Below are positions 1 to 64,000 of a stretch of DNA of 64,000 bases, one piece after another. The stretch is from the NCBI GenBank assembly GCA_040772545.1, contig JAXGXY010000002.1, positions 82,841 to 146,840 of the forward strand. Direction: 5' to 3'. This stretch comes from Christensenellales bacterium (lineage in GTDB: Bacteria > Bacillota > Clostridia > Christensenellales > UBA1431). Under the pieces are notes generated by a model. The model was given only the letters and a program-made list of their open reading frames with translations. It made no database searches and was not told the origin of the DNA. Made by a program: the position numbers and the translations under genes. How positions within the stretch are numbered: position 1 is the stretch's first letter; each line of letters opens with the position of its first letter.

Positions 1-603
1 AGAGTCATCGGGTTTTTTGCGCGCATCGAACCGGTGAAAGGCCACCGCATTTTCCTTAGCGCGTTACGGGAACTGGTTAGTGAGAGGCAGGACGTCCTGT
101 GCCTGATGGCCGGGGCCAACATGGGCATGGAGGACGACTATGCCCGCCGGGTGATGGACGACATCCGCGAACTGGGGCTGGAGCGTTTTGTATGCTGCCT
201 CGGCTTCCGCGACGACGTGATCCGCCTGATCACGCTGTGCGACATCGTGGTCCTCCCCTCCGAAAAGGAGGGGATCCCGAGGGTCCTCATGGAGGCCATG
301 GCGCTGGGCAAGCCGGTCGTCGCCACCGACGTGCCGGGGACGCGCGAGCTCGTAGAAGACGAAAAGACGGGCCTGCTCGCGCCCTACGGCGACCCGGCGG
401 CGCTTGCCTCGGCGATGGACCGCCTGCTGAGGGACGGGGAACTCGCTTCGAGGCTGCGCGAAGCGGCGCGGCTCAGGGTCGAGCGGGAATTCGACGAAAG
501 ACTGGTCATCGGGCGTCTGGAAGCGGTCTACCGCGACGCGCTCGAACGGGGCGCCAAGGCGACGCCGGGATGTGACGGAGGGACGGCATGCAAACCATAC
601 TGA
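1..603 (+). CDS. glycosyltransferase family 4 (GT-B fold), C-terminal part; 5' end outside window
   Basis: Frame-1 ORF open from the window edge to TGA 601-603. 'PSEKEGIPRVLMEAMALGKPVVATDVPGTRELVEDEKTGLL' is the typical GT4 E-x7-E donor-binding region. Confidence 0.8.
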   Translation, partial: RVIGFFARIEPVKGHRIFLSALRELVSERQDVLCLMAGANMGMEDDYARRVMDDIRELGLERFVCCLGFRDDVIRLITLCDIVVLPSEKEGIPRVLMEAMALGKPVVATDVPGTRELVEDEKTGLLAPYGDPAALASAMDRLLRDGELASRLREAARLRVEREFDERLVIGRLEAVYRDALERGAKATPGCDGGTACKPY

Positions 604-1457
604 TAACGGGGTGCAGGGGGCAGTTGGGCCTGGAGCTGACCAGGCAGCTCGGCGCCGACTGCCGCCTGATCCTTGTCGACATCGAGGAGCTGGACATCAC
701 CGATTCGGCCGCTGTATTCGACCAGGTGAAAAAGGCCGAGCCGGACGCTGTCATCAACTGCGCCGCCTACACCAACGTGGACGCGTGCGAGCACAACGTC
801 GACCTCGCCTACAGGGTCAACGCCATGGGCGCGCGCAACCTCGCGTGCGCGTCCTTCGAAGCGGGCGCGAAGATGGTGCAGATCTCCACGGATTACGTGT
901 TCAGCGGCGAGGGCGTAGGCGACGAGGACGGCTCGGTCCGGGCGTACGTGGAGAACGACAGGCCGGGGCCTATCAACGTGTACGGGAAGTCGAAGCTGGC
1001 GGGCGAGGAGATGGTACGCGCGCACAACCCGCGCCACCTTATATTCAGGACGGCCTGGCTCTTCGGCGAGGGCGCCAACTTCGTAAGGACGATGCTCAGG
1101 CTGGCAAAGGACCACGATTCGATCACGGTGGTAAACGACCAGTGGGGCAATCCGACCAGCACGAAGGAGCTGGCCAGGCTCATCATCGACGTGATGCGGC
1201 GTCCCGAGTACGGGGTCTTCCACGCCACCTGCGAGGGCGTGTGCACCTGGTACGAATTCGCCTGCGAGATCTTCCGCGTCAGGGGCCTTGAAACCAGGGT
1301 CGTGCCCTGCACGAGCGCCGAATACCCGCGTCCGGCGCCGAGGCCGCGGTATTCCATGCTGGACAACCGCGCGGCGCGTTTATGCGGCGCGTATTCGATG
1401 GCGCACTGGAAAGACGCCCTTGCCGAGTACCTAAAGGCGCAGGAGGGACCATGCTGA
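588..1457 (+). CDS. rfbD: dTDP-4-dehydrorhamnose reductase
   Basis: 289 aa. 'ILITGCRGQLG' Rossmann motif, 'STDYVF', 'YGKSKLAGE' (YxxxK). Start overlaps the upstream stop; sits beside rfbB/A/C. Confidence 0.9.
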   Translation: MQTILITGCRGQLGLELTRQLGADCRLILVDIEELDITDSAAVFDQVKKAEPDAVINCAAYTNVDACEHNVDLAYRVNAMGARNLACASFEAGAKMVQISTDYVFSGEGVGDEDGSVRAYVENDRPGPINVYGKSKLAGEEMVRAHNPRHLIFRTAWLFGEGANFVRTMLRLAKDHDSITVVNDQWGNPTSTKELARLIIDVMRRPEYGVFHATCEGVCTWYEFACEIFRVRGLETRVVPCTSAEYPRPAPRPRYSMLDNRAARLCGAYSMAHWKDALAEYLKAQEGPC

Positions 1458-2518
1458 CGTATCTGGTGACCGGCGGCGCCGGATTCATAGGCTCGAACTA
1501 TGTAAGGCACGTGCTCCGAAACACGGAGGACGTGCGGGTCATCAACGTCGACGCGCTCACGTACGCGGGCAACCTTGAAAACCTTAAGGGGCTCGAAGGC
1601 ATGCCGCGCTACGCCTTTGTCCGGGCGGACATCTGCGACGCGGACGCGCTGGGCGGGGTTTTTTGCCGCAACGACGTGGACGTCGTCGTGCATTTCGCGG
1701 CCGAAAGCCATGTGGACCGCAGCATCGAGGAACCGGACGTGTTCGTCCGCACCAACGTGCTCGGGACGCTGAACCTGCTCAACGCCGCGCTTGGCGCCTG
1801 GGAAAGCGGGGGCATGGAAGGCAAAAAGTTCGTGCACGTCTCCACCGACGAGGTGTACGGGTCGCTGGGGCCGGCGGGGTATTTCACGGAAGAGACGCCG
1901 CTTGACCCGCACAGCCCGTATTCGGCGAGCAAGGCGGCGTCCGATCTGCTGGTCAAGGCCTACGGCGACACCTACGGCCTGCCCGTGAACATCACGCGGT
2001 GCTCCAACAACTACGGCCCGTACCAGTTCCCCGAAAAGCTCATCCCCCTGATGCTCAACAACGCGCTGTGCAACAGGCCGCTGCCGGTATACGGCGAGGG
2101 CCTGAACGTGCGCGACTGGCTCTACGTCGGGGACCACTGCGCGGCCGTCGAACTCGTGGCGCGCAAAGGGAAGCCGGGCGAGGTCTACAACATCGGAGGG
2201 CACAACGAAAAGACCAACATCGAAATCGTGCGCCTTATCCTGGCGGCGCTCAAAGAGATGCTTTTACAAAGCGACCCGCGCCGGGCCCATATCACGGAGG
2301 ACCTCATCACGTTCGTAAAGGACAGGAAAGGCCACGACCTGCGCTACGCGATCGACCCTTCGAAGATCAGGCGCGAGCTGGGCTGGGAGCCGAAGACGGC
2401 GTTTGAAGAGGGCCTTCGCGGCACGATCGCCTGGTACCTCGACAACGAAGACTGGCTCAGGCACGTGACCAGCGGGGAGTACACGCGCTATTACGAGCGC
2501 ATGTACGGCGGCAGATGA
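1451..2518 (+). CDS. rfbB: dTDP-glucose 4,6-dehydratase
   Basis: ATG at 1451 preceded by AGGAGGG; earlier in-frame ATG 1382 rejected. '[14 protein letters not shown]', 'STDEVYG', '[10 protein letters not shown]' are RmlB hallmarks. Confidence 0.92.
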
Positions 2519-2538
2519 CCTTACGGTGGGAGGGGAAC

Positions 2539-3411
2539 ATGAAAGGAATCATACTCGCGGGGGGCGCGGGCACGAGGCTCTATCCCGCGACCATGGCGAT
2601 CTCCAAACAGATCCTGCCCGTTTTCGACAAGCCGATGATCTACTATCCGCTCTCGGTCCTGATGCTGGCCGGAATAAGGGAAGTGCTCATCATCTCGACG
2701 CCGCGCGACATCGGCCTGTTCAAGGACCTGTTCGGGGACGGTTCCCAGCTCGGGATGCGTTTCGCGTACGCCGTACAGCCCGAGCCGAGGGGCCTTGCGG
2801 ACGCGTTCATCATCGGCGAAGCGTTCATCGGAAGCGATCCGGTCGCGCTTATACTGGGCGACAACATCTTCTACGGGCACGGTTTGAGCGGGCTGCTGAA
2901 GAAGACGGCGAAAAACGGCGACTGCGCGACGATCTTCGGGCTTTACGCCAAGGACCCCGCCAGGTTCGGCGTCGTGGAGTTCGACGACGCGGGGAACGTG
3001 GTCTCCATCGAGGAAAAGCCCAAGCGCCCGAAATCGAACTACATCGTTCCCGGCCTGTATTTCTACCCGAACGAAGTGGTCGGGATCGCCAAGAACATAG
3101 AGCCGTCCGACCGCGGCGAGATCGAGATCACCGCCGTGAACAACGAGTTCCTGCGGCTGGGCAGGCTGCGCGTAGAGCTCCTGGGACGCGGCATGGCCTG
3201 GCTGGACACCGGCACGCACGAGAGCCTGATGGACGCGTCCAACTTCGTGGCCGCGATCCAGAACACGCAGGCCGTATACGTGGCCTGCATAGAGGAGATC
3301 GCCTACCAGCAGGGGTACATCGACGCGGAAACGCTCAGGAAAAGGGCGCTGGCCCTCGGGAAGACGGCGTACGCGGAATACATCCTCCGGGTGATCGACG
3401 AGGGGACATAG
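2539..3411 (+). CDS. rfbA: glucose-1-phosphate thymidylyltransferase
   Basis: '[36 protein letters not shown]' is the canonical RmlA N-terminus. ATG 2539 follows GGGAGGGG. Confidence 0.93.
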
Positions 3412-3423
3412 GGAGGCAGCATT

Positions 3424-4002
3424 ATGGGCAGATTCACTTTCGAAGAGACCGGAATAAACGGCGTATACATCATCGACCCGCCGGTGTTTACGGACGCGCG
3501 CGGGTTTTTCATGGAGTTCTACAACGGCCGCGACTTCACGGAAGCCGGGCTTAAAGTGACCTTCGTACAGGACAATCATTCGCTGTCCGCTAAGGGCGTT
3601 TTGAGGGGGCTCCACCTGCAGGCCGGGCATCCGCAGGGCAAGCTCGTGCGCGTGCTGAGGGGCGAGGTCTTCGACGTGGCGGTTGACGTGCGCGAGGATT
3701 CCCCGACCTTCGGCAAATGGACGGGCATGATCCTTTCCGGGGAAAACAGGCGCCAGCTCTACATCCCGCCGGGGCTGGCGCACGGGTTCCTCGTGCTCTC
3801 CGACGATGCGGAGTTCATGTACAAGTGCACGGATTTCTATTATCCCGAGGACGAATGCGGCATCATTTGGAACGACCCGGACCTGAACATTAAATGGCCG
3901 TTGCCCGAAGGCGGCGCGCCGCTGCTGTCCAAAAAAGACATGGCCTGGGGCACGTTCAAGGATTTCATCGGCCGCGTCGGCGGCCGGGGAGGCCCGGTTT
4001 GA
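3424..4002 (+). CDS. rfbC: dTDP-4-dehydrorhamnose 3,5-epimerase
   Basis: 192 aa cupin. 'FVQDNHSLSAKGVLRGLHLQ', 'KLVRVLRGEVFDVAVD', 'LYIPPGLAHGF' are RmlC motifs. Confidence 0.92.
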   Translation: MGRFTFEETGINGVYIIDPPVFTDARGFFMEFYNGRDFTEAGLKVTFVQDNHSLSAKGVLRGLHLQAGHPQGKLVRVLRGEVFDVAVDVREDSPTFGKWTGMILSGENRRQLYIPPGLAHGFLVLSDDAEFMYKCTDFYYPEDECGIIWNDPDLNIKWPLPEGGAPLLSKKDMAWGTFKDFIGRVGGRGGPV

Positions 4003-4976
4003 AGAAGGTTCTCGTGACAGGCTGCGCGGGGTTCATCGGTTCGCATGTCTGCGAGGCGCTGCTCCTGCGCGGAGTGGACGTGGCGGGCGTCGACGACCTC
4101 GACGAATACTACGACGTGGCCATGAAACACGACAATCTCGCGCAGTTGAGGGCGGCGGCGTCGGGCGGCGCGCGGTTCTACTTTGTCAAGGCCGACGTCT
4201 GCGACGAGAAGGCGGTGGCGGCGGCGTTTTCGGAACACGCGCCGCAGGCCGTGGTGCATATGGCCGCGCTGGCCGGGGTGCGATCCTCCGTGAAACATCC
4301 GGCGCGGTATGCGCGCGTAAACGTTGAGGGGACGGTCACGCTCCTCGAAGCCTGCCGGAAAAACGCCGTGCGGCGGTTCGTCTACGCGTCGTCGTCGTCG
4401 GTGTACGGCAACGCCGAAAAGGTCCCGACCGCGGAGGAAGACCGGACGGACCGGCCGCTCTCGCCCTACGCCGCGACCAAAAAGGCGGCGGAGCTCATGT
4501 GCCGCGCGTACTGCGAGCTGTGGGGGATGCGCGCGGCCTGCCTGCGTTTCTTCACCGTTTACGGGGAAAGGCAGCGGCCCGACCTTGCCATACACAAGTT
4601 CGCCCGGCTGATGCTGGCCGGCATGGAGATCCCCGTGTTCGGGCCGGGCGACACCGCCCGCGACTACACCTACATAGCGGACGCGGCGCGCGGCGTGATG
4701 TCGGCGCTGGACTGGACCGCCGCGCCGGGCGGGGCCTTTGAGGTTTTCAACCTGGGGAGCGGGCGGCCCGTCGCGCTCAACGACATGATCACCGTCCTCG
4801 AGGGCGCGCTGGGGACGGTCGCGCGCGTCGCCCGCCTTCCCCTGCAATCCACGGACCCGCGCGTCACCTTCGCCGACATCTCAAAAGCCCGGCGCGTGCT
4901 GGGGTACGAACCGTCCACGCCTTTTGAGGAAGGGATCGAAAGGTTCGTTGCCTGGGCGCTATCGCGGCGCCCGTGA
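3999..4976 (+). CDS. NAD-dependent epimerase/dehydratase, UDP-glucuronate 4-epimerase-like
   Basis: Probable TTG start at 3999, overlapping the rfbC stop (TTGA). 'VLVTGCAGFIGSH', 'YASSSSVYG', 'SPYAATKKAAE', 'LRFFTVYG' align by eye with the Cap1J/UGlcAE family. Confidence 0.75.
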   Translation: MKKVLVTGCAGFIGSHVCEALLLRGVDVAGVDDLDEYYDVAMKHDNLAQLRAAASGGARFYFVKADVCDEKAVAAAFSEHAPQAVVHMAALAGVRSSVKHPARYARVNVEGTVTLLEACRKNAVRRFVYASSSSVYGNAEKVPTAEEDRTDRPLSPYAATKKAAELMCRAYCELWGMRAACLRFFTVYGERQRPDLAIHKFARLMLAGMEIPVFGPGDTARDYTYIADAARGVMSALDWTAAPGGAFEVFNLGSGRPVALNDMITVLEGALGTVARVARLPLQSTDPRVTFADISKARRVLGYEPSTPFEEGIERFVAWALSRRP

Positions 4977-5025
4977 CCCGCGGCACCGCCTTTTTATAAA
5001 TCAATGCGATTAGGGAATTCCGCCC

Positions 5026-5076
5026 GGAACAACCGGCGCACCTTTCGGTTTGCGCCGCTTGTTCCGTATTTGTTTC
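5026..5076 (+). terminator. intrinsic terminator after the rml/epimerase operon
   Basis: Hairpin GGAACAACCGGCGCA...TGCGCCGCTTGTTCC (14/15 paired) followed by a T-rich GTATTTGTTTCT. Confidence 0.6.
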
Positions 5077-5170
5077 TGCCGTATTGTGAAAGTCGCACGT
5101 TTTATGATACTATAAGACGAATATTATGTTTGGTATTTCTTATTTGAACCGCCAAAACGGAGGTACTGTC

Positions 5171-8100
5171 ATGGGTACTCTGGATTTATATCTTCAACAG
5201 TTGAAAAAGGACGAGTCGTTTCGGGGGTATTTCGGCCTCGTCCGCATGCACGGGTCCAAGGTCGCATCGGAAATCCTCGAAGGCGATACCATAAAGAAAA
5301 TCACGTACGCTGAGCAGGTGACATACTGCTATGAGACGGCCAGGCGCATCAGCGAGAGGGTGCACGCCGAGGCGGGGACGCGCTTTGTGGGATTAAGGAT
5401 GGGCAACGGCCCGATGTGGCCGGTGATGTTCTGGGGAATCGTCATGGCCGGCCTGAACCCGATCCTTATCGACGTGCGCTACCAGCCGGAACAGGCCGAC
5501 CACCTGCTCCGCCAGGTGAACGCGCTCGCATTGTTCACCGACGACGCTAGCTTCGACGTCGCGGCCTGCCAGTGCATCCCGGTAAGCGAGGTGCTCGACG
5601 ACAGCGGCGGGGAGTGCGCGTACGAGCCCAGATGGGCCACGCATTACGCGCTGTGCACCTCGGGGACGACCGCCACGTCCAAGGTCTACTATTACGAGGC
5701 GAAGACGCTCTGCCAACAGGTGAGCTGCATCGGCTCGCTGACCAAGGACTTCGCCTATACCGACGCGCCCTACAAATCCCTCGCTTTTTTGCCGTTCCAT
5801 CACGTGTTCGGCCTTTTGACCGTCTTTTTCCTCTGCAACCTCTTCGGCGGGACGATCGTGTACCTCAGCGAACTCACGCCCAACGTGATCCTGAACGCCT
5901 GCAGGCGCCACAGGGTCACGCACATCTTCACGGTGCCGCTATTCTGGAACAACATCGCGCAGAACGTGATGCGCAAGGCGAAGCTGGGCGGGCCGGAGCG
6001 CGAGGCCATGCTGCAAAAGCTGATACGCGTAAGCACGATGATCCAGCGGCGCTTCCCGCGGATCGGGCGGAAAATAGTGAGCCGTTTCGTGGCCGGGAAG
6101 GTTCAGGACGCGCTATTAGGGCGCGACATACGCCTCACGATCACGGGGGGCGGGCACATCCTGCCCGAGGCGATGAAGCTCATCAACGTGCTGGGATACC
6201 AGCTAGTAAACGGCTTCGGCATGACCGAGATCGGCATCACCTCGGTGGAGACCACCACCGATTTCGACCTTCGCAACGCCGCCTCGACGGGCAAGCCGAT
6301 GCCCCGCGTGGAATACTACGTCCAGACCGACGAGGGGATCAAAACCGAAGGCGTGGGGGAACTGCTGATAAAGACCGCGTATATCCATACCGGGCGGTAT
6401 ATCGACGGCAAGGACATCGGGTGCGAGGCCGACGATAATGGGTACTTCCACACCGGCGACGTGGGCCGCATCGACAGCACGGGCCGCCTCTGGCTGGAAG
6501 GGCGCCTCAAGGAAGTCATCATCAACGAATCAGGCGAAAACGTGTACCCGGACGAACTCGAGGACGCGTTCCTCGAACTCCCCCACACCGAGCAGATGTG
6601 CGTGACCGGCATCGACACCGGCGGGACATACGAGCAGATCACCCTGGTGCTGCACCTGGGGGACGCGCTCGGCGACAACGAGCGCATCGCCGAGCTGGCG
6701 GAGGCTTTTTCGAAGGCGAACGCGCCGCTGCCCGTATACAAGAAGGTGCAAAGGGTCATCGTCGCGCACGAACCGCTTCCGCTGGCCAGCGGGATCAAGG
6801 TGGCGCGCCAGCGGCTGCGGCGCATGATCGAGCAGGGCGCCGTCGCGTTCGACGAACTGGACGTGCGTGGGGGCCGGCTCATACTGGCCGCGGGGAAGGT
6901 GCAGGCCCCCGAGGTGCTGTCCGCCGGGGTGGAGGAGGCGGACCTCAGGGCCATCAAGGACGAGATCAAGGCCATTTTTGCCGAGGTGCTCTCCCTCAGG
7001 CCCGAGGACATATCCGACACCGCCCATTTCATCAACGACCTGGGGGGCGACAGCCTGTCCAGCCTGGCCGTGTTCATCAAGGCGGAGGAAAAATACGGCC
7101 TGCTCATCAGCGACACGGACTACTACGGCTGCGAGAACGTGAACGACCTGGCCGAACTGATGTACGCAAAGCTCAGGGGGGACAGGGCCGCGCCGCAGAA
7201 GGCCGCTGAGGCGCCGCGGCAGGTCCGCCGCGTCGAGACGTTCGAACAGTCGCGCGAGCACGACGAATTCATGGTCCAGCTCAAGATCGCGGAAGTGGTG
7301 GGGAACCCGTTTTTCATCGCGCACGACTCGGTGCTCAGGGACACGTCGGTCGTGGGCGGCAGGCGCGTTTTCAACTTCGGGTCCTACAACTACCTGGGCC
7401 TGTCGGGGCATCCCGAGACGATGCGCGCCGCCATCGAAGCGATCGGGGAATACGGCACGTCGGCGAGCGGGAGCCGCCTGATCGCGGGCGAGAAGACGCT
7501 TTATAAGGAACTCGAGAAAACGATCGCCGAGTGGAAGCACACCGAGGACGCGCTGGTGCTGGTGGGCGGGCATTCCACCAACGTGACCTTCGTGGGGAAC
7601 TTCTGCAACAAGCGCGACCTGATCCTCTACGACGCGCTCTCCCACAACTCGGTCACGCAGGGCTGCCAGCTCTCCCCGGCCGAGACAAAGGCCTTCCCCC
7701 ACAACGACTACGAAGCGCTCGAAGGCATCCTCAGGGCCAACCGCGACCGGTACGAAAAGGTGCTCATCGTCGTGGAGGGCGTGTACAGCATGGACGGCGA
7801 CATCGCGCCGGTCAAAGAGTTCGTCCGGCTCAAACGCGAGTACGGCGCGTTTTTGATGGTGGACGAGGCGCACTCGAGCTGCGTGATCGGCGAGAAGGGC
7901 GGCGGGGTGGACGAGTACTTCGGGCTGGCGCCCGACGACATCGACATCAAGATGGGGACGCTGAGCAAGGGCCTGGGCACCTGCGGGGGCTATCTGGCGG
8001 GCAAGCGGTCCATGATCGACTATCTGCGCTACAACGTCCCGGGCTTCGTGTTCTCGGTGGGGATCAGCCCGCCGCTTGCCGCGGCGGCCAAGCGGGCGAT

Positions 8101-8446
8101 CGAGCTGCTGGGGGAGAACCCGCAACTGGTGAAGAACCTGCAGGCGAACATCCGCGCGTTCGTGGAGGCCGCCAAGGCGAAGGGGTTCAACACCTGCCTC
8201 GCGAAGGAATCGTCCATCATCCCGATATTCGTCGGCAGGGACGAGGACGCGGCGCTGCTCAGCCGCCTGATGCTCGAAAACGGCGTGTTCGTGCCGCCGG
8301 CCGTGTTCCCTGCGGTCCCCCGCAACCAGGCGCGGCTCAGGTTCTGCGTTACCAGCGAGCACAACGAAGGGCAGATAAAAACAGCCCTCGACACGCTCGA
8401 GAGGCTCGCGGGAGAACAGGGCATCAACCTGACAAAAACGGCCTGA
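5171..8446 (+). CDS. tri-domain fusion: AMP-dependent acyl ligase (FAAL/acyl-ACP synthetase-like) + acyl carrier protein + alpha-oxoamine synthase (8-amino-7-oxononanoate synthase / serine palmitoyltransferase family)
   Basis: ATG 5171 with GGAGG 7 nt upstream. Adenylation motifs: 'TSGTTATSK', 'GFGMTE', 'HTGDVGRIDSTGRLWLEGRLKE'. ACP motif 'DLGGDSLSSL' (DNA ~7041-7061). AOS part: 'NFGSYNYLGLSGHP', 'VEGVYSMDGD', 'VDEAHS', PLP-lysine motif 'GTLSKGLG' (~7954-7977). Confidence 0.85.
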   Translation: MGTLDLYLQQLKKDESFRGYFGLVRMHGSKVASEILEGDTIKKITYAEQVTYCYETARRISERVHAEAGTRFVGLRMGNGPMWPVMFWGIVMAGLNPILIDVRYQPEQADHLLRQVNALALFTDDASFDVAACQCIPVSEVLDDSGGECAYEPRWATHYALCTSGTTATSKVYYYEAKTLCQQVSCIGSLTKDFAYTDAPYKSLAFLPFHHVFGLLTVFFLCNLFGGTIVYLSELTPNVILNACRRHRVTHIFTVPLFWNNIAQNVMRKAKLGGPEREAMLQKLIRVSTMIQRRFPRIGRKIVSRFVAGKVQDALLGRDIRLTITGGGHILPEAMKLINVLGYQLVNGFGMTEIGITSVETTTDFDLRNAASTGKPMPRVEYYVQTDEGIKTEGVGELLIKTAYIHTGRYIDGKDIGCEADDNGYFHTGDVGRIDSTGRLWLEGRLKEVIINESGENVYPDELEDAFLELPHTEQMCVTGIDTGGTYEQITLVLHLGDALGDNERIAELAEAFSKANAPLPVYKKVQRVIVAHEPLPLASGIKVARQRLRRMIEQGAVAFDELDVRGGRLILAAGKVQAPEVLSAGVEEADLRAIKDEIKAIFAEVLSLRPEDISDTAHFINDLGGDSLSSLAVFIKAEEKYGLLISDTDYYGCENVNDLAELMYAKLRGDRAAPQKAAEAPRQVRRVETFEQSREHDEFMVQLKIAEVVGNPFFIAHDSVLRDTSVVGGRRVFNFGSYNYLGLSGHPETMRAAIEAIGEYGTSASGSRLIAGEKTLYKELEKTIAEWKHTEDALVLVGGHSTNVTFVGNFCNKRDLILYDALSHNSVTQGCQLSPAETKAFPHNDYEALEGILRANRDRYEKVLIVVEGVYSMDGDIAPVKEFVRLKREYGAFLMVDEAHSSCVIGEKGGGVDEYFGLAPDDIDIKMGTLSKGLGTCGGYLAGKRSMIDYLRYNVPGFVFSVGISPPLAAAAKRAIELLGENPQLVKNLQANIRAFVEAAKAKGFNTCLAKESSIIPIFVGRDEDAALLSRLMLENGVFVPPAVFPAVPRNQARLRFCVTSEHNEGQIKTALDTLERLAGEQGINLTKTA

Positions 8447-8478
8447 CGGCCGGGGCGGGACAACGACGACGGGGGTGT

Positions 8479-9468
8479 ATGAGCATGGGCTGTGTGATGG
8501 TGGCCGGCGGCGCCGGATACATCGGGAGCCACGCCGTGCGCGAACTGCGGCGGGCGGGACGGTGCGTCGCCGTGCTCGACAACCTGAGCACCGGGCACCG
8601 GGCCGCCGTGGAGGGCGCCGAGTTTTTAGAGGCGGACATCCGGGACACGGACGCCGTGTACGAGGCGCTAAAGGCCTATGAGGCGGAGGCGGTGATGCAT
8701 TTTGCCGCCGACAGCCGGGTGGGCGAGTCGCAGGTTGACCCCGAAAAATACTACGGCAACAACGTCTGCGGCACGTTCAGCCTGCTCTCGGCCATGCGCC
8801 GCGCGGGCGTGAACAGGCTGGTGTTTTCCTCGACAGCGGCGGTGTACGGGGACGCGAAAGGCCTCATCACGGAGGAGTACCCGAAACGGCCGGCCAACGT
8901 ATACGGCCGCACCAAGTGGATGATCGAGCAGATGCTCGCGGACTTCGACGCGGCCTACGGCCTGAAGGCCGTCGCGCTGCGCTACTTCAACGCCGCCGGC
9001 GCGGACCCGGAGGGCGGCATCGGCGAGGACCACAGGCCCGAGACGCACCTGATCCCGCTGGTGCTGCGGGCCGCGGTCAACAGGGAGCCGCTGACGGTGT
9101 TCGGGGACGACTACCCGACGCGCGACGGCACCTGCGTGCGCGACTACATCCACGTCAGCGACCTCGCCTCGGCGCACCTATTAGCGCTCGAAGCGCTGGA
9201 GGGCGGGGAGGGGAGCCGCGCGTACAACCTCGGCAACGGGAAAGGGTTTTCCGTGCTGGAGGTCATACGGGCGGCAGAGCGCGTGACCGGGAGGAAGGTG
9301 CCCTTCGCCGTCGGCGCGCGCAGGCCCGGCGACCCGCCGAGCCTGGTGGCCGACAGCTCGGGCATCGTGCGCGAACTGGGGTACGCCCCGCGTCACGCCG
9401 CCCTCGAGGACATCATCTTAACGGCCTGGCGGTTCCATCAAAGCCACGAGAACGGGTACGGGGACTAA
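8479..9468 (+). CDS. galE: UDP-glucose 4-epimerase
   Basis: C-terminal 330 codons of the 645-aa ORF. 'VMVAGGAGYIGSH', 'SSTAAVYG', 'YGRTKWMIE', 'LRYFNAAGA', 'DGTCVRDYIHVSDLA'. Start is 8479, 8485 or 8497 (ambiguous). Confidence 0.9.
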   Translation: MSMGCVMVAGGAGYIGSHAVRELRRAGRCVAVLDNLSTGHRAAVEGAEFLEADIRDTDAVYEALKAYEAEAVMHFAADSRVGESQVDPEKYYGNNVCGTFSLLSAMRRAGVNRLVFSSTAAVYGDAKGLITEEYPKRPANVYGRTKWMIEQMLADFDAAYGLKAVALRYFNAAGADPEGGIGEDHRPETHLIPLVLRAAVNREPLTVFGDDYPTRDGTCVRDYIHVSDLASAHLLALEALEGGEGSRAYNLGNGKGFSVLEVIRAAERVTGRKVPFAVGARRPGDPPSLVADSSGIVRELGYAPRHAALEDIILTAWRFHQSHENGYGD

Positions 9469-9516
9469 GCCCGGGCGCCCCGGGGCTCAGGTCTTCCGGC
9501 CGGACGGACAACGGCG

Positions 9517-9541
9517 ATCCGCGGAAAAGTTTTCCGCGGAT
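9517..9541 (+). terminator. hairpin after galE
   Basis: ATCCGCGGAAAAgtTTTTCCGCGGAT perfect stem. The trailing tract is only weakly T-rich. Confidence 0.45.
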
Positions 9542-9575
9542 TCTTCATGTGTTCCGGTGCTCCGCCGCCTTGCGG

Positions 9576-9605
9576 TTGCTAAAGGCCGGCGCATGCATAT
9601 ATAAT
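9576..9605 (+). promoter_or_regulatory. sigma-A-type promoter candidate for the DegV gene
   Basis: TTGCTA (9576-9581), 17-18 nt spacer, then ATATAAT (9599-9605). Confidence 0.45.
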
Positions 9606-9649
9606 GTATATACAAAAAAATGCCGGATGCGCTCGCAAGGAGGGGGAAC

Positions 9650-10519
9650 ATGGATTACGTCATCATGACGGATTCGGATTCGGAACTGGACTACGCCTAT
9701 GCGGCCGGGCACGGGGTGCTGATGCTGTTGATGCCGTATACGCATATGGGGCAGGAGTACGCCTACCGCCCTTCCTACGATTTCGACACGGAGAAGTTCT
9801 ACGGGGAACTGCGGCGCGGGGAGGTGCCGACGACGGCGTGCCCGAACCCGCACGACTTCCTCACGCTGTGGGAGCCGCACCTTAAGCAGGGAAAGGACAT
9901 CGCGTACCTGGCCCTGTCCTCGGCGCTGAGCAATACGTACGAGAACGCGCTGATGGCCAGGGAGGAAGCGCTTGAAAGCTATCCGGGGCGCACGATCCGG
10001 GTGGTGGACACGCTGCGCATCTCGATGGCCATGGGGTTGCTGGTGATGATCGCGGCCTCTATGCGGGAGCAGGGGAAATCGCTGGCCGAAGTGTGCGACT
10101 GGGTCGAAAAAAACCGGCAGCGCGCGCGGGCGTGGTTCATCGTGGACGACCTGCATTACCTGAAACGCGGGGGCAGGCTCTCCGGGTCGGCCGCGTTTTT
10201 CGGGACGATACTGGACGTCAAGCCGGTCCTGACCATCGACGACGCGGGCAGGCTCGTCCCGGTTGAAAAGATCAAGGGGCGCAAGAAGGCCATACGGTAC
10301 ATGCTCGAACAGATGGACAAGGAGGCGGCCGGGCCCGGGGAAGGCTTCGTGGCCATATGCCAGGCGGACTGTTACGGCGACGCGAAATCCGTCGAGGAGA
10401 AGATAGGGCAGCGCGGCTACGCCGACACCGTCGTCAACCCGGTGGGCCCGGTCGTGGGGTCGCACGTGGGGCCGGGGACGCTGGGGATATGTTATATGAA
10501 AAAGGGAGACAGTGTTTAG
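9650..10519 (+). CDS. DegV family fatty-acid-binding protein
   Basis: ATG 9650 after GGAGGGGG. 'MDYVIMTDSDSEL', 'VVDTLRISMAMG', 'VDDLHYLKRGGRLSG' are DegV hallmarks. Confidence 0.85.
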   Translation: MDYVIMTDSDSELDYAYAAGHGVLMLLMPYTHMGQEYAYRPSYDFDTEKFYGELRRGEVPTTACPNPHDFLTLWEPHLKQGKDIAYLALSSALSNTYENALMAREEALESYPGRTIRVVDTLRISMAMGLLVMIAASMREQGKSLAEVCDWVEKNRQRARAWFIVDDLHYLKRGGRLSGSAAFFGTILDVKPVLTIDDAGRLVPVEKIKGRKKAIRYMLEQMDKEAAGPGEGFVAICQADCYGDAKSVEEKIGQRGYADTVVNPVGPVVGSHVGPGTLGICYMKKGDSV

Positions 10520-12121
10520 ATGAGGATACGGTTTTTGGGCGCCGCGCGCGCGGTAACGGGGTCGTGCCACATGATCGAGACGGACAACGGGAACCTGCTG
10601 GTCGACTGCGGGATGCACCAGGGCAGGGACCAGCACGACTGGAACCCGCTGGCGCCCTTCGGGTTCAACCCGCCGGAGATCAAATGCGTGCTGCTGACGC
10701 ATTCGCACATCGACCACTCCGGCCTGATCCCGCTGCTCGTGAAAAACGGGTTCACGGGGAAGGTCTACTGCACGGGGCCCACGGCCGACCTTTGCAGCAT
10801 CATGCTCCCCGACAGCGGCTATATCCAGGAAATGGAGGCCGAACAGCGCAACCGCAAGCGCCTGCGCGCGGGCAGGCAGCCCGTTGAACCGCTTTACACC
10901 GCCGCGGACGCCGCCGCCTGCCTGGGGAGCTTCGCGCGGCTCAACTACGGCGACACGACCGAGGTGCTCCCCGGCGTGCGCGCGCGTTTCGGGGAAGCGG
11001 GGCACCTGCTCGGCTCGAGCACGGTCGAGCTGTGGGTCGAGGACGCGCACGGGGACGCGAAGCTCGTGTTCTCGGGCGACATCGGGACGTACAACCGCCC
11101 GATCATCAACGACCCCGGCGTCATCACCGAGGCCGATTACGTCGTGATGGAGAGCACGTACGGCGACCGGCTGCACGACATGCACTGCGACGCGAAAAAG
11201 CAGTTCAGGGAAATCGTAAGAAGCGCGATCGCCAAGGGCGGGAACCTGGTCATCCCGTCGTTTGCCGTGGGACGCACGCAGGAACTCCTCTACGACCTGA
11301 AAATCATGATGCTTAGCGGCGATGTCCCCGGGCTGGACAAAGTGCCCATCTACGTCGACAGCCCGCTCGCGACCCGGGCGACCGAGATCTTCAGGAAGGA
11401 CTATTACAAGTACTACGACCCCGAAGCGATGGCGCTGATGGCAAGGGGCGAGGACCCTTTGAACATGCCCAACCTGCAGTTCTCCGAGACGACCGACCAG
11501 TCGCGGGCCATCAACGAGGCCAAGGGCACCAACATCATCATCTCGGCCAGCGGCATGTGCGAGGCGGGGCGCATCCGCCACCACCTCAAACACAACCTCT
11601 GGCGCGAGGAAGCCACCGTGCTCTTCGTGGGCTACCAGGCCGAGAACACGCTCGGGCGCTTGCTGCTCGACGGCGCGCGAAGCGTGAAGATCTTCGGCGA
11701 GGAGATCTTCGTGCGCGCGCGCATCTGCAACATACCGGGGTACTCGGGGCACGCCGACAGGGACGGTCTGATCGAGTGGATAAAAGCGTTTGACCCGAAG
11801 CCGCGCAGGGTCTTCGTGGTGCACGGGGAAAGCGCGGTCTGCGACGTTTTCGCAAAGGCGCTGCGCGACCGGCTCGGGCTGGACGCGGCCGTGCCCGACG
11901 AGGGCATGTGCTACGACATCGCGATGGAGGCGTGGGAAGGAGGGCGCGCGCCGAAGGTGCCCGCCGAAGAAACGCTGCTCAGGATGGAAGGCGCCCTGCG
12001 CGACCTCATCAGGGACGGGAGCCGCGCGATCCGCGAAGGAGGGGAGAAGGCCATATCCGCGCAGCAGATGCAGGAGGAACTCGAGAGGTTCCTCGGGCGG
12101 TGGATGGGCAGGATCGCGTGA
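10520..12121 (+). CDS. MBL-fold metallo-hydrolase, beta-CASP ribonuclease family
   Basis: 'LLTHSHIDHSG' (HxHxDH), 'VMESTYGDRLH', 'IPSFAVGRTQELL', 'YSGHADRDGL' match the beta-CASP motif order. 533 aa. Confidence 0.8.
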   Translation: MRIRFLGAARAVTGSCHMIETDNGNLLVDCGMHQGRDQHDWNPLAPFGFNPPEIKCVLLTHSHIDHSGLIPLLVKNGFTGKVYCTGPTADLCSIMLPDSGYIQEMEAEQRNRKRLRAGRQPVEPLYTAADAAACLGSFARLNYGDTTEVLPGVRARFGEAGHLLGSSTVELWVEDAHGDAKLVFSGDIGTYNRPIINDPGVITEADYVVMESTYGDRLHDMHCDAKKQFREIVRSAIAKGGNLVIPSFAVGRTQELLYDLKIMMLSGDVPGLDKVPIYVDSPLATRATEIFRKDYYKYYDPEAMALMARGEDPLNMPNLQFSETTDQSRAINEAKGTNIIISASGMCEAGRIRHHLKHNLWREEATVLFVGYQAENTLGRLLLDGARSVKIFGEEIFVRARICNIPGYSGHADRDGLIEWIKAFDPKPRRVFVVHGESAVCDVFAKALRDRLGLDAAVPDEGMCYDIAMEAWEGGRAPKVPAEETLLRMEGALRDLIRDGSRAIREGGEKAISAQQMQEELERFLGRWMGRIA

Positions 12122-12253
12122 GAAAAAAGCGGAACATCGGGGGACCTACGGCCGTCTTTGAAACGGATTGCACGAAGATCGCGTGAATTTTGCGTATCTT
12201 AAAGGGTTGTATGTTATAATATAATTGACTCTGACTAAGAAAGGAGGTTAAAT

Positions 12254-13060
12254 ATGGAAAAGAGGAAAATGAACCGCGCCGATAAGACTGCGTACCTGCG
12301 CAGCAAGAAGGGATTCATCTGCGACATGGACGGCGTGATTTACCACGGCAACCAGGTGCTGCCCGGCGTCGTCGACTTTTTCGAGTGGCTGCAGAAGGAA
12401 GACATAAAGTTTTTGTTTCTGACCAACAGCAGCGAGCGCACGCCCACGGACCTGAGGCAGAAGCTCCTTCGGATGGGGCTGGATGTGGACGAGAGCCATT
12501 TTTACACCAGCGCGCTCGCTACCGCCAGCTTCCTCGCGAACCAGACGCCCGAGGCAAGCGTGTTCGTCATCGGTTCCGCGGGGCTCACACACGCGCTCTA
12601 CGACGCGGGGCTGTCCATGAACGACGTGAACCCGGATTACGTGGTGCTCGGCGATACGCGGACCTACAACTTCGAGCTCATCGAGCACGCGGTGCATCTC
12701 GTGCACAGCGGCGCCAAGCTCATCGGCACCAACTACGACCTCACCGGCCCGACGGAAAAGGGGATCGTGCCTTCCGTGCGCGCCCTGATCGCGCCGATCG
12801 AGTTCGCGACCAAAAGGGACGCGTATTTCGTTGGAAAGCCCAACCCCATCATGATGCGCGAAGGCCTAAAGAGGCTGGGCGTCGACAACGACGACGCGGC
12901 GATCATCGGCGACAGGATGGATACGGACATCGTTTCCGGGCTGGAGGCGGGGATCGACACCGTGCTGGTGCTCAGCGGCGTGACGCGGGAAAAGGACCTT
13001 CGGAAGTTCGCTTATCAGCCGGACTTCATCATCGACGGCGTCGGCGACATCCTATGCTAG
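12254..13060 (+). CDS. HAD-IIA family hydrolase (NagD-like sugar phosphatase)
   Basis: RBS AAGGAGG. 'FICDMDGVIYHG' (DxDG), 'LTNSS', 'VGKPN', 'IGDRMDTDI'. Confidence 0.85.
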   Translation: MEKRKMNRADKTAYLRSKKGFICDMDGVIYHGNQVLPGVVDFFEWLQKEDIKFLFLTNSSERTPTDLRQKLLRMGLDVDESHFYTSALATASFLANQTPEASVFVIGSAGLTHALYDAGLSMNDVNPDYVVLGDTRTYNFELIEHAVHLVHSGAKLIGTNYDLTGPTEKGIVPSVRALIAPIEFATKRDAYFVGKPNPIMMREGLKRLGVDNDDAAIIGDRMDTDIVSGLEAGIDTVLVLSGVTREKDLRKFAYQPDFIIDGVGDILC

Positions 13061-13196
13061 GATAGCGAGACGCCAAAAACCGTTTGCGCTTATATCGCGC
13101 GATGGTTTTTTATTTTTGGGGAGAAGACACGCAGAAGAAAACACGGGAGCGCCGTTTCGGTCTTTCTTGAATCCTTGCGATAAAAGATGTTGGCGG

Positions 13197-13814
13197 TCAG
13201 GGAATGAATTGCTGGGTCATGGAAACGATGACGCCGCCGACTACTTTCACATGCATCAGCGGTTCCTCGACCATCCTCGTCCTGAATTCGTCGAACGAGA
13301 CGGTTTCGGTGAGGTTGCCCGGGTCCTCGGGGTCGACTACGCTGATCGTGCAGCCGGGGGCGAGCGGGAACGTCCGGATCAGCTTGTTCACGTTACGGAT
13401 GTAATAATCGTTGAGGACATAATAGTTTCCGTGTTCGTCCTTTTCCACGGCGTCGGAACCGTCCGCGAGCGCTTTGGCGACCGCCTCGTCGCCGAAGTAC
13501 ATGTCTACGTAGTCGATCCTGATGGTGTTGACGCCGCCGCTCACAAAGGCTTCGGTCACGATACCCAGCCTGGTTTCCGTCACCCCCGCTGTCGCGGCGG
13601 CGGTGGGGACGGCCGGGGACGGTGTTACCGGCAAGGCCGTTACCTCGGCTGAAGAGGCGGACGGGACGGACGGCGTTGCCGGCAGGGCCGTTACCTCGGC
13701 TGAAGAGGCGGACGGAACCGCGGGCGTAGCGTCGGCCCCGGCGGGCGCGGCGCACGCCCCCATGACCGCGGCTGTCAGGACGCAGAGCAGCACGACGAAA
13801 ACTGTTTTTTTCAC
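13197..13814 (-). CDS. hypothetical lipoprotein with tandem Pro/Ser/Ala-rich repeat
   Basis: GTG 13814 preceded by AAGGAGGG. Signal peptide plus lipobox 'VLLCVLTAAVMGAC'. Duplicated 'PSASSAEVTALP.TPS' linker. The C-terminal domain has no motif I recognise. Confidence 0.65.
   Translation of the reverse strand: MKKTVFVVLLCVLTAAVMGACAAPAGADATPAVPSASSAEVTALPATPSVPSASSAEVTALPVTPSPAVPTAAATAGVTETRLGIVTEAFVSGGVNTIRIDYVDMYFGDEAVAKALADGSDAVEKDEHGNYYVLNDYYIRNVNKLIRTFPLAPGCTISVVDPEDPGNLTETVSFDEFRTRMVEEPLMHVKVVGGVIVSMTQQFIP
13625..13730. repeat. 51-bp tandem duplication inside the lipoprotein gene
   Basis: GGCCGTTACCTCGGCTGAAGAGGCGGACGG occurs at 13635 and again at 13686. Confidence 0.85.
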
Positions 13815-14200
13815 GTCAAACCCTCCTTTACAATCGTGTATTCCTGTGTCGCGGCAAAACCAAAGCCGCACGTGGTTATTGGCACAATCCTGCGCCGAAT
13901 CGTTTCCGTATTCGCGTTATGCGTTGCAGGCCGATCCACTCTTATATGAAATTATAAAGGCAACAGTCCCGCAGGGCAACCGTCACATGGATTATTCCGT
14001 TATCCTGAGAGAACAGGAATCACGCGAAGCCATTTTGAGGTCCTGCGGTTTACGGTTGCCATGCATGGCAAAGGATGACCTGGTCATGTGCCGGGAATCG
14101 CTGGGCCGGGCCTGTTGGAAGAAACAATGAGGTCACGTAAACATACTATAAAGTCAATTAGCGGCGAGGGCATGAGCCCTATTCTCATGATTACGGGACG

Positions 14201-15223
14201 GTGAATGAAAAGATGAGCATTACGACGGAGGAGCTCGCGGCGTTTGTGAAAAAGGCGGCGGCGGAGAAATGGGGATACGTCTACGGCGGACAGGGACAAA
14301 TATATACCCCCGAACTCGCGAAAAAATGGGCGGGTCAGGGGCGCGCGGGAAAAAGCGCCGACTATTTCCTCAACGATTGCAGGCGATGGTTCGGTAAAGT
14401 GGTGGTAGACTGCAGCGGCCTGCTGGTCGAAGCCTTCCGAAGCAGGGACAGGGGTTATTACGACAGGACGGCCAACACGTTCAGGGCCCAGGCGGTGGAG
14501 CGCGGCAGCATAAATGATATGCCGGGCATGGCGGGATTGGGCGTTTGGCGAAGCGGCCATATCGGCATCTATATCGGGGCGGACAAGGTCATCGAAGCGG
14601 GCGGGACGAGAGTGGGCGTAGTGGAAACCCCGTTATCGTCTCCCGCCACGGGGAAGGCGTGGAAGGAATGGCTCCATTTGAGAGGCGTGATCTGCGACTG
14701 CCCGCCGGGAGAGCACGAAGTCCCGGAAGACGCGTTTAACGTGAACCGGCTGCTCGAACTGACAAGCCCGATGATGTCCGGCGACGACGTGCGCGACGTG
14801 CAGGAAGAGCTCATGGCCCGGAAATACAGCGTCGGCAGCGCGGGCGCGGACGGCGTATACGGTCCGGATACAGCACAGGCCGTGAAACAGTTCCAGCGGG
14901 ACAAGGGGCTGCGGGCGGACGGCGTTGTCGGCCCGAAAACGACGACGGCCCTGGGAGGCCTGTGGGAGGACGCAGAGGCGGCTTTCGCCGTCGCAAGGCT
15001 GCTAAAACTGACGAGCCCGATGATGTCCGGCGACGACGTGCAGGCCGTGCAGGAGGCGTTGACGGCTCAGGATTACGATGTGGGCGTGAACGGGGCAGAC
15101 GGCGTATACGGCCCGGACACCGCAAAGGCCGTGCAGCGGTTCCAGCGGGACGAGGGGCTGCGGGCGGACGGCATCGTCGGCCCGGAAACGACGCGAGCCC
15201 TGGGAGGGCAGTGGAGCGGGTGA
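14201..15223 (+). CDS. NlpC/P60 peptidoglycan hydrolase with two PG_binding_1 domains
   Basis: 'WGYVYGGQG...VVDCSGL...GHIGIYIG' is the NlpC/P60 Cys-His core. Then two copies of 'LTSPMMSGDDV..VQE.L......GADGVYGPDTA.AV..FQRD.GLRADG.VGP.T'. Start is 14201 or 14213. Confidence 0.85.
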   Translation: MNEKMSITTEELAAFVKKAAAEKWGYVYGGQGQIYTPELAKKWAGQGRAGKSADYFLNDCRRWFGKVVVDCSGLLVEAFRSRDRGYYDRTANTFRAQAVERGSINDMPGMAGLGVWRSGHIGIYIGADKVIEAGGTRVGVVETPLSSPATGKAWKEWLHLRGVICDCPPGEHEVPEDAFNVNRLLELTSPMMSGDDVRDVQEELMARKYSVGSAGADGVYGPDTAQAVKQFQRDKGLRADGVVGPKTTTALGGLWEDAEAAFAVARLLKLTSPMMSGDDVQAVQEALTAQDYDVGVNGADGVYGPDTAKAVQRFQRDEGLRADGIVGPETTRALGGQWSG

Positions 15224-15264
15224 CGGCGCGGGCACCGGCGGTTGCATATAAGATAATATGGCAT

Positions 15265-15296
15265 AAACGGCGTGATACCGGCGCCGTTTTTGTTTT
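15265..15296 (+). terminator. intrinsic terminator after the NlpC/P60 gene
   Basis: AAACGGCG-tgatacc-(G)CGCCGTTTTTGTTTT. Confidence 0.7.
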
Positions 15297-15480
15297 GTCG
15301 CGGCGGGCTGGCCCGAAGCCGTACCCGGGAGAAGCCCCGCAATGCGAAGTTTTTGGGAAAGGGAGGAGCGACTTGGCGAGCGGGATTTCACTCTTGCGCG
15401 GAAGCGGGCGGTATGAGGTTTCGCGACGACGCGTGCGGAGTTGGCCCCGGTAAGGCGGCATGGGCGCCGGATCGGCACAG

Positions 15481-15505
15481 AAACGGTGTGACGCCGTTTT
15501 TCTGT
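15481..15505 (+). terminator. second, near-duplicate terminator hairpin
   Basis: AAACGGTGTGACGCCGTTTTTCTGTTT closely resembles 15265-15296. No annotated gene ends here. Confidence 0.5.
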
Positions 15506-15573
15506 TTGCATGCGCGGATGAGATGGTTTACTATAGAGTTGCAGCAAGCGTTGTTTGAGAGAGGGTATGAACG

Positions 15574-16098
15574 TTGTTCAATGTGCCAAACATCCTCACG
15601 ATGATCCGGCTCGTACTGGTCGTCGTGTTCTATTTCGTGTTCAATATCCCCGACCACATGCTCGCGCTGGCCATCTTCCTGGTCGCCGGCGCGACGGACC
15701 TGCTGGACGGCTACATCGCCCGCAAATACGACCTCGTCACGGACCTTGGCAAACTCCTCGACCCGCTCGCCGACAAGCTGCTGCTGATCGTGGCGCTTTT
15801 CTGCCTGTATTCGGCGGGCTACGTCCCCCTCGTTTTCCCGATACTGGCCACCATCAAGGAGGTCGCCATGGTGGTGGGCGGCGCTTTGCTGTTGACCAGG
15901 GAGCATAAGGTGGTGTATTCTAAGACCATCGGCAAGATAGCGGCGGGAACGTTTTTCCTGGGCGTCGCGGCTTCCTTTTTCAAGCCGCAGATCGACCCGT
16001 ACCACATCGTGGTGCTCAGCGCCGGCTTGGGGCTGTCGGTCGTCGCGATGGTCAGCTACGCCGCCGAGAATATTTTCCGGCGCAAAACCGAAGAATAG
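15574..16098 (+). CDS. pgsA: CDP-diacylglycerol--glycerol-3-phosphate 3-phosphatidyltransferase
   Basis: TTG start. 'NILTMIRL', 'GATDLLDGYIARKYDLVTDLGKLLDPLADK' is the CDP-alcohol phosphatidyltransferase signature. Confidence 0.9.
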   Translation: MFNVPNILTMIRLVLVVVFYFVFNIPDHMLALAIFLVAGATDLLDGYIARKYDLVTDLGKLLDPLADKLLLIVALFCLYSAGYVPLVFPILATIKEVAMVVGGALLLTREHKVVYSKTIGKIAAGTFFLGVAASFFKPQIDPYHIVVLSAGLGLSVVAMVSYAAENIFRRKTEE

Positions 16099-16134
16099 TC
16101 GGAAACGGGCGGACGCAACCGAATAGACGCAACC

Positions 16135-16393
16135 GATGGAGGATGAGGAAGTACGCGCACACGCATCCCACGAAGCAGAGAGGGCCGTCCGCAGGCTGGA
16201 AGGCGGCCCGGGCGGGCTGGCGCGGAAGGGTCGCGTCCTCACGGCCGGAATCGTCCGGCATAAGGTTCCCGGCACCCCGGGCGGCGAAGCGGCCGTTATC
16301 GCGCGATGAAGGGGCGCGTGCGAGCGCCTGAAATAAGGTGGTACCACGGAACAACCGCTTTCGTCCTTAACATGGGGGAAGCGGGTTTTTTGT
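16135..16393 (+). promoter_or_regulatory. T-box riboswitch leader, probable Val (GUC) specifier
   Basis: Stem I base GAGGA(16145)/TCCTC(16236). S-turn AGUA (16150) opposite GAA (16225). Candidate specifier GUC at 16230-16232. AGAGA bulge ~16187. T-box sequence AAATAAGGTGGTACCACGG at 16331-16349. Terminator CCGCTT...AAGCGGGTTTTTTG at 16353-16393. valS lies downstream. Confidence 0.75.
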
Positions 16394-16409
16394 ATGGGGG
16401 ACGGAGCAT

Positions 16410-16622
16410 ATGCGGTGGTTTTTAAACGCCGGCGCTTCGGGCGCGATCGGGCTCGCGCTGCTCGCCTCGGCGGCGGCGTGTGCGTTCGGCGCGCGCCTGT
16501 TTTGCAGGCGCAGGGGCTACGACGAAGAAAAAACGGCGGACGCGGTTTTTCGCGCCAAGGTGCTGGCCATTATACTGGCCGTCGCCGGGACGGCGCTGGT
16601 CACCGACGTCGTCCGTTTCTGA
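16410..16622 (+). CDS. hypothetical small membrane protein (2 predicted TM helices)
   Basis: 70-aa ORF between the T-box terminator and valS. GGAG lies 5 nt before the ATG. Hydrophobic segments 'GAIGLALLASAAACAF' and 'VLAIILAVAGTALV'. No recognisable family. Confidence 0.35.
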   Translation: MRWFLNAGASGAIGLALLASAAACAFGARLFCRRRGYDEEKTADAVFRAKVLAIILAVAGTALVTDVVRF

Positions 16623-16643
16623 AATTTTTACCGGAGGTTTTTT

Positions 16644-19280
<2,637 letters not shown>

Positions 19281-19286
19281 ATCGTT

Positions 19287-20561
19287 ATGGGCACAGAAAA
19301 GACCATCGGATATATATACGGGCTCAGGGGAGAGCCGCGGCCGGATCAGGAGCGTTTTAAGGCGCTCCTGAGCGCGCTGGGCGATCCGCACAGGGCGTTT
19401 TGCTCGGTGCATGTGGCGGGGACCAACGGCAAGGGCTCGACCTGCGCCTTCCTCGCCTCCATACTGGCAGCGCACGGGAAAAAGACGGGCCTTTACACGT
19501 CGCCGTACCTGGAACGCTTCAACGAGCGGATGCAGATCGGCGGCGCGCCCATAGGCGACGATGAACTCACACGCGCAGTGGAGCGCGTGCGCGCGGCCGC
19601 GGAGGCGATCGAATCCGCACACGGCGCGATCCGCCCGTACGAGGCGATCACGGCCGCGGCCTTCTGGTGGTTCGCCCGCAACGGCGTGGAGACGGCCGTT
19701 ATCGAGACGGGCCTGGGCGGGGCGGGGGACGCGACCAACGTGCTCTGTCCGTCGCACGTGGCCATCACCAGCATATCGCACGATCACACGCGCCGGCTGG
19801 GCAGCCGCATCGAGGACATCGCGAGGGAGAAGGCGGGGATCATCAAGCGCGGCGCTTTCGTGGCCGTGCATCCCCAGGAGAAGACGGTGGAGGACGTGCT
19901 CATGGGTCGCGTGGGGCAGACCGGCTGCCGCGCGCATTTCATCCGGCCGCATGACGTGGCCGTCGTCGAGGACAGCATGCGCCGCCGGGCGTTCGACCTC
20001 ATATGCGGTCCTTCCGCGCTGTGCGGGATCGAGGTGCCGCTGCTGGGGCGGCATCAGATGGACAACGCGGCGAGCGCCGCTTGCATTGCGCTGGACATGG
20101 GCGTCCCCGCCGAAGCGATACGCCTGGGCATAAGGCGGGTGCGGTGGCCGGGGCGGATGGAGCTCGTCTGCGGCGAACAGGGGTGCGCGGTCATAGACGG
20201 CGCGCATAACCCGGCCGGCGCCCGGGCGCTGGCGCAGTCCCTGGAACGATATTTTGCCGGGGTCCCGAAGGTGCTGTTGTGCGCCGTATCCGCGAACAAG
20301 GACGCCGCCGCCATGGCGCGGATATGGGCGAAAGCGTTCGACGGCGTCGTGGCCACGACCTGCCCGCGCCTGATGCCGGCGGCCGAAACGGGGAGGCATT
20401 TCGCGGCGGCGGGGGCGAGGGTCACGGTTTGTGAAGACGCGCGGCAGGCGTTTTTCACGGCCCGTGAACAACGCGGCGCGCTGGCGGTTGTCGCCGGTTC
20501 GATCTATCTCGCGGGGGCGATGCGCACCCTCCTTCGGCAGGCGCCGGGGCCCGCGCATTAG
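19287..20561 (+). CDS. folC: bifunctional folylpolyglutamate synthase / dihydrofolate synthase
   Basis: 'HVAGTNGKGST' P-loop and Mur-ligase family layout. valS-folC adjacency as in Bacillus. Confidence 0.9.
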   Translation: MGTEKTIGYIYGLRGEPRPDQERFKALLSALGDPHRAFCSVHVAGTNGKGSTCAFLASILAAHGKKTGLYTSPYLERFNERMQIGGAPIGDDELTRAVERVRAAAEAIESAHGAIRPYEAITAAAFWWFARNGVETAVIETGLGGAGDATNVLCPSHVAITSISHDHTRRLGSRIEDIAREKAGIIKRGAFVAVHPQEKTVEDVLMGRVGQTGCRAHFIRPHDVAVVEDSMRRRAFDLICGPSALCGIEVPLLGRHQMDNAASAACIALDMGVPAEAIRLGIRRVRWPGRMELVCGEQGCAVIDGAHNPAGARALAQSLERYFAGVPKVLLCAVSANKDAAAMARIWAKAFDGVVATTCPRLMPAAETGRHFAAAGARVTVCEDARQAFFTAREQRGALAVVAGSIYLAGAMRTLLRQAPGPAH

Positions 20562-20630
20562 CCGGGCGGTGCCCTTTGCCCGGTCCCATGCATATGATGG
20601 CGCAAGGAAGATGCAGGGAGGCCGGTGCTT

Positions 20631-21527
20631 ATGGCGGGACAGGTGTGCATCGCATACGCGGGAGAAGACGCGCTCGCTTTCTGGGAGACGGACCCGTTGC
20701 GCGAAACGGGGCGGATGGACATCGCGGCGATGGCGGGGATGAAGGGGCTGGGGCCGAGGAGGCTCGCATGGGACCCGCTTTATAAGCGGCTCTACGTGTC
20801 CTGTTCGTTCGCAAACTGCGTCGGCGTGGTGGACATGGAAAAAAGGGAATGGCTCATGACCGTATTCGTGGGATCGGCGCCCACCGACGTGTGCGTATGC
20901 GGGGACCGCGTGCTCGTATGCTGCTGTGAGAGCGAAAGCCTGTGGGCGCTGGACAGGGAGGACCCCTCCGCGGTGGGGTGCGTAAGGCTTCCCGGGTTCC
21001 CCTATTCCATGGACAATTCGAACCATACGCTGCTGCTGTGCTGCATCACGCGGCCCGCGGTATGGAGCGTGGACAAGGATCTAGCGATCGCCGGAGTGCT
21101 GGAGCTCTCCTGCGCGCCCATGCACGCCACGAAGCTCCCGGGCGGGGACATGCTCGTCACCCTGCTGCCGGGGAACGGGTCCGACGCAGGCAGGCTCGTC
21201 CGCCTGGACCGAAAAGGCAGGGTCGTTTACGCGCTGGAGATGGGCGAGATGCCCGGCGTCGTTCGGCTCTCGGAAGACAACGGCCTGGCGGCCGCGGTGA
21301 ACATGGAAGAGAGCGAACTGTTCCTCGTCGACCCGGACACGTTCTCGCACCGCAAACGCAGGATGTGCGCCATGCCCGACGACGTGCTCTTCCTTCCAAA
21401 CGGGGCGGGGATACTGGCGACGTGCATGATCGACAACAGGGCCGTGCACCTGGACATGAGGGGGAAACCGGTGCAGTGCGCGACCGCCGGGAAAGAGCCG
21501 CGCGGCATGGTATGCCTCGACGCCTAG
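20631..21527 (+). CDS. hypothetical protein, possibly beta-propeller (YVTN-like) repeats
   Basis: ~298-aa ORF (GTG 20625 or ATG 20631). Repeated short strand-like blocks ('LYVSC','VLVCCC','LLLCC'). No catalytic motif recognised. Confidence 0.5.
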   Translation: MAGQVCIAYAGEDALAFWETDPLRETGRMDIAAMAGMKGLGPRRLAWDPLYKRLYVSCSFANCVGVVDMEKREWLMTVFVGSAPTDVCVCGDRVLVCCCESESLWALDREDPSAVGCVRLPGFPYSMDNSNHTLLLCCITRPAVWSVDKDLAIAGVLELSCAPMHATKLPGGDMLVTLLPGNGSDAGRLVRLDRKGRVVYALEMGEMPGVVRLSEDNGLAAAVNMEESELFLVDPDTFSHRKRRMCAMPDDVLFLPNGAGILATCMIDNRAVHLDMRGKPVQCATAGKEPRGMVCLDA

Positions 21528-22057
21528 TCGGCGGGGGAGAGGAGCGAAGTGAGGATGTGCGCGTACAACGCTGGCGACTGCGACTGCCACCGGCTGCACA
21601 GCTTCCGGGCCTCGTCCGCCGTCGCTACGTTCAGCTTGATGCGCATGATCTCGATGGTGCCTTCGGTCATCCAGAGTTCGGCAAGGTACTGGCCGTGCGC
21701 GATGCAGCGGTAGTCCGCGCCCGTCTGCGCCTGGAGCCTGAGGGTATCGGCGTGGTCCTGCATGTACGCGTTCAGGCGGCGGTGCAGGCTGCCGGGCAGG
21801 GTGGGCTCGAGGTTGTGAAGCACGTCCCTGCCTGCGGGGAGCAGGCGCAGCGCGTTGCCGGCCGACGTGCGCTGTTCCTGGATAAGGTTGGAGGAGACGA
21901 GCTGCGCGACCGCGAGCGAAACGTCGAAGAAATGCAGGTGAAGATGCCCGAGCAGGATGTCCTCGAGCTGTTGCCTCGTCAGCGCTACGTTCGCGCGGTG
22001 GAGCACGAAAAGCATGCAAAGTTTGGCCGTGTTTAAATCGGTAAGCCCTGACGCCAT
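21524..22057 (-). CDS. DUF4364 family protein (winged-helix-like, clostridial)
   Basis: 177 aa. The N-terminus 'LTDLNTAKLCMLFVLHRANVALTRQQLEDILL..HLHFFDVSLAVAQLVSSNLI' matches my memory of the DUF4364 pattern. Confidence 0.6.
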   Translation of the reverse strand: MASGLTDLNTAKLCMLFVLHRANVALTRQQLEDILLGHLHLHFFDVSLAVAQLVSSNLIQEQRTSAGNALRLLPAGRDVLHNLEPTLPGSLHRRLNAYMQDHADTLRLQAQTGADYRCIAHGQYLAELWMTEGTIEIMRIKLNVATADEARKLCSRWQSQSPALYAHILTSLLSPAD

Positions 22058-22114
22058 CTGAACCCAACCTCCGATTATTCATTATAGCATAAATGGGTGC
22101 ATACACAAAAAGGC

Positions 22115-22142
22115 TTGCATTTCCGCGGTTTTTCGGTATAAT
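22115..22142 (+). promoter_or_regulatory. sigma-A promoter for tRNA-Val
   Basis: TTGCAT (22115-22120), 16 nt spacer, TATAAT (22137-22142). It lies ~18 nt before the tRNA 5' end. Confidence 0.6.
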
Positions 22143-22160
22143 AAATGTTGCATGCGGCGC

Positions 22161-22237
22161 GGGGTTATAGCTCAGCTGGTCAGAGCGCTACGTTGACATC
22201 GTAGAGGTCGTTGGTTCGAGCCCAATTAACCCCACCA
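22161..22237 (+). tRNA. tRNA-Val (anticodon GAC)
   Basis: Acceptor GGGGTTA/TAACCCC. D arm GCTCAGCTGGTCAGAGC. Anticodon loop TTGACAT. T arm GTTGGTTCGAGCCCAAT. Encoded CCA. Confidence 0.93.
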
Positions 22238-22245
22238 GCGCATGG

Positions 22246-22282
22246 AATCAGGGTTTTCGCCTATTTGGCGGGCCCTGATTTT
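22246..22282 (+). terminator. terminator after tRNA-Val
   Basis: AATCAGGG...CCCTGATTTTCGTTT. Confidence 0.6.
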
Positions 22283-22497
22283 CGTTTGGGCTGCCCGATT
22301 CGGGCGCGCAATAGGCGGAGAACGTTTCGTATGCCGCCACGCCCGGAGAAAACGAGGTTCGATGCTTTTTGCCCCGGCTCCCGATGCCTGCGCGTTGGTT
22401 TTTCAAAGCATATGGAGAACCGTTGAAACAGTACCTTTGATTATTTTTGGAATATGCTGATTAGGCGACCGTAAAAGTTAGAAAGGGAGTCTCAAAG

Positions 22498-22809
22498 ATG
22501 AAAGACGGCAAATGCGTAGATTACTGCAAAGTGAATGATATATGCAACGACGAACATTGTCACCATGATTGCAAAAACGAAATTCTTTGTTGTGAGGCAA
22601 AGGTATGCAGATGCGGCGCAGAGCTTTTTTGCACGGTTGCTGAAAGGTTGTCGTGCGAAATAAAGATGGCGAGGAGTTCGCGGGAGCTGGCGTGCTTTAT
22701 CGAATTGAGCAACAGCTTTTTGATCGCCAGTGCGCAGAAAGAAAATGCGATCAGCAGCGTTTTATGTTGTCTCGGCGTGAATGAAGAAAAGATGCTTAAG
22801 TGTCCATAA
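22498..22809 (+). CDS. hypothetical cysteine-rich small protein
   Basis: 103-aa ORF in a visibly AT-richer patch. RBS AAAGGGAG. The N-terminal ~45 aa carry ~11 Cys ('CVDYCKVNDICNDEHCHHDCKNEILCCEAKVCRCGAELFC'). A hairpin terminator follows. Confidence 0.6.
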   Translation: MKDGKCVDYCKVNDICNDEHCHHDCKNEILCCEAKVCRCGAELFCTVAERLSCEIKMARSSRELACFIELSNSFLIASAQKENAISSVLCCLGVNEEKMLKCP

Positions 22810-22826
22810 GCGTTATTATTTAATAA

Positions 22827-22848
22827 GAAGGGAGCAAATGCTCCCTTC
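22827..22848 (+). terminator. hairpin terminator of the Cys-rich gene
   Basis: GAAGGGAGCaaatGCTCCCTTC. Confidence 0.6.
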
Positions 22849-22850
22849 TA

Positions 22851-22979
22851 GGCCGTCGACAAACCCTTCGGGATTTGTCGACGGTTTTCTGTGTGGAAAA
22901 AATGACTTTTTTTCCGCCAATCTGACGCACATGTCGTCAGATTGGATTGAAGGCGGGGGATTGCATCCCCACACCCCCT
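22851..22979 (+). repeat. family-1 modular four-hairpin element, copy 1
   Basis: GTCGACAAAcccttcgggaTTTGTCGAC; GGAAAAAAtgacTTTTTTTCC; CAATCTGACGcacatgtCGTCAGATTG; then GGATTGAAGG and GGGGGattgcatCCCCacaCCCCC. Near-identical to 36136-36266. Confidence 0.85.
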
Positions 22980-23265
22980 GCCAGTCCGGGGAGCATATCC
23001 TCCTTCTTTCCTGTTTTTCTTCGGAGGACCCTTGCCCGTCAGCCCGCCCATAATGTCCGCGCCTATGCACAAGGTGCCGTGTACGGTTTGCCGGGCAGGC
23101 CATATTCGATCGGTTTTCCTGCAGCATTTTGGTTGGCCGCACAAAAAGGTTCTTCTTTAACTCGCAGAACGCTTCATACTACCGGACGACTGGCTCCGGA
23201 TAATCGGCTGGAACCAGAGCCTGTCCGCGTTTCTTTTTCTTTATGCGATATTGTTTTGCGGGTGT

Positions 23266-23294
23266 TGACAAAGGACAAAGTAATTGGTAAGATA
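23266..23294 (+). promoter_or_regulatory. rRNA operon promoter candidate
   Basis: TTGACA (23266-23271), 17 nt spacer, TAAGAT (23289-23294), ~180 nt upstream of 16S. Confidence 0.5.
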
Positions 23295-23474
23295 ATAAAG
23301 CCGCCTGAGAGGCGGGTTTCGCCTTAAAGAGGCGGGAAGGCAGCAGCTTGAAAACTATACAGTACACCTAAGCAAGGTAAGAGACAGACAAAGAAGAAGC
23401 CAGAGAGACTTTGAGTTAAAGAGAACCCCGTCCGGTGTTTTGAGAGAAGAAGCGCGGGGCGGGACAAAGGATTT

Positions 23475-25016
<1,542 letters not shown>

Positions 25017-25207
25017 GGGAGTAAGGATTCGAGAGAATCGTACTTCATAGGTCGATAGTGTTTCTGGCAAGCGACATCGGCGAAGGGGTACTGTATGGTT
25101 TTGAGGCCGCTGGGCGTCTTAATGTAATTTAACTATGTTAAGATGGCATTCCTGCCTCAACGGCAGGGAGCGGGCTTCACTCTTGGACGTAAGCACGTCC
25201 CCGGGGT

Positions 25208-25327
25208 ATGGGGGCGGAGGCTCCCATGTTCAGCGACATGTGCGGCGAATCGGTGAAGAAACGGCGCCGGGAGCGGCGTTTCAACCGACCGGGAACCAGA
25301 CAAATCCCGAAGGGATTTGCTCTGGCC
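25208..25327 (-). repeat. family-1 element, degenerate copy in the 16S-23S spacer (inverted orientation)
   Basis: Starts GGGGTATGGGGG. CAGCGACATGTGCGGCG retains the conserved ACATGT loop. Also GAAACGGCGCcgggagCGGCGTTTC, AACCGACC, and CAGACAAATCCCgaaGGGATTTGCTCTG. Confidence 0.65.
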
Positions 25328-25335
25328 CAGCAGAC

Positions 25336-25390
25336 GGGGGTGTAGCTCAGCTGGGAGAGCACCTGCCTTGCACGCAGGGGGTCAGCGGTT
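25336..25390 (+). pseudogene. tRNA-Ala (UGC), 5' two-thirds only; T-arm and 3' acceptor strand not found
   Basis: GGGGGTGTAGCTCAGCTGGGAGAGCACCTGCCTTGCACGCAGGGGGTCAGCGGTTC is canonical up to T-loop 'TTC'. It then runs into TCGTCGGAGCAAACTACGCTCC (family-2 repeat). No ...CCGCTCACCCCCACCA follows. Confidence 0.6.
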
Positions 25391-25520
25391 CTCGTCGGAG
25401 CAAACTACGCTCCACTCCGAACCCCCTAAGCGCTTTGCGCGGCGGGGATTCGTCGCAACGCTCCGTTGCTCCTCCTTATCCCCACAAAGCTTGCGCTTTG
25501 CGGGGAGGTACTCGGGAAGG
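25391..25520 (+). repeat. family-2 spacer repeat, copy a
   Basis: CGTCGGAGCAAACTACGCTCC..CCCCTAAGCGCTTTGCGCGGCGGGGATTCGTCGC..CGCTCCGTTGCTCCTCC..CACAAAGCTTGCGCTTTGCGGGG. Related to 25605-25715 and, inverted, to 29115-29300. Confidence 0.7.
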
Positions 25521-25527
25521 GCTGTGT

Positions 25528-25604
<77 letters not shown>

Positions 25605-25715
25605 CCGCGTCGGAGCAAACTACGCTCTGCTCCCGCGTCGGAGCGGACTGCGCTTCGCTCGCTTACGGGCAAAGCCCGAAAGCTCGCGCGCTCCGTCGCT
25701 CCTCCTTTAACGTGA
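25605..25715 (+). repeat. family-2 spacer repeat, copy b (first module duplicated)
   Basis: CCGCGTCGGAGCAAACTACGCTCTGCTC followed by CCGCGTCGGAGCGGACTGCGCTTCGCTC, then ...CGCTCCGTCGCTCCTCCTTTAAC. Confidence 0.65.
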
Positions 25716-25764
25716 GAGGCGCTGGGGCCTCACCTTCTGGAAGGCAGAACGTTCCAGGGGGTAT

Positions 25765-25889
25765 GGGGGATCGCAATCCCCCATGTCAATCCAATCTGGC
25801 GACATGCGCGTCAGATTGGGGAAGAAATGTTGCGAAGTAACATTTCAACCGACCAGGAATCCGCATAGGGCCGAAGGCCCGAATGCGGC
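25765..25889 (-). repeat. family-1 element, copy in the 16S-23S spacer (inverted orientation)
   Basis: GGGGGATCGCAATCCCCC, TCAATCC, CAATCTGGCGACATGCGCGTCAGATTG, GAAATGTTGCGAAGTAACATTTC, AACCGACC. This is the reverse complement of the module order in copies 1-3. Confidence 0.75.
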
Positions 25890-26041
25890 AAGGAAAGCCG
25901 GAGGCTTTCCGGAAGAAGAGCACCTTGAAAACCGCATAACGAAGTAAAGCGAGAGCAAGAAAAGGGTAAGATGCGCTTTTAGAAGGAAAGTGCAGCATAC
26001 TGAAAGATTCGCTTGGTAAAACAAGAGTCAAGGGAAGAGAC

Positions 26042-28963
<2,922 letters not shown>

Positions 28964-29114
28964 ACGATTTTCAGGCGCTGCGTTAAGGCGCAAACCTTAC
29001 GTTTCTCGCACAAACGGCGTTATGCGGTTTTGAGGGTGTTTGGTCCTACGGCAATTAATATGCCGGGATGACGCTCGAATACGAGCAGGCACCATTACCC
29101 GCGCCAAAATGGAG

Positions 29115-29300
29115 GCGCAGCGGAGCGTAGTTTGCTACGACGCAGTAGCCCTACCTTCAAAATCCCCGCTAAAACCCTCCCCGGGAAAACCATGCAAAGC
29201 GTAGCTTTGCATGGAAGAGGAGGAGCAACGGAGCGGGGCGAAGAATCCCCGATCGCGAAGCGTAAAGGGGATTCAGAGCAAAGCGAAGTTTGCTACGACG
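29115..29300 (-). repeat. family-2 repeat material in the 23S-5S spacer (inverted)
   Basis: GGAGCGTAGTTTGCTACGACG; CCATGCAAAGCGTAGCTTTGCATGG; GGAGGAGCAACGGAGCG; GGGGCGAAGAATCCCCGATCGCGAAGCGTAAAGGGG. These are reverse complements of the copy-a modules. Confidence 0.65.
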
Positions 29301-29305
29301 AAGTT

Positions 29306-29421
<116 letters not shown>

Positions 29422-29430
29422 TTCCAATAT

Positions 29431-29505
29431 TCCTCAGTAGCTCAGCGGTAGAGCATCCGGCTGTTAACCGGAGGGCCGTAGGTTCAAATCCTACCTGAGG
29501 AGCCA
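29431..29505 (+). tRNA. tRNA-Asn (anticodon GUU)
   Basis: Acceptor TCCTCAG/CTGAGGA. Anticodon loop CTGTTAA. T arm GTAGGTTCAAATCCTAC. Encoded CCA. Confidence 0.92.
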
Positions 29506-29510
29506 GACAT

Positions 29511-29538
29511 AAAAGCGCATTCGACAGGATGCGCTTTT
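29511..29538 (+). terminator. rRNA operon terminator
   Basis: AAAAGCGCATtcgacaggATGCGCTTTT. Confidence 0.75.
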
Positions 29539-29647
29539 GGCGTGCCCTGTGCGGCTGGGGAGCCGCGAACGACGGAAGCCTTTTATATCCACCGGAAGGT
29601 GATTAATATATCGTTTTGTTTATTGTTGGAGAACCGCATTTATGATC

Positions 29648-30430
29648 TTATATCATCCGTGGAGCAAAGACGGGGGATAATCTGCAGAAGAAATCCATCA
29701 TGCAGGCATCTATTCCCGGTGTCAACCTCGATCTGTTTCGAATAATGCCCCTAATAATGATGTTTGCAGTCTTCTGGGGAGTTAATAGCAGAAATGAAAA
29801 TTTTTTCCGCAACTCCGCTTCCCTCATGTTGGTTTGCACGCCGGAATTGTCGATGATATTTGAACTGATCCCACCCGGGAAAACAGTCATGACCCGTACT
29901 CTCGTGTTTTTTAGTTCCGAGCGTAAGCCTTCCGTCAGAACTTTGACGGCGGCTTTGGAGGCCCCATAAATCGTTTGTCCTGGCACAGGAGTGAGTGCGC
30001 CGGAGCTTGAAACGTTTATTATATATGCTTCAGGACGTATGCACAGATATGGCAAAAACGTTTTTACCATGTTTAACGCCCCGTAAAAATTAATGCTGAT
30101 AACCCTTTGCGCAGTATCAAAACTGGTGTTGATAACGTCCAGAAAAGGTTGAATGATCCCGGCGTTATTTATTATTCCGTCAACTGCGCCATGCTTTGTT
30201 ATGATTTGTTCAGCAAGCGACGCAATGGACTTCAGATCCGCCACGTTTGCTTCGTGCGTTGTTAGCTTATCCTTATATTCCCCTGAACAATCGGCAGTTT
30301 CCTCTAACGCGCGCAGATTAATATCGACGGCCGCAACCCTTGCGCCCTTTGCGAGAAGATTAAAAACCAGTTCCCGGCCAACGCCGTTTCCGCCTCCGGT
30401 CACAACGAAAACCTTATCTTTTAATTTCAT
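29648..30430 (-). CDS. SDR family oxidoreductase
   Basis: 'VFVVTGGGNGVGRE' (TGxxxGxG), 'NNAGI', 'SSSGALTPVPGQTIYGASKAAV' (S..YxxxK). Lies in an AT-richer islet. Confidence 0.85.
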   Translation of the reverse strand: MKLKDKVFVVTGGGNGVGRELVFNLLAKGARVAAVDINLRALEETADCSGEYKDKLTTHEANVADLKSIASLAEQIITKHGAVDGIINNAGIIQPFLDVINTSFDTAQRVISINFYGALNMVKTFLPYLCIRPEAYIINVSSSGALTPVPGQTIYGASKAAVKVLTEGLRSELKNTRVRVMTVFPGGISSNIIDNSGVQTNMREAELRKKFSFLLLTPQKTANIIIRGIIRNRSRLTPGIDACMMDFFCRLSPVFAPRMI

Positions 30431-30609
30431 GAGTCACCTTCCGCAGAGTTGACTTTTCCCATATCTCATATTATATTCACCATGTGTATGGAAATAAACC
30501 AACTGTTGATTTAGAGACAGTTGTATGAAAGACGATTTTGCGCTATTTGATGCTCTCGCGACGCATGACAGTTATTTGGCACATGATCGAAGTCTAAAAG
30601 GAGGAAGCC

Positions 30610-31160
30610 ATGAAAGAGAATCAGCGTGTACGGCTGACGAAAAAGATGCTTCAGGATAGCCTGATATGGCTTCTGCCAAACAAAAGCATTCATAAAATAT
30701 CTGTCAGGGAAATTTGCGATAATGCTGAGATAAACCGTTCTACTTTCTATAAGTATTATGGGAGTCAATATGATCTGCTAAAGGACATGGAAAATGAGGT
30801 GCTTTTACAGATTGACGGCTATTTGAATGTAAGCAAAGACCAGCCCGACTACGATGTGCTGGCCCTTACCAGGATTGCTGTCTATTGCAGGAAAATCTTG
30901 ACCTGTGCAGGCTATTGATAAACAATACCGTGGATTCCGAATTCCCGGAAAAGCTGCTTAATCTCCCCATGATACGGCAGCTCTTGAGTGAACAGCTGAC
31001 AGAAGAGCGCGATAAAGCCGAGTTGGAGTACGTATCTCAGCTTGTTGTAAACGGCGGATTCAGCATCATAAAAAGATGGATCAACAAGGACGAGCGTGAA
31101 TCCCCGGAGAGAATCGCCAGGATTTTGGTAAACACGGTTTACAAACTATGTACAAACTAA
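30610..31160 (+). pseudogene. TetR/DhaS-like transcriptional regulator, apparent 1-nt frameshift near 30885
   Basis: N-terminal HTH 'ISVREICDNAEINRSTFYKYYGSQYDLL' in frame 1 stops at 30918. The continuation 'LQENLDLCRLLINN...GGFSIIKRWI' is in frame 3 from 30885. TATTGCAG is consistent with TAT(T)TGCAG having lost one T. Confidence 0.65.
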
Positions 31161-31433
31161 ACGGCACCGGGAGCTCCGATTCCGGTTACCCCGGCGCAAA
31201 CCCAAGAAACCCAGCCTGTATGCCTTAGCCTTTAACGGTTCCGGCATTATTTTTTGCTGATTACCGTAGCCGTTGTCAACGAGCCGGGCAACTCACCGAA
31301 AAAGCCTGCGGCTTCGCAGGGGTATTTCGCGGGGGCGGCCAGGGCGCCGTGCTATTATATATATTTTTTCTGCCGCGCCGGGGACAATATGGTAGAATGA
31401 AGGGAATTATTACCGATCATGAAGGAGGGTCAT

Positions 31434-32180
31434 ATGCCAACGCAGGTCATAGCGCATCGCGGGGCGTCCGCGTACTATCCCGAAAACACGATGGCGTCCT
31501 TCGAAGCGGCGGTGAAGATGGGCGCGGACGCTATAGAACTGGACGTGCACATGAGCGCGGACGGGCGGATCGTGGTCATCCACGACGAAACGCTGGAACG
31601 CACGACCAACGGCAGCGGGTACGTGCATGCGCATACCTGCGCAGAGCTTGAGGCGCTGGACGCGGGCATCCTGCGGCCGGGGTACGAAAAAGAACACATC
31701 CCGCTGCTAAAAGACGTCCTTACGTTTGCAAAAGAATCGGGCGTATGGGTGAACGTCGAGATCAAGGCGGGGAGCGTAAATTATCAGGGCATGGAGGAGA
31801 AACTGGCCGGCGCCGTGCGCGCGTGCGGGATGGAAGAGAGCGTGCTGTTTTCCTCCTTCGACCACTTCGCCCTGCTGCGGCTCAGGGAAGCCTGGCCGCA
31901 GGCGCAGACGGCGGTCCTGCACGTAAGCGCCCTCGTCGAGCCGTGGGAGTACGCGAAAAAGCTGGGCGCGCGGGCGATGCATCCGCTGTATGCCGTGGCG
32001 ATGCTCCCGGGATGGGTGGACGGCTGCCGCCGTCACGGCGTCGCCGTGAACGCCTGGACGGTGGACGACGAGGCGGCCATGGAATCGCTGTTTGGGATAG
32101 GCGTTAACGGACTGGTGACCAACAGGCCGGACGTCGCGCTGAGGGTCCGCGCGGCGTTGGACGGGCGGAAGGCGAAATGA
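31434..32180 (+). CDS. glycerophosphodiester phosphodiesterase
   Basis: ATG 31434 after GAAGGAGGG. 'VIAHRGASAYYPENT', 'IELDVHMSADGRIVVIHDETLERTTNG' are GDPD motifs. Confidence 0.88.
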   Translation: MPTQVIAHRGASAYYPENTMASFEAAVKMGADAIELDVHMSADGRIVVIHDETLERTTNGSGYVHAHTCAELEALDAGILRPGYEKEHIPLLKDVLTFAKESGVWVNVEIKAGSVNYQGMEEKLAGAVRACGMEESVLFSSFDHFALLRLREAWPQAQTAVLHVSALVEPWEYAKKLGARAMHPLYAVAMLPGWVDGCRRHGVAVNAWTVDDEAAMESLFGIGVNGLVTNRPDVALRVRAALDGRKAK

Positions 32181-32240
32181 AAAACACGGCGATGAAAGCC
32201 GCCCGTTTTGGCCGGTCCGAAACCGCTTGACGCCGATGGA

Positions 32241-33122
32241 TCAGCCGCGAGGCCCGCTCATGAAGAACAGCGCCAGCGTGCCCGCGCCCACGTGGGAGCC
32301 TATGACGGCGCCTATGGGGGAGATGACGATCTCTTCGCACGGATACGCTTTTTCCACCATTTCCCTGAGCGTCAGCGCGTCTTCGAGGCAGTCGCCGTGG
32401 CTGATCGCCACGGCCCCGCGGTCCCATCCTTCGATGTTGTCGGCCATCTTTTTAAAGAGCGTTTTAATAGCCTTTTTCCGGCTGCGCGCTTTTTCGACGG
32501 GTACGAGCTTCCCTTCCGTATTGACGCTGAGCACGGGCTTGATGCGCAGCAGCGTGCCGATCGCGGCGCTCGAACTCGAAAGCCTGCCTCCGCGTTTGAG
32601 GTGGCCGAGGTCGTCCACAGTGAACCAGTGGTGGGCGTTGAGCCTGTTTTCGAGGACCCAGTCGGCGACGGCGTCCAGGCTTTCACCGGCGTCGCGCATT
32701 TTTACCGCGTGCATCACCAGCAGGCCTTCTCCCAGGGAGGCGCCAAAAGAGTCCACGATGCGCATCCTCCTGTCCGGGAAACGATCCTTTAGCGTTTCGG
32801 CGGCGTTCAGCGCGCCTTCATACGAACCGGACAGGCCGCTGGAAAACGCGATATAGAGGATGTCTTTGCCGGATTCCAGGATGGGCGTCATGAACGCCAG
32901 GTACTCTTCCGCGGTGATCTGGGAGGTCGTGGAGAGCTTGCCTTCGCGCAGTTGATTATAAAACGAATGGTAGCCGTCGGCTGCGCCCTCGTTGTCGGCC
33001 CTTGCGACGCCGTCGATGATATAGGTGAGGGGGATGACCGCGAGCCCGTTTTTCTGGCAATAGGCTGCCGGGAGGTCCGAAGTCGAATCCGTCATCAGGA
33101 CGTAATCTGCCATTTCATGCAA
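32241..33122 (-). CDS. DegV family protein (second paralogue)
   Basis: 'MADYVLMTDSTSDLP', 'IVDSFGASLGEG', 'VDDLGHLKRGGRLS'. Start is 33122 or 33113. Confidence 0.85.
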   Translation of the reverse strand: MHEMADYVLMTDSTSDLPAAYCQKNGLAVIPLTYIIDGVARADNEGAADGYHSFYNQLREGKLSTTSQITAEEYLAFMTPILESGKDILYIAFSSGLSGSYEGALNAAETLKDRFPDRRMRIVDSFGASLGEGLLVMHAVKMRDAGESLDAVADWVLENRLNAHHWFTVDDLGHLKRGGRLSSSSAAIGTLLRIKPVLSVNTEGKLVPVEKARSRKKAIKTLFKKMADNIEGWDRGAVAISHGDCLEDALTLREMVEKAYPCEEIVISPIGAVIGSHVGAGTLALFFMSGPRG

Positions 33123-33258
33123 TATTTCCCTTCTATAAGGATAGATTCATTCTATCGTTATCCGATATAAAAATCAAGCAATCGTTCGCCCCAGCGCGGG
33201 CATCGGACCGGGGCGGCCCTAAAAAGATGGAAGATTTTTGTATAAATGCAACAAATGG

Positions 33259-33287
33259 TTGAATACGATGCAAAAATGTAATAGAAT
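33259..33287 (+). promoter_or_regulatory. sigma-A promoter candidate for the aminotransferase gene
   Basis: TTGAAT (33259-33264), 17 nt spacer, TAGAAT (33282-33287). Confidence 0.5.
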
Positions 33288-33385
33288 ATACAGACGGGGG
33301 TAGAAACGTCCGTTAAAATGAATGATGCATTACGCTGTCCTTCATCGCTTACGGATGCTAAAGAAGTTTTGGGAGGCATATCATC

Positions 33386-34579
33386 ATGGAAGTTTCCAGG
33401 AGATGCTCGAACATCCTCGGTTCGCTGACGCTGGAGATCAGCGCGAGGGTGAAAGCGATGAAGGCGGAGGGCCACGACGTCATCGGCTTCGGCGCGGGCG
33501 AGCCGGATTTCGGTACGCCTTTGTGGGTGGTGGACGCCGCGAAGGAAGCGCTCGACAAAGGACTGACCCGTTACACGCCCGCCTCGGGCACGCCGGAGCT
33601 GAAAAGGGCGATCTGCGACAGGTACAGGAGGAAATACGGCCTCGACTACGATGTCGCCCAGGTGGTGGTCTCCAACGGCGCGAAGCATTCGCTGTTCAAC
33701 GTCTTCCAGGCGATCCTCAACCCCGGCGACGAGGTGATTGTGCCGGCCCCGTACTGGCTGAGCTATCCGGAAATCGTCAAGATGGCCGACGGCGTTCCCG
33801 TCGCCGTGGAAACGACCGAGGCCGAAGCCTTCAAGCTGTCCCCCCGCGCGCTGAGGGAAGCGGTCACCCCCCGTACCAAAGCGGTCATCATCAACAACCC
33901 CTCCAACCCGACGGGCAGCGTGTACACCCGCGAAGAACTCAGGGAGATCATGGACGCCGCGCTGGACTGCGGCCTCTGCGCCGTGGCCGACGACATTTAC
34001 GAGGAACTCGTCTACGACGGCGCGGAGATGGTATGCATACCGACTTTGGGCGAGAGGTACAGGGAGAATACCATCGTCGTGAGCGGCGCGTCCAAAACCT
34101 ACGCGATGACGGGCTGGCGCATCGGCTATTCGCTCTCCCCGCACGAGATCGCAAAGGCGATGGGGAACTTCCAGAGCCATTCCACGTCCAACCCGAACTC
34201 CATCGCCCAGTACGCGACGATCGCCGCGCTCAACGGCCCCGATGAGGGGATTATCAGGATGCGAGCGGCGTTCGACGAGCGCAGGCGGTTCATGCACGCG
34301 CGCATCAACGGGATAGACGGCCTCGGTTGCCTGCTGCCCTCCGGCGCCTTTTACATGATGATGAACATTTCCGGCATCCTGGGCAGGGAATGGGAAGGAC
34401 GGCGGATTTTAGGTTCCATGGACTTCGCCATGGCCCTGCTCGAAGCGCAGAAGGTCGCCGTCGTGCCCGGCATCTGCTTCGGCGCGGACGATTATGTGCG
34501 CATGTCCTATGCCGTATCCATGCATAACATCGAAAGAGGACTGGACCGTATCGAGGCGTTCTGTGCGGGTCTAAAGTAA
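33386..34579 (+). CDS. pyridoxal-phosphate-dependent aminotransferase (aspartate aminotransferase, class I)
   Basis: 397 aa. 'GAGEPDF', 'NNPSNPTG', 'SGASKTYAMTGWRIGY' (PLP lysine), 'RMSYA'. Confidence 0.88.
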   Translation: MEVSRRCSNILGSLTLEISARVKAMKAEGHDVIGFGAGEPDFGTPLWVVDAAKEALDKGLTRYTPASGTPELKRAICDRYRRKYGLDYDVAQVVVSNGAKHSLFNVFQAILNPGDEVIVPAPYWLSYPEIVKMADGVPVAVETTEAEAFKLSPRALREAVTPRTKAVIINNPSNPTGSVYTREELREIMDAALDCGLCAVADDIYEELVYDGAEMVCIPTLGERYRENTIVVSGASKTYAMTGWRIGYSLSPHEIAKAMGNFQSHSTSNPNSIAQYATIAALNGPDEGIIRMRAAFDERRRFMHARINGIDGLGCLLPSGAFYMMMNISGILGREWEGRRILGSMDFAMALLEAQKVAVVPGICFGADDYVRMSYAVSMHNIERGLDRIEAFCAGLK

Positions 34580-34670
34580 AAAAGCGCACAGGATGCCCCG
34601 TTAAGGCTTAGCGCATGCGGTTATATTGTATACAATTATACAGGGATACACAAAGAAAAGGGTGGGGATC

Positions 34671-36071
34671 ATGATCGAATTCAATCCGAAAACGAATCTT
34701 CTCGAGGAAAACGTGTACGAGTACGAATTACAGGACGTGGAAGAACCCGAGCTTTTCAGGGAGTTCTTCGACTACGGTTCGATCCCCAAAACGGCGTTCA
34801 ACAAGCGCTCCGTGCCCATGGAATGCCCGGAGGAAATCTGGATCACGGACACGACCTTCCGCGACGGGCAGCAGTCCTGCTCGCCTTTCACGCCCGTCCA
34901 GATCGCGCGGCTCTACGAGATGATGCATCGCCTGGGCGGCCCGAAGGGCCTGATCCGCCAATGCGAGTTCTTCATCTATTCCGAAAAGGACCGCGAAGCC
35001 GTGCGCCGCTGCCAGGACTTCGGGTTCGAGTTCCCCCAGATCACCAGCTGGATACGGGCGCACGAAAAGGATTTCCGTCTGGTGAGGGAAATGGGCCTGA
35101 AGGAAACGGGAATCCTGGTGAGCTGCTCGGATTACCATATATTCAAGAAGATGAACCTCACGCGCGCCAAGGCGATGGACAAATACCTCGGGATCGTAAA
35201 GGGGGCGCTGGATAACGGGATCTGCCCGCGCTGCCATTTCGAGGACATCACGAGGGCCGACTTTTACGGCTTCGTGGTCCCCTTCGCACGGGCGCTGATG
35301 GAGCTGTCCAAGCAAAGCGGCATACCGGTCAAGATACGCGCCTGCGACACGCTGGGGTACGGCGTGACCTATCCCGGCGTCTCCCTTCCGCGCTGTGTAC
35401 AGGGGATCGTCTACGGGCTCAGGCGGTTTGCCGAGGTGCCCAGCCGGCAGCTCGAATGGCACGGCCACAACGACTTCTACAAGGTGGTTACCAACGCGGC
35501 CACGGCCTGGCTCTACGGCAGTTCCGCCGTGAACTGCGCGCTGCTCGGGATCGGCGAGCGCACCGGCAACTGCCCGCTCGAGGCGATGGCCATCGAGTAC
35601 GCTTCCCTCCGGGGGACCAACGACGGCATGGACTATTCCGTCATCACGGAGATCGCCGAGTTCTTCGAATACGAACTGGGGTACGAAATCCCGCCGCGCA
35701 CACCGTTCGTGGGGCGCAGCTTCAACACGACGCGCGCGGGCATCCACGCCGACGGCCTTTTAAAGGACGAGGAGATCTACAACATCTTCGACACCGCGAA
35801 GATCCTCAACCGCCCCGCAGGCGTGGCCGTGGACTCGCATTCCGGGCTGGCCGGCATCGCGCACTGGATGAACGGCTACTTCGACCTTAGGGGGGAGCAT
35901 GCGATGGACAAGCGCTCGGAGATGGTGCAGAGGATAAAGGCGCTGGTCGACGCGGAGTACGAAGGCGGACGGACCACGGCGATGGGCGACATGGAACTCG
36001 AGGAGATGGTGCGCAACACCGACGTCGAGGCGTACATCATGCTCTGCCACCACAAGAACAAGACGGCGTGA
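34671..36071 (+). CDS. HMGL-like aldolase: homocitrate / Re-citrate synthase-like (isopropylmalate synthase superfamily)
   Basis: ATG 34671 after GGGTGGGGA. 'ITDTTFRDGQQS' is the DRE-TIM metallolyase motif; also 'WHGHNDFY', 'GIGERTGNCPLE'. No LeuA C-terminal regulatory domain recognised. Confidence 0.7.
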   Translation: MIEFNPKTNLLEENVYEYELQDVEEPELFREFFDYGSIPKTAFNKRSVPMECPEEIWITDTTFRDGQQSCSPFTPVQIARLYEMMHRLGGPKGLIRQCEFFIYSEKDREAVRRCQDFGFEFPQITSWIRAHEKDFRLVREMGLKETGILVSCSDYHIFKKMNLTRAKAMDKYLGIVKGALDNGICPRCHFEDITRADFYGFVVPFARALMELSKQSGIPVKIRACDTLGYGVTYPGVSLPRCVQGIVYGLRRFAEVPSRQLEWHGHNDFYKVVTNAATAWLYGSSAVNCALLGIGERTGNCPLEAMAIEYASLRGTNDGMDYSVITEIAEFFEYELGYEIPPRTPFVGRSFNTTRAGIHADGLLKDEEIYNIFDTAKILNRPAGVAVDSHSGLAGIAHWMNGYFDLRGEHAMDKRSEMVQRIKALVDAEYEGGRTTAMGDMELEEMVRNTDVEAYIMLCHHKNKTA

Positions 36072-36110
36072 CCCTCGCCGTGAAGGTGTGACGCATCAGC
36101 ACCCGCTTTC

Positions 36111-36135
36111 GGGGCGCCCGTTCAGGGGCGCTTTT
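36111..36135 (+). terminator. terminator after the citrate-synthase-like gene (left copy of a duplicated hairpin)
   Basis: GGGGCGCCCgttcaGGGGCGCTTTT. Confidence 0.65.
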
Positions 36136-36266
36136 GGCCGTCGACAAACCCTTCGGGATTTGTCGACGGTTTTCCGTGTGGTTAATATGCCGCTTTTAGG
36201 CGGCATTTTTCAATCCAATCTGACGCACATGTCGTCAGATTGGATTGAAAGTGGGGGATTGGCATC
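36136..36266 (+). repeat. family-1 modular four-hairpin element, copy 2
   Basis: Hairpins 1 and 3 are identical to copy 1. Hairpin 2 is replaced by ATATGCCGCttttaGGCGGCATTTTT. Followed by GGATTGAAAGTGGGGG. Confidence 0.85.
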
Positions 36267-36291
36267 TTGTTGTAGGCTTTTTTGACAGTCT

Positions 36292-36316
36292 GGGGCGCCC
36301 GTTCGGGGGCGCCTTT
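36292..36316 (+). terminator. right copy of the duplicated terminator hairpin
   Basis: GGGGCGCCCgttcGGGGGCGCCTTTATT, near-identical to 36111-36131. Confidence 0.55.
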
Positions 36317-36451
36317 ATTCCCCGTTCGTTCCTCCGATTTAAAAAAAGCTGAAAAAAAACCGCAACGCTGGCAAGACCGGGACAAATCGTTTATAATAAA
36401 CCTATCTTCAGGCCGGCCGGCATGAAGGATAAACTGGGGAGGGAACGGACT

Positions 36452-36862
36452 ATGCTCAAGATTCTGATGGGAAAGAAAGGCGTGGGCAAGACCAAACGGA
36501 TCATTCAGATGGCCAACGAGGAATCCGGAGATAACAAGGGAAATTCTGTGTTCGTCGACGATGACAACCGCTACATGTTCGAGATCAAACGGCCTGTCCG
36601 CTTCATCGACGCTTCCGAGTACCGCATCGACGGCGCTCCCATGTTTCTGGGCTTCATCGCGGGGCTTATGGCCAGCGACTACGACCTCGAGACCCTGTAC
36701 ATAGACGGCTTCCTCAAAATCGTGCGCTCCGAAAACCTGGACAGCCTTGTGGACTTCTTCAAACGCCTGGACAGGCTCACAAGCGACCTGAACGTGATCA
36801 TCAGCATCAAGGGGGACCCCCAGACAGTCCCCGAAGCGTTGAAAAAATATCTCATGAACTGA
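36452..36862 (+). CDS. hypothetical protein with Walker-A-like motif
   Basis: ATG 36452 after GGGGAGGG. 'MLKILMGKKGVGKTK' is P-loop-like. 136 aa; no other motif recognised. Confidence 0.5.
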   Translation: MLKILMGKKGVGKTKRIIQMANEESGDNKGNSVFVDDDNRYMFEIKRPVRFIDASEYRIDGAPMFLGFIAGLMASDYDLETLYIDGFLKIVRSENLDSLVDFFKRLDRLTSDLNVIISIKGDPQTVPEALKKYLMN

Positions 36863-36876
36863 ACTTTGGAGGACGT

Positions 36877-38379
36877 ATGGAGTATATCAGCACCCGGGGC
36901 GGCGGCGGGAGCGCCGACGCCGGCCAAGCCATCATACAGGGCATCGCGTCCGATGGTGGCTTGTTTGTGCCCCGAGAATTCCCCGAGGCAAGGCTCGAGG
37001 GGGTTCTCGAAGCGGCCGGGAAGGGTTATCCGGCCCTTGCCCGGCATATCATCGCCCCGTATCTGGGCGGGTTCACCGGCGAGGAGATACGCGCCGTCGT
37101 GGCCGGCGCCTACGAAGAAGGCTTCGACCATGATGACAAGGCGCCCGTCGTGCGCCTGACCGGCGGGCAACACGTGCTCGAACTCTGGCACGGGCCCACC
37201 CTGGCCTTCAAGGACATGGCGCTGCAGATGCTCCCGCACCTGATGCGCGTTTCGCGCGGGAAAGCGGGCGAAAAGGCGCGCATACTCATCCTTGTGGCCA
37301 CCTCGGGCGACACCGGGAAAGCGGCGCTCGAAGGCTTTTCGGGCGTGGAGGGGACCAGCATCGCGGTGTTTTACCCGCACGGGGGCGTATCGCCGGCGCA
37401 GGAGCTTCAGATGGTCACCCACGGGGGAGACAACGTGTTCGTCGGGGCGGTGCGGGGGAACTTCGACGACACGCAGACGGCGATCAAGCGCGTCTTCGGC
37501 GACGCGGCCTTCGCAGAAGCGCTGTCGGAGCGCGGAGTGAAACTTTCCTCGGCCAATTCCATCAACTGGGGGAGGCTCCTGCCCCAGATCGCGTACTATT
37601 TCTGGGCGTACGCCAGCCTGGTGGGAAAAGGCGCGGTAACCCCCGGCCGGGAAGTGAACTTCGTTGTCCCCACCGGCAACTTCGGCAACATCCTCGCGGG
37701 GTATTACGCGAAACGGATGGGGCTGCCGGTGCGCAGGCTGGTCTGCGCGTCCAACGCGAACAACGTGCTGACCGACTTCTTCTCGTTGGGCAGGTACGAC
37801 GCGAAGCGCCCGTTCTACAGGACGATCTCGCCCTCGATGGACATCCTGATCTCGAGCAACCTCGAACGCCTGCTCTTCGAGATCGCGCAACGCGACGCGG
37901 GCGCGGTCTGCGCCTGGATGCGCGCGCTTAAAGCGAAGGGGGAGTACAGCGTGGCGCCGGAACTGATGCGCGAGGCGTCCGGCCTGTTCGCGGCCGGGTG
38001 CTGCGACGACGCGCGGACGAAGGCGGCCATCCGCAGCGTCTTCGAGGCGCACGGGTATCTGATGGACCCGCACACGGCGGTGGCCAAGCGGGTGTACGAC
38101 GATTACCTCGAATATACGGGCGACGGCACGCCGGCGGTGATCGTCTCCACGGCAAGCCCGTTCAAGTTCAGCGCGGACGTACTGGACGCCCTGGGGGACG
38201 CGGGCGGAGGGAGAGACGAAATCGCTTCGGCGCGGCGGCTTGGCGCGGTCAGCGGCCTGGAGCCGCCGGACGCCATCCTCGGGCTCAGGGACCTGCCCGT
38301 GCGTTTTTCCGAAGTGCTATGTACCGATACGATAAAGGCGCGTATGCTGCGTTTCGCGGATACGCAGCCGAAAGGATGA
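36877..38379 (+). CDS. thrC: threonine synthase
   Basis: 500 aa. 'MEYISTRGG', 'LELWHGPTLAFKDMALQ' (PLP lysine), 'ATSGDTGKAA'. Long-form ThrC. Confidence 0.92.
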   Translation: MEYISTRGGGGSADAGQAIIQGIASDGGLFVPREFPEARLEGVLEAAGKGYPALARHIIAPYLGGFTGEEIRAVVAGAYEEGFDHDDKAPVVRLTGGQHVLELWHGPTLAFKDMALQMLPHLMRVSRGKAGEKARILILVATSGDTGKAALEGFSGVEGTSIAVFYPHGGVSPAQELQMVTHGGDNVFVGAVRGNFDDTQTAIKRVFGDAAFAEALSERGVKLSSANSINWGRLLPQIAYYFWAYASLVGKGAVTPGREVNFVVPTGNFGNILAGYYAKRMGLPVRRLVCASNANNVLTDFFSLGRYDAKRPFYRTISPSMDILISSNLERLLFEIAQRDAGAVCAWMRALKAKGEYSVAPELMREASGLFAAGCCDDARTKAAIRSVFEAHGYLMDPHTAVAKRVYDDYLEYTGDGTPAVIVSTASPFKFSADVLDALGDAGGGRDEIASARRLGAVSGLEPPDAILGLRDLPVRFSEVLCTDTIKARMLRFADTQPKG

Positions 38380-38383
38380 GACG

Positions 38384-39400
38384 ATGGCGGAGCAACGAAG
38401 CAAAGAAAAACAGAAGGTAATATTCAGCGGCATACAGCCGTCGGGCGGGTTCACGCTGGGGAACTACCTGGGCGCGATCGCGAACTGGGTGCGCATGCAG
38501 CGCGAATACCGGTGCTATTACTGTGTCGTGGACCTGCACGCGATGACCGTGCGGCAGGAACCGAAGGAGTTCAGGCGGCGGACGCTCGAATCGCTGGCGC
38601 TGCTGATCGCCTGCGGGCTGGACCCCGGCGTAAACACGATGTACGTCCAGTCCCACGTACCGGCGCACGCACAGATGGCCTGGCTGCTCAACTGCTACAC
38701 GTACACAGGCGAGCTCGGGCGCATGACGCAGTTCAAGGAAAAAAGCCAGAAGCACAGCGAGAACATCAACGTGGGGTTGTTCGCCTACCCCGTGCTGATG
38801 GCGGCCGACATCCTTCTGTACCAGGCCGACCTCGTGCCGGTGGGCGCGGACCAGAAACAGCACCTGGAGATCACGAGGGACATCGCGCTCAGGTTCAACG
38901 CCCTGTATGGAAACGTGTTCACGGTGCCCGAGCCCTATATCCCGGAATCCGGCGCGCGGATCATGAGCCTGCAGGACCCCGTGAGCAAGATGTCCAAGTC
39001 GGACGAGAACCCGAACGCCTATATCCTGCTGACCGACCCTCCGGACGCCGTCGTGAGGAAGATCAGGCGGGCGGTCACCGACTCCGAGGGCAGCGTGCGC
39101 TGCGCCGACGACAAGCCCGGCGTCTCCAACCTGATGCACATCTACTGCGCCGCTACGGGAACGGCCATCGAGCGGATGGAGGCCGACTTTGCGGACAAGG
39201 GCTACAAGGAACTGAAGGAAGCCGTCGCAGGGGCGGTGGTGGAGACCCTCAGGCCGATACAGGACGAGTTCAGGCGCCTGACGGCCGACAAGGGGTACCT
39301 TGAGAGCGTGATGCGGGACAACGCGCAGCGCGCCGCGGCCGTGGCCGAAAGGACGCTAGATAAGGTCCATAAAAAGATAGGCCTTGTGGCGAGGCCGTAG
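38384..39400 (+). CDS. trpS: tryptophan--tRNA ligase
   Basis: 'IFSGIQPSGGFTLGNYLGA', 'VPVGADQKQHLE', 'KMSKSD'. Confidence 0.95.
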   Translation: MAEQRSKEKQKVIFSGIQPSGGFTLGNYLGAIANWVRMQREYRCYYCVVDLHAMTVRQEPKEFRRRTLESLALLIACGLDPGVNTMYVQSHVPAHAQMAWLLNCYTYTGELGRMTQFKEKSQKHSENINVGLFAYPVLMAADILLYQADLVPVGADQKQHLEITRDIALRFNALYGNVFTVPEPYIPESGARIMSLQDPVSKMSKSDENPNAYILLTDPPDAVVRKIRRAVTDSEGSVRCADDKPGVSNLMHIYCAATGTAIERMEADFADKGYKELKEAVAGAVVETLRPIQDEFRRLTADKGYLESVMRDNAQRAAAVAERTLDKVHKKIGLVARP

Positions 39401-39433
39401 CCGCGCACCGTGCCGGGTTTATTAAAAAAGAAA

Positions 39434-39467
39434 GGGCGCCGGGCGATAACGCGGCGCTCGTTTTTTG
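39434..39467 (+). terminator. intrinsic terminator after trpS
   Basis: GCGCCGggcgataacgCGGCGCtcgTTTTTTG. Confidence 0.7.
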
Positions 39468-39832
39468 TCGAAATATGGGGGTTTACGATGCGCCGCAAAA
39501 GGCCGGAAAACGGGCCGCCGCATTTTTGGAGAGATTCTCGGGGGAAACCGTGGCTTTTTTTGAAACCCGTTGTTTGCCACCGGCCGCATATGCTATATAT
39601 AAAATGCACCTAAGGCCGGTCCGGCTCTTTTCCCGGAGCCAAAGACCCTTCGCGCGAGGTCAGGCGGCGCCGGTTTTTCATATAGAGACACGATCGGCAA
39701 CGGCATGCGCCGTTCACGTGGTTTCTTATTTATCAAAACGGAACGGGACGGCGAACGCCGGCCTTTTGCATCTCGTTAGGCACACGGAGGCGGAATACGG
39801 CATGCACGTCCGATTGCGGGGAGGGAAACGGT

Positions 39833-40189
39833 GTGTACGGCAATGCCGAACGGATCCTGCTGCTCAACAGGAAGGGGTATTCCAACAGGGCGATCGCAAG
39901 GGAACTGGGCATCTCCCGCGAGAGCGTAAACAAAGCCGTGCTTTCGATGGGCGCGGTGTCGCCGTTTGCCAGGCCGGTGCGCGTGATGCCGAACCCCGTG
40001 GAAAAAGAGCGCGCGCTTCGCGGCGGGGACGTGCTCGCGTATTTTTCGGGGGGCATCGACGATGTCCCGGTATCCCTCAGGGCGGTGGTGGTGAGGCAGT
40101 ACAGGCGGTTTCTGCACTGCCGGGTGGAGGCGCTGCAGGACGGGCAATGGGTCTACGTCTACGACCAGTGCTTCGCCCGGCACGGCTAG
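39833..40189 (+). CDS. helix-turn-helix DNA-binding protein (resolvase-HTH / sigma region-4-like)
   Basis: GTG start after GGGGAGGG. 'RILLLNRKGYSNRAIARELGISRESVNKAV' is an HTH. 118 aa. Confidence 0.6.
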   Translation: MYGNAERILLLNRKGYSNRAIARELGISRESVNKAVLSMGAVSPFARPVRVMPNPVEKERALRGGDVLAYFSGGIDDVPVSLRAVVVRQYRRFLHCRVEALQDGQWVYVYDQCFARHG

Positions 40190-40204
40190 GAAGGGGGCCC
40201 GGGC

Positions 40205-40708
40205 ATGGACTTCGAGCAGGAGTTGCGGCGGTACCGCGAAGCGAAGGGCATGGTCGCTTTCATCGAGAACGAACTCGAACTGCTTAAGGGGATGAAGGAA
40301 GACAGGGGCTTTCGGGACGAGGGCATCGAGGCCGGGTCCCTGGGCGGCGCGGCGCATAGCTTGGCGAAGGGCGCTATGAAGCTGTCGCGCGTGGAACACT
40401 GCGGCCTGCGGCAGGCCGCGGGCGGGGGCGGGGAGGAACTCGACGCGGAGATACGCTCCCTGGAGCACAGGCTGAGGCATCTGCGGTACCGCATCCGAAG
40501 GGTGGAGGCGATGCTGTGCGCGCTTACCCAGCGGGAGCGCCTGGTCGTGCAGAAATTCTACATCGAGGGGCACCCGTGGAGCGACGTGGTCGCCCTGTAC
40601 AGGCAGGAGATGCCCTCGCCCAGGGAGGCGGATGCGCTCAAGGCGACGCGCAACGCGGCGATGGACAAAATGCGCCAGATATTCCTGCGCTGCAAGCTGC
40701 CGGCATAG
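40205..40708 (+). CDS. sigma-70 region-4-like small regulator (mobile-element/phage type)
   Basis: 167 aa. N-terminal coiled-coil-like region, then C-terminal 'LTQRERLVVQKFYIEGHPWSDVV...ATRNAAMDKMRQIF'. Confidence 0.6.
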   Translation: MDFEQELRRYREAKGMVAFIENELELLKGMKEDRGFRDEGIEAGSLGGAAHSLAKGAMKLSRVEHCGLRQAAGGGGEELDAEIRSLEHRLRHLRYRIRRVEAMLCALTQRERLVVQKFYIEGHPWSDVVALYRQEMPSPREADALKATRNAAMDKMRQIFLRCKLPA

Positions 40709-40794
40709 CGCCGCCGCCGGCTCGCGTGAAGAAGGACCGGCTTCGTTTCGCGGCGGGCGGCCGGTCCTTTTGCGGCGGCGTTTTGGTTTATGCA

Positions 40795-41175
40795 TCAGCA
40801 GCGTTTTCTCCTTCTTATCCCGGCGTCCTGGACGATGTTGAGCGCCTCGCCGAAGCGCTGGAAATGCACGACCTCTCGCTCCCTGAGGAACAGCAGCGGA
40901 TTGCGCACGTCCGGGTCGGCGGTAAGGCGGATCAGGTGCTCGTACGTCGCGCGCGCCTTCTGCTCTGCGGCCATGTCCTCGGTAAGGTCGGCGACCGGGT
41001 CGCCGGTGCAGGCGACGTAGGAAGCCGTGAAAGGGACGCCGTTCGGGTCGCAGGGGAAGAGCCCGAAGTCGTGCTCGGTGTAGAACCCTTCCATCCCCGA
41101 GGCGCGGATGCCCGCGACCGACGCGCCGCGCATGCACTGGTGGATCATCGTCCCTATCATCTCCCAGTGGGCCAA
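40795..41175 (-). CDS. cotJC: spore coat protein CotJC (manganese-catalase family), 3' segment (codons 66-191) of a split gene
   Basis: 'LAHWEMIGTMIHQ...NGVPFTASYVACTGDPVADLTEDMAAEQKARATYEHLI...FLREREVVHFQRF' aligns with B. subtilis CotJC residues ~66-189 as I recall them. No start codon or RBS of its own. Confidence 0.85.
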   Translation of the reverse strand: MAHWEMIGTMIHQCMRGASVAGIRASGMEGFYTEHDFGLFPCDPNGVPFTASYVACTGDPVADLTEDMAAEQKARATYEHLIRLTADPDVRNPLLFLREREVVHFQRFGEALNIVQDAGIRRRKRC

Positions 41176-42776
41176 TTCTTCGGTGCCGCGTTATTGTCGG
41201 TGAGGATGCGGTCCGGGAGCCTGGGGTACAGCACGAGTTCGAACGCGCCCTTAAATACGCGCGCCCGCCCGTTGCCGCCGCGCACGGCCTTATAATAGTC
41301 TATCCGTTCGACGAGGCTCCTGAGCAGGCTGTTTTTCGACATGACGGAGGGCGCGAGCGCATACGCGGCGGCGATGTCTTCGGCGCGCGCGCGCCGGTCC
41401 CGCAGCGCTGTTTCGCGCGCCCGCGCGGCCTGCAGCTGGCGGCGGAGTTCTGTTTCCTGGCGCCGGAGTTCCTCCGTTTGCTCAAGCAGCGCTTCTTTGC
41501 GTTTTTCAAACGTTTCGGCGTCGTATACGCCCTGTTCGAGCAGGTCGTGCGCGGCGGCGCGCTGCGCCTCGAGGCGCGCGAGGCCTTCCCCGATGCGCCT
41601 GAGCGCCTGCGCGGCCGCCGCTTCGACCGGCGCAGGGCCGGTATCGCCTTTAGCTCCGGCGCGTAGCCTGTACCCCCGCAGCCATGTTTTAAGCGAGCGC
41701 AGCACGGCCGATTCGACGAGGCGCAGTTCCGAGCTCACGTTCGCGCAGGCGGCGTCCGGGCAGACGAGCGCGTCCGGCGCGTTTTTGTACGGCTTCCTGC
41801 ACATGCGCCCGCCGCAGACCCCGCAATAAACGAGGCCGGCGAGCGGGTTTTTCAGGGACCCGCCGCGCGTGCCCCGCGGATGCCCGCCGGACAGGTACTC
41901 CTGCGCCCGGTCCCAGGCTTCGCGGCCGATCAGGGGCGGGTGGAGGCCGTCCACCACGATGCAGCCGCCGTTGCGGGGCCGGCTGACCGCCGCGCCGCCG
42001 TCTTTTGCTCTCTTTACCGCCGGGCGGCCCATGTAGCGTATCTTCCCGGCGTAGACGGGGTTTTTGAGGAGCGGCTGGAGCATGGACGGCGTCCAGCGCG
42101 CGGCCCGCCGCGGCCTGATGCCCAGGTCGTTGAGCCTGCGGGCGAGGCGGGCGACGCCCAGCCGCCCTTCGGCCCCGTCGCCCTTTGTATACAGCTCGAA
42201 GATGAGCTTCACGGCCGGGGCGGCGGCCGGGTCCGGGGCGAGCGTGTAGCCTTTCTGGCCGTCGAGCTTCACGCGGACGTAGCCGAACGGCGCGACGCTG
42301 CCGGTGTACTTCCCCTCCAGGGCGGAGGCGCGCCGGCCGCGCTGGAGCCGGCGGTTGATCGCCCTGTACTCGCGGCGGCTCATGAACAGGCCGAACTCGA
42401 AATACTCCTCGTCGAACTCGTCGTCGGGGTCGTAGGTCTTCGCGGGCGTGACGATCTTCGTGTGGGAGAGGGAGAACGCGCGCGCGATGACGCCCTGGTC
42501 GATCGTGTCGCCGCGCGCGAGACGCTCGATCTCCATCACGAGCACGCCGTCCCACAGGCCGCCTTCCACCTCGGAAAGGAGCCGACGCATCACGGGCCGC
42601 GCTGCGATGGTCTCGCCGGAGACGATCTCGCGGTAGGTTTTGGACACGGGCAACCCCATGCGTTCGGCGAGGGAAACGAGCGCGGCCCGGTGGCGCGCGA
42701 GGGTCTCGCCTTCGCCGCGCGCCTCGGCCTCGGCGTCCGCCCTGGATTTTCGAAGGTAGATGCAGTAGTTTGCCAT
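41157..42776 (-). CDS. large serine recombinase, SprA-like
   Basis: ATG 42776. 'YLRKSRADAE..TL..H...L', 'EIVSGETIAARP', 'VLVMEIERLARGD', 'IVTPAKTYDP', 'FEFGLFMSRREY', Zn-ribbon 'CGVCGGRMCRK...CPDAAC', long coiled coil. 539 aa. The stop codon lies beyond the element edge. The 100-codon N-terminal extension in the ORF track covers a repeat and is rejected. Confidence 0.88.
   Translation of the reverse strand: MANYCIYLRKSRADAEAEARGEGETLARHRAALVSLAERMGLPVSKTYREIVSGETIAARPVMRRLLSEVEGGLWDGVLVMEIERLARGDTIDQGVIARAFSLSHTKIVTPAKTYDPDDEFDEEYFEFGLFMSRREYRAINRRLQRGRRASALEGKYTGSVAPFGYVRVKLDGQKGYTLAPDPAAAPAVKLIFELYTKGDGAEGRLGVARLARRLNDLGIRPRRAARWTPSMLQPLLKNPVYAGKIRYMGRPAVKRAKDGGAAVSRPRNGGCIVVDGLHPPLIGREAWDRAQEYLSGGHPRGTRGGSLKNPLAGLVYCGVCGGRMCRKPYKNAPDALVCPDAACANVSSELRLVESAVLRSLKTWLRGYRLRAGAKGDTGPAPVEAAAAQALRRIGEGLARLEAQRAAAHDLLEQGVYDAETFEKRKEALLEQTEELRRQETELRRQLQAARARETALRDRRARAEDIAAAYALAPSVMSKNSLLRSLVERIDYYKAVRGGNGRARVFKGAFELVLYPRLPDRILTDNNAAPKNWPTGR
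41160..41208. other. left recombination junction (attL-type: B arm + core + P' arm)
   Basis: ...CCCAGTGGGCCAA|TTCTTC|GGTGCCGCGTTATTGTCGGTGAGGAT. The core TTCTTCGGTGCC (41176-41187) matches 48148-48159 at 11/12 positions. Confidence 0.7.
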
Positions 42777-42843
42777 CGTTTCACCGCCCGCTAAGCTTTG
42801 TATATTTGTATTTCGCGGGGGCGGCGGATATGGCGGGTACGAT

Positions 42844-42980
42844 GCCGACAAACCTGTGGTTTGTCGGCAATTTTCCGGCAGGTTGAAACGCGCTTTAAGG
42901 CGCGTTTCTTTGCCGATCCTGACGCACATGTCACCAGGATCGGATTGAAGCTCAGGGGGCTTCGGCCCCCCTGAACCCCC
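42844..42980 (+). repeat. family-1 modular four-hairpin element, copy 3 (divergent, with compensatory stem changes)
   Basis: GCCGACAAACCtgtGGTTTGTCGGC; GAAACGCGCtttaaGGCGCGTTTC; CGATCCTGacgcacatgtcacCAGGATCG; GGATTGAAGC; GGGGGCttcgGCCCCCCTGAACCCCC. Confidence 0.8.
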
Positions 42981-43078
42981 AGGGGAAGTTACCGTTTGCC
43001 ATGTTGCCCGGGGTGAAAGGCTGACGATTACCGGTCGGACACATTTGAATAAACCTTCCGTTGCATAAAAACGCACAC

Positions 43079-43303
43079 CTACAAATAGCGTTTCAATACT
43101 TCAACAAGGTCATCTTTATAATTTTCCAACTCATAAATATTGCTGATCGATATCTTTGTATCTTTTTTGTTCTCGTCGGGAATTATGAGGATTCGTTGTT
43201 TTTCTTTAATCATAAGCCGGCATATCCATTTCCGGACATTGTTCTTGTAATTTATAGCGATATAGGACGCGGTGTCCTTGTAGCCGATGTCATCCATGGG
43301 CAC
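43079..43303 (-). CDS. hypothetical protein, probably a gene fragment (AT-rich patch)
   Basis: 74-aa ORF 'MPMDDIGYKDTASYIAINYKNNVRKWICRLMIKEKQRILIIPDE...'. No convincing RBS seen, and composition differs from its surroundings. Confidence 0.3.
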   Translation of the reverse strand: MPMDDIGYKDTASYIAINYKNNVRKWICRLMIKEKQRILIIPDENKKDTKISISNIYELENYKDDLVEVLKRYL

Positions 43304-43603
43304 GAGTTCACGAAGAAGGTTTTTGATGATAAAATACTACTTCACAACACAAAAAAACGATTGCCAGATATTTCATGTGCGCATGGCATGGCGGAGGATA
43401 TATAATTTAACGGTACGAATAAGAAGGCTCGCGCGGCCTCAGACGGAAGGAGCGCGGGCCTGACCGCGGCATGATCGGCTGCAGCGATCGAACCGACGAC
43501 AAATACGGGCCATGCGTAGTGTTTAAACGCAGGTTGAGGATTGCATTAACGTTTTAACATATGGTATCCTGAATTAATATATTAACTCATAAGAGGGGAT
43601 TTT

Positions 43604-44425
43604 ATGAAAAAATCGATGGTGGTGGTCATTGCAGTGCTGATGCTGGCGCTTCTGCTGGCGGGCTGCAAACAGACTGAGGGCACGGACGAGGGGCAACAGA
43701 CGCCCGAGAAAGTGACGATCGGCGGAGTGGAAGACCTTGAAGGCAGGAAGATCGCGGTGCAGGAAGGCACCACGGGCGACATCCTTGCGACCGATATCAA
43801 GGACGCGAAGATCTCGCGGTTCAAAAAGGCGGTCGACGCGGGCATCGAACTGAAGAACGGCAAAGCGGACGCGGTGATCCTCGACGAACAGCCTGCGAAG
43901 AAGATCGTCGAGAACAACCCCGAACTGATGATCCTCAAGGAGAACTTCGTCAAGGAGGACTACGCGATCGGCGTACGCAAGGGCGAGACGGAGCTGTTAG
44001 ACAGCATCAATAAGACCCTCGAGCGCATCAAGGAGGACGGCACCTTCCAGACCTTCCTCGACGCCTACATCCCCGAGACCGGCGAGAGGAAGGCGCTCCC
44101 CGAAAGGACGGCCACGAACTATGACGAAACGATCGTGATGGGGACGAACGCCGAATTCGAGCCTTTCGAGTACATCGAAGGCGACCAGATCGTCGGTTTC
44201 GACGTCGAGGTCGCAAAAGAGATCGCCGCGGACCTGAAGCAGAACCTCAAGATCGAGAACATGAACTTCGACAGCCTCATCAACGCGCTGGTCTCCGGGA
44301 AGATCGACATGATCATCGCCGGAATGACGGTAACGGAAGAGCGCAAGCAGAGCATCGATTTCTCCGAACCGTACTATACGTCAACGCAGGTCATCATCAT
44401 CAGGAAGGAAAGCCTGAAGCAATAG
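43604..44425 (+). CDS. amino-acid ABC transporter substrate-binding lipoprotein
   Basis: Signal peptide plus lipobox 'LALLLAGCK'. 'KIAVQEGTTGD', 'DAVILDEQPA', 'GTNAEFEPFEY', 'DMIIAGMTVTEERKQSIDFSEPYY' are family-3 SBP motifs. Confidence 0.85.
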   Translation: MKKSMVVVIAVLMLALLLAGCKQTEGTDEGQQTPEKVTIGGVEDLEGRKIAVQEGTTGDILATDIKDAKISRFKKAVDAGIELKNGKADAVILDEQPAKKIVENNPELMILKENFVKEDYAIGVRKGETELLDSINKTLERIKEDGTFQTFLDAYIPETGERKALPERTATNYDETIVMGTNAEFEPFEYIEGDQIVGFDVEVAKEIAADLKQNLKIENMNFDSLINALVSGKIDMIIAGMTVTEERKQSIDFSEPYYTSTQVIIIRKESLKQ

Positions 44426-44440
44426 CATACGATAGTACCG

Positions 44441-45181
44441 ATGCGGGACAGCGTAAGACTGTCCCGCTTTTTCGGTGCCGGCCAGGGGGGATGCGGCTTG
44501 TTCGACGAAATATACAGGAACATCATCTACCAGGACAGGTGGCTGTACCTGCTCAAGGGGCTGTGGGTCACCGTCGAGGTCACGTTGTTCGCGATCCTTT
44601 TGGGGACCATACTCGGCATGATCCTGGCACTGATGCGGATATCGAACTTCAAACTCTTTCGAATAAGGATCCTCGAAAAGATTTCGTCCTTCTACATAAC
44701 GATCATCCGGGGGACGCCGCTGATGGTCCAGCTGCTGATCATCTATTTCGTGGTGTTCGCGTCGGTGGACATCGACAAGGTGATCGTCGCGGTCATCGCG
44801 TTCGGCCTCAACAGCGCGGCCTACGTCGCGGAGATCATCCGCGGAGGCATCCTTTCGGTGGACAAGGGGCAGACGGAGGCCGGGCGCTCGCTGGGCCTGA
44901 GCTACACGCAGACGATGCGCCACATCGTCATGCCGCAGGCCATAAAGAACGCGCTGCCCGCGTACACGAGCGAGTTCATCGTCCTCATCAAGGAGACGGC
45001 CATCGTCGGCTACATCGCGCTCGAGGATTTGACCAAGGTGGGGGACACCATACGCAGCAGGACGTTCTCCGCGCTTGTCCCCCTGCTGACCGTCGCGCTC
45101 ATCTATCTGCTTCTGACGGGAGTGCTCGCGAAACTGTTCATGAGGCTGGAGAGGAGACTGAGAAGAAGTGATAACCGTTAA
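44441..45181 (+). CDS. amino-acid ABC transporter permease (His/Glu/Gln/Arg/opine family)
   Basis: '[16 protein letters not shown]', '[35 protein letters not shown]' is the EAA loop. Start uncertain (44441, or a downstream TTG ~44498). Confidence 0.85.
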
Positions 45182-45896
45182 GCACCTGAGCAAGGCATTC
45201 GACGGCCAGCTCGCGGTCGACGACGTTTCCATGGAAATAAACAAAGGGGACAAGATCGTCATCGTCGGGCCGTCGGGGTCGGGGAAGAGCACGTTCCTGC
45301 GCTGCCTCAACCTGCTCGAGGTCCCGACGGGCGGGGAAATCTTCTTCGAGGGACAGCGTATCACGGACCCCAAAACGGACATCAACGAGGTCCGCGCGAA
45401 GATGGGGATGGTGTTCCAGCAGTTCAACCTGTTCCCGCACCTGACGGTGCTCGGCAACATCACGCTGGCCCCCGTCAGGCTGAAGCGGCAGACGAAACAG
45501 GAGGCCGAGGAAACGGCGAACCGGCTATTGGATCGCGTCGGGCTCACGGATAAGCGCGACGCCTATCCCGCGCAACTCTCCGGCGGGCAGAAGCAGAGGA
45601 TCGCGATCGTGCGGGCACTGGCGATGAACCCGGACGTGATGCTCTTCGACGAGCCGACGTCCGCGCTCGACCCCGAGATGGTAGGCGAGGTGCTCGACGT
45701 GATGCGCGAACTCGCCGAGGAAGGCCTGACGATGGTGGTCGTCACGCACGAGATGGGCTTTGCCAAGCAGGTCGGCACGCGGGTGACGTTCATGGACGAG
45801 GGCAGGATCAAGGAGGAAGCGAGCCCCGAGGAGTTCTTCTCGAACCCGAAGCACCCGAGGCTCAGGGATTTCCTTTCGAAGGTCCTGAACGCGTAA
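45168..45896 (+). CDS. amino-acid ABC transporter ATP-binding protein
   Basis: GTG start. 'GPSGSGKST' (Walker A), '[15 protein letters not shown]' (signature), '[11 protein letters not shown]' (Walker B). Confidence 0.92.
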
Positions 45897-45925
45897 ACGC
45901 GGCCGGCGCGAGACGCGACTATGCG

Positions 45926-46186
45926 TTACAGGCCGGTAACATGTTTCGCGCGGTCGTAATCCTTTCGTCTCACGTAGACTTTGTACTCGATTGTCGCGGT
46001 GCCACGCCCGAACCTTCCGAGAGTTGCGCCTGGCGGTGGTACGCCCAGGTCCCTGAACCTGTAGCTGTAGTCGATGCCGTTGGCTTCAAGCGCCTGCCCG
46101 ACCTTGCTGAACCTTTCCATTGAACGGGTAACAATAAGTTCACTTCGGTTAAATATGGTAATCATTGTCCAACGCAAACACCGCAA
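45926..46186 (-). CDS. hypothetical small protein (DUF2007-like?)
   Basis: 86-aa ORF; the likely start is internal ('MITIFNRSELIV...'). The family assignment is from memory only. Confidence 0.35.
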   Translation of the reverse strand: MRCLRWTMITIFNRSELIVTRSMERFSKVGQALEANGIDYSYRFRDLGVPPPGATLGRFGRGTATIEYKVYVRRKDYDRAKHVTGL

Positions 46187-46403
46187 TCAATAGATTGATG
46201 AGAAATCTCGCGGTTTCCTCATCCACCTGAAATGACTGGCTAACCTTTTCCGGCATTTCTCTGTCTTGCTTGCCGTACGTGTCAATCTGTAGATACTTTT
46301 TGTCGTTTCCCTCAAACACAGTATACGTGCTGCTTACTATTTCGTGTATGTTGTTGCGTTGCTTTTCGATTCGAACAAACTTATTCGCATTTATCTGTGC
46401 CAT
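46149..46403 (-). CDS. hypothetical protein / N-terminal gene fragment (AT-rich patch)
   Basis: 84-aa ORF 'MAQINANKFVRIEKQRNNIHEIV...YLQIDTYGKQDREMPEKVSQSFQVDEETARFL'. It ends where composition switches back to GC-rich and overlaps the next ORF by 38 nt. Confidence 0.35.
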   Translation of the reverse strand: MAQINANKFVRIEKQRNNIHEIVSSTYTVFEGNDKKYLQIDTYGKQDREMPEKVSQSFQVDEETARFLINLLIAVFALDNDYHI

Positions 46404-46434
46404 ATCGAATCTCCCAAATAACGGGTTCTCTGTT

Positions 46435-46656
46435 TCATTTCAACCTGTCGATTATCTCGTTGGACCTATCTATTGACTCGTTGGACTCATCTATTAGTCG
46501 TTGCACCTCTTTATACTCTTCACTTTCTTCGTATAGTCTTTTTCCTTCACTTTGGGCGTTCATCCAAAACAGAGTGAGCACTCCAAATACAGCAGCAACG
46601 CACGCCACCACAATAACAGCGATTTTCCATCCTTTCATCCCGAGCCCTCCTTTCAA
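46435..46656 (-). CDS. hypothetical small membrane-anchored protein
   Basis: 73 aa. TM helix 'WKIAVIVVACVAAVFGVLTLFW', then an acidic coiled-coil-like tail. Confidence 0.4.
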   Translation of the reverse strand: MKGGLGMKGWKIAVIVVACVAAVFGVLTLFWMNAQSEGKRLYEESEEYKEVQRLIDESNESIDRSNEIIDRLK

Positions 46657-46865
46657 TGCCAGTTTATACTATGCTAGGAGGGGAGTAAACCGGCGGCTAG
46701 GGCAGGGGCATCCAGTGAGTAATATGCATCATTCATTTTTGGTTCTATTTATACTAATTCCATACGCGATCGTCTATTTCCTTTTTATGTGATGGATTGC
46801 ATTGGTGTAAAATACCGCAAAATGGACGTGCCGCCGGTCATAGACTGTTTCTGGGGCGGTTTCAA

Positions 46866-47060
46866 TTGAAAAAACCGAACATCGTCGAAACATATGTGTA
46901 CGAGGACGGGCCCGTCGCGCATATCGCAGACGACGCATACAGGGAAAAGACGCCGGAGGAACTGCGCGTCGCGTGGAAGACGGCGCAGGCCGCCGCGTTC
47001 GCCTGCCTGGAAGCGGGGCAAAGCGGGCCGCCTGAGCCGGAGCAAAGCGGGGACGCGTGA
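46866..47060 (+). CDS. hypothetical small protein
   Basis: ~64-aa ORF from TTG 46866 ('LKKPNIVETYVYEDGPVAHIADDAYREKTPEELRVAW...'). A strong terminator follows directly. The start is uncertain. Confidence 0.3.
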   Translation: MKKPNIVETYVYEDGPVAHIADDAYREKTPEELRVAWKTAQAAAFACLEAGQSGPPEPEQSGDA

Positions 47061-47074
47061 AGCCGCGCTTTGGT

Positions 47075-47106
47075 GCGCCGGCGGCGCTTTGCCGGCGCTT
47101 TTTTTA
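47075..47106 (+). terminator. intrinsic terminator
   Basis: GCGCCGGCggcgctttGCCGGCGCTTTTTTTATT. Confidence 0.75.
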
Positions 47107-47409
47107 TTGGACAAGCATCGGGGGGCGGATTTTCGTGCGGTTAAGCGTCCGGCGTCCGGCAGTTTTGCGGGATGCCGGGCGCAGGGCGGCAGGCGGACGC
47201 CCGGCAAAGCGAACGCACGGCTGGAAGCAAAAATTTGTAAACAATGGTATTTTTGCCCGGGATAAGATCGCGGCAAATGGATACACTTAACATAACCTTT
47301 TCGGTATGTACCGGCATTCGCGGCGCACGGAGCCGTTTATTGCGGCCATATCCTGAAGGATGAACGAAGAATAAATGCAATAACACGAAATCGAAGGACA
47401 GGAGGCCGA

Positions 47410-48009
47410 ATGAAAAGACCGGGATACAGGCTGCCCGCGATATACTTATCGATCGCGTTCTGCCTGTTAACCATAGGGATGACGGAGCAGGCGGGCGCGC
47501 GGGGACAGGCGGCGGCGGTGTTCAACCACGTGAGCGGAATTTTGGGCAGCGTTATCGAAACGCCGGAGCCGACGGCGACGCCGGCGTCCGTACGGACGCA
47601 AACGCCGAAGACGGCGAAGCCGACGCCCGTACGGACGCAAACGCCCAAGCAGGCGCCCGCGCAGGCATATTCGAAGAAAGACCTCGACCTGCTCGCCAGG
47701 GTCGTATACGCCGAGGCGGGGAGCGACTGGTGCAGCGACGAAATGCAGCTTCTCGTCGCGAACGTCGTGATCAACCGCATGCGCGACCGGCGGTTCCCGG
47801 ACACGCTCCGGGGCGTGGTCTACCAGCGGGGGCAGTACGCCTGCGCATACAAGCTGGGGCGCGTGAAGCCCAACGCGCGCGCGGTGAAAAACGCGAAGCG
47901 TGTGCTGGACGGGGAGCGGTTCTGCCCGGCCAAAGTGGTTTTCCAGAGCGAGTTCAGGCAGGGGAAGGGCCTGTGGAAGAAGGTCGGGAATCAGTACTTT
48001 TGTTATTGA
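47410..48009 (+). CDS. cell wall hydrolase, SleB/CwlJ (Hydrolase_2) family, secreted
   Basis: RBS GGACAGGAGG. Signal-like 'LPAIYLSIAFCLLTIGM'. Pro/Thr linker with a 'VRTQTPK' repeat. 'LLARVVYAEAGSDWCSDEMQLLVANVVINRMRDRRFPDTLRGVVYQRGQYACAY' is the SleB catalytic-domain pattern. Confidence 0.8.
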   Translation: MKRPGYRLPAIYLSIAFCLLTIGMTEQAGARGQAAAVFNHVSGILGSVIETPEPTATPASVRTQTPKTAKPTPVRTQTPKQAPAQAYSKKDLDLLARVVYAEAGSDWCSDEMQLLVANVVINRMRDRRFPDTLRGVVYQRGQYACAYKLGRVKPNARAVKNAKRVLDGERFCPAKVVFQSEFRQGKGLWKKVGNQYFCY

Positions 48010-48034
48010 GGGGAAATGGGGGCAAGTTGAAAGA

Positions 48035-48068
48035 AGCCCCGCGGGCGGTGTCTGCGGGGCTTTCTATT
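48035..48068 (+). terminator. terminator after the SleB-like gene
   Basis: AGCCCCGCgggcggtgtctGCGGGGCTTTCTATT. Confidence 0.65.
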
Positions 48069-48126
48069 GCCGATAAGGCTTATTAGTGATGAATGCTGTA
48101 TAATACCGGTCTTCCCCCTTATTTCC

Positions 48127-48175
48127 CCGACAATAATGCGGTACCGGTTCTTCTGTGCCTATGTCGGTGAGGATC
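48127..48175. other. right recombination junction (attR-type: P arm + core + B' arm)
   Basis: CCGACAATAATGCGGTACCGG|TTCTTC|TGTGCCTATGTCGGTGAGGAT. The P arm is the inverted repeat of 41182-41200. Confidence 0.7.
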
Positions 48176-48342
48176 GACTTGCAGGCGTCGTTGGGCATGG
48201 AATAGCGCTGGTTGAGGTAGCGGATGCCCGCGGCGAGCTCGCTGTCGGGGCCGCCGTACTGGGCGAGGAGCGCCTTGGCCATGCGCAGGTCGGGTTTCCG
48301 GATCCGTACGGGGAACTGAAGCTTTTTCTCATATATCCACAT
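48148..48342 (-). CDS. cotJC: spore coat protein CotJC, 5' segment (codons 1-65) of a split gene
   Basis: RBS AAGGAGG. 'MWIYEKKLQFPVRIRKPDLRMAKALLAQYGGPDSELAAGIRYLNQRYSMPNDACKSILTDIGTEE' is the CotJC/Mn-catalase N-terminus. As integrated, the frame reads 27 unrelated codons into the element and stops at 48064. Confidence 0.88.
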
Positions 48343-48361
48343 GGGGTAACCTCCTTATCAA

Positions 48362-48610
48362 CTACATTTCCCACGGCCAGGGCGACTTCACCCAGGTACG
48401 GCATTCGCCCGCGGGCTGCAGCCCGTTTCCCAGCAGGGGCCCGTATTTGCAGCTGTAATCGTCCATCAACTGACGCAGGCGGCAGGCGCAGATGTCGTAA
48501 TCCTCCATGGCGCGGGCGTCGTCGGGGTGGGTATCCAGGAAGAGCCGGAGTTCGAGACACGCGAACTCGGTCGCTCGTATTTCGTTGAGCATGTGTTGCT
48601 TGTTACGCAT
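48362..48610 (-). CDS. cotJB: spore coat protein CotJB
   Basis: 82 aa. 'ATEFACLELRLFLDTHPDDARAMEDY', 'KYGPL', C-terminal 'SPWPWE' is the CotJB signature. RBS AAGGAGG. Confidence 0.88.
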   Translation of the reverse strand: MRNKQHMLNEIRATEFACLELRLFLDTHPDDARAMEDYDICACRLRQLMDDYSCKYGPLLGNGLQPAGECRTWVKSPWPWEM

Positions 48611-48632
48611 CGTCAGGCAACCTCCTTATTTA

Positions 48633-48936
48633 CTATCGGGAGACCAGGCAGGGGAACAGCGTGCCGTGCAAAAGCGCCTCGCGTGGATTGAACATGCGCC
48701 CGTAAGGCTGGTCGCGCACTGAGGCCTGTGCGAGCGGGAGCGAGGGGCACGGGTCTTCTTCCTGCATGTACAGGCAGGCGCAGGGGTCGGCGTACGCGCC
48801 CCGCCCTTTGCACACTTTCGCTTCGCCGGCGTTAAGCGCCCGTTCGTCCCTGTCGTACAGTGCGGGGCCGCAAATATAAGCACCGTGGCCGCAAACGGAA
48901 CACGCGTAATCATAATCCATATACATAACGTTAAGA
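48633..48936 (-). CDS. cotJA: spore coat-associated protein CotJA
   Basis: C-terminal 101 codons of the 538-aa shadow ORF. ATG 48936 after GGAGG. 'LAQASVRDQPYGRMFNPREALLHGTLFPCL' is the CotJA motif. Has a Cys-rich N-terminal extension. Confidence 0.75.
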
Positions 48937-49076
48937 CCTCCAAAACTCAGATTATGCTGGTTGTATTTTATGAGAGGGAGACTTGATTGGTGCGAGCCCC
49001 CAAATTGATGGTGGCGGTTTGCATGCAACGATGTTACAATGGCTACATAGTGAATAAGGTGGACACACGATAGAAT

Positions 49077-49952
49077 ATGTTTGGATACGTCCAGCCTCTG
49101 CGTCCCGAGCTCCGGGTGCGGGACATGGCGCTGTACAGGGCTTTTTACTGCGGCCAGTGCAAGGCCGTATCCCGGCGCTACGGCGCGATCGCGCGCGGGT
49201 TCCTCAGCTACGACACGGCGCTGCTGGGCCTTTTGTCCGCGGCGCTGAGCGTGCGGGACGCCGGGGTCAGGAACGAACGATGCATCGCGAGCCCCATAAA
49301 GAAGAAACCGGTGGCGCGCCCGTGCGCCGCCACCGAGTTCGCGGCCGATGCGAACGTCATTCTGGCATACAACAAACTTCGAGACGACTGGCGCGACGAA
49401 CGGAGCAAGAAGGCCGCTGCGGGACGCGTTTTTTTGAGCCGCGCCTACAGGCGCGCGCGCCGGGCGCGCCCCGATATGGCCGGGGCCGTGGAAACGCTGA
49501 TGGAAGAGCTGGCCGTGCTCGAGCGCGCAGGCTGCCCGCGCATGGACGAGGCGGCCGACGTCTTCGCGCGCATGATGCAGGCCGTGTTCGCCGAGCTGGG
49601 GGCGGAAAGCGGCGATGCGCGCGCGCTTTCCTGGATGGCCTACAACCTGGGGAAATGGGTCTACCTCACCGACGCGTTCGACGACCTGGAAAAGGACGTT
49701 GCGCGCGACGGTTACAACGTGATATGGCTCCAGTACGGCAGGGAAGGCGACGCCGCCGCCTGCCGGCGCGAGATGCGCGAGGCCGTCGGGTTCAACCTGA
49801 AGACTTCGCTCTCGCAGTGTGCCGCGGCCTACGAGCTTCTGCACGTGCGGCGGTACAAGGAACTGCTGGACAACATCATCTACCTCGGGCTCATGGACAG
49901 GACGGAGCGGGTGCTGAAAGGGGAATCGAAACAGGCGGATGGATCCATATAA
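49077..49952 (+). CDS. DUF5685 family protein
   Basis: 'MFGYVQPLRPELRVRDMALYRAFYCGQCKAVSRRYG...LSYDTALLGLL' matches my memory of the DUF5685 N-terminus. Confidence 0.65.
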   Translation: MFGYVQPLRPELRVRDMALYRAFYCGQCKAVSRRYGAIARGFLSYDTALLGLLSAALSVRDAGVRNERCIASPIKKKPVARPCAATEFAADANVILAYNKLRDDWRDERSKKAAAGRVFLSRAYRRARRARPDMAGAVETLMEELAVLERAGCPRMDEAADVFARMMQAVFAELGAESGDARALSWMAYNLGKWVYLTDAFDDLEKDVARDGYNVIWLQYGREGDAAACRREMREAVGFNLKTSLSQCAAAYELLHVRRYKELLDNIIYLGLMDRTERVLKGESKQADGSI

Positions 49953-50541
49953 GGTGCTGGGAGTGTCCGAAGACGCGACACAGGAGGAGATCAGGGCGGC
50001 ATACCGCGAACTGGTGAAGAAATACCATCCGGACCAGTATGCCAACAACCCTCTTTCCGACCTCGCCCAGGAGAAACTCAAGGAAATAAACCTGGCGTAC
50101 GACATGCTCGCCGACAAATCGCAGCAAGGGCATGGCCCGTCCGGCGGCGCATACGGCGCGGGCGCGGGCCCCGGCATGGAATTCGCGCAGATAAGAGACA
50201 TGATCGTGCGCGGGAACATACAGGGCGCGGAGAGCGCGCTCAACGCCATTCAGGGCCGGAACGCCGAATGGCACTACCTCTACGGGGTCGTGTGCCTGAG
50301 GAAGGGCTGGTATGACCAGGGGCGCGAACACATGCAAAAGGCGGTGCAGATGGAACCCAACAACGTCGAGTACCGCGCCGGCCTGAACAACATCAACAGC
50401 ATGAGTTTCGGGTACGGCCGGTCGTACCAGCGCTCGGGGATGCAGGGGGACTCGGGCGGACTGTGCAACATCTGCGCGACGCTCTGGTGCGCCGACTGCT
50501 GCTGCGAGTGCATGGGCGGCGACTTCATCCCCTGCTGCTAG
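49939..50541 (+). CDS. J-domain protein with TPR-like middle and Cys-rich C-terminal tail
   Basis: 'DPYKVLGVSEDATQEEIRAAYRELVKKYHPDQ' is a J domain with HPD. Tail 'LCNICATLWCADCCCECMGGDFIPCC'. Confidence 0.8.
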   Translation: MDPYKVLGVSEDATQEEIRAAYRELVKKYHPDQYANNPLSDLAQEKLKEINLAYDMLADKSQQGHGPSGGAYGAGAGPGMEFAQIRDMIVRGNIQGAESALNAIQGRNAEWHYLYGVVCLRKGWYDQGREHMQKAVQMEPNNVEYRAGLNNINSMSFGYGRSYQRSGMQGDSGGLCNICATLWCADCCCECMGGDFIPCC

Positions 50542-50557
50542 CGCGCCGGCCCCGGAC

Positions 50558-51103
50558 ATGAAGGAGAACGCAATGAACCAAAGCCGGAAAACCCTGCGTG
50601 GCTCCCAGCGCGTCACGCTGTCCGCAATGACCATATCCCTCACGCTTATTTGCGTGTACCTCTCGAGCATCGTGCCGGCGGGGAGGCTCGGGTTTCTGTT
50701 TTTAAGTTCGATATTCGTCGCGATGCTGATGGTGGAACGCGAGACGGCGCTTTCCGTCATGGCTTTTATAGGCACGGCGCTGCTGGGGCTGCTGATAGTC
50801 AACGACAAGTTGATGATCCTGCCCTACGTTTTTTTGTTCGGGCATTTCGGCATCGCGAAGGAATACCTCGAAAGGATACAGGACAGGATCCTGTGCTGGG
50901 CCGTGAAGCTCCTGTATTTCAACGCGGCGCTGGCGCTGATGTACTTTTTTACGATGCACGTACTGTTCCCGAACCTCGCGCCGGGCTTCCCGGTGTACTG
51001 GCTGCTCATACCCGCGCAGGCGGTGTTCGTCCTGTACGACTGGCTGTTTACGCGCGTCGTCCATTTCTATATGGACCGTATCCGAAGGCTCATCATACAC
51101 TGA
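50558..51103 (+). CDS. hypothetical integral membrane protein
   Basis: 181 aa with ~5 hydrophobic helices. Start is 50558 or 50573. Confidence 0.55.
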   Translation: MKENAMNQSRKTLRGSQRVTLSAMTISLTLICVYLSSIVPAGRLGFLFLSSIFVAMLMVERETALSVMAFIGTALLGLLIVNDKLMILPYVFLFGHFGIAKEYLERIQDRILCWAVKLLYFNAALALMYFFTMHVLFPNLAPGFPVYWLLIPAQAVFVLYDWLFTRVVHFYMDRIRRLIIH

Positions 51104-51280
51104 TCCCCTATTGCGATCCCGAAAAACGCCGCCCCCACGGCCCGGCCAAGGGCTGATTTGGCGCATAAAACGGCCGCCCCGGCGCCGGGGAGGGGAACAT
51201 CCGACCCGCTCTCGGCGTTTGAAAGATGAAGAAAACGTGCGGGTATGATATATTAATGTAAGGCCGCTGGGTCAAGAGAG

Positions 51281-51742
51281 GTGAACGTTTTCTTGGAAGC
51301 TTCGGCATATTCGGTGCTGGCCATGATCATGCAGTACTGGTTCATCATCGCCATACTCTACATCCTTTTCAGGATCGTCGAGAACGCGATGGCCGAATAC
51401 AGGACGCACAGGCAGATCAAGAAGGAGATCGGCAAACAGTTTTTCGGATATATCGAAATCGAGGCCTGCGACGTGGGGGAGATGCAGGGCCGGCGCTACG
51501 GCATCCGCAAAGAAAACGTGTTCGGGCGTTCCAAGCGCTGTGAGATCGCCATCCCGTCCGCCGCCCTGGACGCGTCCCACGGGATGGTCGTGCTCCGCGG
51601 GAAAAAGCTCATGCTCTTCGATCTTTCGCATGCAAAGGGCGTATTCCTCAACGGCGACAGGATCGAAAAACAGGCGCAGCTCAGCGACGGCGACGAGATC
51701 CGCGCGGGGAATACCGTGCTGCGCATCAATCTGGAAAGGTAG
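51281..51742 (+). CDS. FHA domain-containing membrane protein
   Basis: GTG start, N-terminal TM helix. 'GRSKRCEIAI......SHGMVVLRGKKLMLFDLSHAKGVFLNGDRI' is the FHA pattern. Confidence 0.75.
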   Translation: MNVFLEASAYSVLAMIMQYWFIIAILYILFRIVENAMAEYRTHRQIKKEIGKQFFGYIEIEACDVGEMQGRRYGIRKENVFGRSKRCEIAIPSAALDASHGMVVLRGKKLMLFDLSHAKGVFLNGDRIEKQAQLSDGDEIRAGNTVLRINLER

Positions 51743-51750
51743 GTCGGTAC

Positions 51751-53007
51751 ATGGGCAGGAAAAAACCGAGCGCGGCCGCGCTCCTGTTCATCATCATGGT
51801 CTTCGAGCTCTCGGCGTTCGTGCTTCTTTCGCTGCGCGTCCAGCCCATCGACCTGGGCGCGATCCTTTTCGGCGTCATGATGGTAGGGGTTTTCATATTG
51901 CAGTACGCCCTGGTTAACCATTTCTTCCCCTATATCGACCGGTATATCCTCATCATCGCCAACATGCTCGCGGCCGTCGGCCTCATCGTGCAGTACCGCC
52001 TGAACCCGGAGATCGCGTTCAAACAGGCGGGATGGCTCGCGCTGGGCATGATCGCGATGGTGTTCGCGCTTCTAGGGGTCTGGAAGCTCTCCCTCTGGCA
52101 AAAGCGCAGGGTGACGTATATCCTCGCGGGCGGAGGCATACTGCTGCTCGCGCTGACCCTGCTGATGGGCCGGAGCGCCGGCGGGGCGACGAGCTGGTTT
52201 TCCGTGCTCGGGTCCACGTTCCAGCCCTCCGAATTCGTCAAGCTCATCTTCGTGGCCGTGCTCGCGGCGGTGTTCGCGCAGCCGCTTCAGAAGCGGCGCC
52301 TGCTGCTCTGCTTCGGCTTTTGCGGCGCCATGCTCGGGCTTCTGGTGCTGCAGCGCGACCTGGGGGCCGCGCTGCTCTACGCCGGCACGTTCCTTATCCT
52401 GCTGTACGTGGGAACCAACAAGCTTTCCCTCGTCGGCCTGAGCCTGATCGGCCTTGGCGGCGGGGCATACGCGAGCTACCGCCTTTTCGACCACGTGCGC
52501 GTGCGCGTCGCGATATGGCAAAACCCGTGGGCGGCGTATGAATCGCAGGGGTACCAGATCGTACAGGGGCTGATCGCCCTCGCGAGCGGCGGGCTGCTGG
52601 GGATGGGGCTGGGCCTCGGCGCGCCCAACGTGATCCCGGCCTACCATACCGATTTCATCTTCGCGGTGATCTGCGAGGAGTTCGGGCTTATCTTCGGCGT
52701 GGCCATGATCGCCTTTTACGTGATCTTCATCGTCCGCGGCGCGCTGATCGCGCTCAACGCCAAAACGCGGTTCGACATGCTGCTCGCTTTCGGCTGCACG
52801 TCTATGATAACGCTGCAAAGCTTCATCATCATCGGCGGCGTGATCAAGCTCATACCGCTCACCGGCATCACGCTGCCCTTCGTGAGCTACGGGGGCAGTT
52901 CCATGATCGTGTGCATGATGCTGGTGGGCGTTTTGCAGGGGATCGCGGCCAGGAACGGCCAGGCCGAAGACGAGATGCTCGAGCAGATGGAGGGGAACCG
53001 CCCATGA
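51751..53007 (+). CDS. FtsW/RodA/SpoVE family peptidoglycan glycosyltransferase
   Basis: 418 aa polytopic. 'FQPSEFVKL', 'LVLQRDLGAALL', 'HTDFIFAVICEEFG', 'TGITLPFVSYGGSS' are SEDS motifs. Confidence 0.9.
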   Translation: MGRKKPSAAALLFIIMVFELSAFVLLSLRVQPIDLGAILFGVMMVGVFILQYALVNHFFPYIDRYILIIANMLAAVGLIVQYRLNPEIAFKQAGWLALGMIAMVFALLGVWKLSLWQKRRVTYILAGGGILLLALTLLMGRSAGGATSWFSVLGSTFQPSEFVKLIFVAVLAAVFAQPLQKRRLLLCFGFCGAMLGLLVLQRDLGAALLYAGTFLILLYVGTNKLSLVGLSLIGLGGGAYASYRLFDHVRVRVAIWQNPWAAYESQGYQIVQGLIALASGGLLGMGLGLGAPNVIPAYHTDFIFAVICEEFGLIFGVAMIAFYVIFIVRGALIALNAKTRFDMLLAFGCTSMITLQSFIIIGGVIKLIPLTGITLPFVSYGGSSMIVCMMLVGVLQGIAARNGQAEDEMLEQMEGNRP

Positions 53008-54413
53008 TTTTGCAGAAAAGAAACATACGCATCATGCTCACCGTGTTCTTGGCGCTTTTCGCCGGGCTGACGGTGTACCTCGCCTATTCCGTGCTCACCT
53101 ACGGCGAACGCTGGGCCACGAACCCTTACAACCCGCGCATCGCGTCGCAGAAATCGCAGGTGAAGGCGGGCGACATACTGGACCGCAACGGCGTCACGCT
53201 GGCCACGACCGACGCGAAAGGCAACCGCGTCTATACGCCGGACGCGCAGGTGCGAAAGGCGCTCTCGTCGGTGGTGGGCGACAGTTCCGGGATGACCACG
53301 TCGGGCGCGGAGACGTTCATGGCCAACTACCTGCTCGGGTTCAACGACAGCGTGATCGAGCGGTTCTACCAGGAGATCACCGGCGCGAAACGCGAGGGGA
53401 GCGACGCCGTGCTCACCGTCGACAGCACGCTGAGCACGCACGCCTACAACCTGCTGGGAAACTACCGCGGCGCGGCGGTCGTGATGAACTACCAAACGGG
53501 CGAGATCCTTGCGAGCGTGTCCAAGCCGGGGTTCGACCCCTACAACCTGAGCCAGTACAAGGGCGATACGGACAACGAGGATTCGCCCCTCGTGAACCGC
53601 GCCACGATGGGCCGCTACACGCCGGGATCGGTCTTCAAGCTCATCACCGCGGCGGCGGCGCTCGAATACTATCCGGACGCGCTCACGCGCACCTATACCT
53701 GCAAGGGCGAACTGCCGGTGGGCGAGACCGTCATTACGGACGCCAACGGCGAGGTCCACGGCAAGCTCGACCTCAAAAGGGCGTTCGCCGTATCGTGCAA
53801 CAACACCTTCGCCACGATCGGGATGGACCTGGGCGCGGACAAGCTCAAGGCCGAGGCGGAGAAGTTCGGGTTCAACAACAACTTCCTCTTCGGCGACCTT
53901 TTGCTCTATTCGTCGTCCTACAAAAGCCCCACGAAAAAGAGCGACCTCGGCTGGTCGGCCGTGGGGCAGTACAAGGACCTGGTCACGCCGCTGCACATGT
54001 GCATGATAACGGCCGCGGTGGCAAACGACGGCGTGATGATGGAGCCCAAGCTTTTAAAGCACCTGGTCAACGTGCGCGGCTACGACTATCAGGAACTCAA
54101 GCCCGCCGAGTACGGCCGGCCGCTTTCCGCCAAAAACGCCAAAACGCTCCAGGACATGATGGTCTTGGCCGTGCAGTCGGGCACGGGCTCGCGCGCCCGG
54201 GTGGCCGGATGGACGGTAGGCGGGAAGACCGGCACCGCCGAGGTTTCCGAGGACGAGGATGTCAGCCCCAACGCCTGGTTCGTGGGCTTCGTCAAGGACG
54301 AGGGGCATCCTATTTGCGTCGCCGTCGTGCTGGAAAACGCGGGTTCGGGTGGGTCCAAGGCAGCGCCGGTCGCCGCCGGCATCCTAAAAAAGGCGAAGGA
54401 ACTGGGCTACTGA
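53004..54413 (+). CDS. penicillin-binding protein 2 (class B transpeptidase)
   Basis: ATG 53004 overlaps the previous stop (ATGA). TM anchor. 'GSVFKLITAAAALE' (SxxK), 'SCNN' (SxN), 'GGKTGTAE' (KTG). Confidence 0.9.
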   Translation: MILQKRNIRIMLTVFLALFAGLTVYLAYSVLTYGERWATNPYNPRIASQKSQVKAGDILDRNGVTLATTDAKGNRVYTPDAQVRKALSSVVGDSSGMTTSGAETFMANYLLGFNDSVIERFYQEITGAKREGSDAVLTVDSTLSTHAYNLLGNYRGAAVVMNYQTGEILASVSKPGFDPYNLSQYKGDTDNEDSPLVNRATMGRYTPGSVFKLITAAAALEYYPDALTRTYTCKGELPVGETVITDANGEVHGKLDLKRAFAVSCNNTFATIGMDLGADKLKAEAEKFGFNNNFLFGDLLLYSSSYKSPTKKSDLGWSAVGQYKDLVTPLHMCMITAAVANDGVMMEPKLLKHLVNVRGYDYQELKPAEYGRPLSAKNAKTLQDMMVLAVQSGTGSRARVAGWTVGGKTGTAEVSEDEDVSPNAWFVGFVKDEGHPICVAVVLENAGSGGSKAAPVAAGILKKAKELGY

Positions 54414-54414
54414 G

Positions 54415-56274
54415 ATGGAGGCGTTCGAGATTTCCGAAGAGCTGCGGGGACTGATCGCGGCGCTGCCCGATTTGCCGGGCGTATACATCATGAAGGATAA
54501 TAGCGGCGCGGTCATCTACGTCGGCAAGGCCGTATCGCTCAAAAACCGCGTGCGGCAGTACTTCCAGTCGCCAAAAACGCACAGCGCCAAGACCGCGGCG
54601 ATGGTTAAAAGGATCGCCCGCTTCGAAACGATCGTTACCGACAACGAGGTGGAGGCGCTCATCCTCGAGTGCAACCTCATCAAGAAACACCGGCCGCATT
54701 ACAACATCCTGCTCAAGGACGACAAAAACTTCCCCTACGTGCGCATCGACATGCGCGAGGACTTTCCGCGCGTCGAGATCGTACGCCGCAGGGAAAACGA
54801 CGGGGCGCAGTACTACGGCCCGTTCGTTTCTTCCGGCGCGCTCAGGGAGGTCCTGGACGTCGCGGGGAGGATGTTTCCTCTGCGCACCTGCAAAAAGGAC
54901 ATCGCCCGCGCGATCGCGCGCGGGGAGCGCCCCTGCCTGAACTACCAGATCGGCAGGTGCATGGGGCCGTGCACCGGCGGGGTTGACCCGGCGGACTACC
55001 GGCAGGCGCTCGAGTGCATCGTCGGGTTGATCTCGGGCAGGGAGGGCGAATTCGAGGCGGCTGTGCGCGACCGGATGCATGCCGCCGCCGAAGTGCTGGA
55101 CTTCGAGCGCGCCGCGCGGCTGCGCGACACGCTGCGCGCGCTCGAGGAACTTTCGCAGAAACAGAAGATGGCCACCGACGCCGGCGTCGAAAGGGACGTG
55201 TTCGCCCTGCATACGGAAGAGGGCGTCGCGCTGGTGCAGGCGCTGTTCATCCGCGGCGGGAAGCTCCTGGGGAGCGAGCATTTCGAGCTGCAGTGGGAGG
55301 GGGAGGAGAGCCCGGAGGAGTTGATGGCCCAGTTTCTGAGGCAGTATTACGCGGACGCGCCCGCGCTTCCAAAAGAAGTCCTCGTAAACGCCGCGCCGGA
55401 AGACCCGCCGCTCACCGAAGCGTACCTCAGGGGGCTTTGCGGCGCGCGCGTGCGCCTCGCCGTGCCTAAGCGGGGGAAGAAGAAGGCGCTCGTCGACCTC
55501 GCCAAGAGCAACGCGGCGCAGTCGGCCCTCCGGCTGCTTATCAGGGCGCGCACCGACTTCGAGCGGCACGAGGGCGCGCTCATACAGCTCGCCGACGCGC
55601 TCGAACTCCCCGCGCCGCCCGCGCGGATAGAGGCCTTCGACATCTCCAACACGCAGGGGACGGACTCGGTCGCCTCGATGGTGGTGTTCATTAACGGCCG
55701 GCCGTCCCCGAAGGACTACCGCCGTTTCCGGATTAAAACGGTGGAAGGCGCCGACGACTTCGGGTCCATGCGGGAGGTGGTCGGCCGCCGCATGCGCCGC
55801 GCGAAGGAGAAGAGCGCCGGGTTTGCCGACCTGCCCGGCCTTCTCCTGATAGACGGGGGCAAGGGGCAGTTAAACGCGGCGCTGCAGGCGCTTTCGGAAA
55901 CGGGGTGCCCGGACGTGCCGGCCGCGGGAATAGCCAAGCGCATGGAGGAGGTGTTCCTCCCCGGGCGGGAGGCGGCGCTGGTGCTCAAGCGCAACAGCGC
56001 CGCGCTGCACCTGCTCCAGCGCGTCAGGGACGAGGCCCACAGGTTCGCCGTGACCTACCACCGCCGGGTGAGGACCGGGCGCACCATCGCGTCCGAACTC
56101 GACCGGATACCGGGTATCGGGAAGAAACGCCGGACGGAACTGCTGCGCCGCTATAAATCCGTCAAGGGAGTCTCAGCGGCCGGGGTGGAGGAGCTCGCGG
56201 ACGTGGAGGGCATGGACAGGCGGAGCGCCCGGGCCGTGTTCGACCATTTCCACGGAACTCCGAAAGACGAGTGA
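54415..56274 (+). CDS. uvrC: excinuclease ABC subunit C
   Basis: 619 aa. GIY-YIG 'PGVYIMKD..GAVIYVGKA..LKNRV', UVR domain 'FERAARLRD', C-terminal (HhH)2. Confidence 0.95.
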   Translation: MEAFEISEELRGLIAALPDLPGVYIMKDNSGAVIYVGKAVSLKNRVRQYFQSPKTHSAKTAAMVKRIARFETIVTDNEVEALILECNLIKKHRPHYNILLKDDKNFPYVRIDMREDFPRVEIVRRRENDGAQYYGPFVSSGALREVLDVAGRMFPLRTCKKDIARAIARGERPCLNYQIGRCMGPCTGGVDPADYRQALECIVGLISGREGEFEAAVRDRMHAAAEVLDFERAARLRDTLRALEELSQKQKMATDAGVERDVFALHTEEGVALVQALFIRGGKLLGSEHFELQWEGEESPEELMAQFLRQYYADAPALPKEVLVNAAPEDPPLTEAYLRGLCGARVRLAVPKRGKKKALVDLAKSNAAQSALRLLIRARTDFERHEGALIQLADALELPAPPARIEAFDISNTQGTDSVASMVVFINGRPSPKDYRRFRIKTVEGADDFGSMREVVGRRMRRAKEKSAGFADLPGLLLIDGGKGQLNAALQALSETGCPDVPAAGIAKRMEEVFLPGREAALVLKRNSAALHLLQRVRDEAHRFAVTYHRRVRTGRTIASELDRIPGIGKKRRTELLRRYKSVKGVSAAGVEELADVEGMDRRSARAVFDHFHGTPKDE

Positions 56275-56365
56275 GGCTTGTATGAACCCGTCCCCCACCT
56301 TATAATGTAATTGACGGGGGCACCCGTCACGGCTTATAAAAATGCATCTACAGACGGAGGCGGAC

Positions 56366-57175
56366 ATGCAATACAAACTCATCGCGCTGGACCTGGACCA
56401 TACGCTGCTCACGAGCACCCGGACGATCAGCGAGCGGAACAAGCGGGCGATCGCCAGGGCGGTCGAGAAAGGCGCGACGGTCGTGCTCGCGACGGGACGG
56501 CCGTTCGGGGGGACGGCGAAATACTGCGAGGAACTGGGGATAAAACAGCCCGTCATTACCAACGGCGGGGCGGTGGTGGTGGACTCCGCCACGGGCGAGA
56601 CCATCTTCGACCAGAAACTAAACGAGGACCTGGCGCGGGAGGTCATCGGTTTTTTACACGAACAGAACTGTTACCACCAGATCTACGACGCGTCGCCCAA
56701 GTTCCTGTGCGAGGCCTACACGATGTACACCGAGCTGTACTCCCACTTCACCTGCATGCAGTGGAAAGTGGTGGGGGACTTTTTGAAGCTTTCGAGCGTT
56801 ATGACCCCGAAGGTGCTCTGCGTGGACATGGCCTCACGCCTGAGGGTCATGCTCGAAATGCTCCGCGAACGCTTCCCCGGGCGCCTGATCGCGGGCATAT
56901 CCCAGCCGTTTTTCCTGGAGATATACCACCCCGACGCGCATAAGGGGGCGGCGCTAAGAAGGCTGGCGGAGAATATGGGGCTGGACGCGTGCAACGTGAT
57001 TGCGATGGGGGACAGCCACATCGACAAGTCCATGATCGAATACGCCGGGCTGGGCGTGGCCATGAAGAATTCGACGCCCGAAGTGCTGGAGGCGGCCGAC
57101 CTTATCGCCCCCGGAAACGACGAGGACGGCGTGGCCGCCGTCATAGAGGAATACGTCTTAAACGAGGTGGAATGA
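56366..57175 (+). CDS. Cof-type HAD-IIB family hydrolase
   Basis: ATG 56366 after GGAGG. 'LIALDLDHTLL', 'LATGRP', 'MGDSHIDKSMIEYAGLGVAMKN'. Confidence 0.85.
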   Translation: MQYKLIALDLDHTLLTSTRTISERNKRAIARAVEKGATVVLATGRPFGGTAKYCEELGIKQPVITNGGAVVVDSATGETIFDQKLNEDLAREVIGFLHEQNCYHQIYDASPKFLCEAYTMYTELYSHFTCMQWKVVGDFLKLSSVMTPKVLCVDMASRLRVMLEMLRERFPGRLIAGISQPFFLEIYHPDAHKGAALRRLAENMGLDACNVIAMGDSHIDKSMIEYAGLGVAMKNSTPEVLEAADLIAPGNDEDGVAAVIEEYVLNEVE

Positions 57176-57178
57176 CGC

Positions 57179-58126
57179 TTGATCAGGACGCTGCCGGTCA
57201 GGGAGTTCGCAAAAGCGCTGGACCTGAACATCCTGCATATGGGGAAACGCGAGTACATGGAGCTGCACACGAGCGACATCAACCGCCCGGGCCTGCAGCT
57301 GACCGGCTTTTTCGAGCTGTTCGTGTTCGACAGGGTCCAGATCATGGGCCCCGTCGAGATGGCGTACCTCAAACGGCTGGACAAACAGAAGCTGAAAGAG
57401 ACGATGGAGCGGTATTTCAGCTACCCCATCCCCTGCGTCCTGATTTCGAGGCAACAGATACCGCCCGGGGAAATGATGGAGGCGGCCCGCAAGAACGACG
57501 TGCCCATCCTCGATTCGCCGCTGACCACCACGAAGATCATGCACAAGACGATGACCTACCTGGACAACTACCTCGCCCCGCAGGCGACGCGCCACGGCGT
57601 GCTGATGGACATCTACGGCGTGGGCATCATGCTCACCGGCGAGTCGGGCATCGGCAAGAGCGAGACGGCGCTGGAACTCGTCAAGCGGGGGCACAGGCTG
57701 GTGGCCGACGACGTCGTGCAGATCCGCATGGTCGAGGAGGGGAAGCTGGTGGGCTCGTCGCCCGAGGTGCTCAGGTACCTGCTCGAGATCAGGGGCCTCG
57801 GCATCATAGACGTGCGCAACATGTACGGGATCGGCGCGGTCATCCACGACAAGTCGATCGACATCGTGATGCAGTTCGAGCCGTGGCAGCCGGACAGACA
57901 GTACGAACGCCTGGGGCTTCGCGAGGAGACCATATCCATACTGGACGTGAAGGTGCCCTACATCGTCACCCCGGTGATGCCGGGCCGCAACCTTGCCATC
58001 ATCGCCGAGGTCGCCGCGATGAACTTCAGGCTCAAGAAGATAGGCTATTCCACCGCGGCGGAACTGGACAGGCGCATGATGGGCGAGCTGCACCTGCTGC
58101 AGCCGCCCGACAAACGGGAACCGTGA
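57179..58126 (+). CDS. hprK: HPr kinase/phosphorylase
   Basis: TTG start. 'HGVLMDIYGVGIMLTGESGIGKSETALELVKRGHRLVADD', 'LEIRGLGIIDV'. Confidence 0.93.
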   Translation: MIRTLPVREFAKALDLNILHMGKREYMELHTSDINRPGLQLTGFFELFVFDRVQIMGPVEMAYLKRLDKQKLKETMERYFSYPIPCVLISRQQIPPGEMMEAARKNDVPILDSPLTTTKIMHKTMTYLDNYLAPQATRHGVLMDIYGVGIMLTGESGIGKSETALELVKRGHRLVADDVVQIRMVEEGKLVGSSPEVLRYLLEIRGLGIIDVRNMYGIGAVIHDKSIDIVMQFEPWQPDRQYERLGLREETISILDVKVPYIVTPVMPGRNLAIIAEVAAMNFRLKKIGYSTAAELDRRMMGELHLLQPPDKREP

Positions 58127-58133
58127 GGGGGCA

Positions 58134-59105
58134 GTGAAGACGCCGCTGTATCTGGGCGTCGACCTGGGAGGTACGGCCATCAAGGCGGGCCTGGTCGACC
58201 CACAAGGGCATATCGGCAGCGAGGGGGAGCGCCCGACGCTGCCTGAACGCGGCCGGCGGCAGGTGATCCGAGACATGGCCGCGTTGTGTTTGGACACGCT
58301 GGATCGCGCGGGGCTTACCGCGGCCGACGTCGCGGCGGCCGGCGTGGGTGTGCCCGGCCGGGTGGACGACAGGACCGGCGTCGTAAAATGGGCGCCCAAC
58401 CTCGGCTGGCGGGACGTGCCGCTGGCCGCGCTGCTCGGGGAGGTGCTGTCCTGTCCGGTGGCGCTGGACAACGACGCGAACGCGGCGGCCGCCGCCGAAC
58501 ACATCGCGGGCGCGGCGAAGGGCCACGAAAACGCGCTGGTGGTGACGCTGGGCACGGGCGTGGGCGCGGGAGTGGTCGCGCACGGCAGGCTGCTTCGCGG
58601 GGCGCACGGCCTGGCGGGGGAACTCGGCCATATGACGCTCTACCCCGGCGGCGCCCTCTGCGGCTGTAAAAACCGCGGCTGTTTGGAGATGTACGCCTCC
58701 GCGAGAGCCCTCGCGGGACCGGGGCAAAAGGCCGTGATCGAGGACCCGGACGGGCTGATCGCCTATCTGGCAGGCGGCAGGCCCGAACGGGTCACGGCGG
58801 AACTGGTGGCGCGGTGCGCCGAAAAGGGCGACCCTATGGCGCTCGCCGCCTGGGACCGGTACACCTCCGACCTCGCGCTCGGGCTGACCAACGCGGCGCG
58901 GGTTATCGACCCGGGCGTCATCGTGATCGGCGGCGGCGTCGCACAGGCGGGGGAATTCCTGCTTCGGCCCCTGAGGCAGAAGATGGACGCGCTGAGAATA
59001 GGCGGGGCCGGGGCCCCCGGGATCGTGCGGGCGCGGTTTTCGGCGCGGGCGGGGATTGTGGGGGCGGCGCTGCTCGCGGCCGATGCGGCGGGGGAGAAGG
59101 GCTAA
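58134..59105 (+). CDS. glcK: ROK family glucokinase
   Basis: GTG start. 'LGVDLGGTAIKAGLV', 'LDNDANAAA', 'GELGHM...CGCKNRGCLE' is the ROK Zn motif. Confidence 0.88.
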   Translation: MKTPLYLGVDLGGTAIKAGLVDPQGHIGSEGERPTLPERGRRQVIRDMAALCLDTLDRAGLTAADVAAAGVGVPGRVDDRTGVVKWAPNLGWRDVPLAALLGEVLSCPVALDNDANAAAAAEHIAGAAKGHENALVVTLGTGVGAGVVAHGRLLRGAHGLAGELGHMTLYPGGALCGCKNRGCLEMYASARALAGPGQKAVIEDPDGLIAYLAGGRPERVTAELVARCAEKGDPMALAAWDRYTSDLALGLTNAARVIDPGVIVIGGGVAQAGEFLLRPLRQKMDALRIGGAGAPGIVRARFSARAGIVGAALLAADAAGEKG

Positions 59106-59169
59106 GTAATACCCAGGGTCTGCTTTTCATAGTGTTAGTAGGTATCATAAACACTAGGGAAGCAAAACC

Positions 59170-60321
59170 ATGAAATGGAACAAGGACAAAACGAGCTATA
59201 TCCTCTGCGCCCTGCTCGTGGCCTTCGCCCTGTTTGCGCCGTCGCTCATCGGGCCGCAGGTCAACCGCGACCGCTACCAGGAATGGATAGAGCCCACGCC
59301 GCCCGTATGGCAGGGGCAGCTATCGCTCTGGGCCGTATCGGGGTTCCCCGTCGGCCAGAACACGCTGGGCGGCTGGGTGCGCGAACGGGTGCGGGAGTTC
59401 GAGAAGGCCGCGTTCGGCGTGTACGTCGACGTCCGTGCGATGCGGTCCGAGGAAGCGAAGGCCGCGCTTGACGCAGGCGAAAAGCCGGACGTGATCGTCT
59501 TTCCCACGGGGTTTTTCGATTCGCCCGGCATGCTCCTTCCCCTCGACGCGCCGTCGGGGCTGAACGCGGCGCTCGCCGACTCGGGGAAAGAAGGCGCGAA
59601 GACCTACGCGCTCCCGGTGATGTCGGGCGCGTACGTCCTGGCCGTGAACGAGGAACTGGGCATTTTGGCGGGAGTCATGCCGCCGGAGGACATCGGCTAC
59701 GGTCCGCCGGAAGTCGCCCGGATGGCCGGGGCGGAGGGCGGCTCGCTCTGCGCGGATGAGACCGATTATTCGAACCCGTCGCTCGCGTTCGCGTATGCGC
59801 TGGCCGAGGACGGGGAGGCGGCCGTAAAAGCCCTCGAAAGAACAAGAGGCGCCGGAATCTTCTACAGCGGGAACGGCCTGTTATGCCTGGGGAACCAGAA
59901 CACGGCCGCCACGGCGCGGTCCAACTACGAGAACGGGGAAGGGTTCAGCTGCGCGTTCTGGGCGCTGTCCGGGTTTACGGACATGGTGCAGTACGTGGGC
60001 GTAGTGAGCGGCCAGCCCGCTGCGAAGGCGGAAATCTGCGCGCAGCTGGCACGGAGCTTCGTTTCCGAAGAGGCGCAAAGAAGCGTGAAGGGCATTGCCA
60101 TGTTCCCCGTCCTTCAGGGCGGCGAGCCGCTCTACGAGGACGACCAGCGCTTCTGGGCGGCGGAACAGGCGTTTGTGCGCGACACGGCGGCGCCCCCCTG
60201 CTTCGGGTACGCAAGGGTGCGCGCGCGATGGGAAGAGTGGTTGCAAAAGGCGGCAAGAGGGGATAAGGAAGCGCTTAAGTCCCTGGTGAGGGACATGCGC
60301 GCGACCTGTAAACAGGGATAG
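59170..60321 (+). CDS. hypothetical membrane-anchored extracytoplasmic protein
   Basis: 383 aa. N-terminal anchor 'YILCALLVAFALFAP'. No motif recognised; loosely solute-binding-protein-like. Confidence 0.55.
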   Translation: MKWNKDKTSYILCALLVAFALFAPSLIGPQVNRDRYQEWIEPTPPVWQGQLSLWAVSGFPVGQNTLGGWVRERVREFEKAAFGVYVDVRAMRSEEAKAALDAGEKPDVIVFPTGFFDSPGMLLPLDAPSGLNAALADSGKEGAKTYALPVMSGAYVLAVNEELGILAGVMPPEDIGYGPPEVARMAGAEGGSLCADETDYSNPSLAFAYALAEDGEAAVKALERTRGAGIFYSGNGLLCLGNQNTAATARSNYENGEGFSCAFWALSGFTDMVQYVGVVSGQPAAKAEICAQLARSFVSEEAQRSVKGIAMFPVLQGGEPLYEDDQRFWAAEQAFVRDTAAPPCFGYARVRARWEEWLQKAARGDKEALKSLVRDMRATCKQG

Positions 60322-60370
60322 ACCGGCGTTGACCTTACCCCTGACGGATGAAAGTGCAAAGGACGGTGCC

Positions 60371-61288
60371 ATGCAGACAGAACGTGCATATCAGGCGCTG
60401 CTCTCGGCGATAGGCGATCCGAAGCGCGTCTTGCGGGACGAGCCTATGGACCGGCACACGTCGTTTCGGATCGGCGGCCCGGCCGACGTCATGGTCTTTG
60501 CCGGGAGCGCAGACGAGATCGCGGACACACTCGCCGTCTGCCGGGCGCACGGGGTGCCCGTGACCGTCGTCGGGAACGGCACGAACCTGCTGGTGCGCGA
60601 CGGGGGCATCCGCGGCGTCGTCCTCAGGGTCGGCAAGGGTTTTTGCCGCGTCGCCGCCGAGGGGACGCGGGTGCGGGCGCAGGCAGGCGTGCCCGTTTCC
60701 GCGCTGGCGAACCAGACGCTTTCAAAGGGGCTGGCCGGACTGGAGTTCGCCTGCGGGATACCGGGGACGCTGGGCGGCGCGGTGATGATGAACGCGGGGG
60801 CCTACGGCGGCGAGATCGCGGACTGCCTCACGCGCGTATGGTACATGGACAGAAGCGGAGGCACCGGGACCAGGGCCGTCGGGGAGGAAGACCTCGGCTA
60901 CCGGAGGAGCGTGTTCGCCGACGAAGGCCTGATCGTGCTCGAAGCGGAGTTCGTGCTGAGGGAGGACGAGGACGGCTGGGCGCAGGAGCGCGCGCGGGAG
61001 ATCGGCGCAAAGCGCAGCGCGAAACAGCCCCTGAACGTCCCCAGCGCCGGCAGCACGTTCAAACGCCCGGCCTGCGGGTACGCCTCGCGGCTGATCGACG
61101 CCGCCGGGCTCAAGGGGCTCCGGGTAGGGGGCGCGCAGGTGTCCGAGCTTCATGCGGGGTTCATCGTCAACACGGGCGGCGCGACTGCAAAGGACGTCCT
61201 CGAGCTGGCCGACGCCGTGCGCGCGCGCGTGAAGGAGGCGTCCGGCGTCGGGCTGGAACTCGAGATAAAGGTCCTGGGGGAACCATAA
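60371..61288 (+). CDS. murB: UDP-N-acetylmuramate dehydrogenase
   Basis: 'HTSFRIGGPADV', 'VVGNGTNLLV.D.GIRG', 'PSAGSTFKRP' are MurB motifs. Confidence 0.92.
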   Translation: MQTERAYQALLSAIGDPKRVLRDEPMDRHTSFRIGGPADVMVFAGSADEIADTLAVCRAHGVPVTVVGNGTNLLVRDGGIRGVVLRVGKGFCRVAAEGTRVRAQAGVPVSALANQTLSKGLAGLEFACGIPGTLGGAVMMNAGAYGGEIADCLTRVWYMDRSGGTGTRAVGEEDLGYRRSVFADEGLIVLEAEFVLREDEDGWAQERAREIGAKRSAKQPLNVPSAGSTFKRPACGYASRLIDAAGLKGLRVGGAQVSELHAGFIVNTGGATAKDVLELADAVRARVKEASGVGLELEIKVLGEP

Positions 61289-61326
61289 ACGAAAGGACAG
61301 ATAAAAACGTCGCAAGACGGATTATA

Positions 61327-62079
61327 ATGAGAATAACGGCAGACTACCACACGCATACGACTTTCAGCCACGGCAGGGGCAGCGTGGAGGACAATGTGCG
61401 CGCCGCTATCGGCCGCGGCCTGACGGCGATCGGGATCACGGACCACGGCCCGGGCCATGTCTTCTTCGGTTTGAGGCCGGGGAAGCTCCCGCTCCTCAGG
61501 GAGCAGGTCGACACGCTTAACGAAAAATACGCGGGACGGATCCGCGTGCTGATGGGCGTAGAGGCCAACATCACCGGGCTTGACGGGACCATCGACATAC
61601 CTGACGGCCTGATAGGGAACTTCGATTACCTGCTCGCGGGGTACCACCGCACGGCGCGGCTTTTAGACATTGGGACGCTTTGGCATTTTTTCGCAGCCAA
61701 TTTTTCGCGCGGCGAAAAACGGGTGCAAAAGAGCACGGAGGCCTTCGTGCGGGCGATGGAAAGGTACCCTATCGCCTGCATCACCCATCCCGGGAGCATG
61801 ATCGGCCTCGATATGGACATGCTGGGGGAAGCGGCCGCGCGCACGGGCACGGCGATCGAGATAAGCGCGAGGCACGGCCTGCTCCCGGCCGGGGAGTTGA
61901 GGCGCCTGAAGGAAAGGGGCGCGCCGTTCATGATAAACAGCGACGCCCACCGACCAAGCGAGGTGGGGGATTTTTCCCGGCAGATCGAACTGGCGGCCGG
62001 CGCCAGGGTCACCGAAGCCGACGTAATCAACGCCGAGGGCGGCGGGCGCGGGATGCGGATGGCCCGGCCCATGGAATAA
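61327..62079 (+). CDS. PHP domain-containing phosphoesterase (histidinol-phosphatase family)
   Basis: 'DYHTHTTFSHG', 'IGITDHGPGH', 'ITHPG', 'NSDAHRP'. C-terminal 250 codons of the 478-aa ORF. Confidence 0.85.
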   Translation: MRITADYHTHTTFSHGRGSVEDNVRAAIGRGLTAIGITDHGPGHVFFGLRPGKLPLLREQVDTLNEKYAGRIRVLMGVEANITGLDGTIDIPDGLIGNFDYLLAGYHRTARLLDIGTLWHFFAANFSRGEKRVQKSTEAFVRAMERYPIACITHPGSMIGLDMDMLGEAAARTGTAIEISARHGLLPAGELRRLKERGAPFMINSDAHRPSEVGDFSRQIELAAGARVTEADVINAEGGGRGMRMARPME

Positions 62080-62102
62080 GCATACGAGGAGGCTTATGCA
62101 TA

Positions 62103-62969
62103 ATGGATCTCGTCATAGTCACCGGGCTGTCGGGCGCCGGACGGACACAGGCCCTTAGAAACCTCGAGGACATCGGCTATTTCTGCATGGACAACCTGCC
62201 TCCCGGCATGATCACCGACTTCGTCGACATGTGCGAACGGAAGGACTCGGGGATAAAAAAGGCAGCGATCGCCGTGGACAGCCGTTCGGGCGACTTCTTC
62301 AGCACTATTTACGACAACCTGAACACCCTTGAGAAGATGGGCGTGAAGGTGCGCATCCTGTTCATGGACGCGAACGACGAGGTGCTGATCCGGCGGTTCA
62401 ACGAGACGCGGCGCCAGCATCCGATGGCGCCGACCGGGCGCGTCGTGGAGGGGATCGAACGCGAGCGCCGGCTCATGCAGCCGCTCAAGGAACGCGCCTA
62501 CCTGGTGCTGGACACCAGCGTGTTCTCGGTCAAAAAGCTCCGTTCGGTGATAAGAGAGGTATTCTTCGAAGAGGGCATGGACGAGAGGGTGCTGGTATCG
62601 GTGGCGACGTTCGGTTTCAAGCGCGGCATCCCGACCGACGCCGACATGGTCTTCGACGTGCGGTTTTTGCCCAACCCCTTTTATATCGCGGAACTCAAGG
62701 ACCATTCGGGCATCGACGAGGACGTTGCCGGTTACATATTCTCCTTCGAACAGACGAAGGTGTTCCTGCAAAAGCTGGTGGACATGATCGAGTACCTGCT
62801 GCCGTATTATCTGAAAGAGGATAAGAACCGGCTGGTGATCGCGATCGGCTGTACCGGCGGCATGCACAGGTCGGTCGCGATCGCGGAGGCGCTTATTAGA
62901 GAGCTCAGGTCGAAGGGCATCTGCGTATCGATCGCCCACCGGGACCTGGTTAAGGACGCGCCGGAATAA
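62103..62969 (+). CDS. rapZ: RNase adapter protein RapZ
   Basis: ATG 62103 after GAGGAGG. 'VIVTGLSGAGRTQALRNLEDIGYFCMDNLP', 'DVRFLPNPFY', 'IGCTGGMHRSV'. Confidence 0.93.
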   Translation: MDLVIVTGLSGAGRTQALRNLEDIGYFCMDNLPPGMITDFVDMCERKDSGIKKAAIAVDSRSGDFFSTIYDNLNTLEKMGVKVRILFMDANDEVLIRRFNETRRQHPMAPTGRVVEGIERERRLMQPLKERAYLVLDTSVFSVKKLRSVIREVFFEEGMDERVLVSVATFGFKRGIPTDADMVFDVRFLPNPFYIAELKDHSGIDEDVAGYIFSFEQTKVFLQKLVDMIEYLLPYYLKEDKNRLVIAIGCTGGMHRSVAIAEALIRELRSKGICVSIAHRDLVKDAPE

Positions 62970-62982
62970 GAGGTGAGCTACG

Positions 62983-63933
62983 CTGTCGTTCGCATCGGAC
63001 GTAAAGGACGAACTGCTCGGCGTCAGACCCGCGCATAAATCCGAGCAGATAGCAGAGCTTTCCGCGCTGTTGCATGTCACGGGGTCGCTCGGGCTCACTG
63101 GCTCGAAGATGAGCATCGTGGTCCACACCGAACACCCCGGCGTCGCGCGGCGCGTCTTGTCGCTGCTGCACGGGCTGTACGCGATCGAGACCGAGATACG
63201 GGTATCCAGGCGGAAGCGGCTTCAAAAAAGGCGGGGCTACAGCGTATACGTCAGGGGCGAAACGCTCGGCATACTGCGGGACACCGGCCTTATAAACAGC
63301 AGGGACACGCTGCCGACGAAGTTCGTGCGGCGCATACGGCGCTCGATCGTGCGCAACGGAATAGGGCGCAGGGCGTTTTTGCGCGGCGCGTTCCTCGGGG
63401 CGGGGTCCCTGAGCAATCCGGAGCGCGCGTACCACCTCGAGTTCGTGATCCATCAGGAGGAATTCGCGCATGACCTGTGCCGCCTCATCTGCGGCGAAGG
63501 CCTGGGCGCGCGCGTGATACGCCGCAAGGGCAGTTACGTCGTCTACATCAAGGAAGGCGAGCACATCGCCGACCTGCTGGCGATGATGGGGGCGTACAAC
63601 GCGATCCTCAACATGGAGAACGTGCGCATCATAAAGCAGATGCGCAACGACGTGAACCGGGCGATCAACTGCGAGACCGCCAACCTCGACAAAACGCTCA
63701 ACGCTTCGTACAAACAGATCGAGAACATACGCTATATCCAGCAAACGGTCGGAATGGAAGCGCTCCCGGAGCCGCTGAGGGAAGTCGCGCGGTTGAGGCT
63801 GGAAAACGAGGACGCCACGCTTTCCGATCTGGTCAGGCTCACCGGAGGCTCGGTCGGCCGCAGCGGGATAAACCACCGGCTGAGGCGCATAAACAGGTTT
63901 GCTCAGGAACTCCGCGACGAAAGGGGAGGATGA
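62983..63933 (+). CDS. whiA: DNA-binding protein WhiA, probable CTG initiation
   Basis: The conserved N-terminus 'LSFASDVKDELL...AELSALL' lies upstream of the first ATG/GTG/TTG (63070). In-frame TGA at 62974-62976. Only GCT-ACG-CTG remain, and AGAGGTGA sits 6 nt before the CTG. C-terminal HTH region present. Confidence 0.8.
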   Translation: MSFASDVKDELLGVRPAHKSEQIAELSALLHVTGSLGLTGSKMSIVVHTEHPGVARRVLSLLHGLYAIETEIRVSRRKRLQKRRGYSVYVRGETLGILRDTGLINSRDTLPTKFVRRIRRSIVRNGIGRRAFLRGAFLGAGSLSNPERAYHLEFVIHQEEFAHDLCRLICGEGLGARVIRRKGSYVVYIKEGEHIADLLAMMGAYNAILNMENVRIIKQMRNDVNRAINCETANLDKTLNASYKQIENIRYIQQTVGMEALPEPLREVARLRLENEDATLSDLVRLTGGSVGRSGINHRLRRINRFAQELRDERGG

Positions 63934-63934
63934 T

Positions 63935-64000
63935 ATGACCAGGAAGGTGCTGGTTATACGGGCAAAAGAGGGCCTGAGAGGAAGGAACGCCGAGCTTTTC
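63935..64000 (+). CDS. HPr-family phosphocarrier protein (Crh-like), 5' part; continues beyond window
   Basis: ATG 63935 after GGAGGA. 'MTRKVLVIRAKEGLRGRNAELF' resembles the HPr 'GLHARPA' region. The position after whiA is as in Bacillus. Confidence 0.6.
   Translation, partial: MTRKVLVIRAKEGLRGRNAELF

What the first reader, a model, noticed from the sequence alone, without database searches (positions are those of the whole stretch)
5171..8446. Single 1,091-aa polypeptide fusing acyl-adenylate ligase, ACP and a serine-palmitoyltransferase-like alpha-oxoamine synthase, embedded in a sugar-nucleotide locus
The domain order is seen directly in the translation. The AMP-binding enzyme shows 'TSGTTATSK', 'GFGMTE', 'HTGDVGRID..GRLKE'. 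The carrier domain shows 'DLGGDSLSSL'. The PLP-dependent AOS shows 'NYLGLSGHP', 'SMDGD', 'GTLSKGLG'. From the Caulobacter sphingolipid literature, as I recall it, bacterial SPT can use an acyl-ACP made by a dedicated ACP and acyl-ACP synthetase encoded as three separate genes. Here all three functions are fused. This predicts a self-contained machine that activates a fatty acid, tethers it, and condenses it with an amino acid to give a long-chain alpha-amino ketone (sphingoid-base-like or sulfonolipid-like). The host is a Firmicute, where such lipids are little known. The gene sits between rmlDBAC/UDP-GlcA-epimerase and galE, which hints at a glycosylated aminolipid or a lipid-anchored polysaccharide.
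Basis: partly seen in the sequence, partly recalled or inferred. Interest (0 to 1): 0.75.

Follow-up and report, generated by a model that had tools for sequence, protein, structure and literature searches.

The report
Fused fatty-acid loader, carrier, amino-ketone synthase
One 1,091-residue protein in a spore-forming anaerobe joins an acid-activating enzyme, a carrier domain and a PLP-dependent condensing enzyme, and its relatives suggest that many Clostridia make sphingosine-like amino lipids by an undescribed route.

Summary
The ORF at 5171-8446 (+) encodes AMP-binding, PP-binding and alpha-oxoamine synthase (AOS) domains, and every catalytic motif is intact and conserved in 60 relatives.

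It is not a one-off. The 120 best database hits, mostly Clostridia, all have the same three domains. In 38 of 83 loci a short-chain reductase lies directly beside the gene on the same strand. All 20 reductases tested score best against the 3-ketodihydrosphingosine reductase model KdsR.

The AOS domain reaches no curated SPT, BioF, Kbl or CqsA threshold. Outside its own family, its nearest relatives are AOS domains fused to the C-terminus of fully reducing type I PKSs. BioF is the most distant reference.

The likely mechanism is that the enzyme adenylates a (probably long-chain) fatty acid, loads it on Ser628 and condenses it with an amino acid at Lys933. The product would be a long-chain alpha-amino ketone, reduced elsewhere to a sphingoid-like base.

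The acid, the amino acid and the product are all inferred. The window lineage has no adjacent reductase.

The rml/galE neighbours are a lineage-specific insertion, so the glycolipid idea is weak. The architecture was listed in 2013, but I found no functional study.

The parts
5171..8446 (+). Gene for the 1,091-aa tridomain protein (ANL adenylating domain, carrier domain, alpha-oxoamine synthase)
   Evidence: Uninterrupted translation. Pfam finds the three domains. The 120 best database hits share the architecture.
5159..5163 (+). Shine-Dalgarno GGAGG, 7 nt before the ATG at 5171
   Evidence: Read directly from the sequence.
5171..6895 (+). Adenylate-forming (ANL, acyl-CoA-synthetase-like) domain, aa 1-575. 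Motifs: T163SGTT, G348-x-G-x-TE, D430, R445/K447, K543.
   Evidence: Pfam PF00501. Invariant motifs in 41 and 60 sequences. AF2 model pLDDT 88.7. Foldseek top hits are FadD13, MenE and MatB. There is no FDxS-type Asp of amino-acid-activating A domains; the motif is LPFHHVFG.
6959..7159 (+). Carrier (PP-binding) domain, aa 597-663. The phosphopantetheine attachment site Ser628 (nt 7052-7054) lies in GGDSL.
   Evidence: Pfam PF00550. DSL is nearly invariant in the family.
7364..8398 (+). PLP-dependent alpha-oxoamine synthase domain, aa 732-1076. Residues: His825, Ser873, Asp898, His901, Lys933 (nt 7967-7969), Arg1057.
   Evidence: Pfam PF00155. Alignment to S. multivorum SPT, whose roles for His138, Ser185, Asp210, His213 and Lys244 come from PMC10196870. 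Conserved in the family.
8479..9468 (+). galE (UDP-glucose 4-epimerase), 32 nt downstream and probably co-transcribed. A neighbour in this lineage only.
   Evidence: TIGR01179 scores 419 bits against a cutoff of 262. Also present after the gene in L001, L002 and L085, but absent in L081 and L082.
1..4976 (+). GT4-rmlD-rmlB-rmlA-rmlC-epimerase cassette upstream, separated from the gene by a 190-bp gap. A lineage-specific insertion between a PHP gene and the tridomain gene.
   Evidence: Pfam. L085 has PHP-GT4-rmlDBAC-epimerase-gene-galE, whereas L081 and L082 have PHP directly before the gene.
9620..10519 (+). DegV/FakB-like fatty-acid-binding protein with its own promoter-like site at 9576-9605. 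Syntenic with the gene in this clade; a functional link is not shown.
   Evidence: TIGR00762 scores 257 bits. Promoter scan gives 10 of 12 matches. Synteny in L002 and L081.

Best explanation
The gene encodes a self-contained, carrier-protein-dependent alpha-oxoamine synthase. It belongs to a large, uncharacterised family that is mainly clostridial.

Proposed mechanism:
1. The N-terminal ANL domain adenylates a free carboxylic acid, most probably a long-chain fatty acid.
2. It transfers the acyl group to the phosphopantetheine on Ser628 of the in-cis carrier domain.
3. The C-terminal PLP enzyme (Schiff base at Lys933) binds an amino acid. L-serine is the leading candidate, with alanine or glycine as alternatives.
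4. It performs a decarboxylative Claisen condensation with the acyl-S-carrier and releases a long-chain alpha-amino ketone of the 3-ketosphinganine type.
5. In about half of the family a co-transcribed KdsR-like reductase would turn this into a 2-amino-3-hydroxy long-chain base. In the window's lineage that reductase is not adjacent and must lie elsewhere, if it exists.

Shown: the domain order, intact catalytic residues, family conservation, reductase linkage and phylogenetic position.
Inferred: the identity of the acid, the identity of the amino acid, the product and its fate.
For: - Three domains with all catalytic motifs are present and conserved in 60 and 41 relatives.
- The A domain has acyl-CoA-synthetase-type motifs, not amino-acid-type ones. 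Its best sequence and structure matches are fatty-acyl-CoA synthetase FadD13, MenE and MatB.
- The AOS domain keeps the residues that do the chemistry in S. multivorum SPT.
- The only recurrent neighbour is a classical SDR, found in 38 of 83 loci on the same strand with gaps of 9-100 nt in most of them (up to 857 nt in one). In the cultured Clostridium thermarum it forms a clean two-gene unit with the tridomain gene.
- All 20 SDRs tested have the 3-ketodihydrosphingosine reductase model NF049977 as their best hit, with a best E of 2e-104.
- SDR-linked members lie on both sides of the family tree, and the window clade is nested among them.
- Outside the family (58-70% identity) the next relatives of the AOS domain (43-51%) are C-terminal AOS domains of KS-AT-DH-ER-KR-ACP fully reducing PKSs and FAAL-type A-ACP-AOS proteins. 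These enzymes present long saturated acyl-S-ACP.
- Canonical SPT, Kbl and BioF are only 30-38% identical. In an NJ tree SPT is the nearest reference and BioF the farthest.
- Published precedents for the same three-function logic are AasR/AcpR/Spt in Rhodobacteria (PMC9386255) and SgaA PKS + SgaB AOS with SPT activity + SgaC KDS-reductase homologue in Pseudomonas (PMC12134224).
Against: - There are no biochemical data for any member.
- The AOS domain reaches no curated SPT cutoff: 301 against 640, 299 against 500 and 235 against 670 bits.
- The amino-acid specificity cannot be read from the sequence.
- The A domain's structural neighbours include aryl-acid, malonate and o-succinylbenzoate ligases as well as fatty-acid ligases, so chain length is not established.
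- The A domain is poorly conserved in the family (median 34% identity against 68% for AOS). Some members lack it altogether. The acyl donor may therefore differ between members.
- The SDRs are below the KdsR cutoff of 400.
- The window and its whole clade lack the adjacent SDR. The only SDR in the 64-kb window is generic.
- No ceramide-synthase-like gene is linked.
- The NJ tree has no bootstrap support and only four reference sequences.
Confidence: 0.6

Rival explanations
1. The chemistry is the same but the product is not a membrane lipid. The A domain loads a short, branched, aromatic or otherwise unusual acid, and the amino ketone is a diffusible small molecule. It could be an alpha-hydroxyketone-type signal as with CqsA/LqsA, a pyrazine precursor or another secondary metabolite.
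For: Foldseek neighbours of the A domain include aryl-acid, malonyl and feruloyl ligases. The carrier motif GGDSL is of the NRPS PCP type (own knowledge). The domain sits in a clade otherwise found in PKS assembly lines. The CqsA pathway also ends with a reductase (own knowledge). The A domain evolves fast.
Against: The CqsA model scores lowest among AOS models, 162 against a cutoff of 428, and 80 bits in the PDB search. No sensor kinase or further PKS/NRPS gene is conserved nearby. The gene sits among housekeeping genes and is present once per genome across a whole class. The partner SDR matches KdsR best, not autoinducer or polyketide reductases. The PKS relatives are fully reducing, that is fatty-acid-like.
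Confidence: 0.2
2. In the window's lineage the amino lipid is built into a glycoconjugate, such as a rhamnose- or galactose-bearing aminolipid or a lipid anchor of a cell-wall polysaccharide. The flanking GT4, rmlDBAC, epimerase and galE genes would carry this out.
For: The order rml genes, tridomain gene, galE is kept in genomes whose protein is 98% and 73% identical (L085, L002), and the 79% relative L001 keeps galE after the gene; its contig is too short upstream to show rml genes. galE starts 32 nt after the gene and is probably co-transcribed. Sugar genes lie on both sides.
Against: The 60%-identical relative and others have PHP-gene-DegV with no sugar genes. None of the other ~80 loci shows sugar genes as recurrent neighbours. 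A 190-bp AT-rich gap with a T-run separates the rml cassette from the gene. rml and galE are ordinary cell-wall polysaccharide genes in Firmicutes.
Confidence: 0.1
3. It is a biotin enzyme. The A domain would activate pimelate onto the carrier, and the BioF-like domain would make 8-amino-7-oxononanoate.
For: The best NCBIfam score for the AOS part is bioF TIGR00858, at 354 bits. Sources annotate relatives as '8-amino-7-oxononanoate synthase/acyl carrier protein'. A natural BioW-BioF fusion exists (PMC9544090).
Against: The score is below the bioF cutoff of 426. E. coli BioF is the most distant reference, at 30% identity and 162 bits, and it is the outgroup in the tree. No BioB gene lies in any of 85 loci. 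The conserved partner is a ketoreductase, which has no role in biotin synthesis. BioW is not an ANL enzyme (own knowledge).
Confidence: 0.03

Closest known systems
AasR (acyl-ACP synthetase) + AcpR (dedicated ACP) + Spt of Caulobacter and other Rhodobacteria (PMC9386255)
   Same: The three functions are the same and act in the same order. An ANL enzyme loads a fatty acid on a dedicated carrier protein, and a PLP-dependent AOS condenses acyl-S-carrier with an amino acid.
   Different: Here all three are one polypeptide and the host is a Gram-positive spore former. The AOS domain is only about 35% identical to a canonical bacterial SPT and reaches no SPT model cutoff. The carrier has a PCP-type GGDSL motif. 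Orthology to AasR or AcpR was not tested because no sequences were available.
PfSgaABC of Pseudomonas fluorescens MYb115: iterative type I PKS + AOS with SPT activity + KDS-reductase homologue, making sphinganines (PMC12134224)
   Same: A carrier-bound acyl chain is handed to a non-canonical AOS, followed by a BT_0972/KdsR-like reductase. The window AOS domain's nearest outside relatives are AOS domains fused to fully reducing PKSs. The family partner is KdsR-like.
   Different: The acyl chain is taken up and activated by an adenylating domain rather than built by a PKS. All parts except the reductase are fused. Direct similarity to SgaB was not measured.
A-CP-AOS proteins listed by Milano et al. 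2013 (Microscilla A1ZVW4, Blastopirellula A3ZWL3, Synechococcus PCC 7002 B1XHP8; PMC3870968)
   Same: The domain order is identical, and the AOS is of the Aminotran_1_2 / SPT-like group. Function was unknown there too.
   Different: Those come from Bacteroidota, Planctomycetes and Cyanobacteria. A second A-ACP-AOS type seen here (P0153) has a FAAL/DIP2-type A domain and is only about 50% identical in the AOS domain. The clostridial family is a separate, tight clade at 58-70% identity.
Assembly-line AOS domains of natural-product pathways (RedL/PigH in prodiginines, SxtA in saxitoxin; own knowledge and PMC3870968)
   Same: The AOS is fused behind a carrier domain and uses acyl-S-carrier, not acyl-CoA.
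   Different: Those sit in multi-gene secondary-metabolite clusters. This gene stands alone or with one reductase, among housekeeping genes.

Membership tests
Alpha-oxoamine synthase family (fold-type I PLP, CoA/ACP-dependent acyltransferases) | PF00155 match over the whole domain and strong similarity to solved AOS structures | tested here: met
   PF00155 E 4e-49 over aa 732-1076. ThAOS scores 233 bits, S. multivorum SPT 224 and Kbl about 203.
Alpha-oxoamine synthase family (fold-type I PLP, CoA/ACP-dependent acyltransferases) | Catalytic set: Schiff-base Lys, PLP-stacking His, Asp to N1, His to O3', carboxylate Arg | tested here: met
   Lys933, His825, Asp898, His901 and Arg1057 align with Lys244, His138, Asp210, His213 and the LIR-F Arg of SmSPT. 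They are conserved in 60 relatives.
Serine palmitoyltransferase (NCBIfam equivalogs NF047600, NF047599, NF047603) | Score at or above the curated cutoff | tested here: not met
   301 against 640, 299 against 500 and 235 against 670 bits.
Serine palmitoyltransferase (NCBIfam equivalogs NF047600, NF047599, NF047603) | Uses L-serine and a C16-type acyl thioester to give 3-ketodihydrosphingosine | not testable with these tools
   Only indirect evidence is available: the KdsR-like partner, reducing-PKS relatives, and SPT as the nearest reference in an unsupported NJ tree.
BioF (8-amino-7-oxononanoate synthase, TIGR00858) | Score at or above the cutoff, and a biotin-gene context | tested here: not met
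   354 against 426 bits. 30% identity to E. coli BioF, the lowest of four references. No BioB in 85 loci.
Kbl (glycine C-acetyltransferase, NF005394/TIGR01822) | Score at or above the cutoff | tested here: not met
   307 against 460 and 263 against 493 bits. No tdh neighbour was seen.
CqsA/LqsA autoinducer synthase (NF005526) | Score at or above the cutoff | tested here: not met
   162 against 428 bits. CqsA structures score about 80 bits.
ANL adenylate-forming superfamily | PF00501 match, core motifs A3/A5/A7/A8/A10 and the two-subdomain fold | tested here: met
   PF00501 E 3e-40. T163SGTT, GxGxTE, D430, R445/K447 and K543 are invariant. The AF2 model has pLDDT 88.7 and Foldseek probability 1.00 to FadD13 and MenE.
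ANL adenylate-forming superfamily | Long-chain fatty-acid specificity | tested here: inconclusive
   The best hits are fatty-acyl-CoA synthetases, but only over the C-terminal half. Structural neighbours span many substrate classes.
Phosphopantetheine carrier proteins (PF00550) | Pfam match and a conserved Ser in the DSL motif | tested here: met
   PF00550 E 3e-12. Ser628 lies in GGDSL, and D-S-L is at least 90% conserved. Actual modification by a PPTase was not testable.
KdsR-type 3-ketodihydrosphingosine reductase as pathway partner (NF049977) | A KdsR-like SDR encoded next to the gene | tested here: not met
   For the window, none is adjacent and the only SDR in 64 kb is generic. For the family, 38 of 83 loci have one, and KdsR is the best model for 20 of 20, though below the cutoff (up to about 320 against 400 bits).

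The most novel reading that the evidence does not exclude
Many Clostridia would make sphingoid long-chain bases, including gut and digester Christensenellales, Oscillospiraceae and Clostridium species. These are Gram-positive anaerobes that are not counted among sphingolipid producers. They would use a third, independent route: a single polypeptide that scavenges a free fatty acid, tethers it to itself and condenses it with serine or alanine, followed by a KdsR-like reductase. That would add the Bacillota to the sphingolipid-producing bacteria. It would also make SPT-gene surveys of microbiomes incomplete.
Probability: 0.4. Interest if true: 0.75.

Novelty: new variant of a known kind. Interest (0 to 1): 0.6.

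Why it matters
Bacterial sphingolipids are currently assigned to Bacteroidota and some Proteobacteria. Surveys use the stand-alone SPT gene as the marker.

This family is annotated only as 'aminotransferase class I/II' or 'BioF/ACP', and it is common in Clostridia from guts, rumens and digesters. If it makes long-chain bases, an abundant group of host-associated bacteria becomes a possible source of sphingoid signalling lipids.

The enzyme is also compact. It turns a free acid and an amino acid into an amino ketone without CoA, which is attractive for biocatalysis.

The hypothesis can be tested directly, because cultured carriers exist with a clean two-gene unit (Clostridium thermarum).

Tried and rejected
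- Literature: nine full-text searches found no functional study of the clostridial A-ACP-AOS. Absence from this library is not proof.
- ±10-kb neighbourhood clustering of 80 loci: apart from the SDR, nothing recurs across clades. One apparent cluster (c2) was an antisense ORF artefact of the high-GC gene itself.
- A KdsR-like SDR in the window: only a generic SDR at 29648-30430 (-) was found.
- galE as a disguised ketoreductase: rejected, because it clearly passes the GalE equivalog cutoff.
- A-domain structure prediction and fold search: the ANL fold is confident but gives no substrate discrimination.
- Reading amino-acid specificity from SmSPT active-site residues: most contacts to the serine side chain are water-mediated or main-chain, so they are not diagnostic.
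- DegV as a functional partner: it has its own promoter-like site and belongs to a conserved housekeeping block (DegV, beta-CASP RNase, HAD, then dnaX in L081). I treat it as synteny only.
- The second Aminotran_1_2 gene at 33386-34579: it is not an AOS.
- Source names of the nearest outside relatives: uninformative.


Full report
**1. The observation**

The ORF at 5171-8446 on the + strand is real and uninterrupted, at 1,091 aa. Its ATG has a GGAGG 7 nt upstream. A 98%-identical database protein has the same length.

Pfam finds AMP-binding (aa 39-406), PP-binding (597-663) and Aminotran_1_2 (732-1076).

The neighbours are as described:
- a partial GT4, then rmlD, rmlB, rmlA and rmlC;
- an NAD-dependent epimerase/dehydratase whose substrate I could not assign;
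- a 190-bp AT-rich gap, then the gene;
- 32 nt later, a genuine GalE (TIGR01179, 419 bits against a cutoff of 262).

DegV, a beta-CASP RNase and a HAD hydrolase follow. A CotJA domain and the taxonomy of the relatives fit a spore-forming member of the Clostridia, close to Christensenellales. The window has 61% G+C.

**2. Catalytic competence**

I aligned 60 full-length relatives and 41 database proteins. The conserved features are:
- A domain: the ANL core motifs T163SGTT, GxGxTE at 348, D430, R445/K447 and the A10 lysine K543.
- Carrier domain: the DSL motif with Ser628.
- AOS domain: SYNY, GTSASGSR, H825-N-S, S873-MDGD, D898-x-A-H901, GTLSK933 and L-R1057.

Alignment to S. multivorum SPT was read against the residue roles published for that enzyme (PMC10196870). 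His825 is then the PLP-stacking and carboxylate-anchoring His138. Asp898 and His901 correspond to Asp210 and His213, and Lys933 to the Schiff-base Lys244.

The A domain has the LPxxHxxG motif of acyl-CoA synthetases rather than the FDxS Asp of amino-acid-activating domains. An AlphaFold model of aa 1-590 is confident, at pLDDT 88.7. It matches FadD13, MenE, MatB and aryl-acid ligases. That confirms the fold but not the substrate.

**3. A large family, not a one-off**

A search of 5.8 billion proteins gave 1,072 hits at E <= 1e-10 among the candidates scored. The best 120 all carry the same three Pfam domains and are about 1,070-1,120 aa long.

They come from Christensenellales, Oscillospiraceae, Lachnospiraceae, Candidatus Limiplasma, Clostridium thermarum, Clostridium rhizosphaerae, Caloramator and an oral Clostridiales taxon. 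A few MAGs are labelled Treponema, Bacteroidales or Deltaproteobacteria.

Within the family, median identity to the window protein is 68% for the AOS domain, 44% for the carrier and 34% for the A domain. Some Oscillospiraceae carry ACP-AOS proteins without the A domain, and some relatives are stand-alone AOS proteins. Both forms are still about 63-67% identical in the AOS part.

**4. Gene neighbourhood**

I clustered ORFs from 80 loci (±10 kb) and found one recurrent neighbour, a classical SDR of 270-300 aa.
- A tblastn recount finds it directly beside the gene in 38 of 83 loci, nearly always on the same strand, with gaps of 9-100 nt in most (the largest is 857 nt).
- In the cultured Clostridium thermarum the SDR and the tridomain gene form a two-gene unit between unrelated convergent genes.
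- All 20 SDRs tested have the 3-ketodihydrosphingosine reductase model NF049977 (KdsR) as their best NCBIfam match. The best E is 2e-104, and the one member whose score was reported reaches about 320 bits, below the cutoff of 400.
- SDR-linked members occur on both sides of a midpoint-rooted family tree. The window's clade (window, L001, L002, L003-L011, L064) is nested among them and lacks the adjacent SDR.
- The only SDR in the 64-kb window, at 29648-30430 (-), is generic.

**5. The sugar genes**

The 98%-identical contig reads PHP, GT4, rmlD, rmlB, rmlA, rmlC, epimerase, gene, galE. The 73% relative reads rmlD, rmlB, rmlA, gene, galE, DegV, beta-CASP, HAD.

The 60% relative reads PHP, gene, DegV, beta-CASP, HAD, dnaX, ybaB, recR. 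Another relative also has PHP directly before the gene.

So the ancestral setting is PHP, gene, DegV within a housekeeping block. The GT4/rml/epimerase cassette and galE were inserted on either side in one sub-lineage. No other locus shows sugar genes as recurrent neighbours. The glycolipid idea is therefore possible only for this lineage, and it is weakly supported.

**6. Which kind of AOS**

No curated equivalog cutoff is reached:

| Model | Score (bits) | Cutoff (bits) |
|---|---|---|
| bioF | 354 | 426 |
| Kbl | 307 | 460 |
| SPT (three models) | 301 / 299 / 235 | 640 / 500 / 670 |
| ALAS | 251 | 339 |
| CqsA | 162 | 428 |

Pairwise identity is 35% to S. multivorum SPT (226 bits) and 38% to Thermus AOS (214 bits). 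It is 33% to E. coli Kbl (206 bits) and 30% to E. coli BioF (162 bits). The references are closer to one another than to this domain.

An exhaustive HMMER search of 1.84 billion cluster representatives shows a sharp step. About 22 representatives at 58-70% identity form the family. The next hits are at 43-51%.

Those next hits are mostly C-terminal domains of proteins of 1,400-2,860 aa. Pfam shows that these are fully reducing type I PKSs with the order KS-AT-DH-ER-KR-ACP-AOS. Also present are a second A-ACP-AOS type with a FAAL/DIP2-like A domain, ACP-AOS proteins and some stand-alone forms.

In an NJ tree rooted on BioF, Kbl and Thermus AOS branch first, then SPT. A large clade of carrier-linked AOS domains follows, in which the window family is one tight branch. 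The tree has no support values and only four references, so I take it as an indication only.

In addition, no BioB gene lies in any of 85 loci.

**7. Mechanism and comparison with known systems**

The evidence fits a minimal assembly line of three steps:
1. activate a free acid;
2. tether it to the enzyme's own carrier;
3. condense it with an amino acid by decarboxylative Claisen chemistry.

A KdsR-like reduction follows in many members.

Two lines point to a long saturated acyl chain and a sphingoid-type product. The relatives are fused to fatty-acid-synthase-like PKSs, and the partner reductase resembles enzymes acting on 3-ketosphinganine.

The logic has two published precedents. One is the separate AasR, AcpR and Spt of Caulobacter and other Rhodobacteria (PMC9386255). 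The other is Pseudomonas SgaA (iterative PKS), SgaB (an AOS with SPT activity, shown with labelled serine) and SgaC (a KDS-reductase homologue) (PMC12134224).

The A-CP-AOS architecture itself was listed in 2013 for Microscilla, Blastopirellula and Synechococcus, with function unknown (PMC3870968). Nine literature searches found no study of the clostridial family.

**8. What remains open**

The acid, the amino acid, the product and its fate are inferred, not shown. The window lineage lacks the adjacent reductase. No N-acyltransferase is linked, apart from a GNAT next to three related ACP-AOS loci.

The fast-evolving and sometimes absent A domain suggests that acyl donors may differ among members. 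A diffusible small-molecule product is the main rival (about 0.2). The biotin reading is unlikely (about 0.03).

**9. Verdict**

The core interpretation is supported by comparative evidence, and the glycoconjugate hint is not.

The gene is a new variant of a known kind: a carrier-dependent, SPT-like amino-ketone synthase, fused here and found in Gram-positives. The architecture is not new. The specific and testable implication is that Clostridia may be unrecognised producers of sphingoid bases. Interest is 0.6.

Noticed in passing
L069-L073, L075, L078, L079 (e.g. L072:10001-11488): Oscillospiraceae relatives are ACP-AOS didomain proteins with no A domain, yet are about 65% identical in the AOS part. 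Several keep the KdsR-like SDR directly upstream. Stand-alone forms of 413-419 aa also exist (the P0136 cluster). The family is therefore modular, and the acyl loader can be encoded elsewhere.
   Followed up: partly
L072:11500-14600, L075:1636-4626, L079 (downstream of ACP-AOS): Three related loci carry an ArsR regulator, a GNAT acetyltransferase (192 aa), a haemolysin-III/PAQR membrane protein (212 aa) and a secreted 415-aa protein with no Pfam match, all right after the ACP-AOS gene. GNAT and PAQR proteins are plausible N-acylation and ceramidase-type partners, but there are only three loci.
   Followed up: partly
L003, L004, L006, L008, L009, L011, L064 (gene directly upstream of the tridomain gene): In the sister clade of the window's lineage, a 170-260-aa 'putative amidase' (PF12671, Amidase_6) sits directly upstream on the same strand in place of the SDR.
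   Followed up: no
window 22161-29502: An rRNA operon: 16S at 23475-25013, 23S at 26042-28964, 5S at 29306-29422, with tRNAs at 22161, 25528 and 29431. The 16S could identify the organism, but no rRNA database was available.
   Followed up: no
window 29648-30430 (-): A generic SDR lies just after the rRNA operon. Its third-position G+C is unusually low (0.49 against about 0.85 for neighbouring genes), which suggests foreign origin. It is not KdsR-like.
   Followed up: partly
window 39776-43076 (-) and 46397-50249: A large serine recombinase (Resolvase + Recombinase domains, 639 aa) lies next to a 453-aa ORF with no Pfam match. Nearby ORFs have low GC3, which suggests an integrated mobile element. 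A 538-aa ORF ends in a CotJA spore-coat domain.
   Followed up: no
window 9620-10519 (+) and 32241-33122 (-): The window holds two DegV/FakB-like fatty-acid-binding proteins. The first is syntenic with the tridomain gene in this clade (also in L002 and L081). Whether DegV could hand free fatty acid to the A domain is untested.
   Followed up: partly
P0135 (1,741 aa): One representative matches the AOS domain in two separate stretches within a 1,741-aa protein. It may be a tandem or extended fusion of the family architecture.
   Followed up: no
window 5930-6120 (aa ~256-314 of the A domain): The A domain carries a four-helix insertion of about 45 residues just before the ITGGG strand, relative to FadD13. 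It resembles the linker of long-chain acyl-CoA synthetases, from memory; this was not tested.
   Followed up: no

Follow-up and report, generated by a model that had tools for sequence, protein, structure and literature searches.

A four-hairpin repeat of Clostridia as a probable IS1182-type MITE at terminator hairpins

The 64-kb stretch of Christensenellales DNA analyzed here (hereafter, the window) contains five copies of a short hairpin-rich repeat, Family-1, which is very probably an IS1182-type MITE that would be moved in trans by an IS1182-family transposase and land on terminator hairpins. The assignment draws on the ends of the element, on the hairpin duplications that flank it, on the same ends and duplications in full-length IS1182-family elements, and on the family of the transposase that these elements encode. 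In what follows, Family-1 is treated as mobile DNA of an ordinary kind, which it most likely is, marked by a neat signature of insertion, and not as a new RNA.

Family-1 copies in the window

A first-pass annotation of the window had described a modular repeat of four hairpins present five times, and all five copies lie where it had placed them. A profile HMM (nhmmer), trained solely on 21 copies from other genomes and then run on the window, recovers exactly these five: copy 2 at 36136-36263 (+, E 7e-30), copy 1 at 22851-22978 (+, E 6e-25), copy 4 at 25753-25862 (-, E 3e-18), copy 3 at 42849-42989 (+, E 1e-17), and copy 5 at 25200-25320 (-, E 1e-13). Beyond these copies and a reverse-strand self-match (36207-36249, E 7e-5) that copy 2 owes to its palindromic hairpin 3, nothing in the window scores better than E ~0.2. 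The copies, their parts, and their flanking stem-loops are located as follows:

22827..22849, plus strand: upstream target stem-loop duplicate of copy 1, AGAAGGGAGCAAATGCTCCCTTCT; terminator-like hairpin after the ORF at 22498-22809
22850..22987, plus strand: Family-1 copy 1, four hairpins; right end decayed, ...CCAGTCC to 22987
22853-22884, plus strand: copy 1 hairpin 1, the left terminal repeat folded onto its own inverted copy
22895-22915, plus strand: copy 1 hairpin 2, a weak A/T stem
22917-22945, plus strand: copy 1 hairpin 3, with CACATGT loop
22944-22953, plus strand: copy 1 linker, GGATTGAAGG
22956-22970, plus strand: copy 1 hairpin 4
22988..23007, plus strand: downstream stem-loop duplicate of copy 1, GGGGAGCATATCCTCCTTCT plus T-rich tail; partly decayed
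25190..25329, minus strand: Family-1 copy 5, in the 16S-23S spacer directly after 16S; antisense to rRNA transcription; most decayed
25745..25889, minus strand: Family-1 copy 4, antisense to rRNA transcription; located in the 16S-23S spacer, past tRNA-Ile and before 23S
36111..36135, plus strand: upstream stem-loop duplicate of copy 2, GGGGCGCCCGTTCAGGGGCGCTTTT; after the HMGL-like gene at 34626-36071
36136..36291, plus strand: Family-1 copy 2, best-preserved copy of the window; 5' end GGCCGTCGACAAACCC, 3' end GGCTTTTTTGACAGTCT
36292..36316, plus strand: downstream stem-loop duplicate of copy 2, GGGGCGCCCGTTCGGGGGCGCCTTT; 23/25 bp identical to 36111-36135
42839..43003, plus strand: Family-1 copy 3, divergent subfamily; all four stems altered yet maintained

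The modules follow the order given by the first-pass annotation, with hairpin 1, hairpin 2 and its T-rich tail, hairpin 3 with its CACATGT loop, the linker GGATTGAA, and a G5/C5 hairpin, and the compensatory changes that it quoted for copy 3 are present in the sequence. While this order is shared, the set of modules is not uniformly complete: hairpin 2 is weak in copy 1, hairpin 4 of copy 2 has lost its 3' arm, and copy 5 is without GGATTGAA and without one arm (3') of hairpin 3. The 5' ends are intact in copies 1 and 2, and the 3' ends are decayed (GGCTTTTTTGACAGTCT in copy 2). Because the five copies are only 70-89% alike, have decayed right ends, and lack a partner transposase within the 64 kb, they are probably old and probably immobile.

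What had been missed is that terminator hairpins are duplicated on either side of the repeat and that its termini form an inverted repeat. Copies 1 and 2 keep whole-hairpin duplications, whereas none is recognizable around copies 3-5. The stem-loop at 22827..22849, whose T-run is severed by the insertion of copy 1, is directly repeated at 22988-23007 (GGGAGCAAATGCTCCCTTCT vs GGGAGCATATCCTCCTTCT), and this downstream duplicate is scored as terminator-like (22988-23005). The interval 22827-23006, which the first-pass annotation had delimited, corresponds to hairpin duplication, element, and hairpin duplication.

Ends, target duplications, and full-length relatives

A search with the core pattern retrieved 29 genuine genome loci, and Family-1 copies are present in ~12 Clostridia/Bacillota MAGs, including Oscillospiraceae. 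Matches to the core pattern in Rhizobiales (L007, L019, and L028) were set aside as conserved coding sequence, searches of viral contigs with the 3' end and with the core pattern gave chance matches in coding DNA or nothing, and PLSDB plasmids gave no blastn match to the Family-1 consensus. The element is 140-170 bp in size, contains no transposase ORF, and is multicopy and dispersed: the window has five copies and MAG OH_HFB_474 at least 14, many of them at contig ends. The two ends common to MAG copies, 5' CAGGCCATCGACAAAGTCC and 3' GGGTTTGTCGACACTCT, form mutual inverted repeats around TCGACAAA. Other short elements with a different interior carry the same 3' end, which would be expected of an enzyme that recognizes the termini.

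Direct repeats of a complete, site-specific stem-loop, 18-31 bp in length, bracket 13 of the 25 copies with testable flanks. The length of the duplication follows the size of the hairpin, as in OH_HFB_474, where it amounts to 20, 21, 22, and 25 bp around near-identical copies. The presence of such copies at different hairpins in one MAG is an indirect pointer to mobility, which we infer from structure. Most neighboring genes have their 3' end facing the element (16/25 upstream and 18/27 downstream, in a crude ORF-based analysis), as expected for terminator targets. In the window, the three intergenic copies are oriented as the upstream gene and both copies of the rRNA operon are antisense (n=5); overall, the copies tend to lie at gene 3' ends and follow no strict rule of orientation.

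A metagenome scan with the Family-1 3' end identified ~35 loci with a 1.6-kb element, which starts with CAGAGTGTCGAAAAAGTCC and ends with ...GGGGTTTGTCGACACTCTGA. Its ends agree with those of Family-1 at 17/17 positions on the right (GGGTTTGTCGACACTCT vs IRR) and 14/19 on the left (CAGGCCATCGACAAAGTCC vs IRL CAGAGTGTCGAAAAAGTCC). The 502-aa ORF of this element (L035:5087-6595) matches NCBIfam model NF033551, "IS1182 family transposase," with 400.6 bits at a cut-off of 270 bits and contains the Pfam domains DUF772 and DDE_Tnp_1_6; its closest plasmid relatives are annotated "IS1182 family transposase," and no NCBIfam IS1202 match was obtained in the partner transposase. Across the relatives, the transposases fall into several subfamilies, with identity down to 35-45%.

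Full-length copies are flanked by perfect whole-stem-loop duplications of 25, 25, ~29, and 31 bp, within an overall range of 20-31 bp. A whole-hairpin duplication, of 20 bp, likewise flanks a 40%-identical relative on a viral contig; the left end of this relative, CAGACTGTCGACAAAGTCCTACGGACTTGTCGGC, clearly corresponds to hairpin 1 of Family-1. Hairpin 1 matches the fold-back left end of other IS1182 members (L126/L129/L145), and ISEfa7 and a Thermocaproicibacter IS1182 element have a left end of the same type; for the targets of ISEfa7, no useful description was found in the literature. The flanks of these elements show what appears to be duplication of the entire target stem-loop by an IS1182 subgroup, with a length apparently set by the hairpin. 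The first-pass annotation had named a "REP/MITE-like element" as one option, and the terminal inverted repeats (TIRs), target site duplications (TSDs), and full-length IS1182-family relatives elsewhere bear out the MITE half of that term. Its statement that the window holds no transposase is accurate for the IS1182 type (tblastn) but overlooked a large serine recombinase gene on the minus strand (41157-42776), with copy 3 lying 68 nt upstream of the start of this opposite-strand gene.

IS1272/TnSha1, of the IS1182 family, target terminator hairpins by structure and have no sequence specificity (PMC4923244; PMC5678879), and a cruciform attacked at its 5' feet has been proposed as the route by which the whole stem-loop would be duplicated (PMC5678879). 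In a mechanism along these lines, the transposase would recognize a left end, CAG-NNNN-TCGACAAAG, folded back on its own inverted copy as hairpin 1, and a right end consisting of a small hairpin followed by TTTGTCGACACTCT(GA). Insertion would take place where DNA is able to form an extruded stem-loop, which in practice means the intrinsic terminators that follow genes at their 3' ends, and strand transfers at the two feet of the palindrome, followed by gap repair, would duplicate the entire stem-loop on either side. The upstream copy of the hairpin would lose its T-run, the downstream copy would retain the original one, and the element would supply a terminator-like hairpin of its own (hairpin 2, stem plus T-run). 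Mobilization in trans, cutting at the cruciform feet, and terminator function of hairpin 2 would fit this scheme, and hairpins 3 and 4 are possibly protein-binding sites or retained palindromes. The whole-hairpin mode of duplication rests on the present flank analysis together with the published model (PMC5678879).

Several observations weigh against an IS1182-type MITE. A tblastn search finds no IS1182 transposase within the window or the 8-kb regions that surround MAG copies, the interior (hairpins 2-4) has no blastn similarity to any of the fetched full-length copies, three window copies have no recognizable flanking duplication, and published IS1272 insertions delete part of the hairpin instead of duplicating it. 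The interior could have a function of its own: Family-1 would then be a selected mobile terminator/insulator cassette, coupled to an IS1182 subgroup that measures its target by structure. In this joint reading, which we consider unlikely, hairpin 2 would restore termination after the U-tract of the target terminator is clipped; hairpin 3, with its almost invariant GACG-CACATGT-CGTC top and GGATTGAA tail, would be recognized in a sequence-specific manner by an RNA/DNA-binding protein of the host or of Cas type; and DDE strand transfer at the two feet of the extruded cruciform would yield the variable 18-31-bp whole-palindrome duplications. If true, a Cas1-like outcome would have been reached via a different enzyme.

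Covariation and alternative readings

Covariation was assessed on 26 copies (window and other genomes) with a structure of 45 pairs. Paired cells amount to 88.9%, vs 34-50% with partners slid, and two-sided changes occur in 27/45 pairs, a value reached by 0/500 shuffles (12.7 +/- 2.2); the covariation of the four stems is thereby borne out as real. RNAalifold independently places compensatory changes in 18/28 pairs. Among the stem mismatches, G.T (35) and A.C (43) are nearly balanced over 1101 cells, with no strand asymmetry. Because of this balance, nothing favors an RNA fold over a DNA palindrome, and the hairpins are equally well explained by palindromes at the DNA level. The first-pass annotation had invoked selection "on a folded RNA or ssDNA" and suggested an Rfam search, in which no family matched the repeat: at gathering score, the whole window yields rRNAs and tRNAs alone, and at E<=10, the region 22780-23060 yields just weak chance matches to the flanking hairpin and no CRISPR-DR model.

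These results bear directly on whether Family-1 could be a gene for, or a cis part of, a structured RNA (an sRNA, 3'-UTR element, or terminator cassette), in which case the covariation would result from selection for the fold of the RNA, and the ends that look like those of a transposon would be secondary. The four stems do covary strongly, hairpin 2 of copy 2 with its T-run (36187-36206) is scored as an intrinsic terminator, and orientation in the window would fit selection against a sense terminator in the rRNA operon, on five copies. A strand-specific RNA fold should, however, favor G.U, which is not what the mismatches show, and Rfam returns no match to the repeat at either threshold; the small structured RNA put forward by the first-pass annotation is left without support. 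No promoter-like site lies inside copies 1 or 3, and the one in copy 2 scores just 9/12 and is on the minus strand (36213-36184). Hairpin 1 can be explained as two inverted copies of the transposase-binding end that is also found on full-length IS, and TIRs with site-specific hairpin duplications require a DNA insertion mechanism regardless, so that we regard an RNA origin of the pattern as very unlikely. Conserved hairpins with compensatory changes, in intergenic and multicopy elements, would also suit a REP/REPIN or IS200/IS605-type palindrome element moved as ssDNA by a Y1 (HUH) transposase. Such elements have no terminal inverted repeats and do not duplicate their target on insertion. Family-1 has TIRs as well as target duplications, in common with IS1182 elements and their DDE transposase, and no TnpA/RAYT gene was seen beside the copies (IS1182 tblastn; Pfam on ~12 window ORFs). 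Movement by a Y1 enzyme is highly improbable, and the REP half of the earlier term, with its RAYT and IS200/605 mechanisms, does not fit.

The stem-loop followed by ATTGAAAG is presumably similar to the 3' end that many type I/III repeats have, and hairpin 3 plus GGATTGAAAG might accordingly be seen as a solitary CRISPR-repeat-like unit (a Cas6/Cas5d substrate, decoy, or regulator) or the element as a product of integration by a Cas1-type integrase. Insertion that duplicates a whole palindrome is formally like the repeat duplication at spacer integration. Each element nevertheless has a single unit, with no array in the 29 genuine loci or the window, no Rfam CRISPR-DR model is matched at E<=10, no cas gene is present among the window ORFs examined, and the enzyme encoded by the full-length elements that share these ends and this duplication is a DDE transposase and not Cas1. 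A CRISPR connection is exceedingly improbable, and the resemblance, which the first-pass annotation had itself allowed "may be coincidence," is best treated so. Nor is there much to commend rRNA operon processing stems, formed by copy 1 pairing with the inverted copies 4/5, as the explanation for the copies near rRNA genes. The segments are 77% complementary over 35-62 nt, but copy 1 precedes the promoter-like site of the operon (23265-23293) and follows the terminator of the preceding ORF, which puts it probably outside the precursor. The 23S gene is flanked by other segments with better complementarity, and rRNA genes have no connection with copies 2 and 3 or with any MAG copy, which makes a role in processing extremely unlikely.

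Comparison with known elements and significance

As an IS1182-type MITE, Family-1 is most readily compared with IS1272/TnSha1, with which, as with ISEfa7, it shares its terminal type (a CAG..TGTCGACAAAGTCC-like left end with fold-back). Like IS1272/TnSha1, it has stem-loop/terminator targets without primary-sequence consensus (PMC4923244, PMC5678879). The full-length relatives are bona fide carriers of an IS1182 transposase, whereas Family-1 itself has no transposase. On insertion, IS1272/TnSha1 remove a portion of the target hairpin without any duplication, in contrast to Family-1 and its full-length relatives, which duplicate the whole hairpin, an outcome corresponding to "pathway b" of the published model, proposed but not observed (PMC5678879). 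An IS1182-derived MITE is already known: MITEPye1 of Paracoccus yeei is, like Family-1, short, non-autonomous, and intergenic, with stem-loops and IS1182-like TIRs (PMC11578231). It differs in its 4-bp direct repeats and its occurrence in Alphaproteobacteria, compared with the 18-31-bp duplications, four/five-hairpin interior, and clostridial hosts of Family-1.

Long target duplications, of 24-29 bp, are likewise a feature of the IS1202 group (ISNCY/IS1202 family), which we considered for this reason. Ends in this family begin with TGT, and how long the duplication is depends on the subgroup (bioRxiv 10.1101/2022.12.17.520857). Family-1 has CAG ends, a duplication that varies with the hairpin within one genome, and an IS1182-type partner, and the IS1202 family was rejected on the basis of its ends, the behavior of the TSD, and the transposase family found.

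REP/BIME/REPIN and pneumococcal BOX/RUP-type repeats resemble Family-1 in being short, intergenic, modular, hairpin-rich, and multicopy. REPINs have neither TIRs nor TSDs and depend on RAYT, and no transposase is known for BOX; Family-1 differs from both in its TIRs, TSDs, and identifiable autonomous relative. Integration by Cas1-Cas2 or casposons also duplicates a palindromic target of ~20-30 bp. This is an analogy alone, as Family-1 has no Cas1, belongs with a DDE class of enzyme, and has a different target at each site.

For annotation, the 150-bp Family-1 blocks account for several features of clostridial sequences, namely intergenic repeats rich in hairpins, breaks in MAG contigs, and terminators that occur twice, and annotating the blocks as RNA genes or CRISPR-like units should be avoided. 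Transposon biology gains from Family-1 and its full-length relatives a large natural data set with dozens of independent insertions. Duplication of a whole stem-loop has been modeled before, with no documented case in the literature accessible to us, and with this data set the idea of structure-measured (cruciform-foot) strand transfer can be tested directly. As for the host, it has tolerated two copies in the spacer of an rRNA operon, both of them antisense.

Family-1 copies and their flanking hairpins

Family-1, the four-hairpin repeat of the window, most likely behaves as an IS1182-family MITE. All five copies proposed in the first-pass annotation are present, and their common module order is borne out by a MAFFT alignment. 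A profile HMM built only from copies in other genomes matches exactly these five sites (E 7e-30 to 1e-13), with one extra match, where hairpin 3 of copy 2, being palindromic, hits itself on the reverse strand (E 7e-5); beyond these, nothing in the window scores better than E ~0.2.

Family-1 copies and rRNA operon of the window
22850-22987 (+): Family-1 copy 1, flanked by hairpin copies at 22827-22849 and 22988-23007
36136-36291 (+): Family-1 copy 2, between two hairpin copies, 23/25 bp identical
~42839-43003 (+): Family-1 copy 3, divergent subfamily
16S-23S spacer: Family-1 copies 4 and 5, inverted, both antisense to rRNA transcription
22161: tRNA-Val
23475-25013: 16S
25528: tRNA-Ile
26042-28964: 23S
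29306: 5S
29431: tRNA-Asn

The target of copy 1 is the terminator-like hairpin of a small ORF (22498-22809), one copy of which stands on each side, upstream of the rRNA operon and of the operon's promoter-like site (23265-23293). The hairpin duplicated around copy 2 lies 3' of an HMGL-like gene, and hairpin 4 of this element no longer has its 3' arm. Copy 3 has no recognisable duplication in its flanks, and copy 5 has only half of hairpin 3 and no GGATTGAA linker. With mutual similarities of 70-89%, decayed right ends and no IS1182 transposase within the 64-kb window, the window copies look old and are probably immobile.

A scan of one genome per species with the conserved core GACGCRCATGTC N6-8 TYGGATTGA returned 32 loci, 29 of them in Bacillota, Clostridia or Oscillospiraceae MAGs, with several loci in many of the MAGs and many loci at contig ends; the remaining three are chance matches in Rhizobiales coding sequence.

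Layout of well-preserved copies
5' end and hairpin 1: CAGGCCATCGACAAAGTCC-tgcg-GGACTTTATCGATGG
Hairpin 2, with T-run: GGTTAAAATGCCGC-taatg-GCGGCATTTTTT
Hairpin 3: CCGATTTGACG-cacatgt-CGTCAAATCGG
Linker: ATTGAAAG
Hairpin 4: GTGGGGGATTTGCGAATCCCCCAC
3' end: small CCCCC..GGGGG hairpin, then GTTTGTCGACACTCT

Around TCGACAAA, the 5' and 3' ends form an inverted repeat. Among the 25 copies with enough flank to test, 13 have a complete stem-loop, different at each site, directly repeated on both sides.

Length of the duplication around Family-1 (L-numbers, loci from other genomes, contigs or plasmids)
18 bp: L017
20 bp: L018, L025, window copy 1
21 bp: L002, L021
22 bp: L004, L011
25 bp: L024, window copy 2
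29-31 bp: L012, L029, L031

The direct repeat corresponds to the stem-loop to within one base. The upstream hairpin copy is cut 1-3 bases past the stem and hence loses its T-run, which the downstream copy retains. Because near-identical elements within a single MAG are flanked by duplications that vary in size (20, 21, 22 and 25 bp), their length must be set by the hairpin rather than by a fixed stagger. The two hairpin copies at a site differ mostly in their loops, which fits later drift with the stems under selection. Gene 3' ends tend to be favoured, with the upstream gene pointing towards the element in 16/25 cases and the downstream gene in 18/27. At L023 and L026, both from MAG OH_HFB_474, the hairpins flanking the L023 copy have only their outer stems in common, and the one downstream recurs unchanged upstream of the L026 copy, a pattern more suggestive of chimeric assembly across the repeat than of biology.

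Full-length relatives and other elements with the same ends

Scanning metagenome contigs with the Family-1 3' end gave 88 hits, about half of them chance matches in coding DNA. Some 35 of the 88 mark the right end of a single type of element, which reads ...CAGAACAAACCCCAGTTTTGCTTGATGCAGAACTGGGGTTTGTCGACACTCTGA and has a stem-loop after it; an ORF of 502 aa is located upstream. This ORF scores 400.6 bits against NCBIfam NF033551 'IS1182 family transposase' (cut-off 270) and also matches Pfam DUF772 and DDE_Tnp_1_6. Complete full-length copies are ~1.6 kb long, begin with CAGAGTGTCGAAAAAGTCC and have a whole stem-loop perfectly repeated, in direct orientation, on both sides.

Length of the duplication around full-length elements
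25 bp: L047, L050
26 bp: longer variant, L035/L080
~29 bp: L095
31 bp: L115

Family-1 agrees with the full-length IS at 14/19 positions of the left end and 17/17 of the right end, and this right end is also found on elements with a transposase of only 35% identity (L119). Searching viral contigs with the degenerate left end yielded further IS1182-family elements (40-81% identity), each with a stem-loop directly 5'. One of these loci, L126, has the 20-bp stem-loop AGGGTGCTTCAAGCACCCAT on both sides and a left end, CAGACTGTCGACAAAGTCCTACGGACTTGTCGGC, that is a clear counterpart of Family-1 hairpin 1. The closest annotated plasmid relatives, an 'IS1182 family transposase' of Thermocaproicibacter melissae (Oscillospiraceae; 62.7% identity) and ISEfa7 of Enterococcus faecium (43.6%), both have a left end of this type, including the fold-back.

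The 3' end GGTTTG(T/C)CGATACTCTGA is also common to other short elements with unrelated interiors, so it is the termini that define the mobile unit.

Other elements with the same ends
L026:4560-4730 (+) and L021:5290-5130 (-): short non-coding elements, different interior, same 3' end, flanking hairpins
L069:5534-5592, L088:2391-2449, L111:3097-3155, L112:2978-3036: 62-bp perfect palindromes

In L021, such an element stands in tandem with a Family-1 copy and the middle hairpin is common to both (hairpin-element-hairpin-element-hairpin). The palindromes contain nothing but the right end of the IS and an inverted copy of it (CAGAGTGTCGACAAACCCCAGTTCTGC..GCAGAACTGGGGTTTGTCGACACTCTG), their flanks show no obvious hairpin duplication, and they may be minimal MITEs or remnants of insertion or excision. 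L035:4851-5015, like the same locus in L080, belongs to a 1775-bp variant of the full-length IS whose left end is longer by ~160 bases, which fall within the hairpin duplication; on the opposite strand these read as a hairpin, then TGATTGAATC, terminating in ...GTTTCAACACGCTGA. By global alignment (score 92.5; shuffles 74.4 +/- 6.2), this piece is weakly Family-1-like.

Proposed mechanism and alternative readings

Terminal inverted repeats and site-specific duplications of whole hairpins are established, both on full-length elements as well, as are IS1182-type DDE transposases in the latter. In the mechanism we propose, the transposase would bind two ends, each a TCGACAAA box beside a hairpin, and join them to an extruded palindrome at its two feet; the palindrome would then be duplicated as the two single-stranded gaps are filled by repair. 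Hairpin 2 resembles an intrinsic terminator, and that of window copy 2 scored as one; with the upstream terminator copy deprived of its U-tract, this hairpin would prevent read-through. Hairpin 3 hardly varies at its top (GACG-CACATGT-CGTC), a feature suggestive of recognition by sequence.

The compensatory changes quoted in the first-pass annotation are present in the sequence. We tested a 45-pair, four-hairpin structure on 26 copies, five from the window and 21 from other genomes: 88.9% of the cells are paired, compared with 34-50% when partners are slid by 1-3 columns, and 27 pairs show changes on both sides, against 12.7 +/- 2.2 in shuffles (0/500 reach 27). Independently, RNAalifold found double changes in 18/28 predicted pairs. 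If a top-strand RNA were under selection, G·U should be favoured, yet G·T and A·C mismatches are equally common in the stems (35 and 43), so palindromes maintained at the DNA level, as cruciforms, as binding sites on both arms or by templated correction within palindromes, explain the pattern at least as well. If hairpin 1 is the left end plus its own inverted copy, as it would seem, it comprises two copies of one binding site, and 'compensatory' changes there can be concerted change. This balance, and the lack of a match to any Rfam family, leave the small structured RNA hoped for at first unsupported. The REP/MITE-like option held in its MITE half, given the inverted repeats, whole-hairpin duplications and IS1182-family full-length relatives; terminal inverted repeats and target-site duplications rule out a REP/RAYT or IS200/605-type element. 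Nor is the resemblance of hairpin 3 to a CRISPR repeat upheld, since Family-1 is solitary, never occurs in arrays in the window or the 29 MAG loci and matches no repeat model. As regards this resemblance, the adjacency of the closest annotated IS1182 relative to a type III-A cas10 gene on the 19-kb T. melissae plasmid pTVN (NZ_CP101828.1; L124) is taken as coincidence. IS1202-family elements also make long duplications, but their ends begin TGT and the transposase found here belongs to another family, which excludes that relationship.

Direct repeats of IS1182-family members in ISfinder range from 0 to 60 bp, and some members target palindromes. The staphylococcal elements IS1272 and TnSha1, of this family, insert into hairpins without primary-sequence specificity, most of them confirmed terminators, and partly delete the hairpin without making a duplication (PMC4923244; PMC5678879), whereas Family-1 duplicates it whole. 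This is the outcome that a published model predicts for attack at the 5' feet of an extruded cruciform (PMC5678879), and it is seen for Family-1 and its full-length relatives alike. An IS1182-derived MITE with 4-bp repeats, MITEPye1, has been described (PMC11578231). The kind of element is therefore already known; as far as could be found, Family-1 itself is new, as is a clear natural record of variable-length duplication of whole terminators. Family-1 is useful for annotation and for studying target choice by DDE transposases.

Other features of the window

The earlier statement that the window holds no transposase stands for the IS1182 transposase; a large serine recombinase gene, which the first-pass annotation does not report, is present.

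Additional features
41157-42776 (-): large serine recombinase gene (Pfam Resolvase, Recombinase, Zn_ribbon_recom)
25335-25392 (+): tRNA-Ala(TGC)-like sequence (GGGGGTGTAGCTCAGCTGGGAGAGCACCTGCCTTGCACGCAGGGGGTCAGCGGTTC) that stops in the T-arm and passes into a repeat (TCGTCGGAGCAAACTACGCTCC...)
25393-25491 and 25604-25661 (+): second repeat family (CGTCGGAGCAAACTACGCTCC...), 3' of both the tRNA-Ala-like stub and tRNA-Ile; partial match at 15359-15389
14748-15214: 218-nt unit tandemly duplicated, 80% identity, spacing 249
47571-47648: two tandem 39-nt units, 90% identity (GACGGCGACGCCGGCGTCCGTACGGACGCAAACGCCGAA)

Copy 3 lies 68 nt upstream of the serine recombinase gene, whose mechanical ORF extends through it to 43076; the gene itself probably begins with the ATG at 42776. 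The gene may mark the edge of an integrated element. To our knowledge, large serine recombinases leave no duplications of the Family-1 type, and we thus do not link the gene to Family-1. The tRNA-Ala-like sequence, called by neither ARAGORN nor Rfam, looks like a truncated tRNA-Ala gene of the 16S-23S spacer, before tRNA-Ile. The second repeat family is 84-89% complementary over 27-49 nt to segments 3' of 23S (29106-29304, +) and probably represents halves of a 23S processing helix, one of them duplicated. The tandem 39-nt units probably lie within a coding region.

Follow-up and report, generated by a model that had tools for sequence, protein, structure and literature searches.

Described systems and the family-1 repeat

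Robart, Seo and Zimmerly reportedly described in 2007 how class C group II introns insert just 3′ of terminator stem-loops, in a fixed orientation and at sites whose sequences vary. The short repeat analysed here, family-1, which was found in a 64-kb stretch of DNA (the whole of which is referred to as the window), likewise inserts 3′ of a predicted terminator stem-loop in a fixed orientation. However, class C introns are ribozymes of at least several hundred nt, with a 5′ GUGYG, domains V and VI and in most cases an ORF for a reverse transcriptase, and insert by reverse splicing without target duplication. Family-1, in contrast, is 170 nt long and has no ORF, its target hairpin is duplicated, and Rfam gave no intron match for it, whether the gathering threshold was applied or E values up to 10 were allowed. 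Class C intron insertion at terminators is also a topic of PMC8643678.

SPRITE, according to the available portion of PMC3049150, is a single 18-bp duplex with a long U-rich tract. It is, like family-1, a small structured repeat that encodes no protein and combines a U-rich tract with a terminator-like hairpin; both are enriched just past gene 3′ ends and presumed to be mobilised in trans. Family-1, however, has four hairpins and a hairpin-length target duplication, whereas duplication of a host hairpin is not described for SPRITE in that portion of the text. The BOX and RUP repeats differ from family-1 in possessing terminal inverted repeats.

Direct copies of a whole short target unit around an insert, as in family-1, are also produced by Cas1-Cas2 and by casposons, through staggered attacks at both borders of a short, often palindromic target and subsequent gap filling (PMC4872114, PMC6895254, PMC6614799). 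Unlike in family-1, the length of that duplication is fixed, the site is defined by sequence, and the inserts are either spacers or casposons with terminal inverted repeats. Family-1 loci also differ from a CRISPR array with its constant repeats and 25-50-nt spacers: there are two repeats per locus around a conserved insert of 137-170 nt, and from one locus to the next the repeats vary in length.

Long, direct target repeats of variable length, a property shared by family-1, are known from IS1634 and IS1549, where they span 8-514 bp and have no accepted mechanism (PMC2266710). In contrast to family-1, these are insertion sequences of the DDE type that move autonomously and carry terminal inverted repeats, and their repeat lengths are not reported to match a hairpin or terminator. 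The REP, BIME and REPIN sequences are intergenic hairpins after genes, mobilised by a single-copy RAYT transposase (Y1 HUH) encoded elsewhere, and some of the REP-targeting insertion sequences IS1397, ISKpn1, ISPpu9 and ISPpu10 recognise a stem-loop target (PMC12288879, bioRxiv 10.64898/2026.03.19.712850). REPs, however, are family-conserved repeated hairpins of 20-40 nt, often in inverted doublets, and the insertion sequences that target them insert inside the conserved palindrome with a short duplication or none, whereas the target hairpins of family-1 are unrelated in sequence and are duplicated whole. Nor is the family-1 duplication a short target-site duplication of fixed length, as it measures 17-27 nt and tracks the hairpin. 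No description of terminator-hairpin-length target duplications was found in the literature searched, the coverage of which was incomplete, so that this is absence of evidence only. Family-1 appears to be a small non-autonomous bacterial repeat whose insertion footprint is undescribed.

The element and its copies

A preliminary description of the window counted two copies of the element. A covariance model built from nine family-1 copies raises this count to five, two of which lie antisense in rRNA spacers. The members, their flanking target copies and the hairpins of copy 2 are as follows.

22827-22849, + strand: left target copy of copy 1, GAAGGGAGCAAATGCTCCCTTCT, 18 nt past the stop codon of the upstream Cys-rich ORF
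22850-22987, + strand: family-1 copy 1, decayed (144.8 bits, covariance model)
22988-23007, + strand: right target copy of copy 1, degenerate, GGGGAGCATATCCTCCTTCT (alignment score 13)
25176-25329, − strand: diverged member, antisense in the 16S-tRNA spacer (46 bits, E = 1e-13)
25731-25891, − strand: diverged member, antisense in the tRNA-23S spacer (127 bits, covariance model)
36111-36135, + strand: left target copy of copy 2, GGGGCGCCCGTTCAGGGGCGCTTTT, the predicted terminator stem-loop and TTTT of the upstream HMGL-like synthase gene
36136-36291, + strand: family-1 copy 2, 156 nt, four hairpins (171.5 bits, covariance model)
36138-36174, + strand: hairpin A of copy 2, terminator-like, CCGTCGACAAACCC-TTC-GGGATTTGTCGACGG followed by TTTTC
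36187-36206, + strand: middle hairpin of copy 2, terminator-like, ATGCCGC-TTTTAG-GCGGCAT followed by a T-run
36209-36249, + strand: hairpin B of copy 2, 17-bp stem, with the loop motif CGCACATGTCG kept in all subfamilies
36292-36316, + strand: right target copy of copy 2, GGGGCGCCCGTTCGGGGGCGCCTTT, running on into a T-rich tail
42838-43006, + strand: diverged member of the second subfamily (81 bits, E = 4e-25)

The element is 137-170 nt long across copies, rather than the ~130-160 bp initially given, with a consensus of 170 nt (TAGGCCGTCGAC...GGCTTTTTTGACAGTCTG). It is a non-coding, multicopy and highly structured array of four hairpins, with a T-run behind hairpin A and another behind the middle hairpin, and the regions of copy 2 and copy 1 have fold z-scores of −8.3 and −8.8, respectively, relative to shuffled sequence. 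The 5′ end reads (T)AGGCC... and the 3′ end ...GACAGTCTG, and in alignments of the young-subfamily copies both ends are constant. Across the element no ORF was found except frames open by chance. A full copy lacks terminal inverted repeats: its inverted repeats are all local hairpins, and none of them pairs the first 20 nt with the last 20. Rfam gave no match at the gathering threshold for the window, nor at E values up to 10 for two copies, and no promoter was found within the element. The lack of an Rfam match, an ORF and terminal inverted repeats upholds the earlier view that family-1 is unlike both class C group II introns and insertion sequences.

Copy 2 reads GGCC...GACAGTCT (36136-36291), and its left flank sits 40 nt past the stop codon at 36071. 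Hairpin A begins 2 nt from the 5′ end of this copy, and hairpin 4 is partly deleted relative to the orthologous copy in L006, a metagenomic contig described below. Copies 1 and 2 share an identical 39-nt 5′ module and an identical 35-nt hairpin-B module. The middle hairpin, which is missing from the copy in L005 as well, has been lost from copy 1, together with 16 nt of the 3′ tail, and this copy lies ~280 nt upstream of a promoter-like site of the rRNA operon. The member at 25731-25891 has other sequences in place of hairpin A and of the middle hairpin, and these also pair. The member at 42838-43006 preserves all four hairpins through compensatory changes. Since the two rRNA-spacer copies are antisense, the pre-rRNA would contain the reverse complements of both.

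Compensatory changes were found in 19 of the 39 stem pairs of the family, including 7 of the 16 pairs of hairpin A between subfamilies, while the loop motifs are fixed. Stem cells are paired in 95.9% of cases as against 30-56% in shifted controls, in an alignment that is itself fitted to the model. In the diverged members, stems are swapped for other sequences with pairing kept, and the unpaired motifs, GGUUGAAA and CGCACAUGUCG among them, persist. Because the stems covary while the unpaired motifs stay, the hairpins are judged from these alignments to be under constraint, either as DNA or as RNA; covarying stems with fixed loops are the pattern expected of hairpins that are read by a protein. 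On the sense strand, G-T cells outnumber A-C cells by 11 to 5, a weak excess in a count that is biased by the model-fitted alignment. A UUCG tetraloop was considered as a sign of RNA and dropped, since the same letters are equally readable as a C(UUC)G triloop.

Outside the window, an exact-motif scan with one genome per species returned a single copy (L001), located after groEL in a Ruminococcaceae MAG and ending at the contig end. A metagenome scan added four complete copies on long contigs (L004-L007), of which L006 is the orthologue of window copy 2. Two more diverged loci, L008/L009 and L010, were recovered with the six-frame translation of the consensus as a protein query. A full HMMER search of representative proteins gave one true match, P0246, whose flank fits the copy-2/L006 locus; the other four matches were rejected as unrelated repetitive proteins. 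Viral contigs, plasmids and phages gave no match to family-1 by exact-match scan and BLAST. A longer element with family-1 ends was found neither in the window nor at the loci, and the genome, metagenome and viral scans and the plasmid and phage BLAST searches returned short copies or nothing. With so few matches in very large collections, family-1 seems to be restricted to a small clade of uncultured Clostridia. Source metagenomes for this lineage are Ga0334896, Ga0334900, Ga0334901, 3300062814 and 3300060680, together with ERZ27252294 and ERZ27252304.

The JGI contig L006 is nearly identical to the window at the DNA level. The two orthologous copies (36134-36292 in the window, 541-710 in L006) nevertheless differ by a block change before hairpin B (TCAATCC vs TTCCGCC) and in hairpin 4, where the window copy lacks 11 nt and has substitutions beside the gap; these block differences suggest gene conversion between copies or rapid decay. 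For the window synthase (34671-36068), the closest protein among 5.8 billion sequences is only 88% identical, showing that the organism of the window is poorly represented in public protein data.

The genes flanking the copies are housekeeping genes, and no transposase lies within ~5 kb of the copies, which fits mobilisation in trans. Beside copy 1 lies a 103-aa Cys-rich ORF (22498-22809), and beside copy 2 a 136-aa ORF (36452-36862, MLKILMGKKGVGKTKR...), neither of which has a Pfam match; the place of the latter between the synthase gene and thrC is conserved in relatives. Elsewhere in the window, a Mn-catalase/cotJC-like gene is split, with its C-terminal part at 40798-41175 (−) and its N-terminal part (MWIYEKKLQFPV...RYLNQRY) near 48050-48240 (−). 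The ~6.9 kb between the halves carry first a gene for a 539-aa large serine recombinase (41160-42776, −) as well as ABC-transporter-like genes, and look like a skin-type element interrupting a sporulation gene. The diverged family-1 member at 42838-43006 lies inside this intervening DNA, 62 nt upstream of the recombinase gene. Another family of short repeats, unrelated to family-1 and made of units resembling CGTCGGAGCAAACTACGCTCC, occurs in rRNA spacers and intergenic regions of related contigs; it is present in the window at 25393-25418, 25608-25661, 29106-29146 and 29264-29304, as well as in L012 (2040-2100) and L013 (3790-3880), and often adjoins family-1 copies.

Flanking hairpins and empty sites

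All four flank strings quoted in the preliminary description were located at the positions given for them. The flanks of copy 2 adjoin the element without a gap and agree with each other in 23 of their 25 nt, and those of copy 1 match in 17 of 20 columns of a local alignment, with two mismatches and one gap. Local alignment of the 45 nt on either side of each copy gave same-locus scores of 13 and 20 for window copies 1 and 2, 25 for L004, 11 for L005, 20 for L006, 24 for L007, 17 for L008 and 11 for L010. Cross-locus pairings scored 4-11, as against 11-25 within loci, showing that the flanking palindromes are locus-specific. When the window was sampled 20,000 times at random, with the two flanks equally far apart, a score of at least 13 occurred at a frequency of 0.007, at least 17 at 0.0007 and at least 20 at 0.0002, and a score of at least 24 never occurred. 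At the three diverged window copies, flank alignment gave no duplication above background, which may reflect either decay or a different insertion mode of older subfamilies.

Altogether, seven independent loci (two of them in the window) each carry their own hairpin pair abutting the element ends, the pairs of three of them (copy 1, L005 and L010) being degenerate. At every locus, the right hairpin copy begins 0-1 nt after the last base of the element (...CTG) and the left copy ends 0-3 nt before GGCC, and the left junction in all loci consists of the hairpin, 0-4 T and (A)GGCC, the usual A being missing at one locus. The duplication is 17-27 nt long, a length that is not fixed and follows the size of the hairpin. 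It can take in 1-4 T of the T-tract, which at the left hairpin copy has often been lost to the element. In L004 the duplicated hairpin is GGCGGCCGTCCTTGGACGGCCGCC(T), identical in both copies; in L007 it is GGAAAGGCGCGGC[G/A]ACGCGCCTTTCC, 26 nt; and in L008 it is GAACGCGCC.C.CGG.GCGTTTT, with identity at 20 of 23 positions. The loops of both copies share the same orientation, i.e., the duplication is direct. In the well-preserved pairs (copy 2, L006, L007, L008 and L011), the mismatches between left and right are all transitions (A/G or C/T); transversions occur only in the decayed copy-1 pair, and the sites are too few to interpret.

The orientation of family-1 is that of the upstream gene at 8 of 8 loci, a T-tract stands behind the right hairpin copy in all eight, and the target hairpins lie 18-73 nt past stop codons, L004 and L005 being located between convergent genes. 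As GC-rich stem-loops with a T-tract soon after a stop codon, the flanking hairpins have the features of intrinsic terminators and are predicted to be intrinsic (Rho-independent) terminators, of which a simple consensus terminator scan scored only a part. When the window and L001-L007 (~114 kb) were scanned for duplicated hairpins at most 8 kb apart, only family-1 copies were returned, apart from tandem and coding repeats; in the scanned DNA, the arrangement of a hairpin on either side of an insert is specific to family-1. The same scan brought up a ~170-nt GC-rich non-coding tandem duplication in L007 (2250-2560) with the hairpin TCCACGCAAAGC...GCTTTGCGTGGA in it; this is an ordinary tandem repeat, with no insert between hairpins.

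Filled and empty alleles were found at the HlyIII locus, in the spacer between HlyIII and spoIIID. Two ENA contigs, L011 and L012, encode an identical HlyIII protein (P0123). L011 has a hairpin on either side of the element, whereas L012 has one hairpin and no element, AAAACGCGCC-GTAC-GGCGCGTTTTTTTT, or as a whole AAAACGCGCCGTACGGCGCGTTTTTTTT. L008, whose HlyIII is 99% identical to this protein, is also filled. The insertion is thus polymorphic at this locus. The empty-site comparison that the preliminary description named as a check on tandem terminators has therefore returned a single hairpin, showing that the flanking hairpins are not pre-existing tandem terminators. A separate observation concerns L013 (HlyIII identity 85%), where a truncated copy resembling the second subfamily (3683-3806) lies 15 nt past the HlyIII stop codon, with no upstream hairpin and with other repeats downstream; insertions have therefore struck the HlyIII spacer repeatedly, and the hairpin rule is not universal.

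In L004, the reconstructed target is GACACAAAAAA-GGCGGCCGTCCTTGGACGGCCGCC-TTTTTTGTGTC, a perfect 46-nt palindrome and predicted bidirectional terminator between convergent genes. Only its 24-25-nt GC core is duplicated, with the A-tract present only at the left hairpin copy and the T-tract only at the right, which is the outcome predicted if a single original hairpin was duplicated. The copy-2 locus has the same gene order in two related species (protein identity 88% and 85%; loci L002 and L003), with one terminator and no element. The duplicated hairpin is therefore derived from the target and not from the element, as had been claimed, a conclusion borne out by the L012 empty site, the split terminator of L004 and L002/L003, and the boundaries of the duplication fall at the stem feet. 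The further proposal of insertion at intrinsic terminators with an unusually long duplication gains support from L012 and from five further independent loci, all of which carry their own hairpin pair, as the suggested check on other copies had asked; a long duplication is confirmed, but its size of ~20 nt is corrected to 17-27 nt by the flank alignments.

Mechanism of insertion and its implications

We lean, if only slightly, towards a mechanism in which family-1 is a non-autonomous element mobilised in trans by an enzyme that joins it to both feet of the terminator stem, with gap repair duplicating the stem-loop. Such an enzyme, encoded elsewhere in the genome, would recognise the GC stem-loop and T-tract as a structure and would attach each end of the element to a different DNA strand, at opposite stem feet. 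The 5′ end of the element lands 0-4 nt into the T-tract, and its 3′ end meets the GC stem at the 5′ foot. The stagger would equal the length of the stem-loop (17-27 nt), and gap repair would copy the whole stem-loop to leave a hairpin on each side of the element. Joining at staggered positions followed by gap filling is suggested by the direct duplication with both loops in the same orientation, and, since the stagger equals the stem-loop, it would be set by the target structure rather than by a fixed ruler. We infer the staggered-joining chemistry, the recognition of structure rather than sequence, and the existence and type of the enzyme; the strand-transfer geometry is not readable from the insertion product.

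In L004, the cuts lie at the boundary of the GC stem and the A/T tracts, whereas the 22-bp palindrome arm as a whole has its base further out. Simple cruciform-base cutting therefore does not fit, and the T-tract or another cue would also be read; these cut positions suggest that stem and T-tract are read together. A cruciform resolved into hairpin-capped ends was rejected, as it would invert one loop, whereas both loops have the same orientation. No candidate for the mobilising enzyme was found in the window or in the ~10-kb loci. The large serine recombinase at 41160-42776 was considered for this role and set aside, since it belongs to the element between the cotJC halves, since the other loci have no gene of this kind nearby, and since strand exchange by serine recombinases takes place at a 2-bp core and gives no long duplications.

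A more far-reaching version is put forward tentatively, as a possibility that we rather doubt: family-1 could be the footprint of an undescribed integration machinery that reads the shape of the target, an extruded or single-stranded stem-loop with its T-tract, instead of a sequence, and joins at both stem feet, so that the hairpin itself measures the duplication. If this is true, any intrinsic terminator would be a safe landing site, with a terminator regenerated on either side of the insert.

Several other origins have been weighed against joining at both stem feet. That the element merely lies between pre-existing tandem terminators, or between hairpins alike by chance, is extremely improbable: tandem terminators do occur, and the pairs of copy 1, L005 and L010 (scores 11-13) are weak when taken alone, but the L012 empty allele has a single hairpin, the symmetric terminator of L004 is split, a single terminator is present at the related loci L002 and L003, the repeats adjoin the ends of the element in every case, and same-locus scores of 17-25 stand against a cross-locus maximum of 11 and a random frequency of at most 0.0007. 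Replication template switching without a dedicated enzyme, with two switches around a donor copy, seems unlikely. Here, a strand past the terminator hairpin would dissociate and re-prime by microhomology at a donor copy, copy the element until it stalled at the donor's flanking hairpin, return to the T-tract and recopy the target hairpin. Microhomology in the T-tract would give the variable number of T (0-4) at the left junction and the one locus without the usual A; the 3′ end of the element, at a hairpin foot, would be a natural stall site; most target stems start with G, beside the terminal G of the element; and there are neither terminal inverted repeats nor a transposase. However, one and the same 170-nt sequence would have had to undergo two precise switches on seven or more occasions, while no other sequence in the ~114 kb scanned lies between duplicated hairpins. 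The element's own hairpins should also cause internal switches and ragged ends, whereas the ends of the young copies are constant, and the covarying stems with fixed loops point to recognition by a factor. The preliminary description offered as an alternative a copy-out mechanism primed on the hairpin, which the findings neither favour nor contradict.

An RNA-mediated route, in which a 3′-UTR transcript is reverse-transcribed at a nick beside the terminator with a second nick beyond the hairpin, we consider quite unlikely. It would account for the strict agreement with the orientation of the upstream gene (8 of 8 loci) and for insertion just 3′ of a terminator stem, as with class C group II introns; the stems covary, and target-primed retroelements give variable-length duplications. 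The 11 to 5 ratio of G-T to A-C cells on the sense strand also points this way, although this excess is weak and biased by the model-fitted alignment. The element has no promoter of its own, however, no reverse transcriptase, ribozyme or group II intron domain was found in or near any copy, and a read-through transcript would bring along donor flanks, none of which are seen at the new sites. Very unlikely, finally, is a Cas1-type integrase (a casposase or off-target Cas1-Cas2) that takes terminator hairpins as pseudo-repeats and the element as a spacer, a reading that is a special case of staggered joining at the stem feet. The geometry of its product, repeat-insert-repeat, is the same, as Cas1-Cas2 attacks both borders of the often palindromic CRISPR repeat, which gap repair then duplicates (PMC4872114, PMC6895254), and casposases act likewise on a 14-15-bp target (PMC6614799). 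Known duplications of this type, however, have a length fixed by a ruler or motifs, in contrast to the 17-27 nt that vary with the hairpin here; the insert is a conserved, structured 170-nt element without casposon terminal inverted repeats rather than a 30-40-nt spacer, and the parts of the window and loci that were covered showed no cas genes.

In genome annotation, duplicated terminators and hairpin arrays like those of family-1 can be misread as sRNA genes or as terminators in tandem. Family-1 is young enough in its lineage to show both filled and empty alleles. A duplication length set by the hairpin would show that bacterial integration can measure structure, with no fixed protein ruler, and would link transposon biology with the repeat duplication of CRISPR adaptation. 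Terminators are abundant non-coding sites, and an element that rebuilds a terminator on both sides would do little harm to its neighbours; such benign landing bears on the persistence of selfish repeats and may offer a route to inserting DNA at benign sites.

Follow-up and report, generated by a model that had tools for sequence, protein, structure and literature searches.

Results

The cotJ Operon and the att Sites

The DNA analysed here, a 64-kb stretch referred to as the window, comes from a metagenome-assembled genome of an uncultured Christensenellales bacterium. On its minus strand lies a cotJABC operon, in which cotJA (48633..48926; Pfam CotJA, E 8.9e-10) is the first gene, followed by cotJB (48362..48610; Pfam CotJB, E 3.3e-26) and the 5′ part of cotJC (48148..48342). 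The original prediction placed cotJB correctly, but its start for cotJA, 48936, gives stop codons, and the frame-checked coordinates are 48926..48633. A block upstream of cotJA with a CATAAAAT −10-like element is conserved in four species.

The 5′ part of cotJC comprises 65 codons with the C-terminal sequence ...KSILTDIGTEE, after which the frame of the integrated form continues into the element and stops at 48064. The 3′ part (41175..40795, minus strand; LAHWEMIG...RKRC and the stop codon) supplies the other 126 codons (66–191), and equivalent junction positions are 6,972 bp apart. Both pieces have lengths that are multiples of three, and their in-frame join gives a 191-residue product matching the Pfam Mn_catalase profile in a single stretch (residues 1–182 on profile positions 1–196, E 1.4e-53), which bears out the predicted in-frame split of cotJC by a 6,972-bp insertion after codon 65. 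Uninterrupted CotJC homologues (191–200 residues) align over 95–100% of the joined protein, with a top identity of 90%. As the prediction of collinear halves would have it, a CotJC HMM scan of the 64-kb window returned two collinear pieces (profile 1–65 and 62–188) and no further CotJC-like sequence; the four-residue overlap between them is sequence mimicry in the att arm. The insertion separates codon E65 from L66 and so interrupts the ExxH metal-ligand motif, within a helix. The 5′ part bears residues aligned to Mn-catalase positions E35 and E65 and the 3′ part bears H68 and the remaining ligand positions, neither fragment alone having the complete ligand set.

The attL site (48120..48175) consists of the cotJC-side arm and the element P′ arm (ACCGGTACCGCATTATTGTCGG), with an inferred crossover dinucleotide GA at 48150–48149, and attR (41150..41205) consists of the element P arm (CCGACAATAACGCGGCACCGAA) and the cotJC 3′ arm, with the equivalent GA at 41178–41177; the core common to both narrows to GA(A). 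The reconstructed attP, CCGACAATAACGCGGCACCG-AAGAAC-CGGTACCGCATTATTGTCGG, has inverted-repeat arms complementary at 18/20 positions, and related elements have conserved P and P′ arms. The joint sequences predicted to follow excision are GGCACAGAAGAATTGGCCCAC (attB) and GCGGCACCGAAGAACCGGTACCGC (attP). Immediately past the junction the codon is TTG at all occupied sites and CTG or CTT at the two empty sites.

The Recombinase and the Other Genes of the Element

At the element edge beside the 3′ half of cotJC is a gene for a 539-residue large serine recombinase (41157..42776, minus strand; Pfam Resolvase, Recombinase and Zn_ribbon_recom; phrog_95 integrase, E 1e-92), the last six codons and stop codon of which fall in cotJC DNA. 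The reading frame has two C-terminal tails, giving 539 residues in the integrated form and 581 in the circular form. Its closest PDB match is SPβ SprA/YokA (9dxh, E 1e-43, residues 3–490), with which it has a YLRxSRxD...GE.TL motif in common; the SprA-like recombinase predicted at this edge is thus confirmed. The gene has evolved faster than the cargo (omega 0.41).

The cargo includes a polar-amino-acid ABC transporter (43604..45896, plus strand; Pfam), composed of a binding protein (43604–44425), a permease (44441–45181), and an ATPase (45168–45896), for which NCBIfam GlnQ/TcyN-type matches are below cut-off and omega is 0.14–0.19 against the element of a sister lineage (L019). A secreted cell-wall hydrolase (47410..48009, plus strand; Hydrolase_2, SleB/CwlJ-like, Pfam E 1.2e-14) is named CwlJ-like by JGI, scores far under the cut-off for TIGR02869 (SleB), and is weakly similar to phage endolysins (PHROG endolysin families). 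Three small ORFs lie on the minus strand: a 73-residue membrane/coiled-coil ORF (46435..46656) with weak spanin-like PHROG matches, in a 322-bp segment missing from L019; an 84-residue ORF of no assigned function (46149..46403), conserved in L019 (omega 0.29) and giving no family match in searches that included Pfam, PHROG, and NCBIfam; and an ORF of about 80–86 residues (45926..46186), likewise without an assigned function, with conservation in L019 and, weakly, in a further element, L031. A 74-residue remnant on the same strand (43079..43303) is the tail of an HsdR_N-type endonuclease gene (phrog_4225), which is intact (351 residues) in L019 and L025; an 888-bp deletion took most of it in the window. 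With this deletion and the 322-bp indel, the cargo is decaying. The claim that the element has no phage genes is only roughly true, the exceptions being the endolysin-like matches of the hydrolase and the endonuclease remnant.

A 64-residue ORF (46866..47060, plus strand), called at 64–65 residues by several pipelines, is shared across the window, L019, L030, and L031 elements at 49–58% identity and is, besides the recombinase, the one ORF common to all four, a weak small-ORF match aside (window 46186..45929 to L031, 34%, E 9e-5). It has no match in Pfam, PHROG, NCBIfam, or the PDB and no similarity to any known recombination directionality factor (RDF), SprB/YotN included. Upstream is a promoter-like block, TGGAC-N11-CATAGACTGTTT (46823..46850, plus strand), which occurs once in the window and in 0/100 shuffles and is kept in the other three elements. 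Because a 1-nt spacer indel would put it in different frames in different elements, the block is non-coding. The −10-like element has a CATAnAnT shape, as upstream of cotJA; the block may be sigma-E-like by Bacillus subtilis consensus sequences, its −35 region being poor. A terminator-like hairpin and T-run (47075..47098, plus strand; 10-bp stem with 8 GC pairs, then TTTTTTT) lies directly 3′ of the ORF. Conservation, size, and gene layout make this ORF a plausible excision factor and the best RDF candidate in the element. The ORF unit, attL, attR, and the recombinase are intact in every lineage examined.

The Empty Site, Inheritance, and Selection

Independent assemblies from NCBI, JGI, ENA, and Logan carry this split allele as well. 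An uninterrupted cotJC with the predicted attB, which the original prediction proposed to seek in relatives, is present on a sister-species contig (L017, 79–87% nucleotide identity): cotJA-B-C is intact there, the site agrees with the predicted joint, and cotJC is followed by the same 167-residue, 118-residue, and tRNA-synthetase neighbours as at the split locus. The L019 element is 95% identical to that of the window and, since the flanks are equally identical, this indicates that the two were inherited from a common ancestor; the element has co-diverged vertically with its host. Since that divergence cotJC has undergone only 11 substitutions, 8 synonymous and 3 non-synonymous (omega 0.107; binomial p 6e-4), and both halves are still under purifying selection in lineages inheriting the element (omega 0.11).

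Among representatives of 5.8 billion protein clusters there is no full-length CotJC of >90% identity, whereas nine variants of the truncated N-fragment occur in the same collection, with variable, out-of-frame tails (cluster members of 76–130 residues). This makes the split allele the norm in the window species, where it appears fixed. Searches for joint (attB) and circle (attP) molecules of this species gave none: the protein collection contains neither the exact joined protein nor the circle-form recombinase, and the viral contigs searched lack the attP junction.

Genomic context was looked up for seven recombinase homologues (50–66% identity), and every one lies at this cotJC site, some of them belonging to true prophages; different cargo occupies the identical site in related species. 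In public data, members of this recombinase clade commonly target cotJC. More distant relatives belong to elements splitting sigK (L008), a LysM-GH18 yaaH-like gene (L001 and L007), or cotJC at a second site (Laceyella and Hazenella); the clade is tied to sporulation genes.

Discussion

We consider it probable (about 0.6) that a prophage gave rise to the 6,972-bp segment, a now degenerate integrative element that is excised in cells requiring CotJC, restoring cotJC. The element would have been placed by its own large serine recombinase into a conserved site within cotJC. Together with a small element-encoded directionality factor, for which the 64-residue ORF is the best candidate, the recombinase would recombine attL with attR where CotJC is needed, most probably in the mother cell as it differentiates terminally during sporulation, releasing a 7-kb circle and rebuilding an intact 191-residue cotJC behind cotJA-cotJB. 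The forespore, or germline, chromosome would keep the element, so that the amino-acid ABC transporter and cell-wall hydrolase would be inherited. The analogy with skin, SPβ, and gin has indirect support and is the best supported of the readings: purifying selection acts on the split gene, the clade is tied to sporulation genes, and the element keeps an intact recombinase, candidate RDF unit, and pair of att sites. Of the skin/SPβ-type reading in the original prediction, the anatomy and SprA affinity hold, with excision in the mother cell as the inferred step.

It is possible, if distinctly less probable, that a prophage remnant simply inactivates cotJC and excises rarely or never, with no developmental role, CotJC being dispensable or backed by a paralogue. 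Genuine prophages that use the same attB (L033, L049–L051) have integrases closely related to the recombinase, so the cotJC site may be a mere conserved landing pad, and both the decay of the cargo and the lack of excision products in the protein collection and viral contigs would fit. In Clostridioides difficile there are several CotJC-like proteins, and the coat of mutants has no major defect (PMC11222575). However, the HMM scan detected no second CotJC-like sequence in the window, the split allele is apparently fixed, and a dead insertion accords poorly with two halves that have stayed open at an omega of 0.11 after the element was inherited (0.03 in Laceyella) or with an intact recombinase, att sites, and small ORF unit in every lineage.

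Excision and re-integration in growing cells, by stress or chance, could instead generate cotJC-ON and cotJC-OFF subpopulations (active lysogeny), as with the yin element in yabG of Clostridium botulinum, where excised and integrated subpopulations occur at all time points (PMC10747680). The chemistry of recombinase and RDF runs both ways, and the 539- versus 581-residue tails could bias direction. We regard such a switch as unlikely, since dividing cells would lose a 7-kb circle in which no genes for replication or partition are recognisable. Expression of B. subtilis cotJ is confined to the mother cell; were this so here, switching in vegetative cells would be pointless, and the −10-like shape shared by the small ORF and cotJA also argues against it.

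Separate expression of the two fragments and their assembly into a working protein, with no DNA rearrangement, would likewise explain purifying selection on both halves, and the TTG after the junction is a possible start codon at all occupied sites (CTG/CTT at the two empty sites). This is very improbable, given that no ribosome-binding site precedes the TTG, the cut lies inside the ExxH motif within a helix, the 3′ half is 7 kb from the cotJ promoter and behind the recombinase gene, and the N-fragment tail is variable and out of frame. An assembly or binning artefact joining unrelated DNA inside cotJC, conceivable for a metagenome-assembled genome, is refuted by the independent contigs carrying identical junctions, and also disagrees with the inverted-repeat structure of the att arms and the different cargo at the identical site in related species.

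Comparison with Known Elements

The original prediction was aware of no described cotJC-interrupting element. However, Abe et al. (2013), as cited in a 2021 preprint, had already named cotJC among integration targets, and Galperin et al. (2022) reported, with coordinates, a skin-like element interrupting Laceyella sacchari cotJC, both by sequence analysis only. An intervening element that is not a prophage also has a precedent, gin in gerE. The split cotJC of this Christensenellales bacterium is thus a new example of a known phenomenon.

The L. sacchari element resembles that of the window in splitting cotJC, in size (about 8 kb), in its related recombinase (39–40% identity), and in the strong purifying selection on the split gene (among Laceyella relatives, 18 synonymous to 2 non-synonymous changes, omega 0.03); the exact joined CotJC predicted for Laceyella (189 residues) is encoded on a metagenome contig that has these flanks but lacks the element. 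In contrast, its crossover falls after MVYK (codon 77/78), 12 codons downstream of the window site, its attP is CCATGATGCGA...TCGCATCATGG, and recombinase subclade, host class (Bacilli), and cargo all differ. Same-site prophages of other Clostridia (L033, L049, L050, and L051) have recombinases 50–54% identical to that of the window, the identical junction (profile position 65/66), and similar P arms, but retain lysogeny/recombination modules (CI-like repressors, RecT, YqaJ, ANT, Gp49), genes of types that the window element has lost; from their gene content they look like functional phages.

The skin elements of sigK (B. subtilis SpoIVCA/Skr; C. difficile CD1231/CD1234) are likewise degenerate, derive from prophages, and interrupt a sporulation gene of the mother cell, and their large serine recombinase gene also sits at the edge, just upstream of the 3′ fragment of the target. 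In both cases the recombinase is the sole common content between elements of different hosts, and L008, the relative that splits sigK, belongs to the same recombinase tree. Skin is larger (14–48 kb versus 7 kb), and the window element differs in carrying an ABC transporter and in having excision, and any control of it, as predictions. Its target is a coat enzyme/structural gene rather than a sigma factor, and excision would therefore gate no regulon.

SPβ in spsM (SprA/SprB) supplies the closest solved homologue of the recombinase, and both targets are late spore-surface genes. The SPβ model, in which expression of a small RDF decides excision by the recombinase (PMC5499854, PMC4191935), is the one we propose here, although SPβ is a 134-kb active phage, the window element lacks structural and replication genes, and SprB/YotN has no similarity to the candidate RDF. 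The gin element in gerE of B. cereus (GirC/GirX) is likewise a small intervening element with no phage genes, with three recombinase genes against one in the window element, and its excision, a prediction for the window element, was demonstrated both in vivo and in vitro. Both combine a large serine recombinase with a tiny factor of unknown fold, GirX (42 residues) and the 64-residue candidate, and GirX was also picked out by conservation among related elements.

A Spore-Coat Gene in Two Parts

The genes cotJA (48926-48633), cotJB (48610-48362) and the 5' part of cotJC (48342-48148, 65 codons ending ...KSILTDIGTEE) follow one another on the minus strand; the original prediction had placed the start of cotJA at 48936, which is out of frame. 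Downstream of cotJA and cotJB, the coding sequence of cotJC is interrupted at codon 65/66 by the 6,972-bp element: past 48148 its frame enters unrelated sequence and reaches a stop at 48064, and the other 126 codons (LAHWEMIG...RKRC) are found on the same strand at 41175-40795. Joining the two parts, as originally predicted, gives an in-frame product of 191 aa, which yields a single unbroken match to Pfam Mn_catalase (profile 1-196, E 1.4e-53) and can be aligned from end to end with uninterrupted CotJC proteins (191-200 aa; up to 90% identity). A CotJC HMM built from those homologues has just two matches in the window, one at profile 1-65 and one at 62-188, which are collinear, as the prediction had it. 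Alignment of the joined protein with solved Mn catalases is gap-free around the cut, implying that the E65|L66 junction parts the glutamate from the histidine of the ExxH metal-ligand motif; with ligand identities that we take to be those of the Lactobacillus plantarum enzyme, neither fragment alone holds the full set. Precise excision is predicted to restore an intact, in-frame, full-length cotJC with a joint (attB) containing ...ATAGGCACAGAAGAATTGGCCCACTGGGAG.... In B. subtilis, cotJ is expressed in the mother cell.

Empty Site, Attachment Sites and Recombinase

An uninterrupted cotJC carrying the predicted attB is present in a metagenome contig of a sister species (L017, 79-87% nucleotide identity), in which cotJA-cotJB-cotJC is intact and is followed by the same 167-aa, 118-aa and tRNA synthetase genes as in the window; its sequence across the insertion site agrees with the predicted joint. 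The attP predicted from the two element ends, CCGACAATAACGCGGCACCG-AAGAAC-CGGTACCGCATTATTGTCGG, has arms complementary at 18/20 positions, a form typical of large serine recombinases, and the corresponding circle joint contains ...AACGCGGCACCGAAGAACCGGTACCGCATT.... The sequence GAAGAA is common to attL and attR, the ends of the integrated element, and comparison with related elements (L031) trims this shared core to GA(A), so that the crossover dinucleotide is probably GA. Inverted-repeat attP arms and a shared 2-bp crossover, the hallmarks of large serine recombinase sites, can thus both be assigned.

The 539-aa protein encoded at 42776-41157 (minus strand) has the domain architecture of a large serine recombinase (Pfam PF00239 Resolvase, PF07508 Recombinase and PF13408 Zn-ribbon, all above cut-offs). 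Members of this family start with a resolvase catalytic domain bearing the nucleophilic serine, continue with the recombinase domain and the zinc ribbon, and end in a coiled-coil region. Among proteins of solved structure, SPbeta SprA/YokA is its best match (E 1e-43, residues 3-490); the YLRKSR motif corresponds to YLRRSR in SprA, and the two sequences can be aligned through residue 490. The SprA-like recombinase at the element edge is thereby borne out: the gene reaches 18 nt into the cotJC 3' fragment and its frame crosses attR, so the last six codons (NWPTGR) and the stop are cotJC DNA (41157-41175). In the predicted circle the recombinase would be 581 aa long, with a different 47-aa tail (48147 downward). 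The frame also crosses attR in the related element of L031, but not in that of L030.

The first cotJC codon after the junction (41173-41175) is TTG at every occupied site-A locus (cut after TDIGTEE, E65/L66) and CTG/CTT at two empty sites, in a comparison of the window with L017, L018, L019, L030, L031 and L033. All three codons specify Leu, and the TTG bias could reflect a site preference of the recombinase, or something else.

Inheritance of the Element and Selection on the Split Gene

In a contig of the same species (L019) the element occupies the same site, and element and flanks are both ~95% identical to those of the window, which implies that the element was already present in the common ancestor. 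Since the two lineages split, cotJC has undergone 8 synonymous changes against 3 non-synonymous ones (omega 0.107, binomial p 6e-4); omega is 0.14-0.19 for the ABC transporter genes of the element and 0.41 for the recombinase, whose frame stays open. The truncated cotJC N-fragment is on record in nine variants from many assemblies, and public proteins include no full-length CotJC more than 90% identical to the joined product. The identity values, the omega values and the lack of an intact allele of the species together point to germline retention and vertical inheritance, with the split gene kept functional.

A second lineage gives a similar picture. Between Laceyella sacchari and L. tengchongensis, in which cotJC is split by a related element, 18 synonymous and 2 non-synonymous changes are found (omega 0.03). 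The predicted joined CotJC of L. sacchari is encoded, in exactly that form, by a JGI metagenome contig that has these flanks but lacks the element; this contig could stem from a strain without the element or from excision. Taken together, the data argue that split cotJC genes are kept functional, and hence that the element must be precisely removed.

Regulated excision of the cotJC element is plausible, and we put its probability at roughly 0.6. The architecture originally proposed, that of an intervening element with an in-frame split and a SprA-like recombinase at its edge, was right. Exact look-ups of joined CotJC returned no match for the versions of the window, L019, L030, L031 and L015, nor did that of the 581-aa circle-form recombinase; the L. 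sacchari protein was the only joined version recovered in this way, and the attP junction sequence is absent from viral contigs.

Content and Surroundings of the Element

Starting at the cotJC 5' side, the element encodes a hydrolase, a 64-aa ORF, a 73-aa ORF, two small ORFs, an ABC transporter, an endonuclease remnant and the recombinase, which together explain the whole 7 kb. The hydrolase, next to the 5' side of cotJC, is a secreted SleB/CwlJ-like cell-wall enzyme with weak endolysin similarity. The 73-aa ORF is a membrane protein encoded in a 322-bp segment without counterpart in the sister element, and two functionally unassigned small ORFs lie between it and the transporter. The transporter, of the polar-amino-acid type, comprises three genes and belongs, like the hydrolase, to the cargo; the 74-aa remnant derives from a phrog_4225 HsdR_N-type endonuclease that is intact (351 aa) in the sister contigs L019 and L025. 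G+C content is 58% in the element and 59-63% in its flanks, and is patchy within the element (40% to 72%).

Conjugative or mobilisable DNA is an unlikely description, as no relaxase, oriT, or type IV secretion/coupling protein domain was found in the element ORFs scanned. A functional prophage fares little better: PHROG matches toward phage lysis (endolysin, spanin-like) occur and are weak only, and no virion, replication or conjugation genes are present among the element ORFs, so that virion structure, packaging, lysis and replication are not provided for.

The ABC substrate-binding protein (43604-44425) looks circularly permuted when judged by GlnH/ArtJ-type profiles, residues 38-156 aligning with the C-terminal portion of these and residues 174-270 with the N-terminal one; it is nonetheless conserved in L019 (omega 0.16).

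The window is part of a 253-kb contig in the MAG of an uncultured Christensenellales/Clostridiales host, and the genes around the element are core housekeeping genes and an rRNA operon. The latter is complete (22161-29502; 16S 23475-25013, 23S 26042-28964, 5S 29306-29422, plus three tRNA genes) and could serve to place the organism. Elsewhere, 5126-8446 encodes a 1,106-aa fusion of AMP-binding, carrier-protein and class I/II aminotransferase domains that adjoins nucleotide-sugar genes.

A Family of cotJC Elements with Two Crossover Sites

A scan of genome contigs gave only distant relatives of the recombinase (27-47% identity), closer ones coming from a protein database. Where contigs of homologues at 50-66% identity were fetched (L030-L033, L049-L051), the recombinase gene lies immediately upstream of a cotJC 3' fragment cut at the same position in 7/7 cases. 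Two of these contigs, L030 and L031, have the host synteny of the window and differ from it in cargo: one has GGDEF, cold-shock and HAD genes, the second thiamine-salvage genes. The elements of L033 and L049-L051, with repressor, antirepressor and RecT/YqaJ modules, look like live prophages by gene content. L032 (675-9142) has a cotJC divided in three (profile 1-34, 27-67 and 62-137, the 3' piece ending early), and between the pieces lie a second serine recombinase (461 aa), an amidase and a GH25 lysozyme, which implies two elements in one gene.

Distant relatives (35-47% identity) split cotJC at a second site, after MVYK and 12 codons downstream, in Laceyella, Hazenella and L022, with an attP of the form CCATGATGCGA...TCGCATCATGG. 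A neighbour-joining tree sets apart the recombinases of the two cotJC site groups. Other distant relatives adjoin a sigK 3' fragment (L008), truncated LysM-GH18 yaaH-like genes (L001, L007) or GH18 genes (L009-L013). In L009-L013 and L028 (Terrisporobacter, Romboutsia), a 420-440-aa GH18 chitinase-like ORF begins ~30-50 nt after the recombinase and may be another split spore-associated gene, in Peptostreptococcaceae.

Several further loci were observed. The cotJC-splitting element of Hazenella coriacea (L004, 1-11600) exceeds 10 kb and carries mercury, arsenic and beta-lactam resistance genes, read from translations alone as merA/merR, arsC, an arsenical pump and a class-A-type beta-lactamase; if these identities hold, resistance genes are carried by an element that is putatively excised in sporulation. 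Thermoactinomycetaceae elements also contain a 47-52-aa ORF divergent from the recombinase (L005, 9625-9771, minus strand; L004, 9772-9936, minus strand) with a common I.I.PP.I[ST][DE]EE motif. This ORF has no meaningful PDB, Pfam, PHROG or NCBIfam match and might serve the second cotJC site as directionality factor. In L023 (6904-7089), the sequence that immediately follows a second-site-clade recombinase encodes ...EMVYKLT..., a mimic of the cotJC motif there; it may be the attP of a phage or plasmid in its unintegrated state. In L003 (330-9922, AT-rich Clostridia) a recombinase and cotJA-cotJB are found downstream of a cotJC 3' piece (profile 114-189) on the same strand, with a second recombinase after cotJB; the arrangement is either a rearranged locus or a misassembly.

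A Candidate Directionality Factor

All-against-all comparison of seven cotJC elements identified one well-conserved non-recombinase ORF common to the window, L019, L030 and L031, the recombinases of which are at least 63% identical. This ORF, at 46866-47060 on the plus strand, encodes 64 aa (58-67 aa across the four elements); the sole other ORF match among these elements is weak (window 46186-45929 versus L031, 34% identity, E 9e-5). The 64-aa product has no meaningful PDB, Pfam, PHROG or NCBIfam match and resembles no known recombination directionality factor (RDF).

The start codon is closely preceded by a block of the form TGGAC-N10/11-CATA[CG]A[CG]TGTTT, with GGGG in between, and a terminator-like hairpin (47075-47098) lies 3' of the ORF. 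The promoter-like block occurs once in the window and in 0/100 shuffles, and is kept in 4/4 elements (window, L019, L030, L031). A 1-nt spacer indel places it in different frames across the elements, which indicates conservation at the DNA level. Its -10-like element (CATACACT/CATAGACT) resembles the sigma-E consensus, which we take to be CATACAnT as in B. subtilis, and its GGAC resembles what is presumably the SpoIIID core; a similar CATAAAAT occurs within a conserved block upstream of cotJA. From its conservation and setting we infer that the 64-aa ORF is a candidate excision factor.

An alternative reading, in which the gene encodes an 81-87-aa protein and carries a frameshift in the window, was rejected, as the upstream block would then differ in frame between elements; it is also contradicted by the gene callers, several annotation pipelines agreeing on 64-65 aa. 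Fifteen matches to the promoter-like motif in viral contigs were taken as chance: they fall within the chance expectation, which was roughly estimated rather than computed, and none lies near a recombinase or a small-ORF homologue. The G-run between block and start codon differs in length, being TGGGG in the window (46851-46865) and nine G in L019 (5380-5395), a difference that could alter ribosome binding or could be a homopolymer sequencing error.

Upstream of the recombinase, no promoter conservation was found outside the closest relatives, and a sigma-70 promoter scan of the element gave matches no more numerous than in shuffled sequence. A sigma-E-like match upstream of the recombinase was also noted by eye.

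Relation to Known Intervening Elements

The original prediction suggested that cotJC-interrupting elements were undescribed, which is wrong: a 2021 preprint on SPbeta relatives names cotJC as an integration target, citing Abe et al., 2013, and skin-like elements interrupting L. sacchari cotJC have been reported with coordinates (Galperin et al., 2022). The literature searched yielded neither experiments on a cotJC element nor an account of the Clostridia clade, and cotJC, catalase and spore coat were not found in the supplements on regulated gene integrity of Mageeney et al., 2020. What the present comparison adds is a view of the family as a whole and an RDF candidate that can be tested.

A more far-reaching reading is also possible, and we rate it a little short of an even bet. 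The cotJC-intervening elements of anaerobic Clostridia (Christensenellales, Oscillospirales and others) would form a large, experimentally untouched family, ranging from live prophages to domesticated 7-8-kb cargo islands, in which one SprA-like recombinase clade targets ExxH-encoding DNA. In the lineage of the window, a sigma-E-type promoter driving the new 64-aa RDF would bring about mother-cell excision, so that the cargo (transporter, hydrolase) would be inherited in the germline and deleted from the soma. If true, developmental rearrangement of a coat enzyme gene would be on record in this order for the first time, and new recombinase/RDF/att sets would become available.

If excision is confirmed, the cases of programmed gene reconstitution by recombinases would come to include a spore-coat enzyme gene, a poorly studied, uncultured order of anaerobes, and a prophage reduced by decay to a small cargo island that is inherited vertically. 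The comparison shows that cotJC is a hotspot in which elements often integrate, different recombinase subclades using two independent crossover sites, and yields a defined attB/attP sequence set that, with the testable directionality-factor candidate, offers possible orthogonal integrase parts. Genome pipelines call such cotJC genes fragments or pseudogenes, and may under-count sporulation genes in MAGs.

Intervening elements of sporulation genes include skin, SPbeta, vfbin, vrin, gin and yin, of which gin, in gerE, is characterised and lacks phage genes. The layout of the candidate RDF parallels that of sprB, CD1234 and girX, small directionality factors whose expression decides excision.
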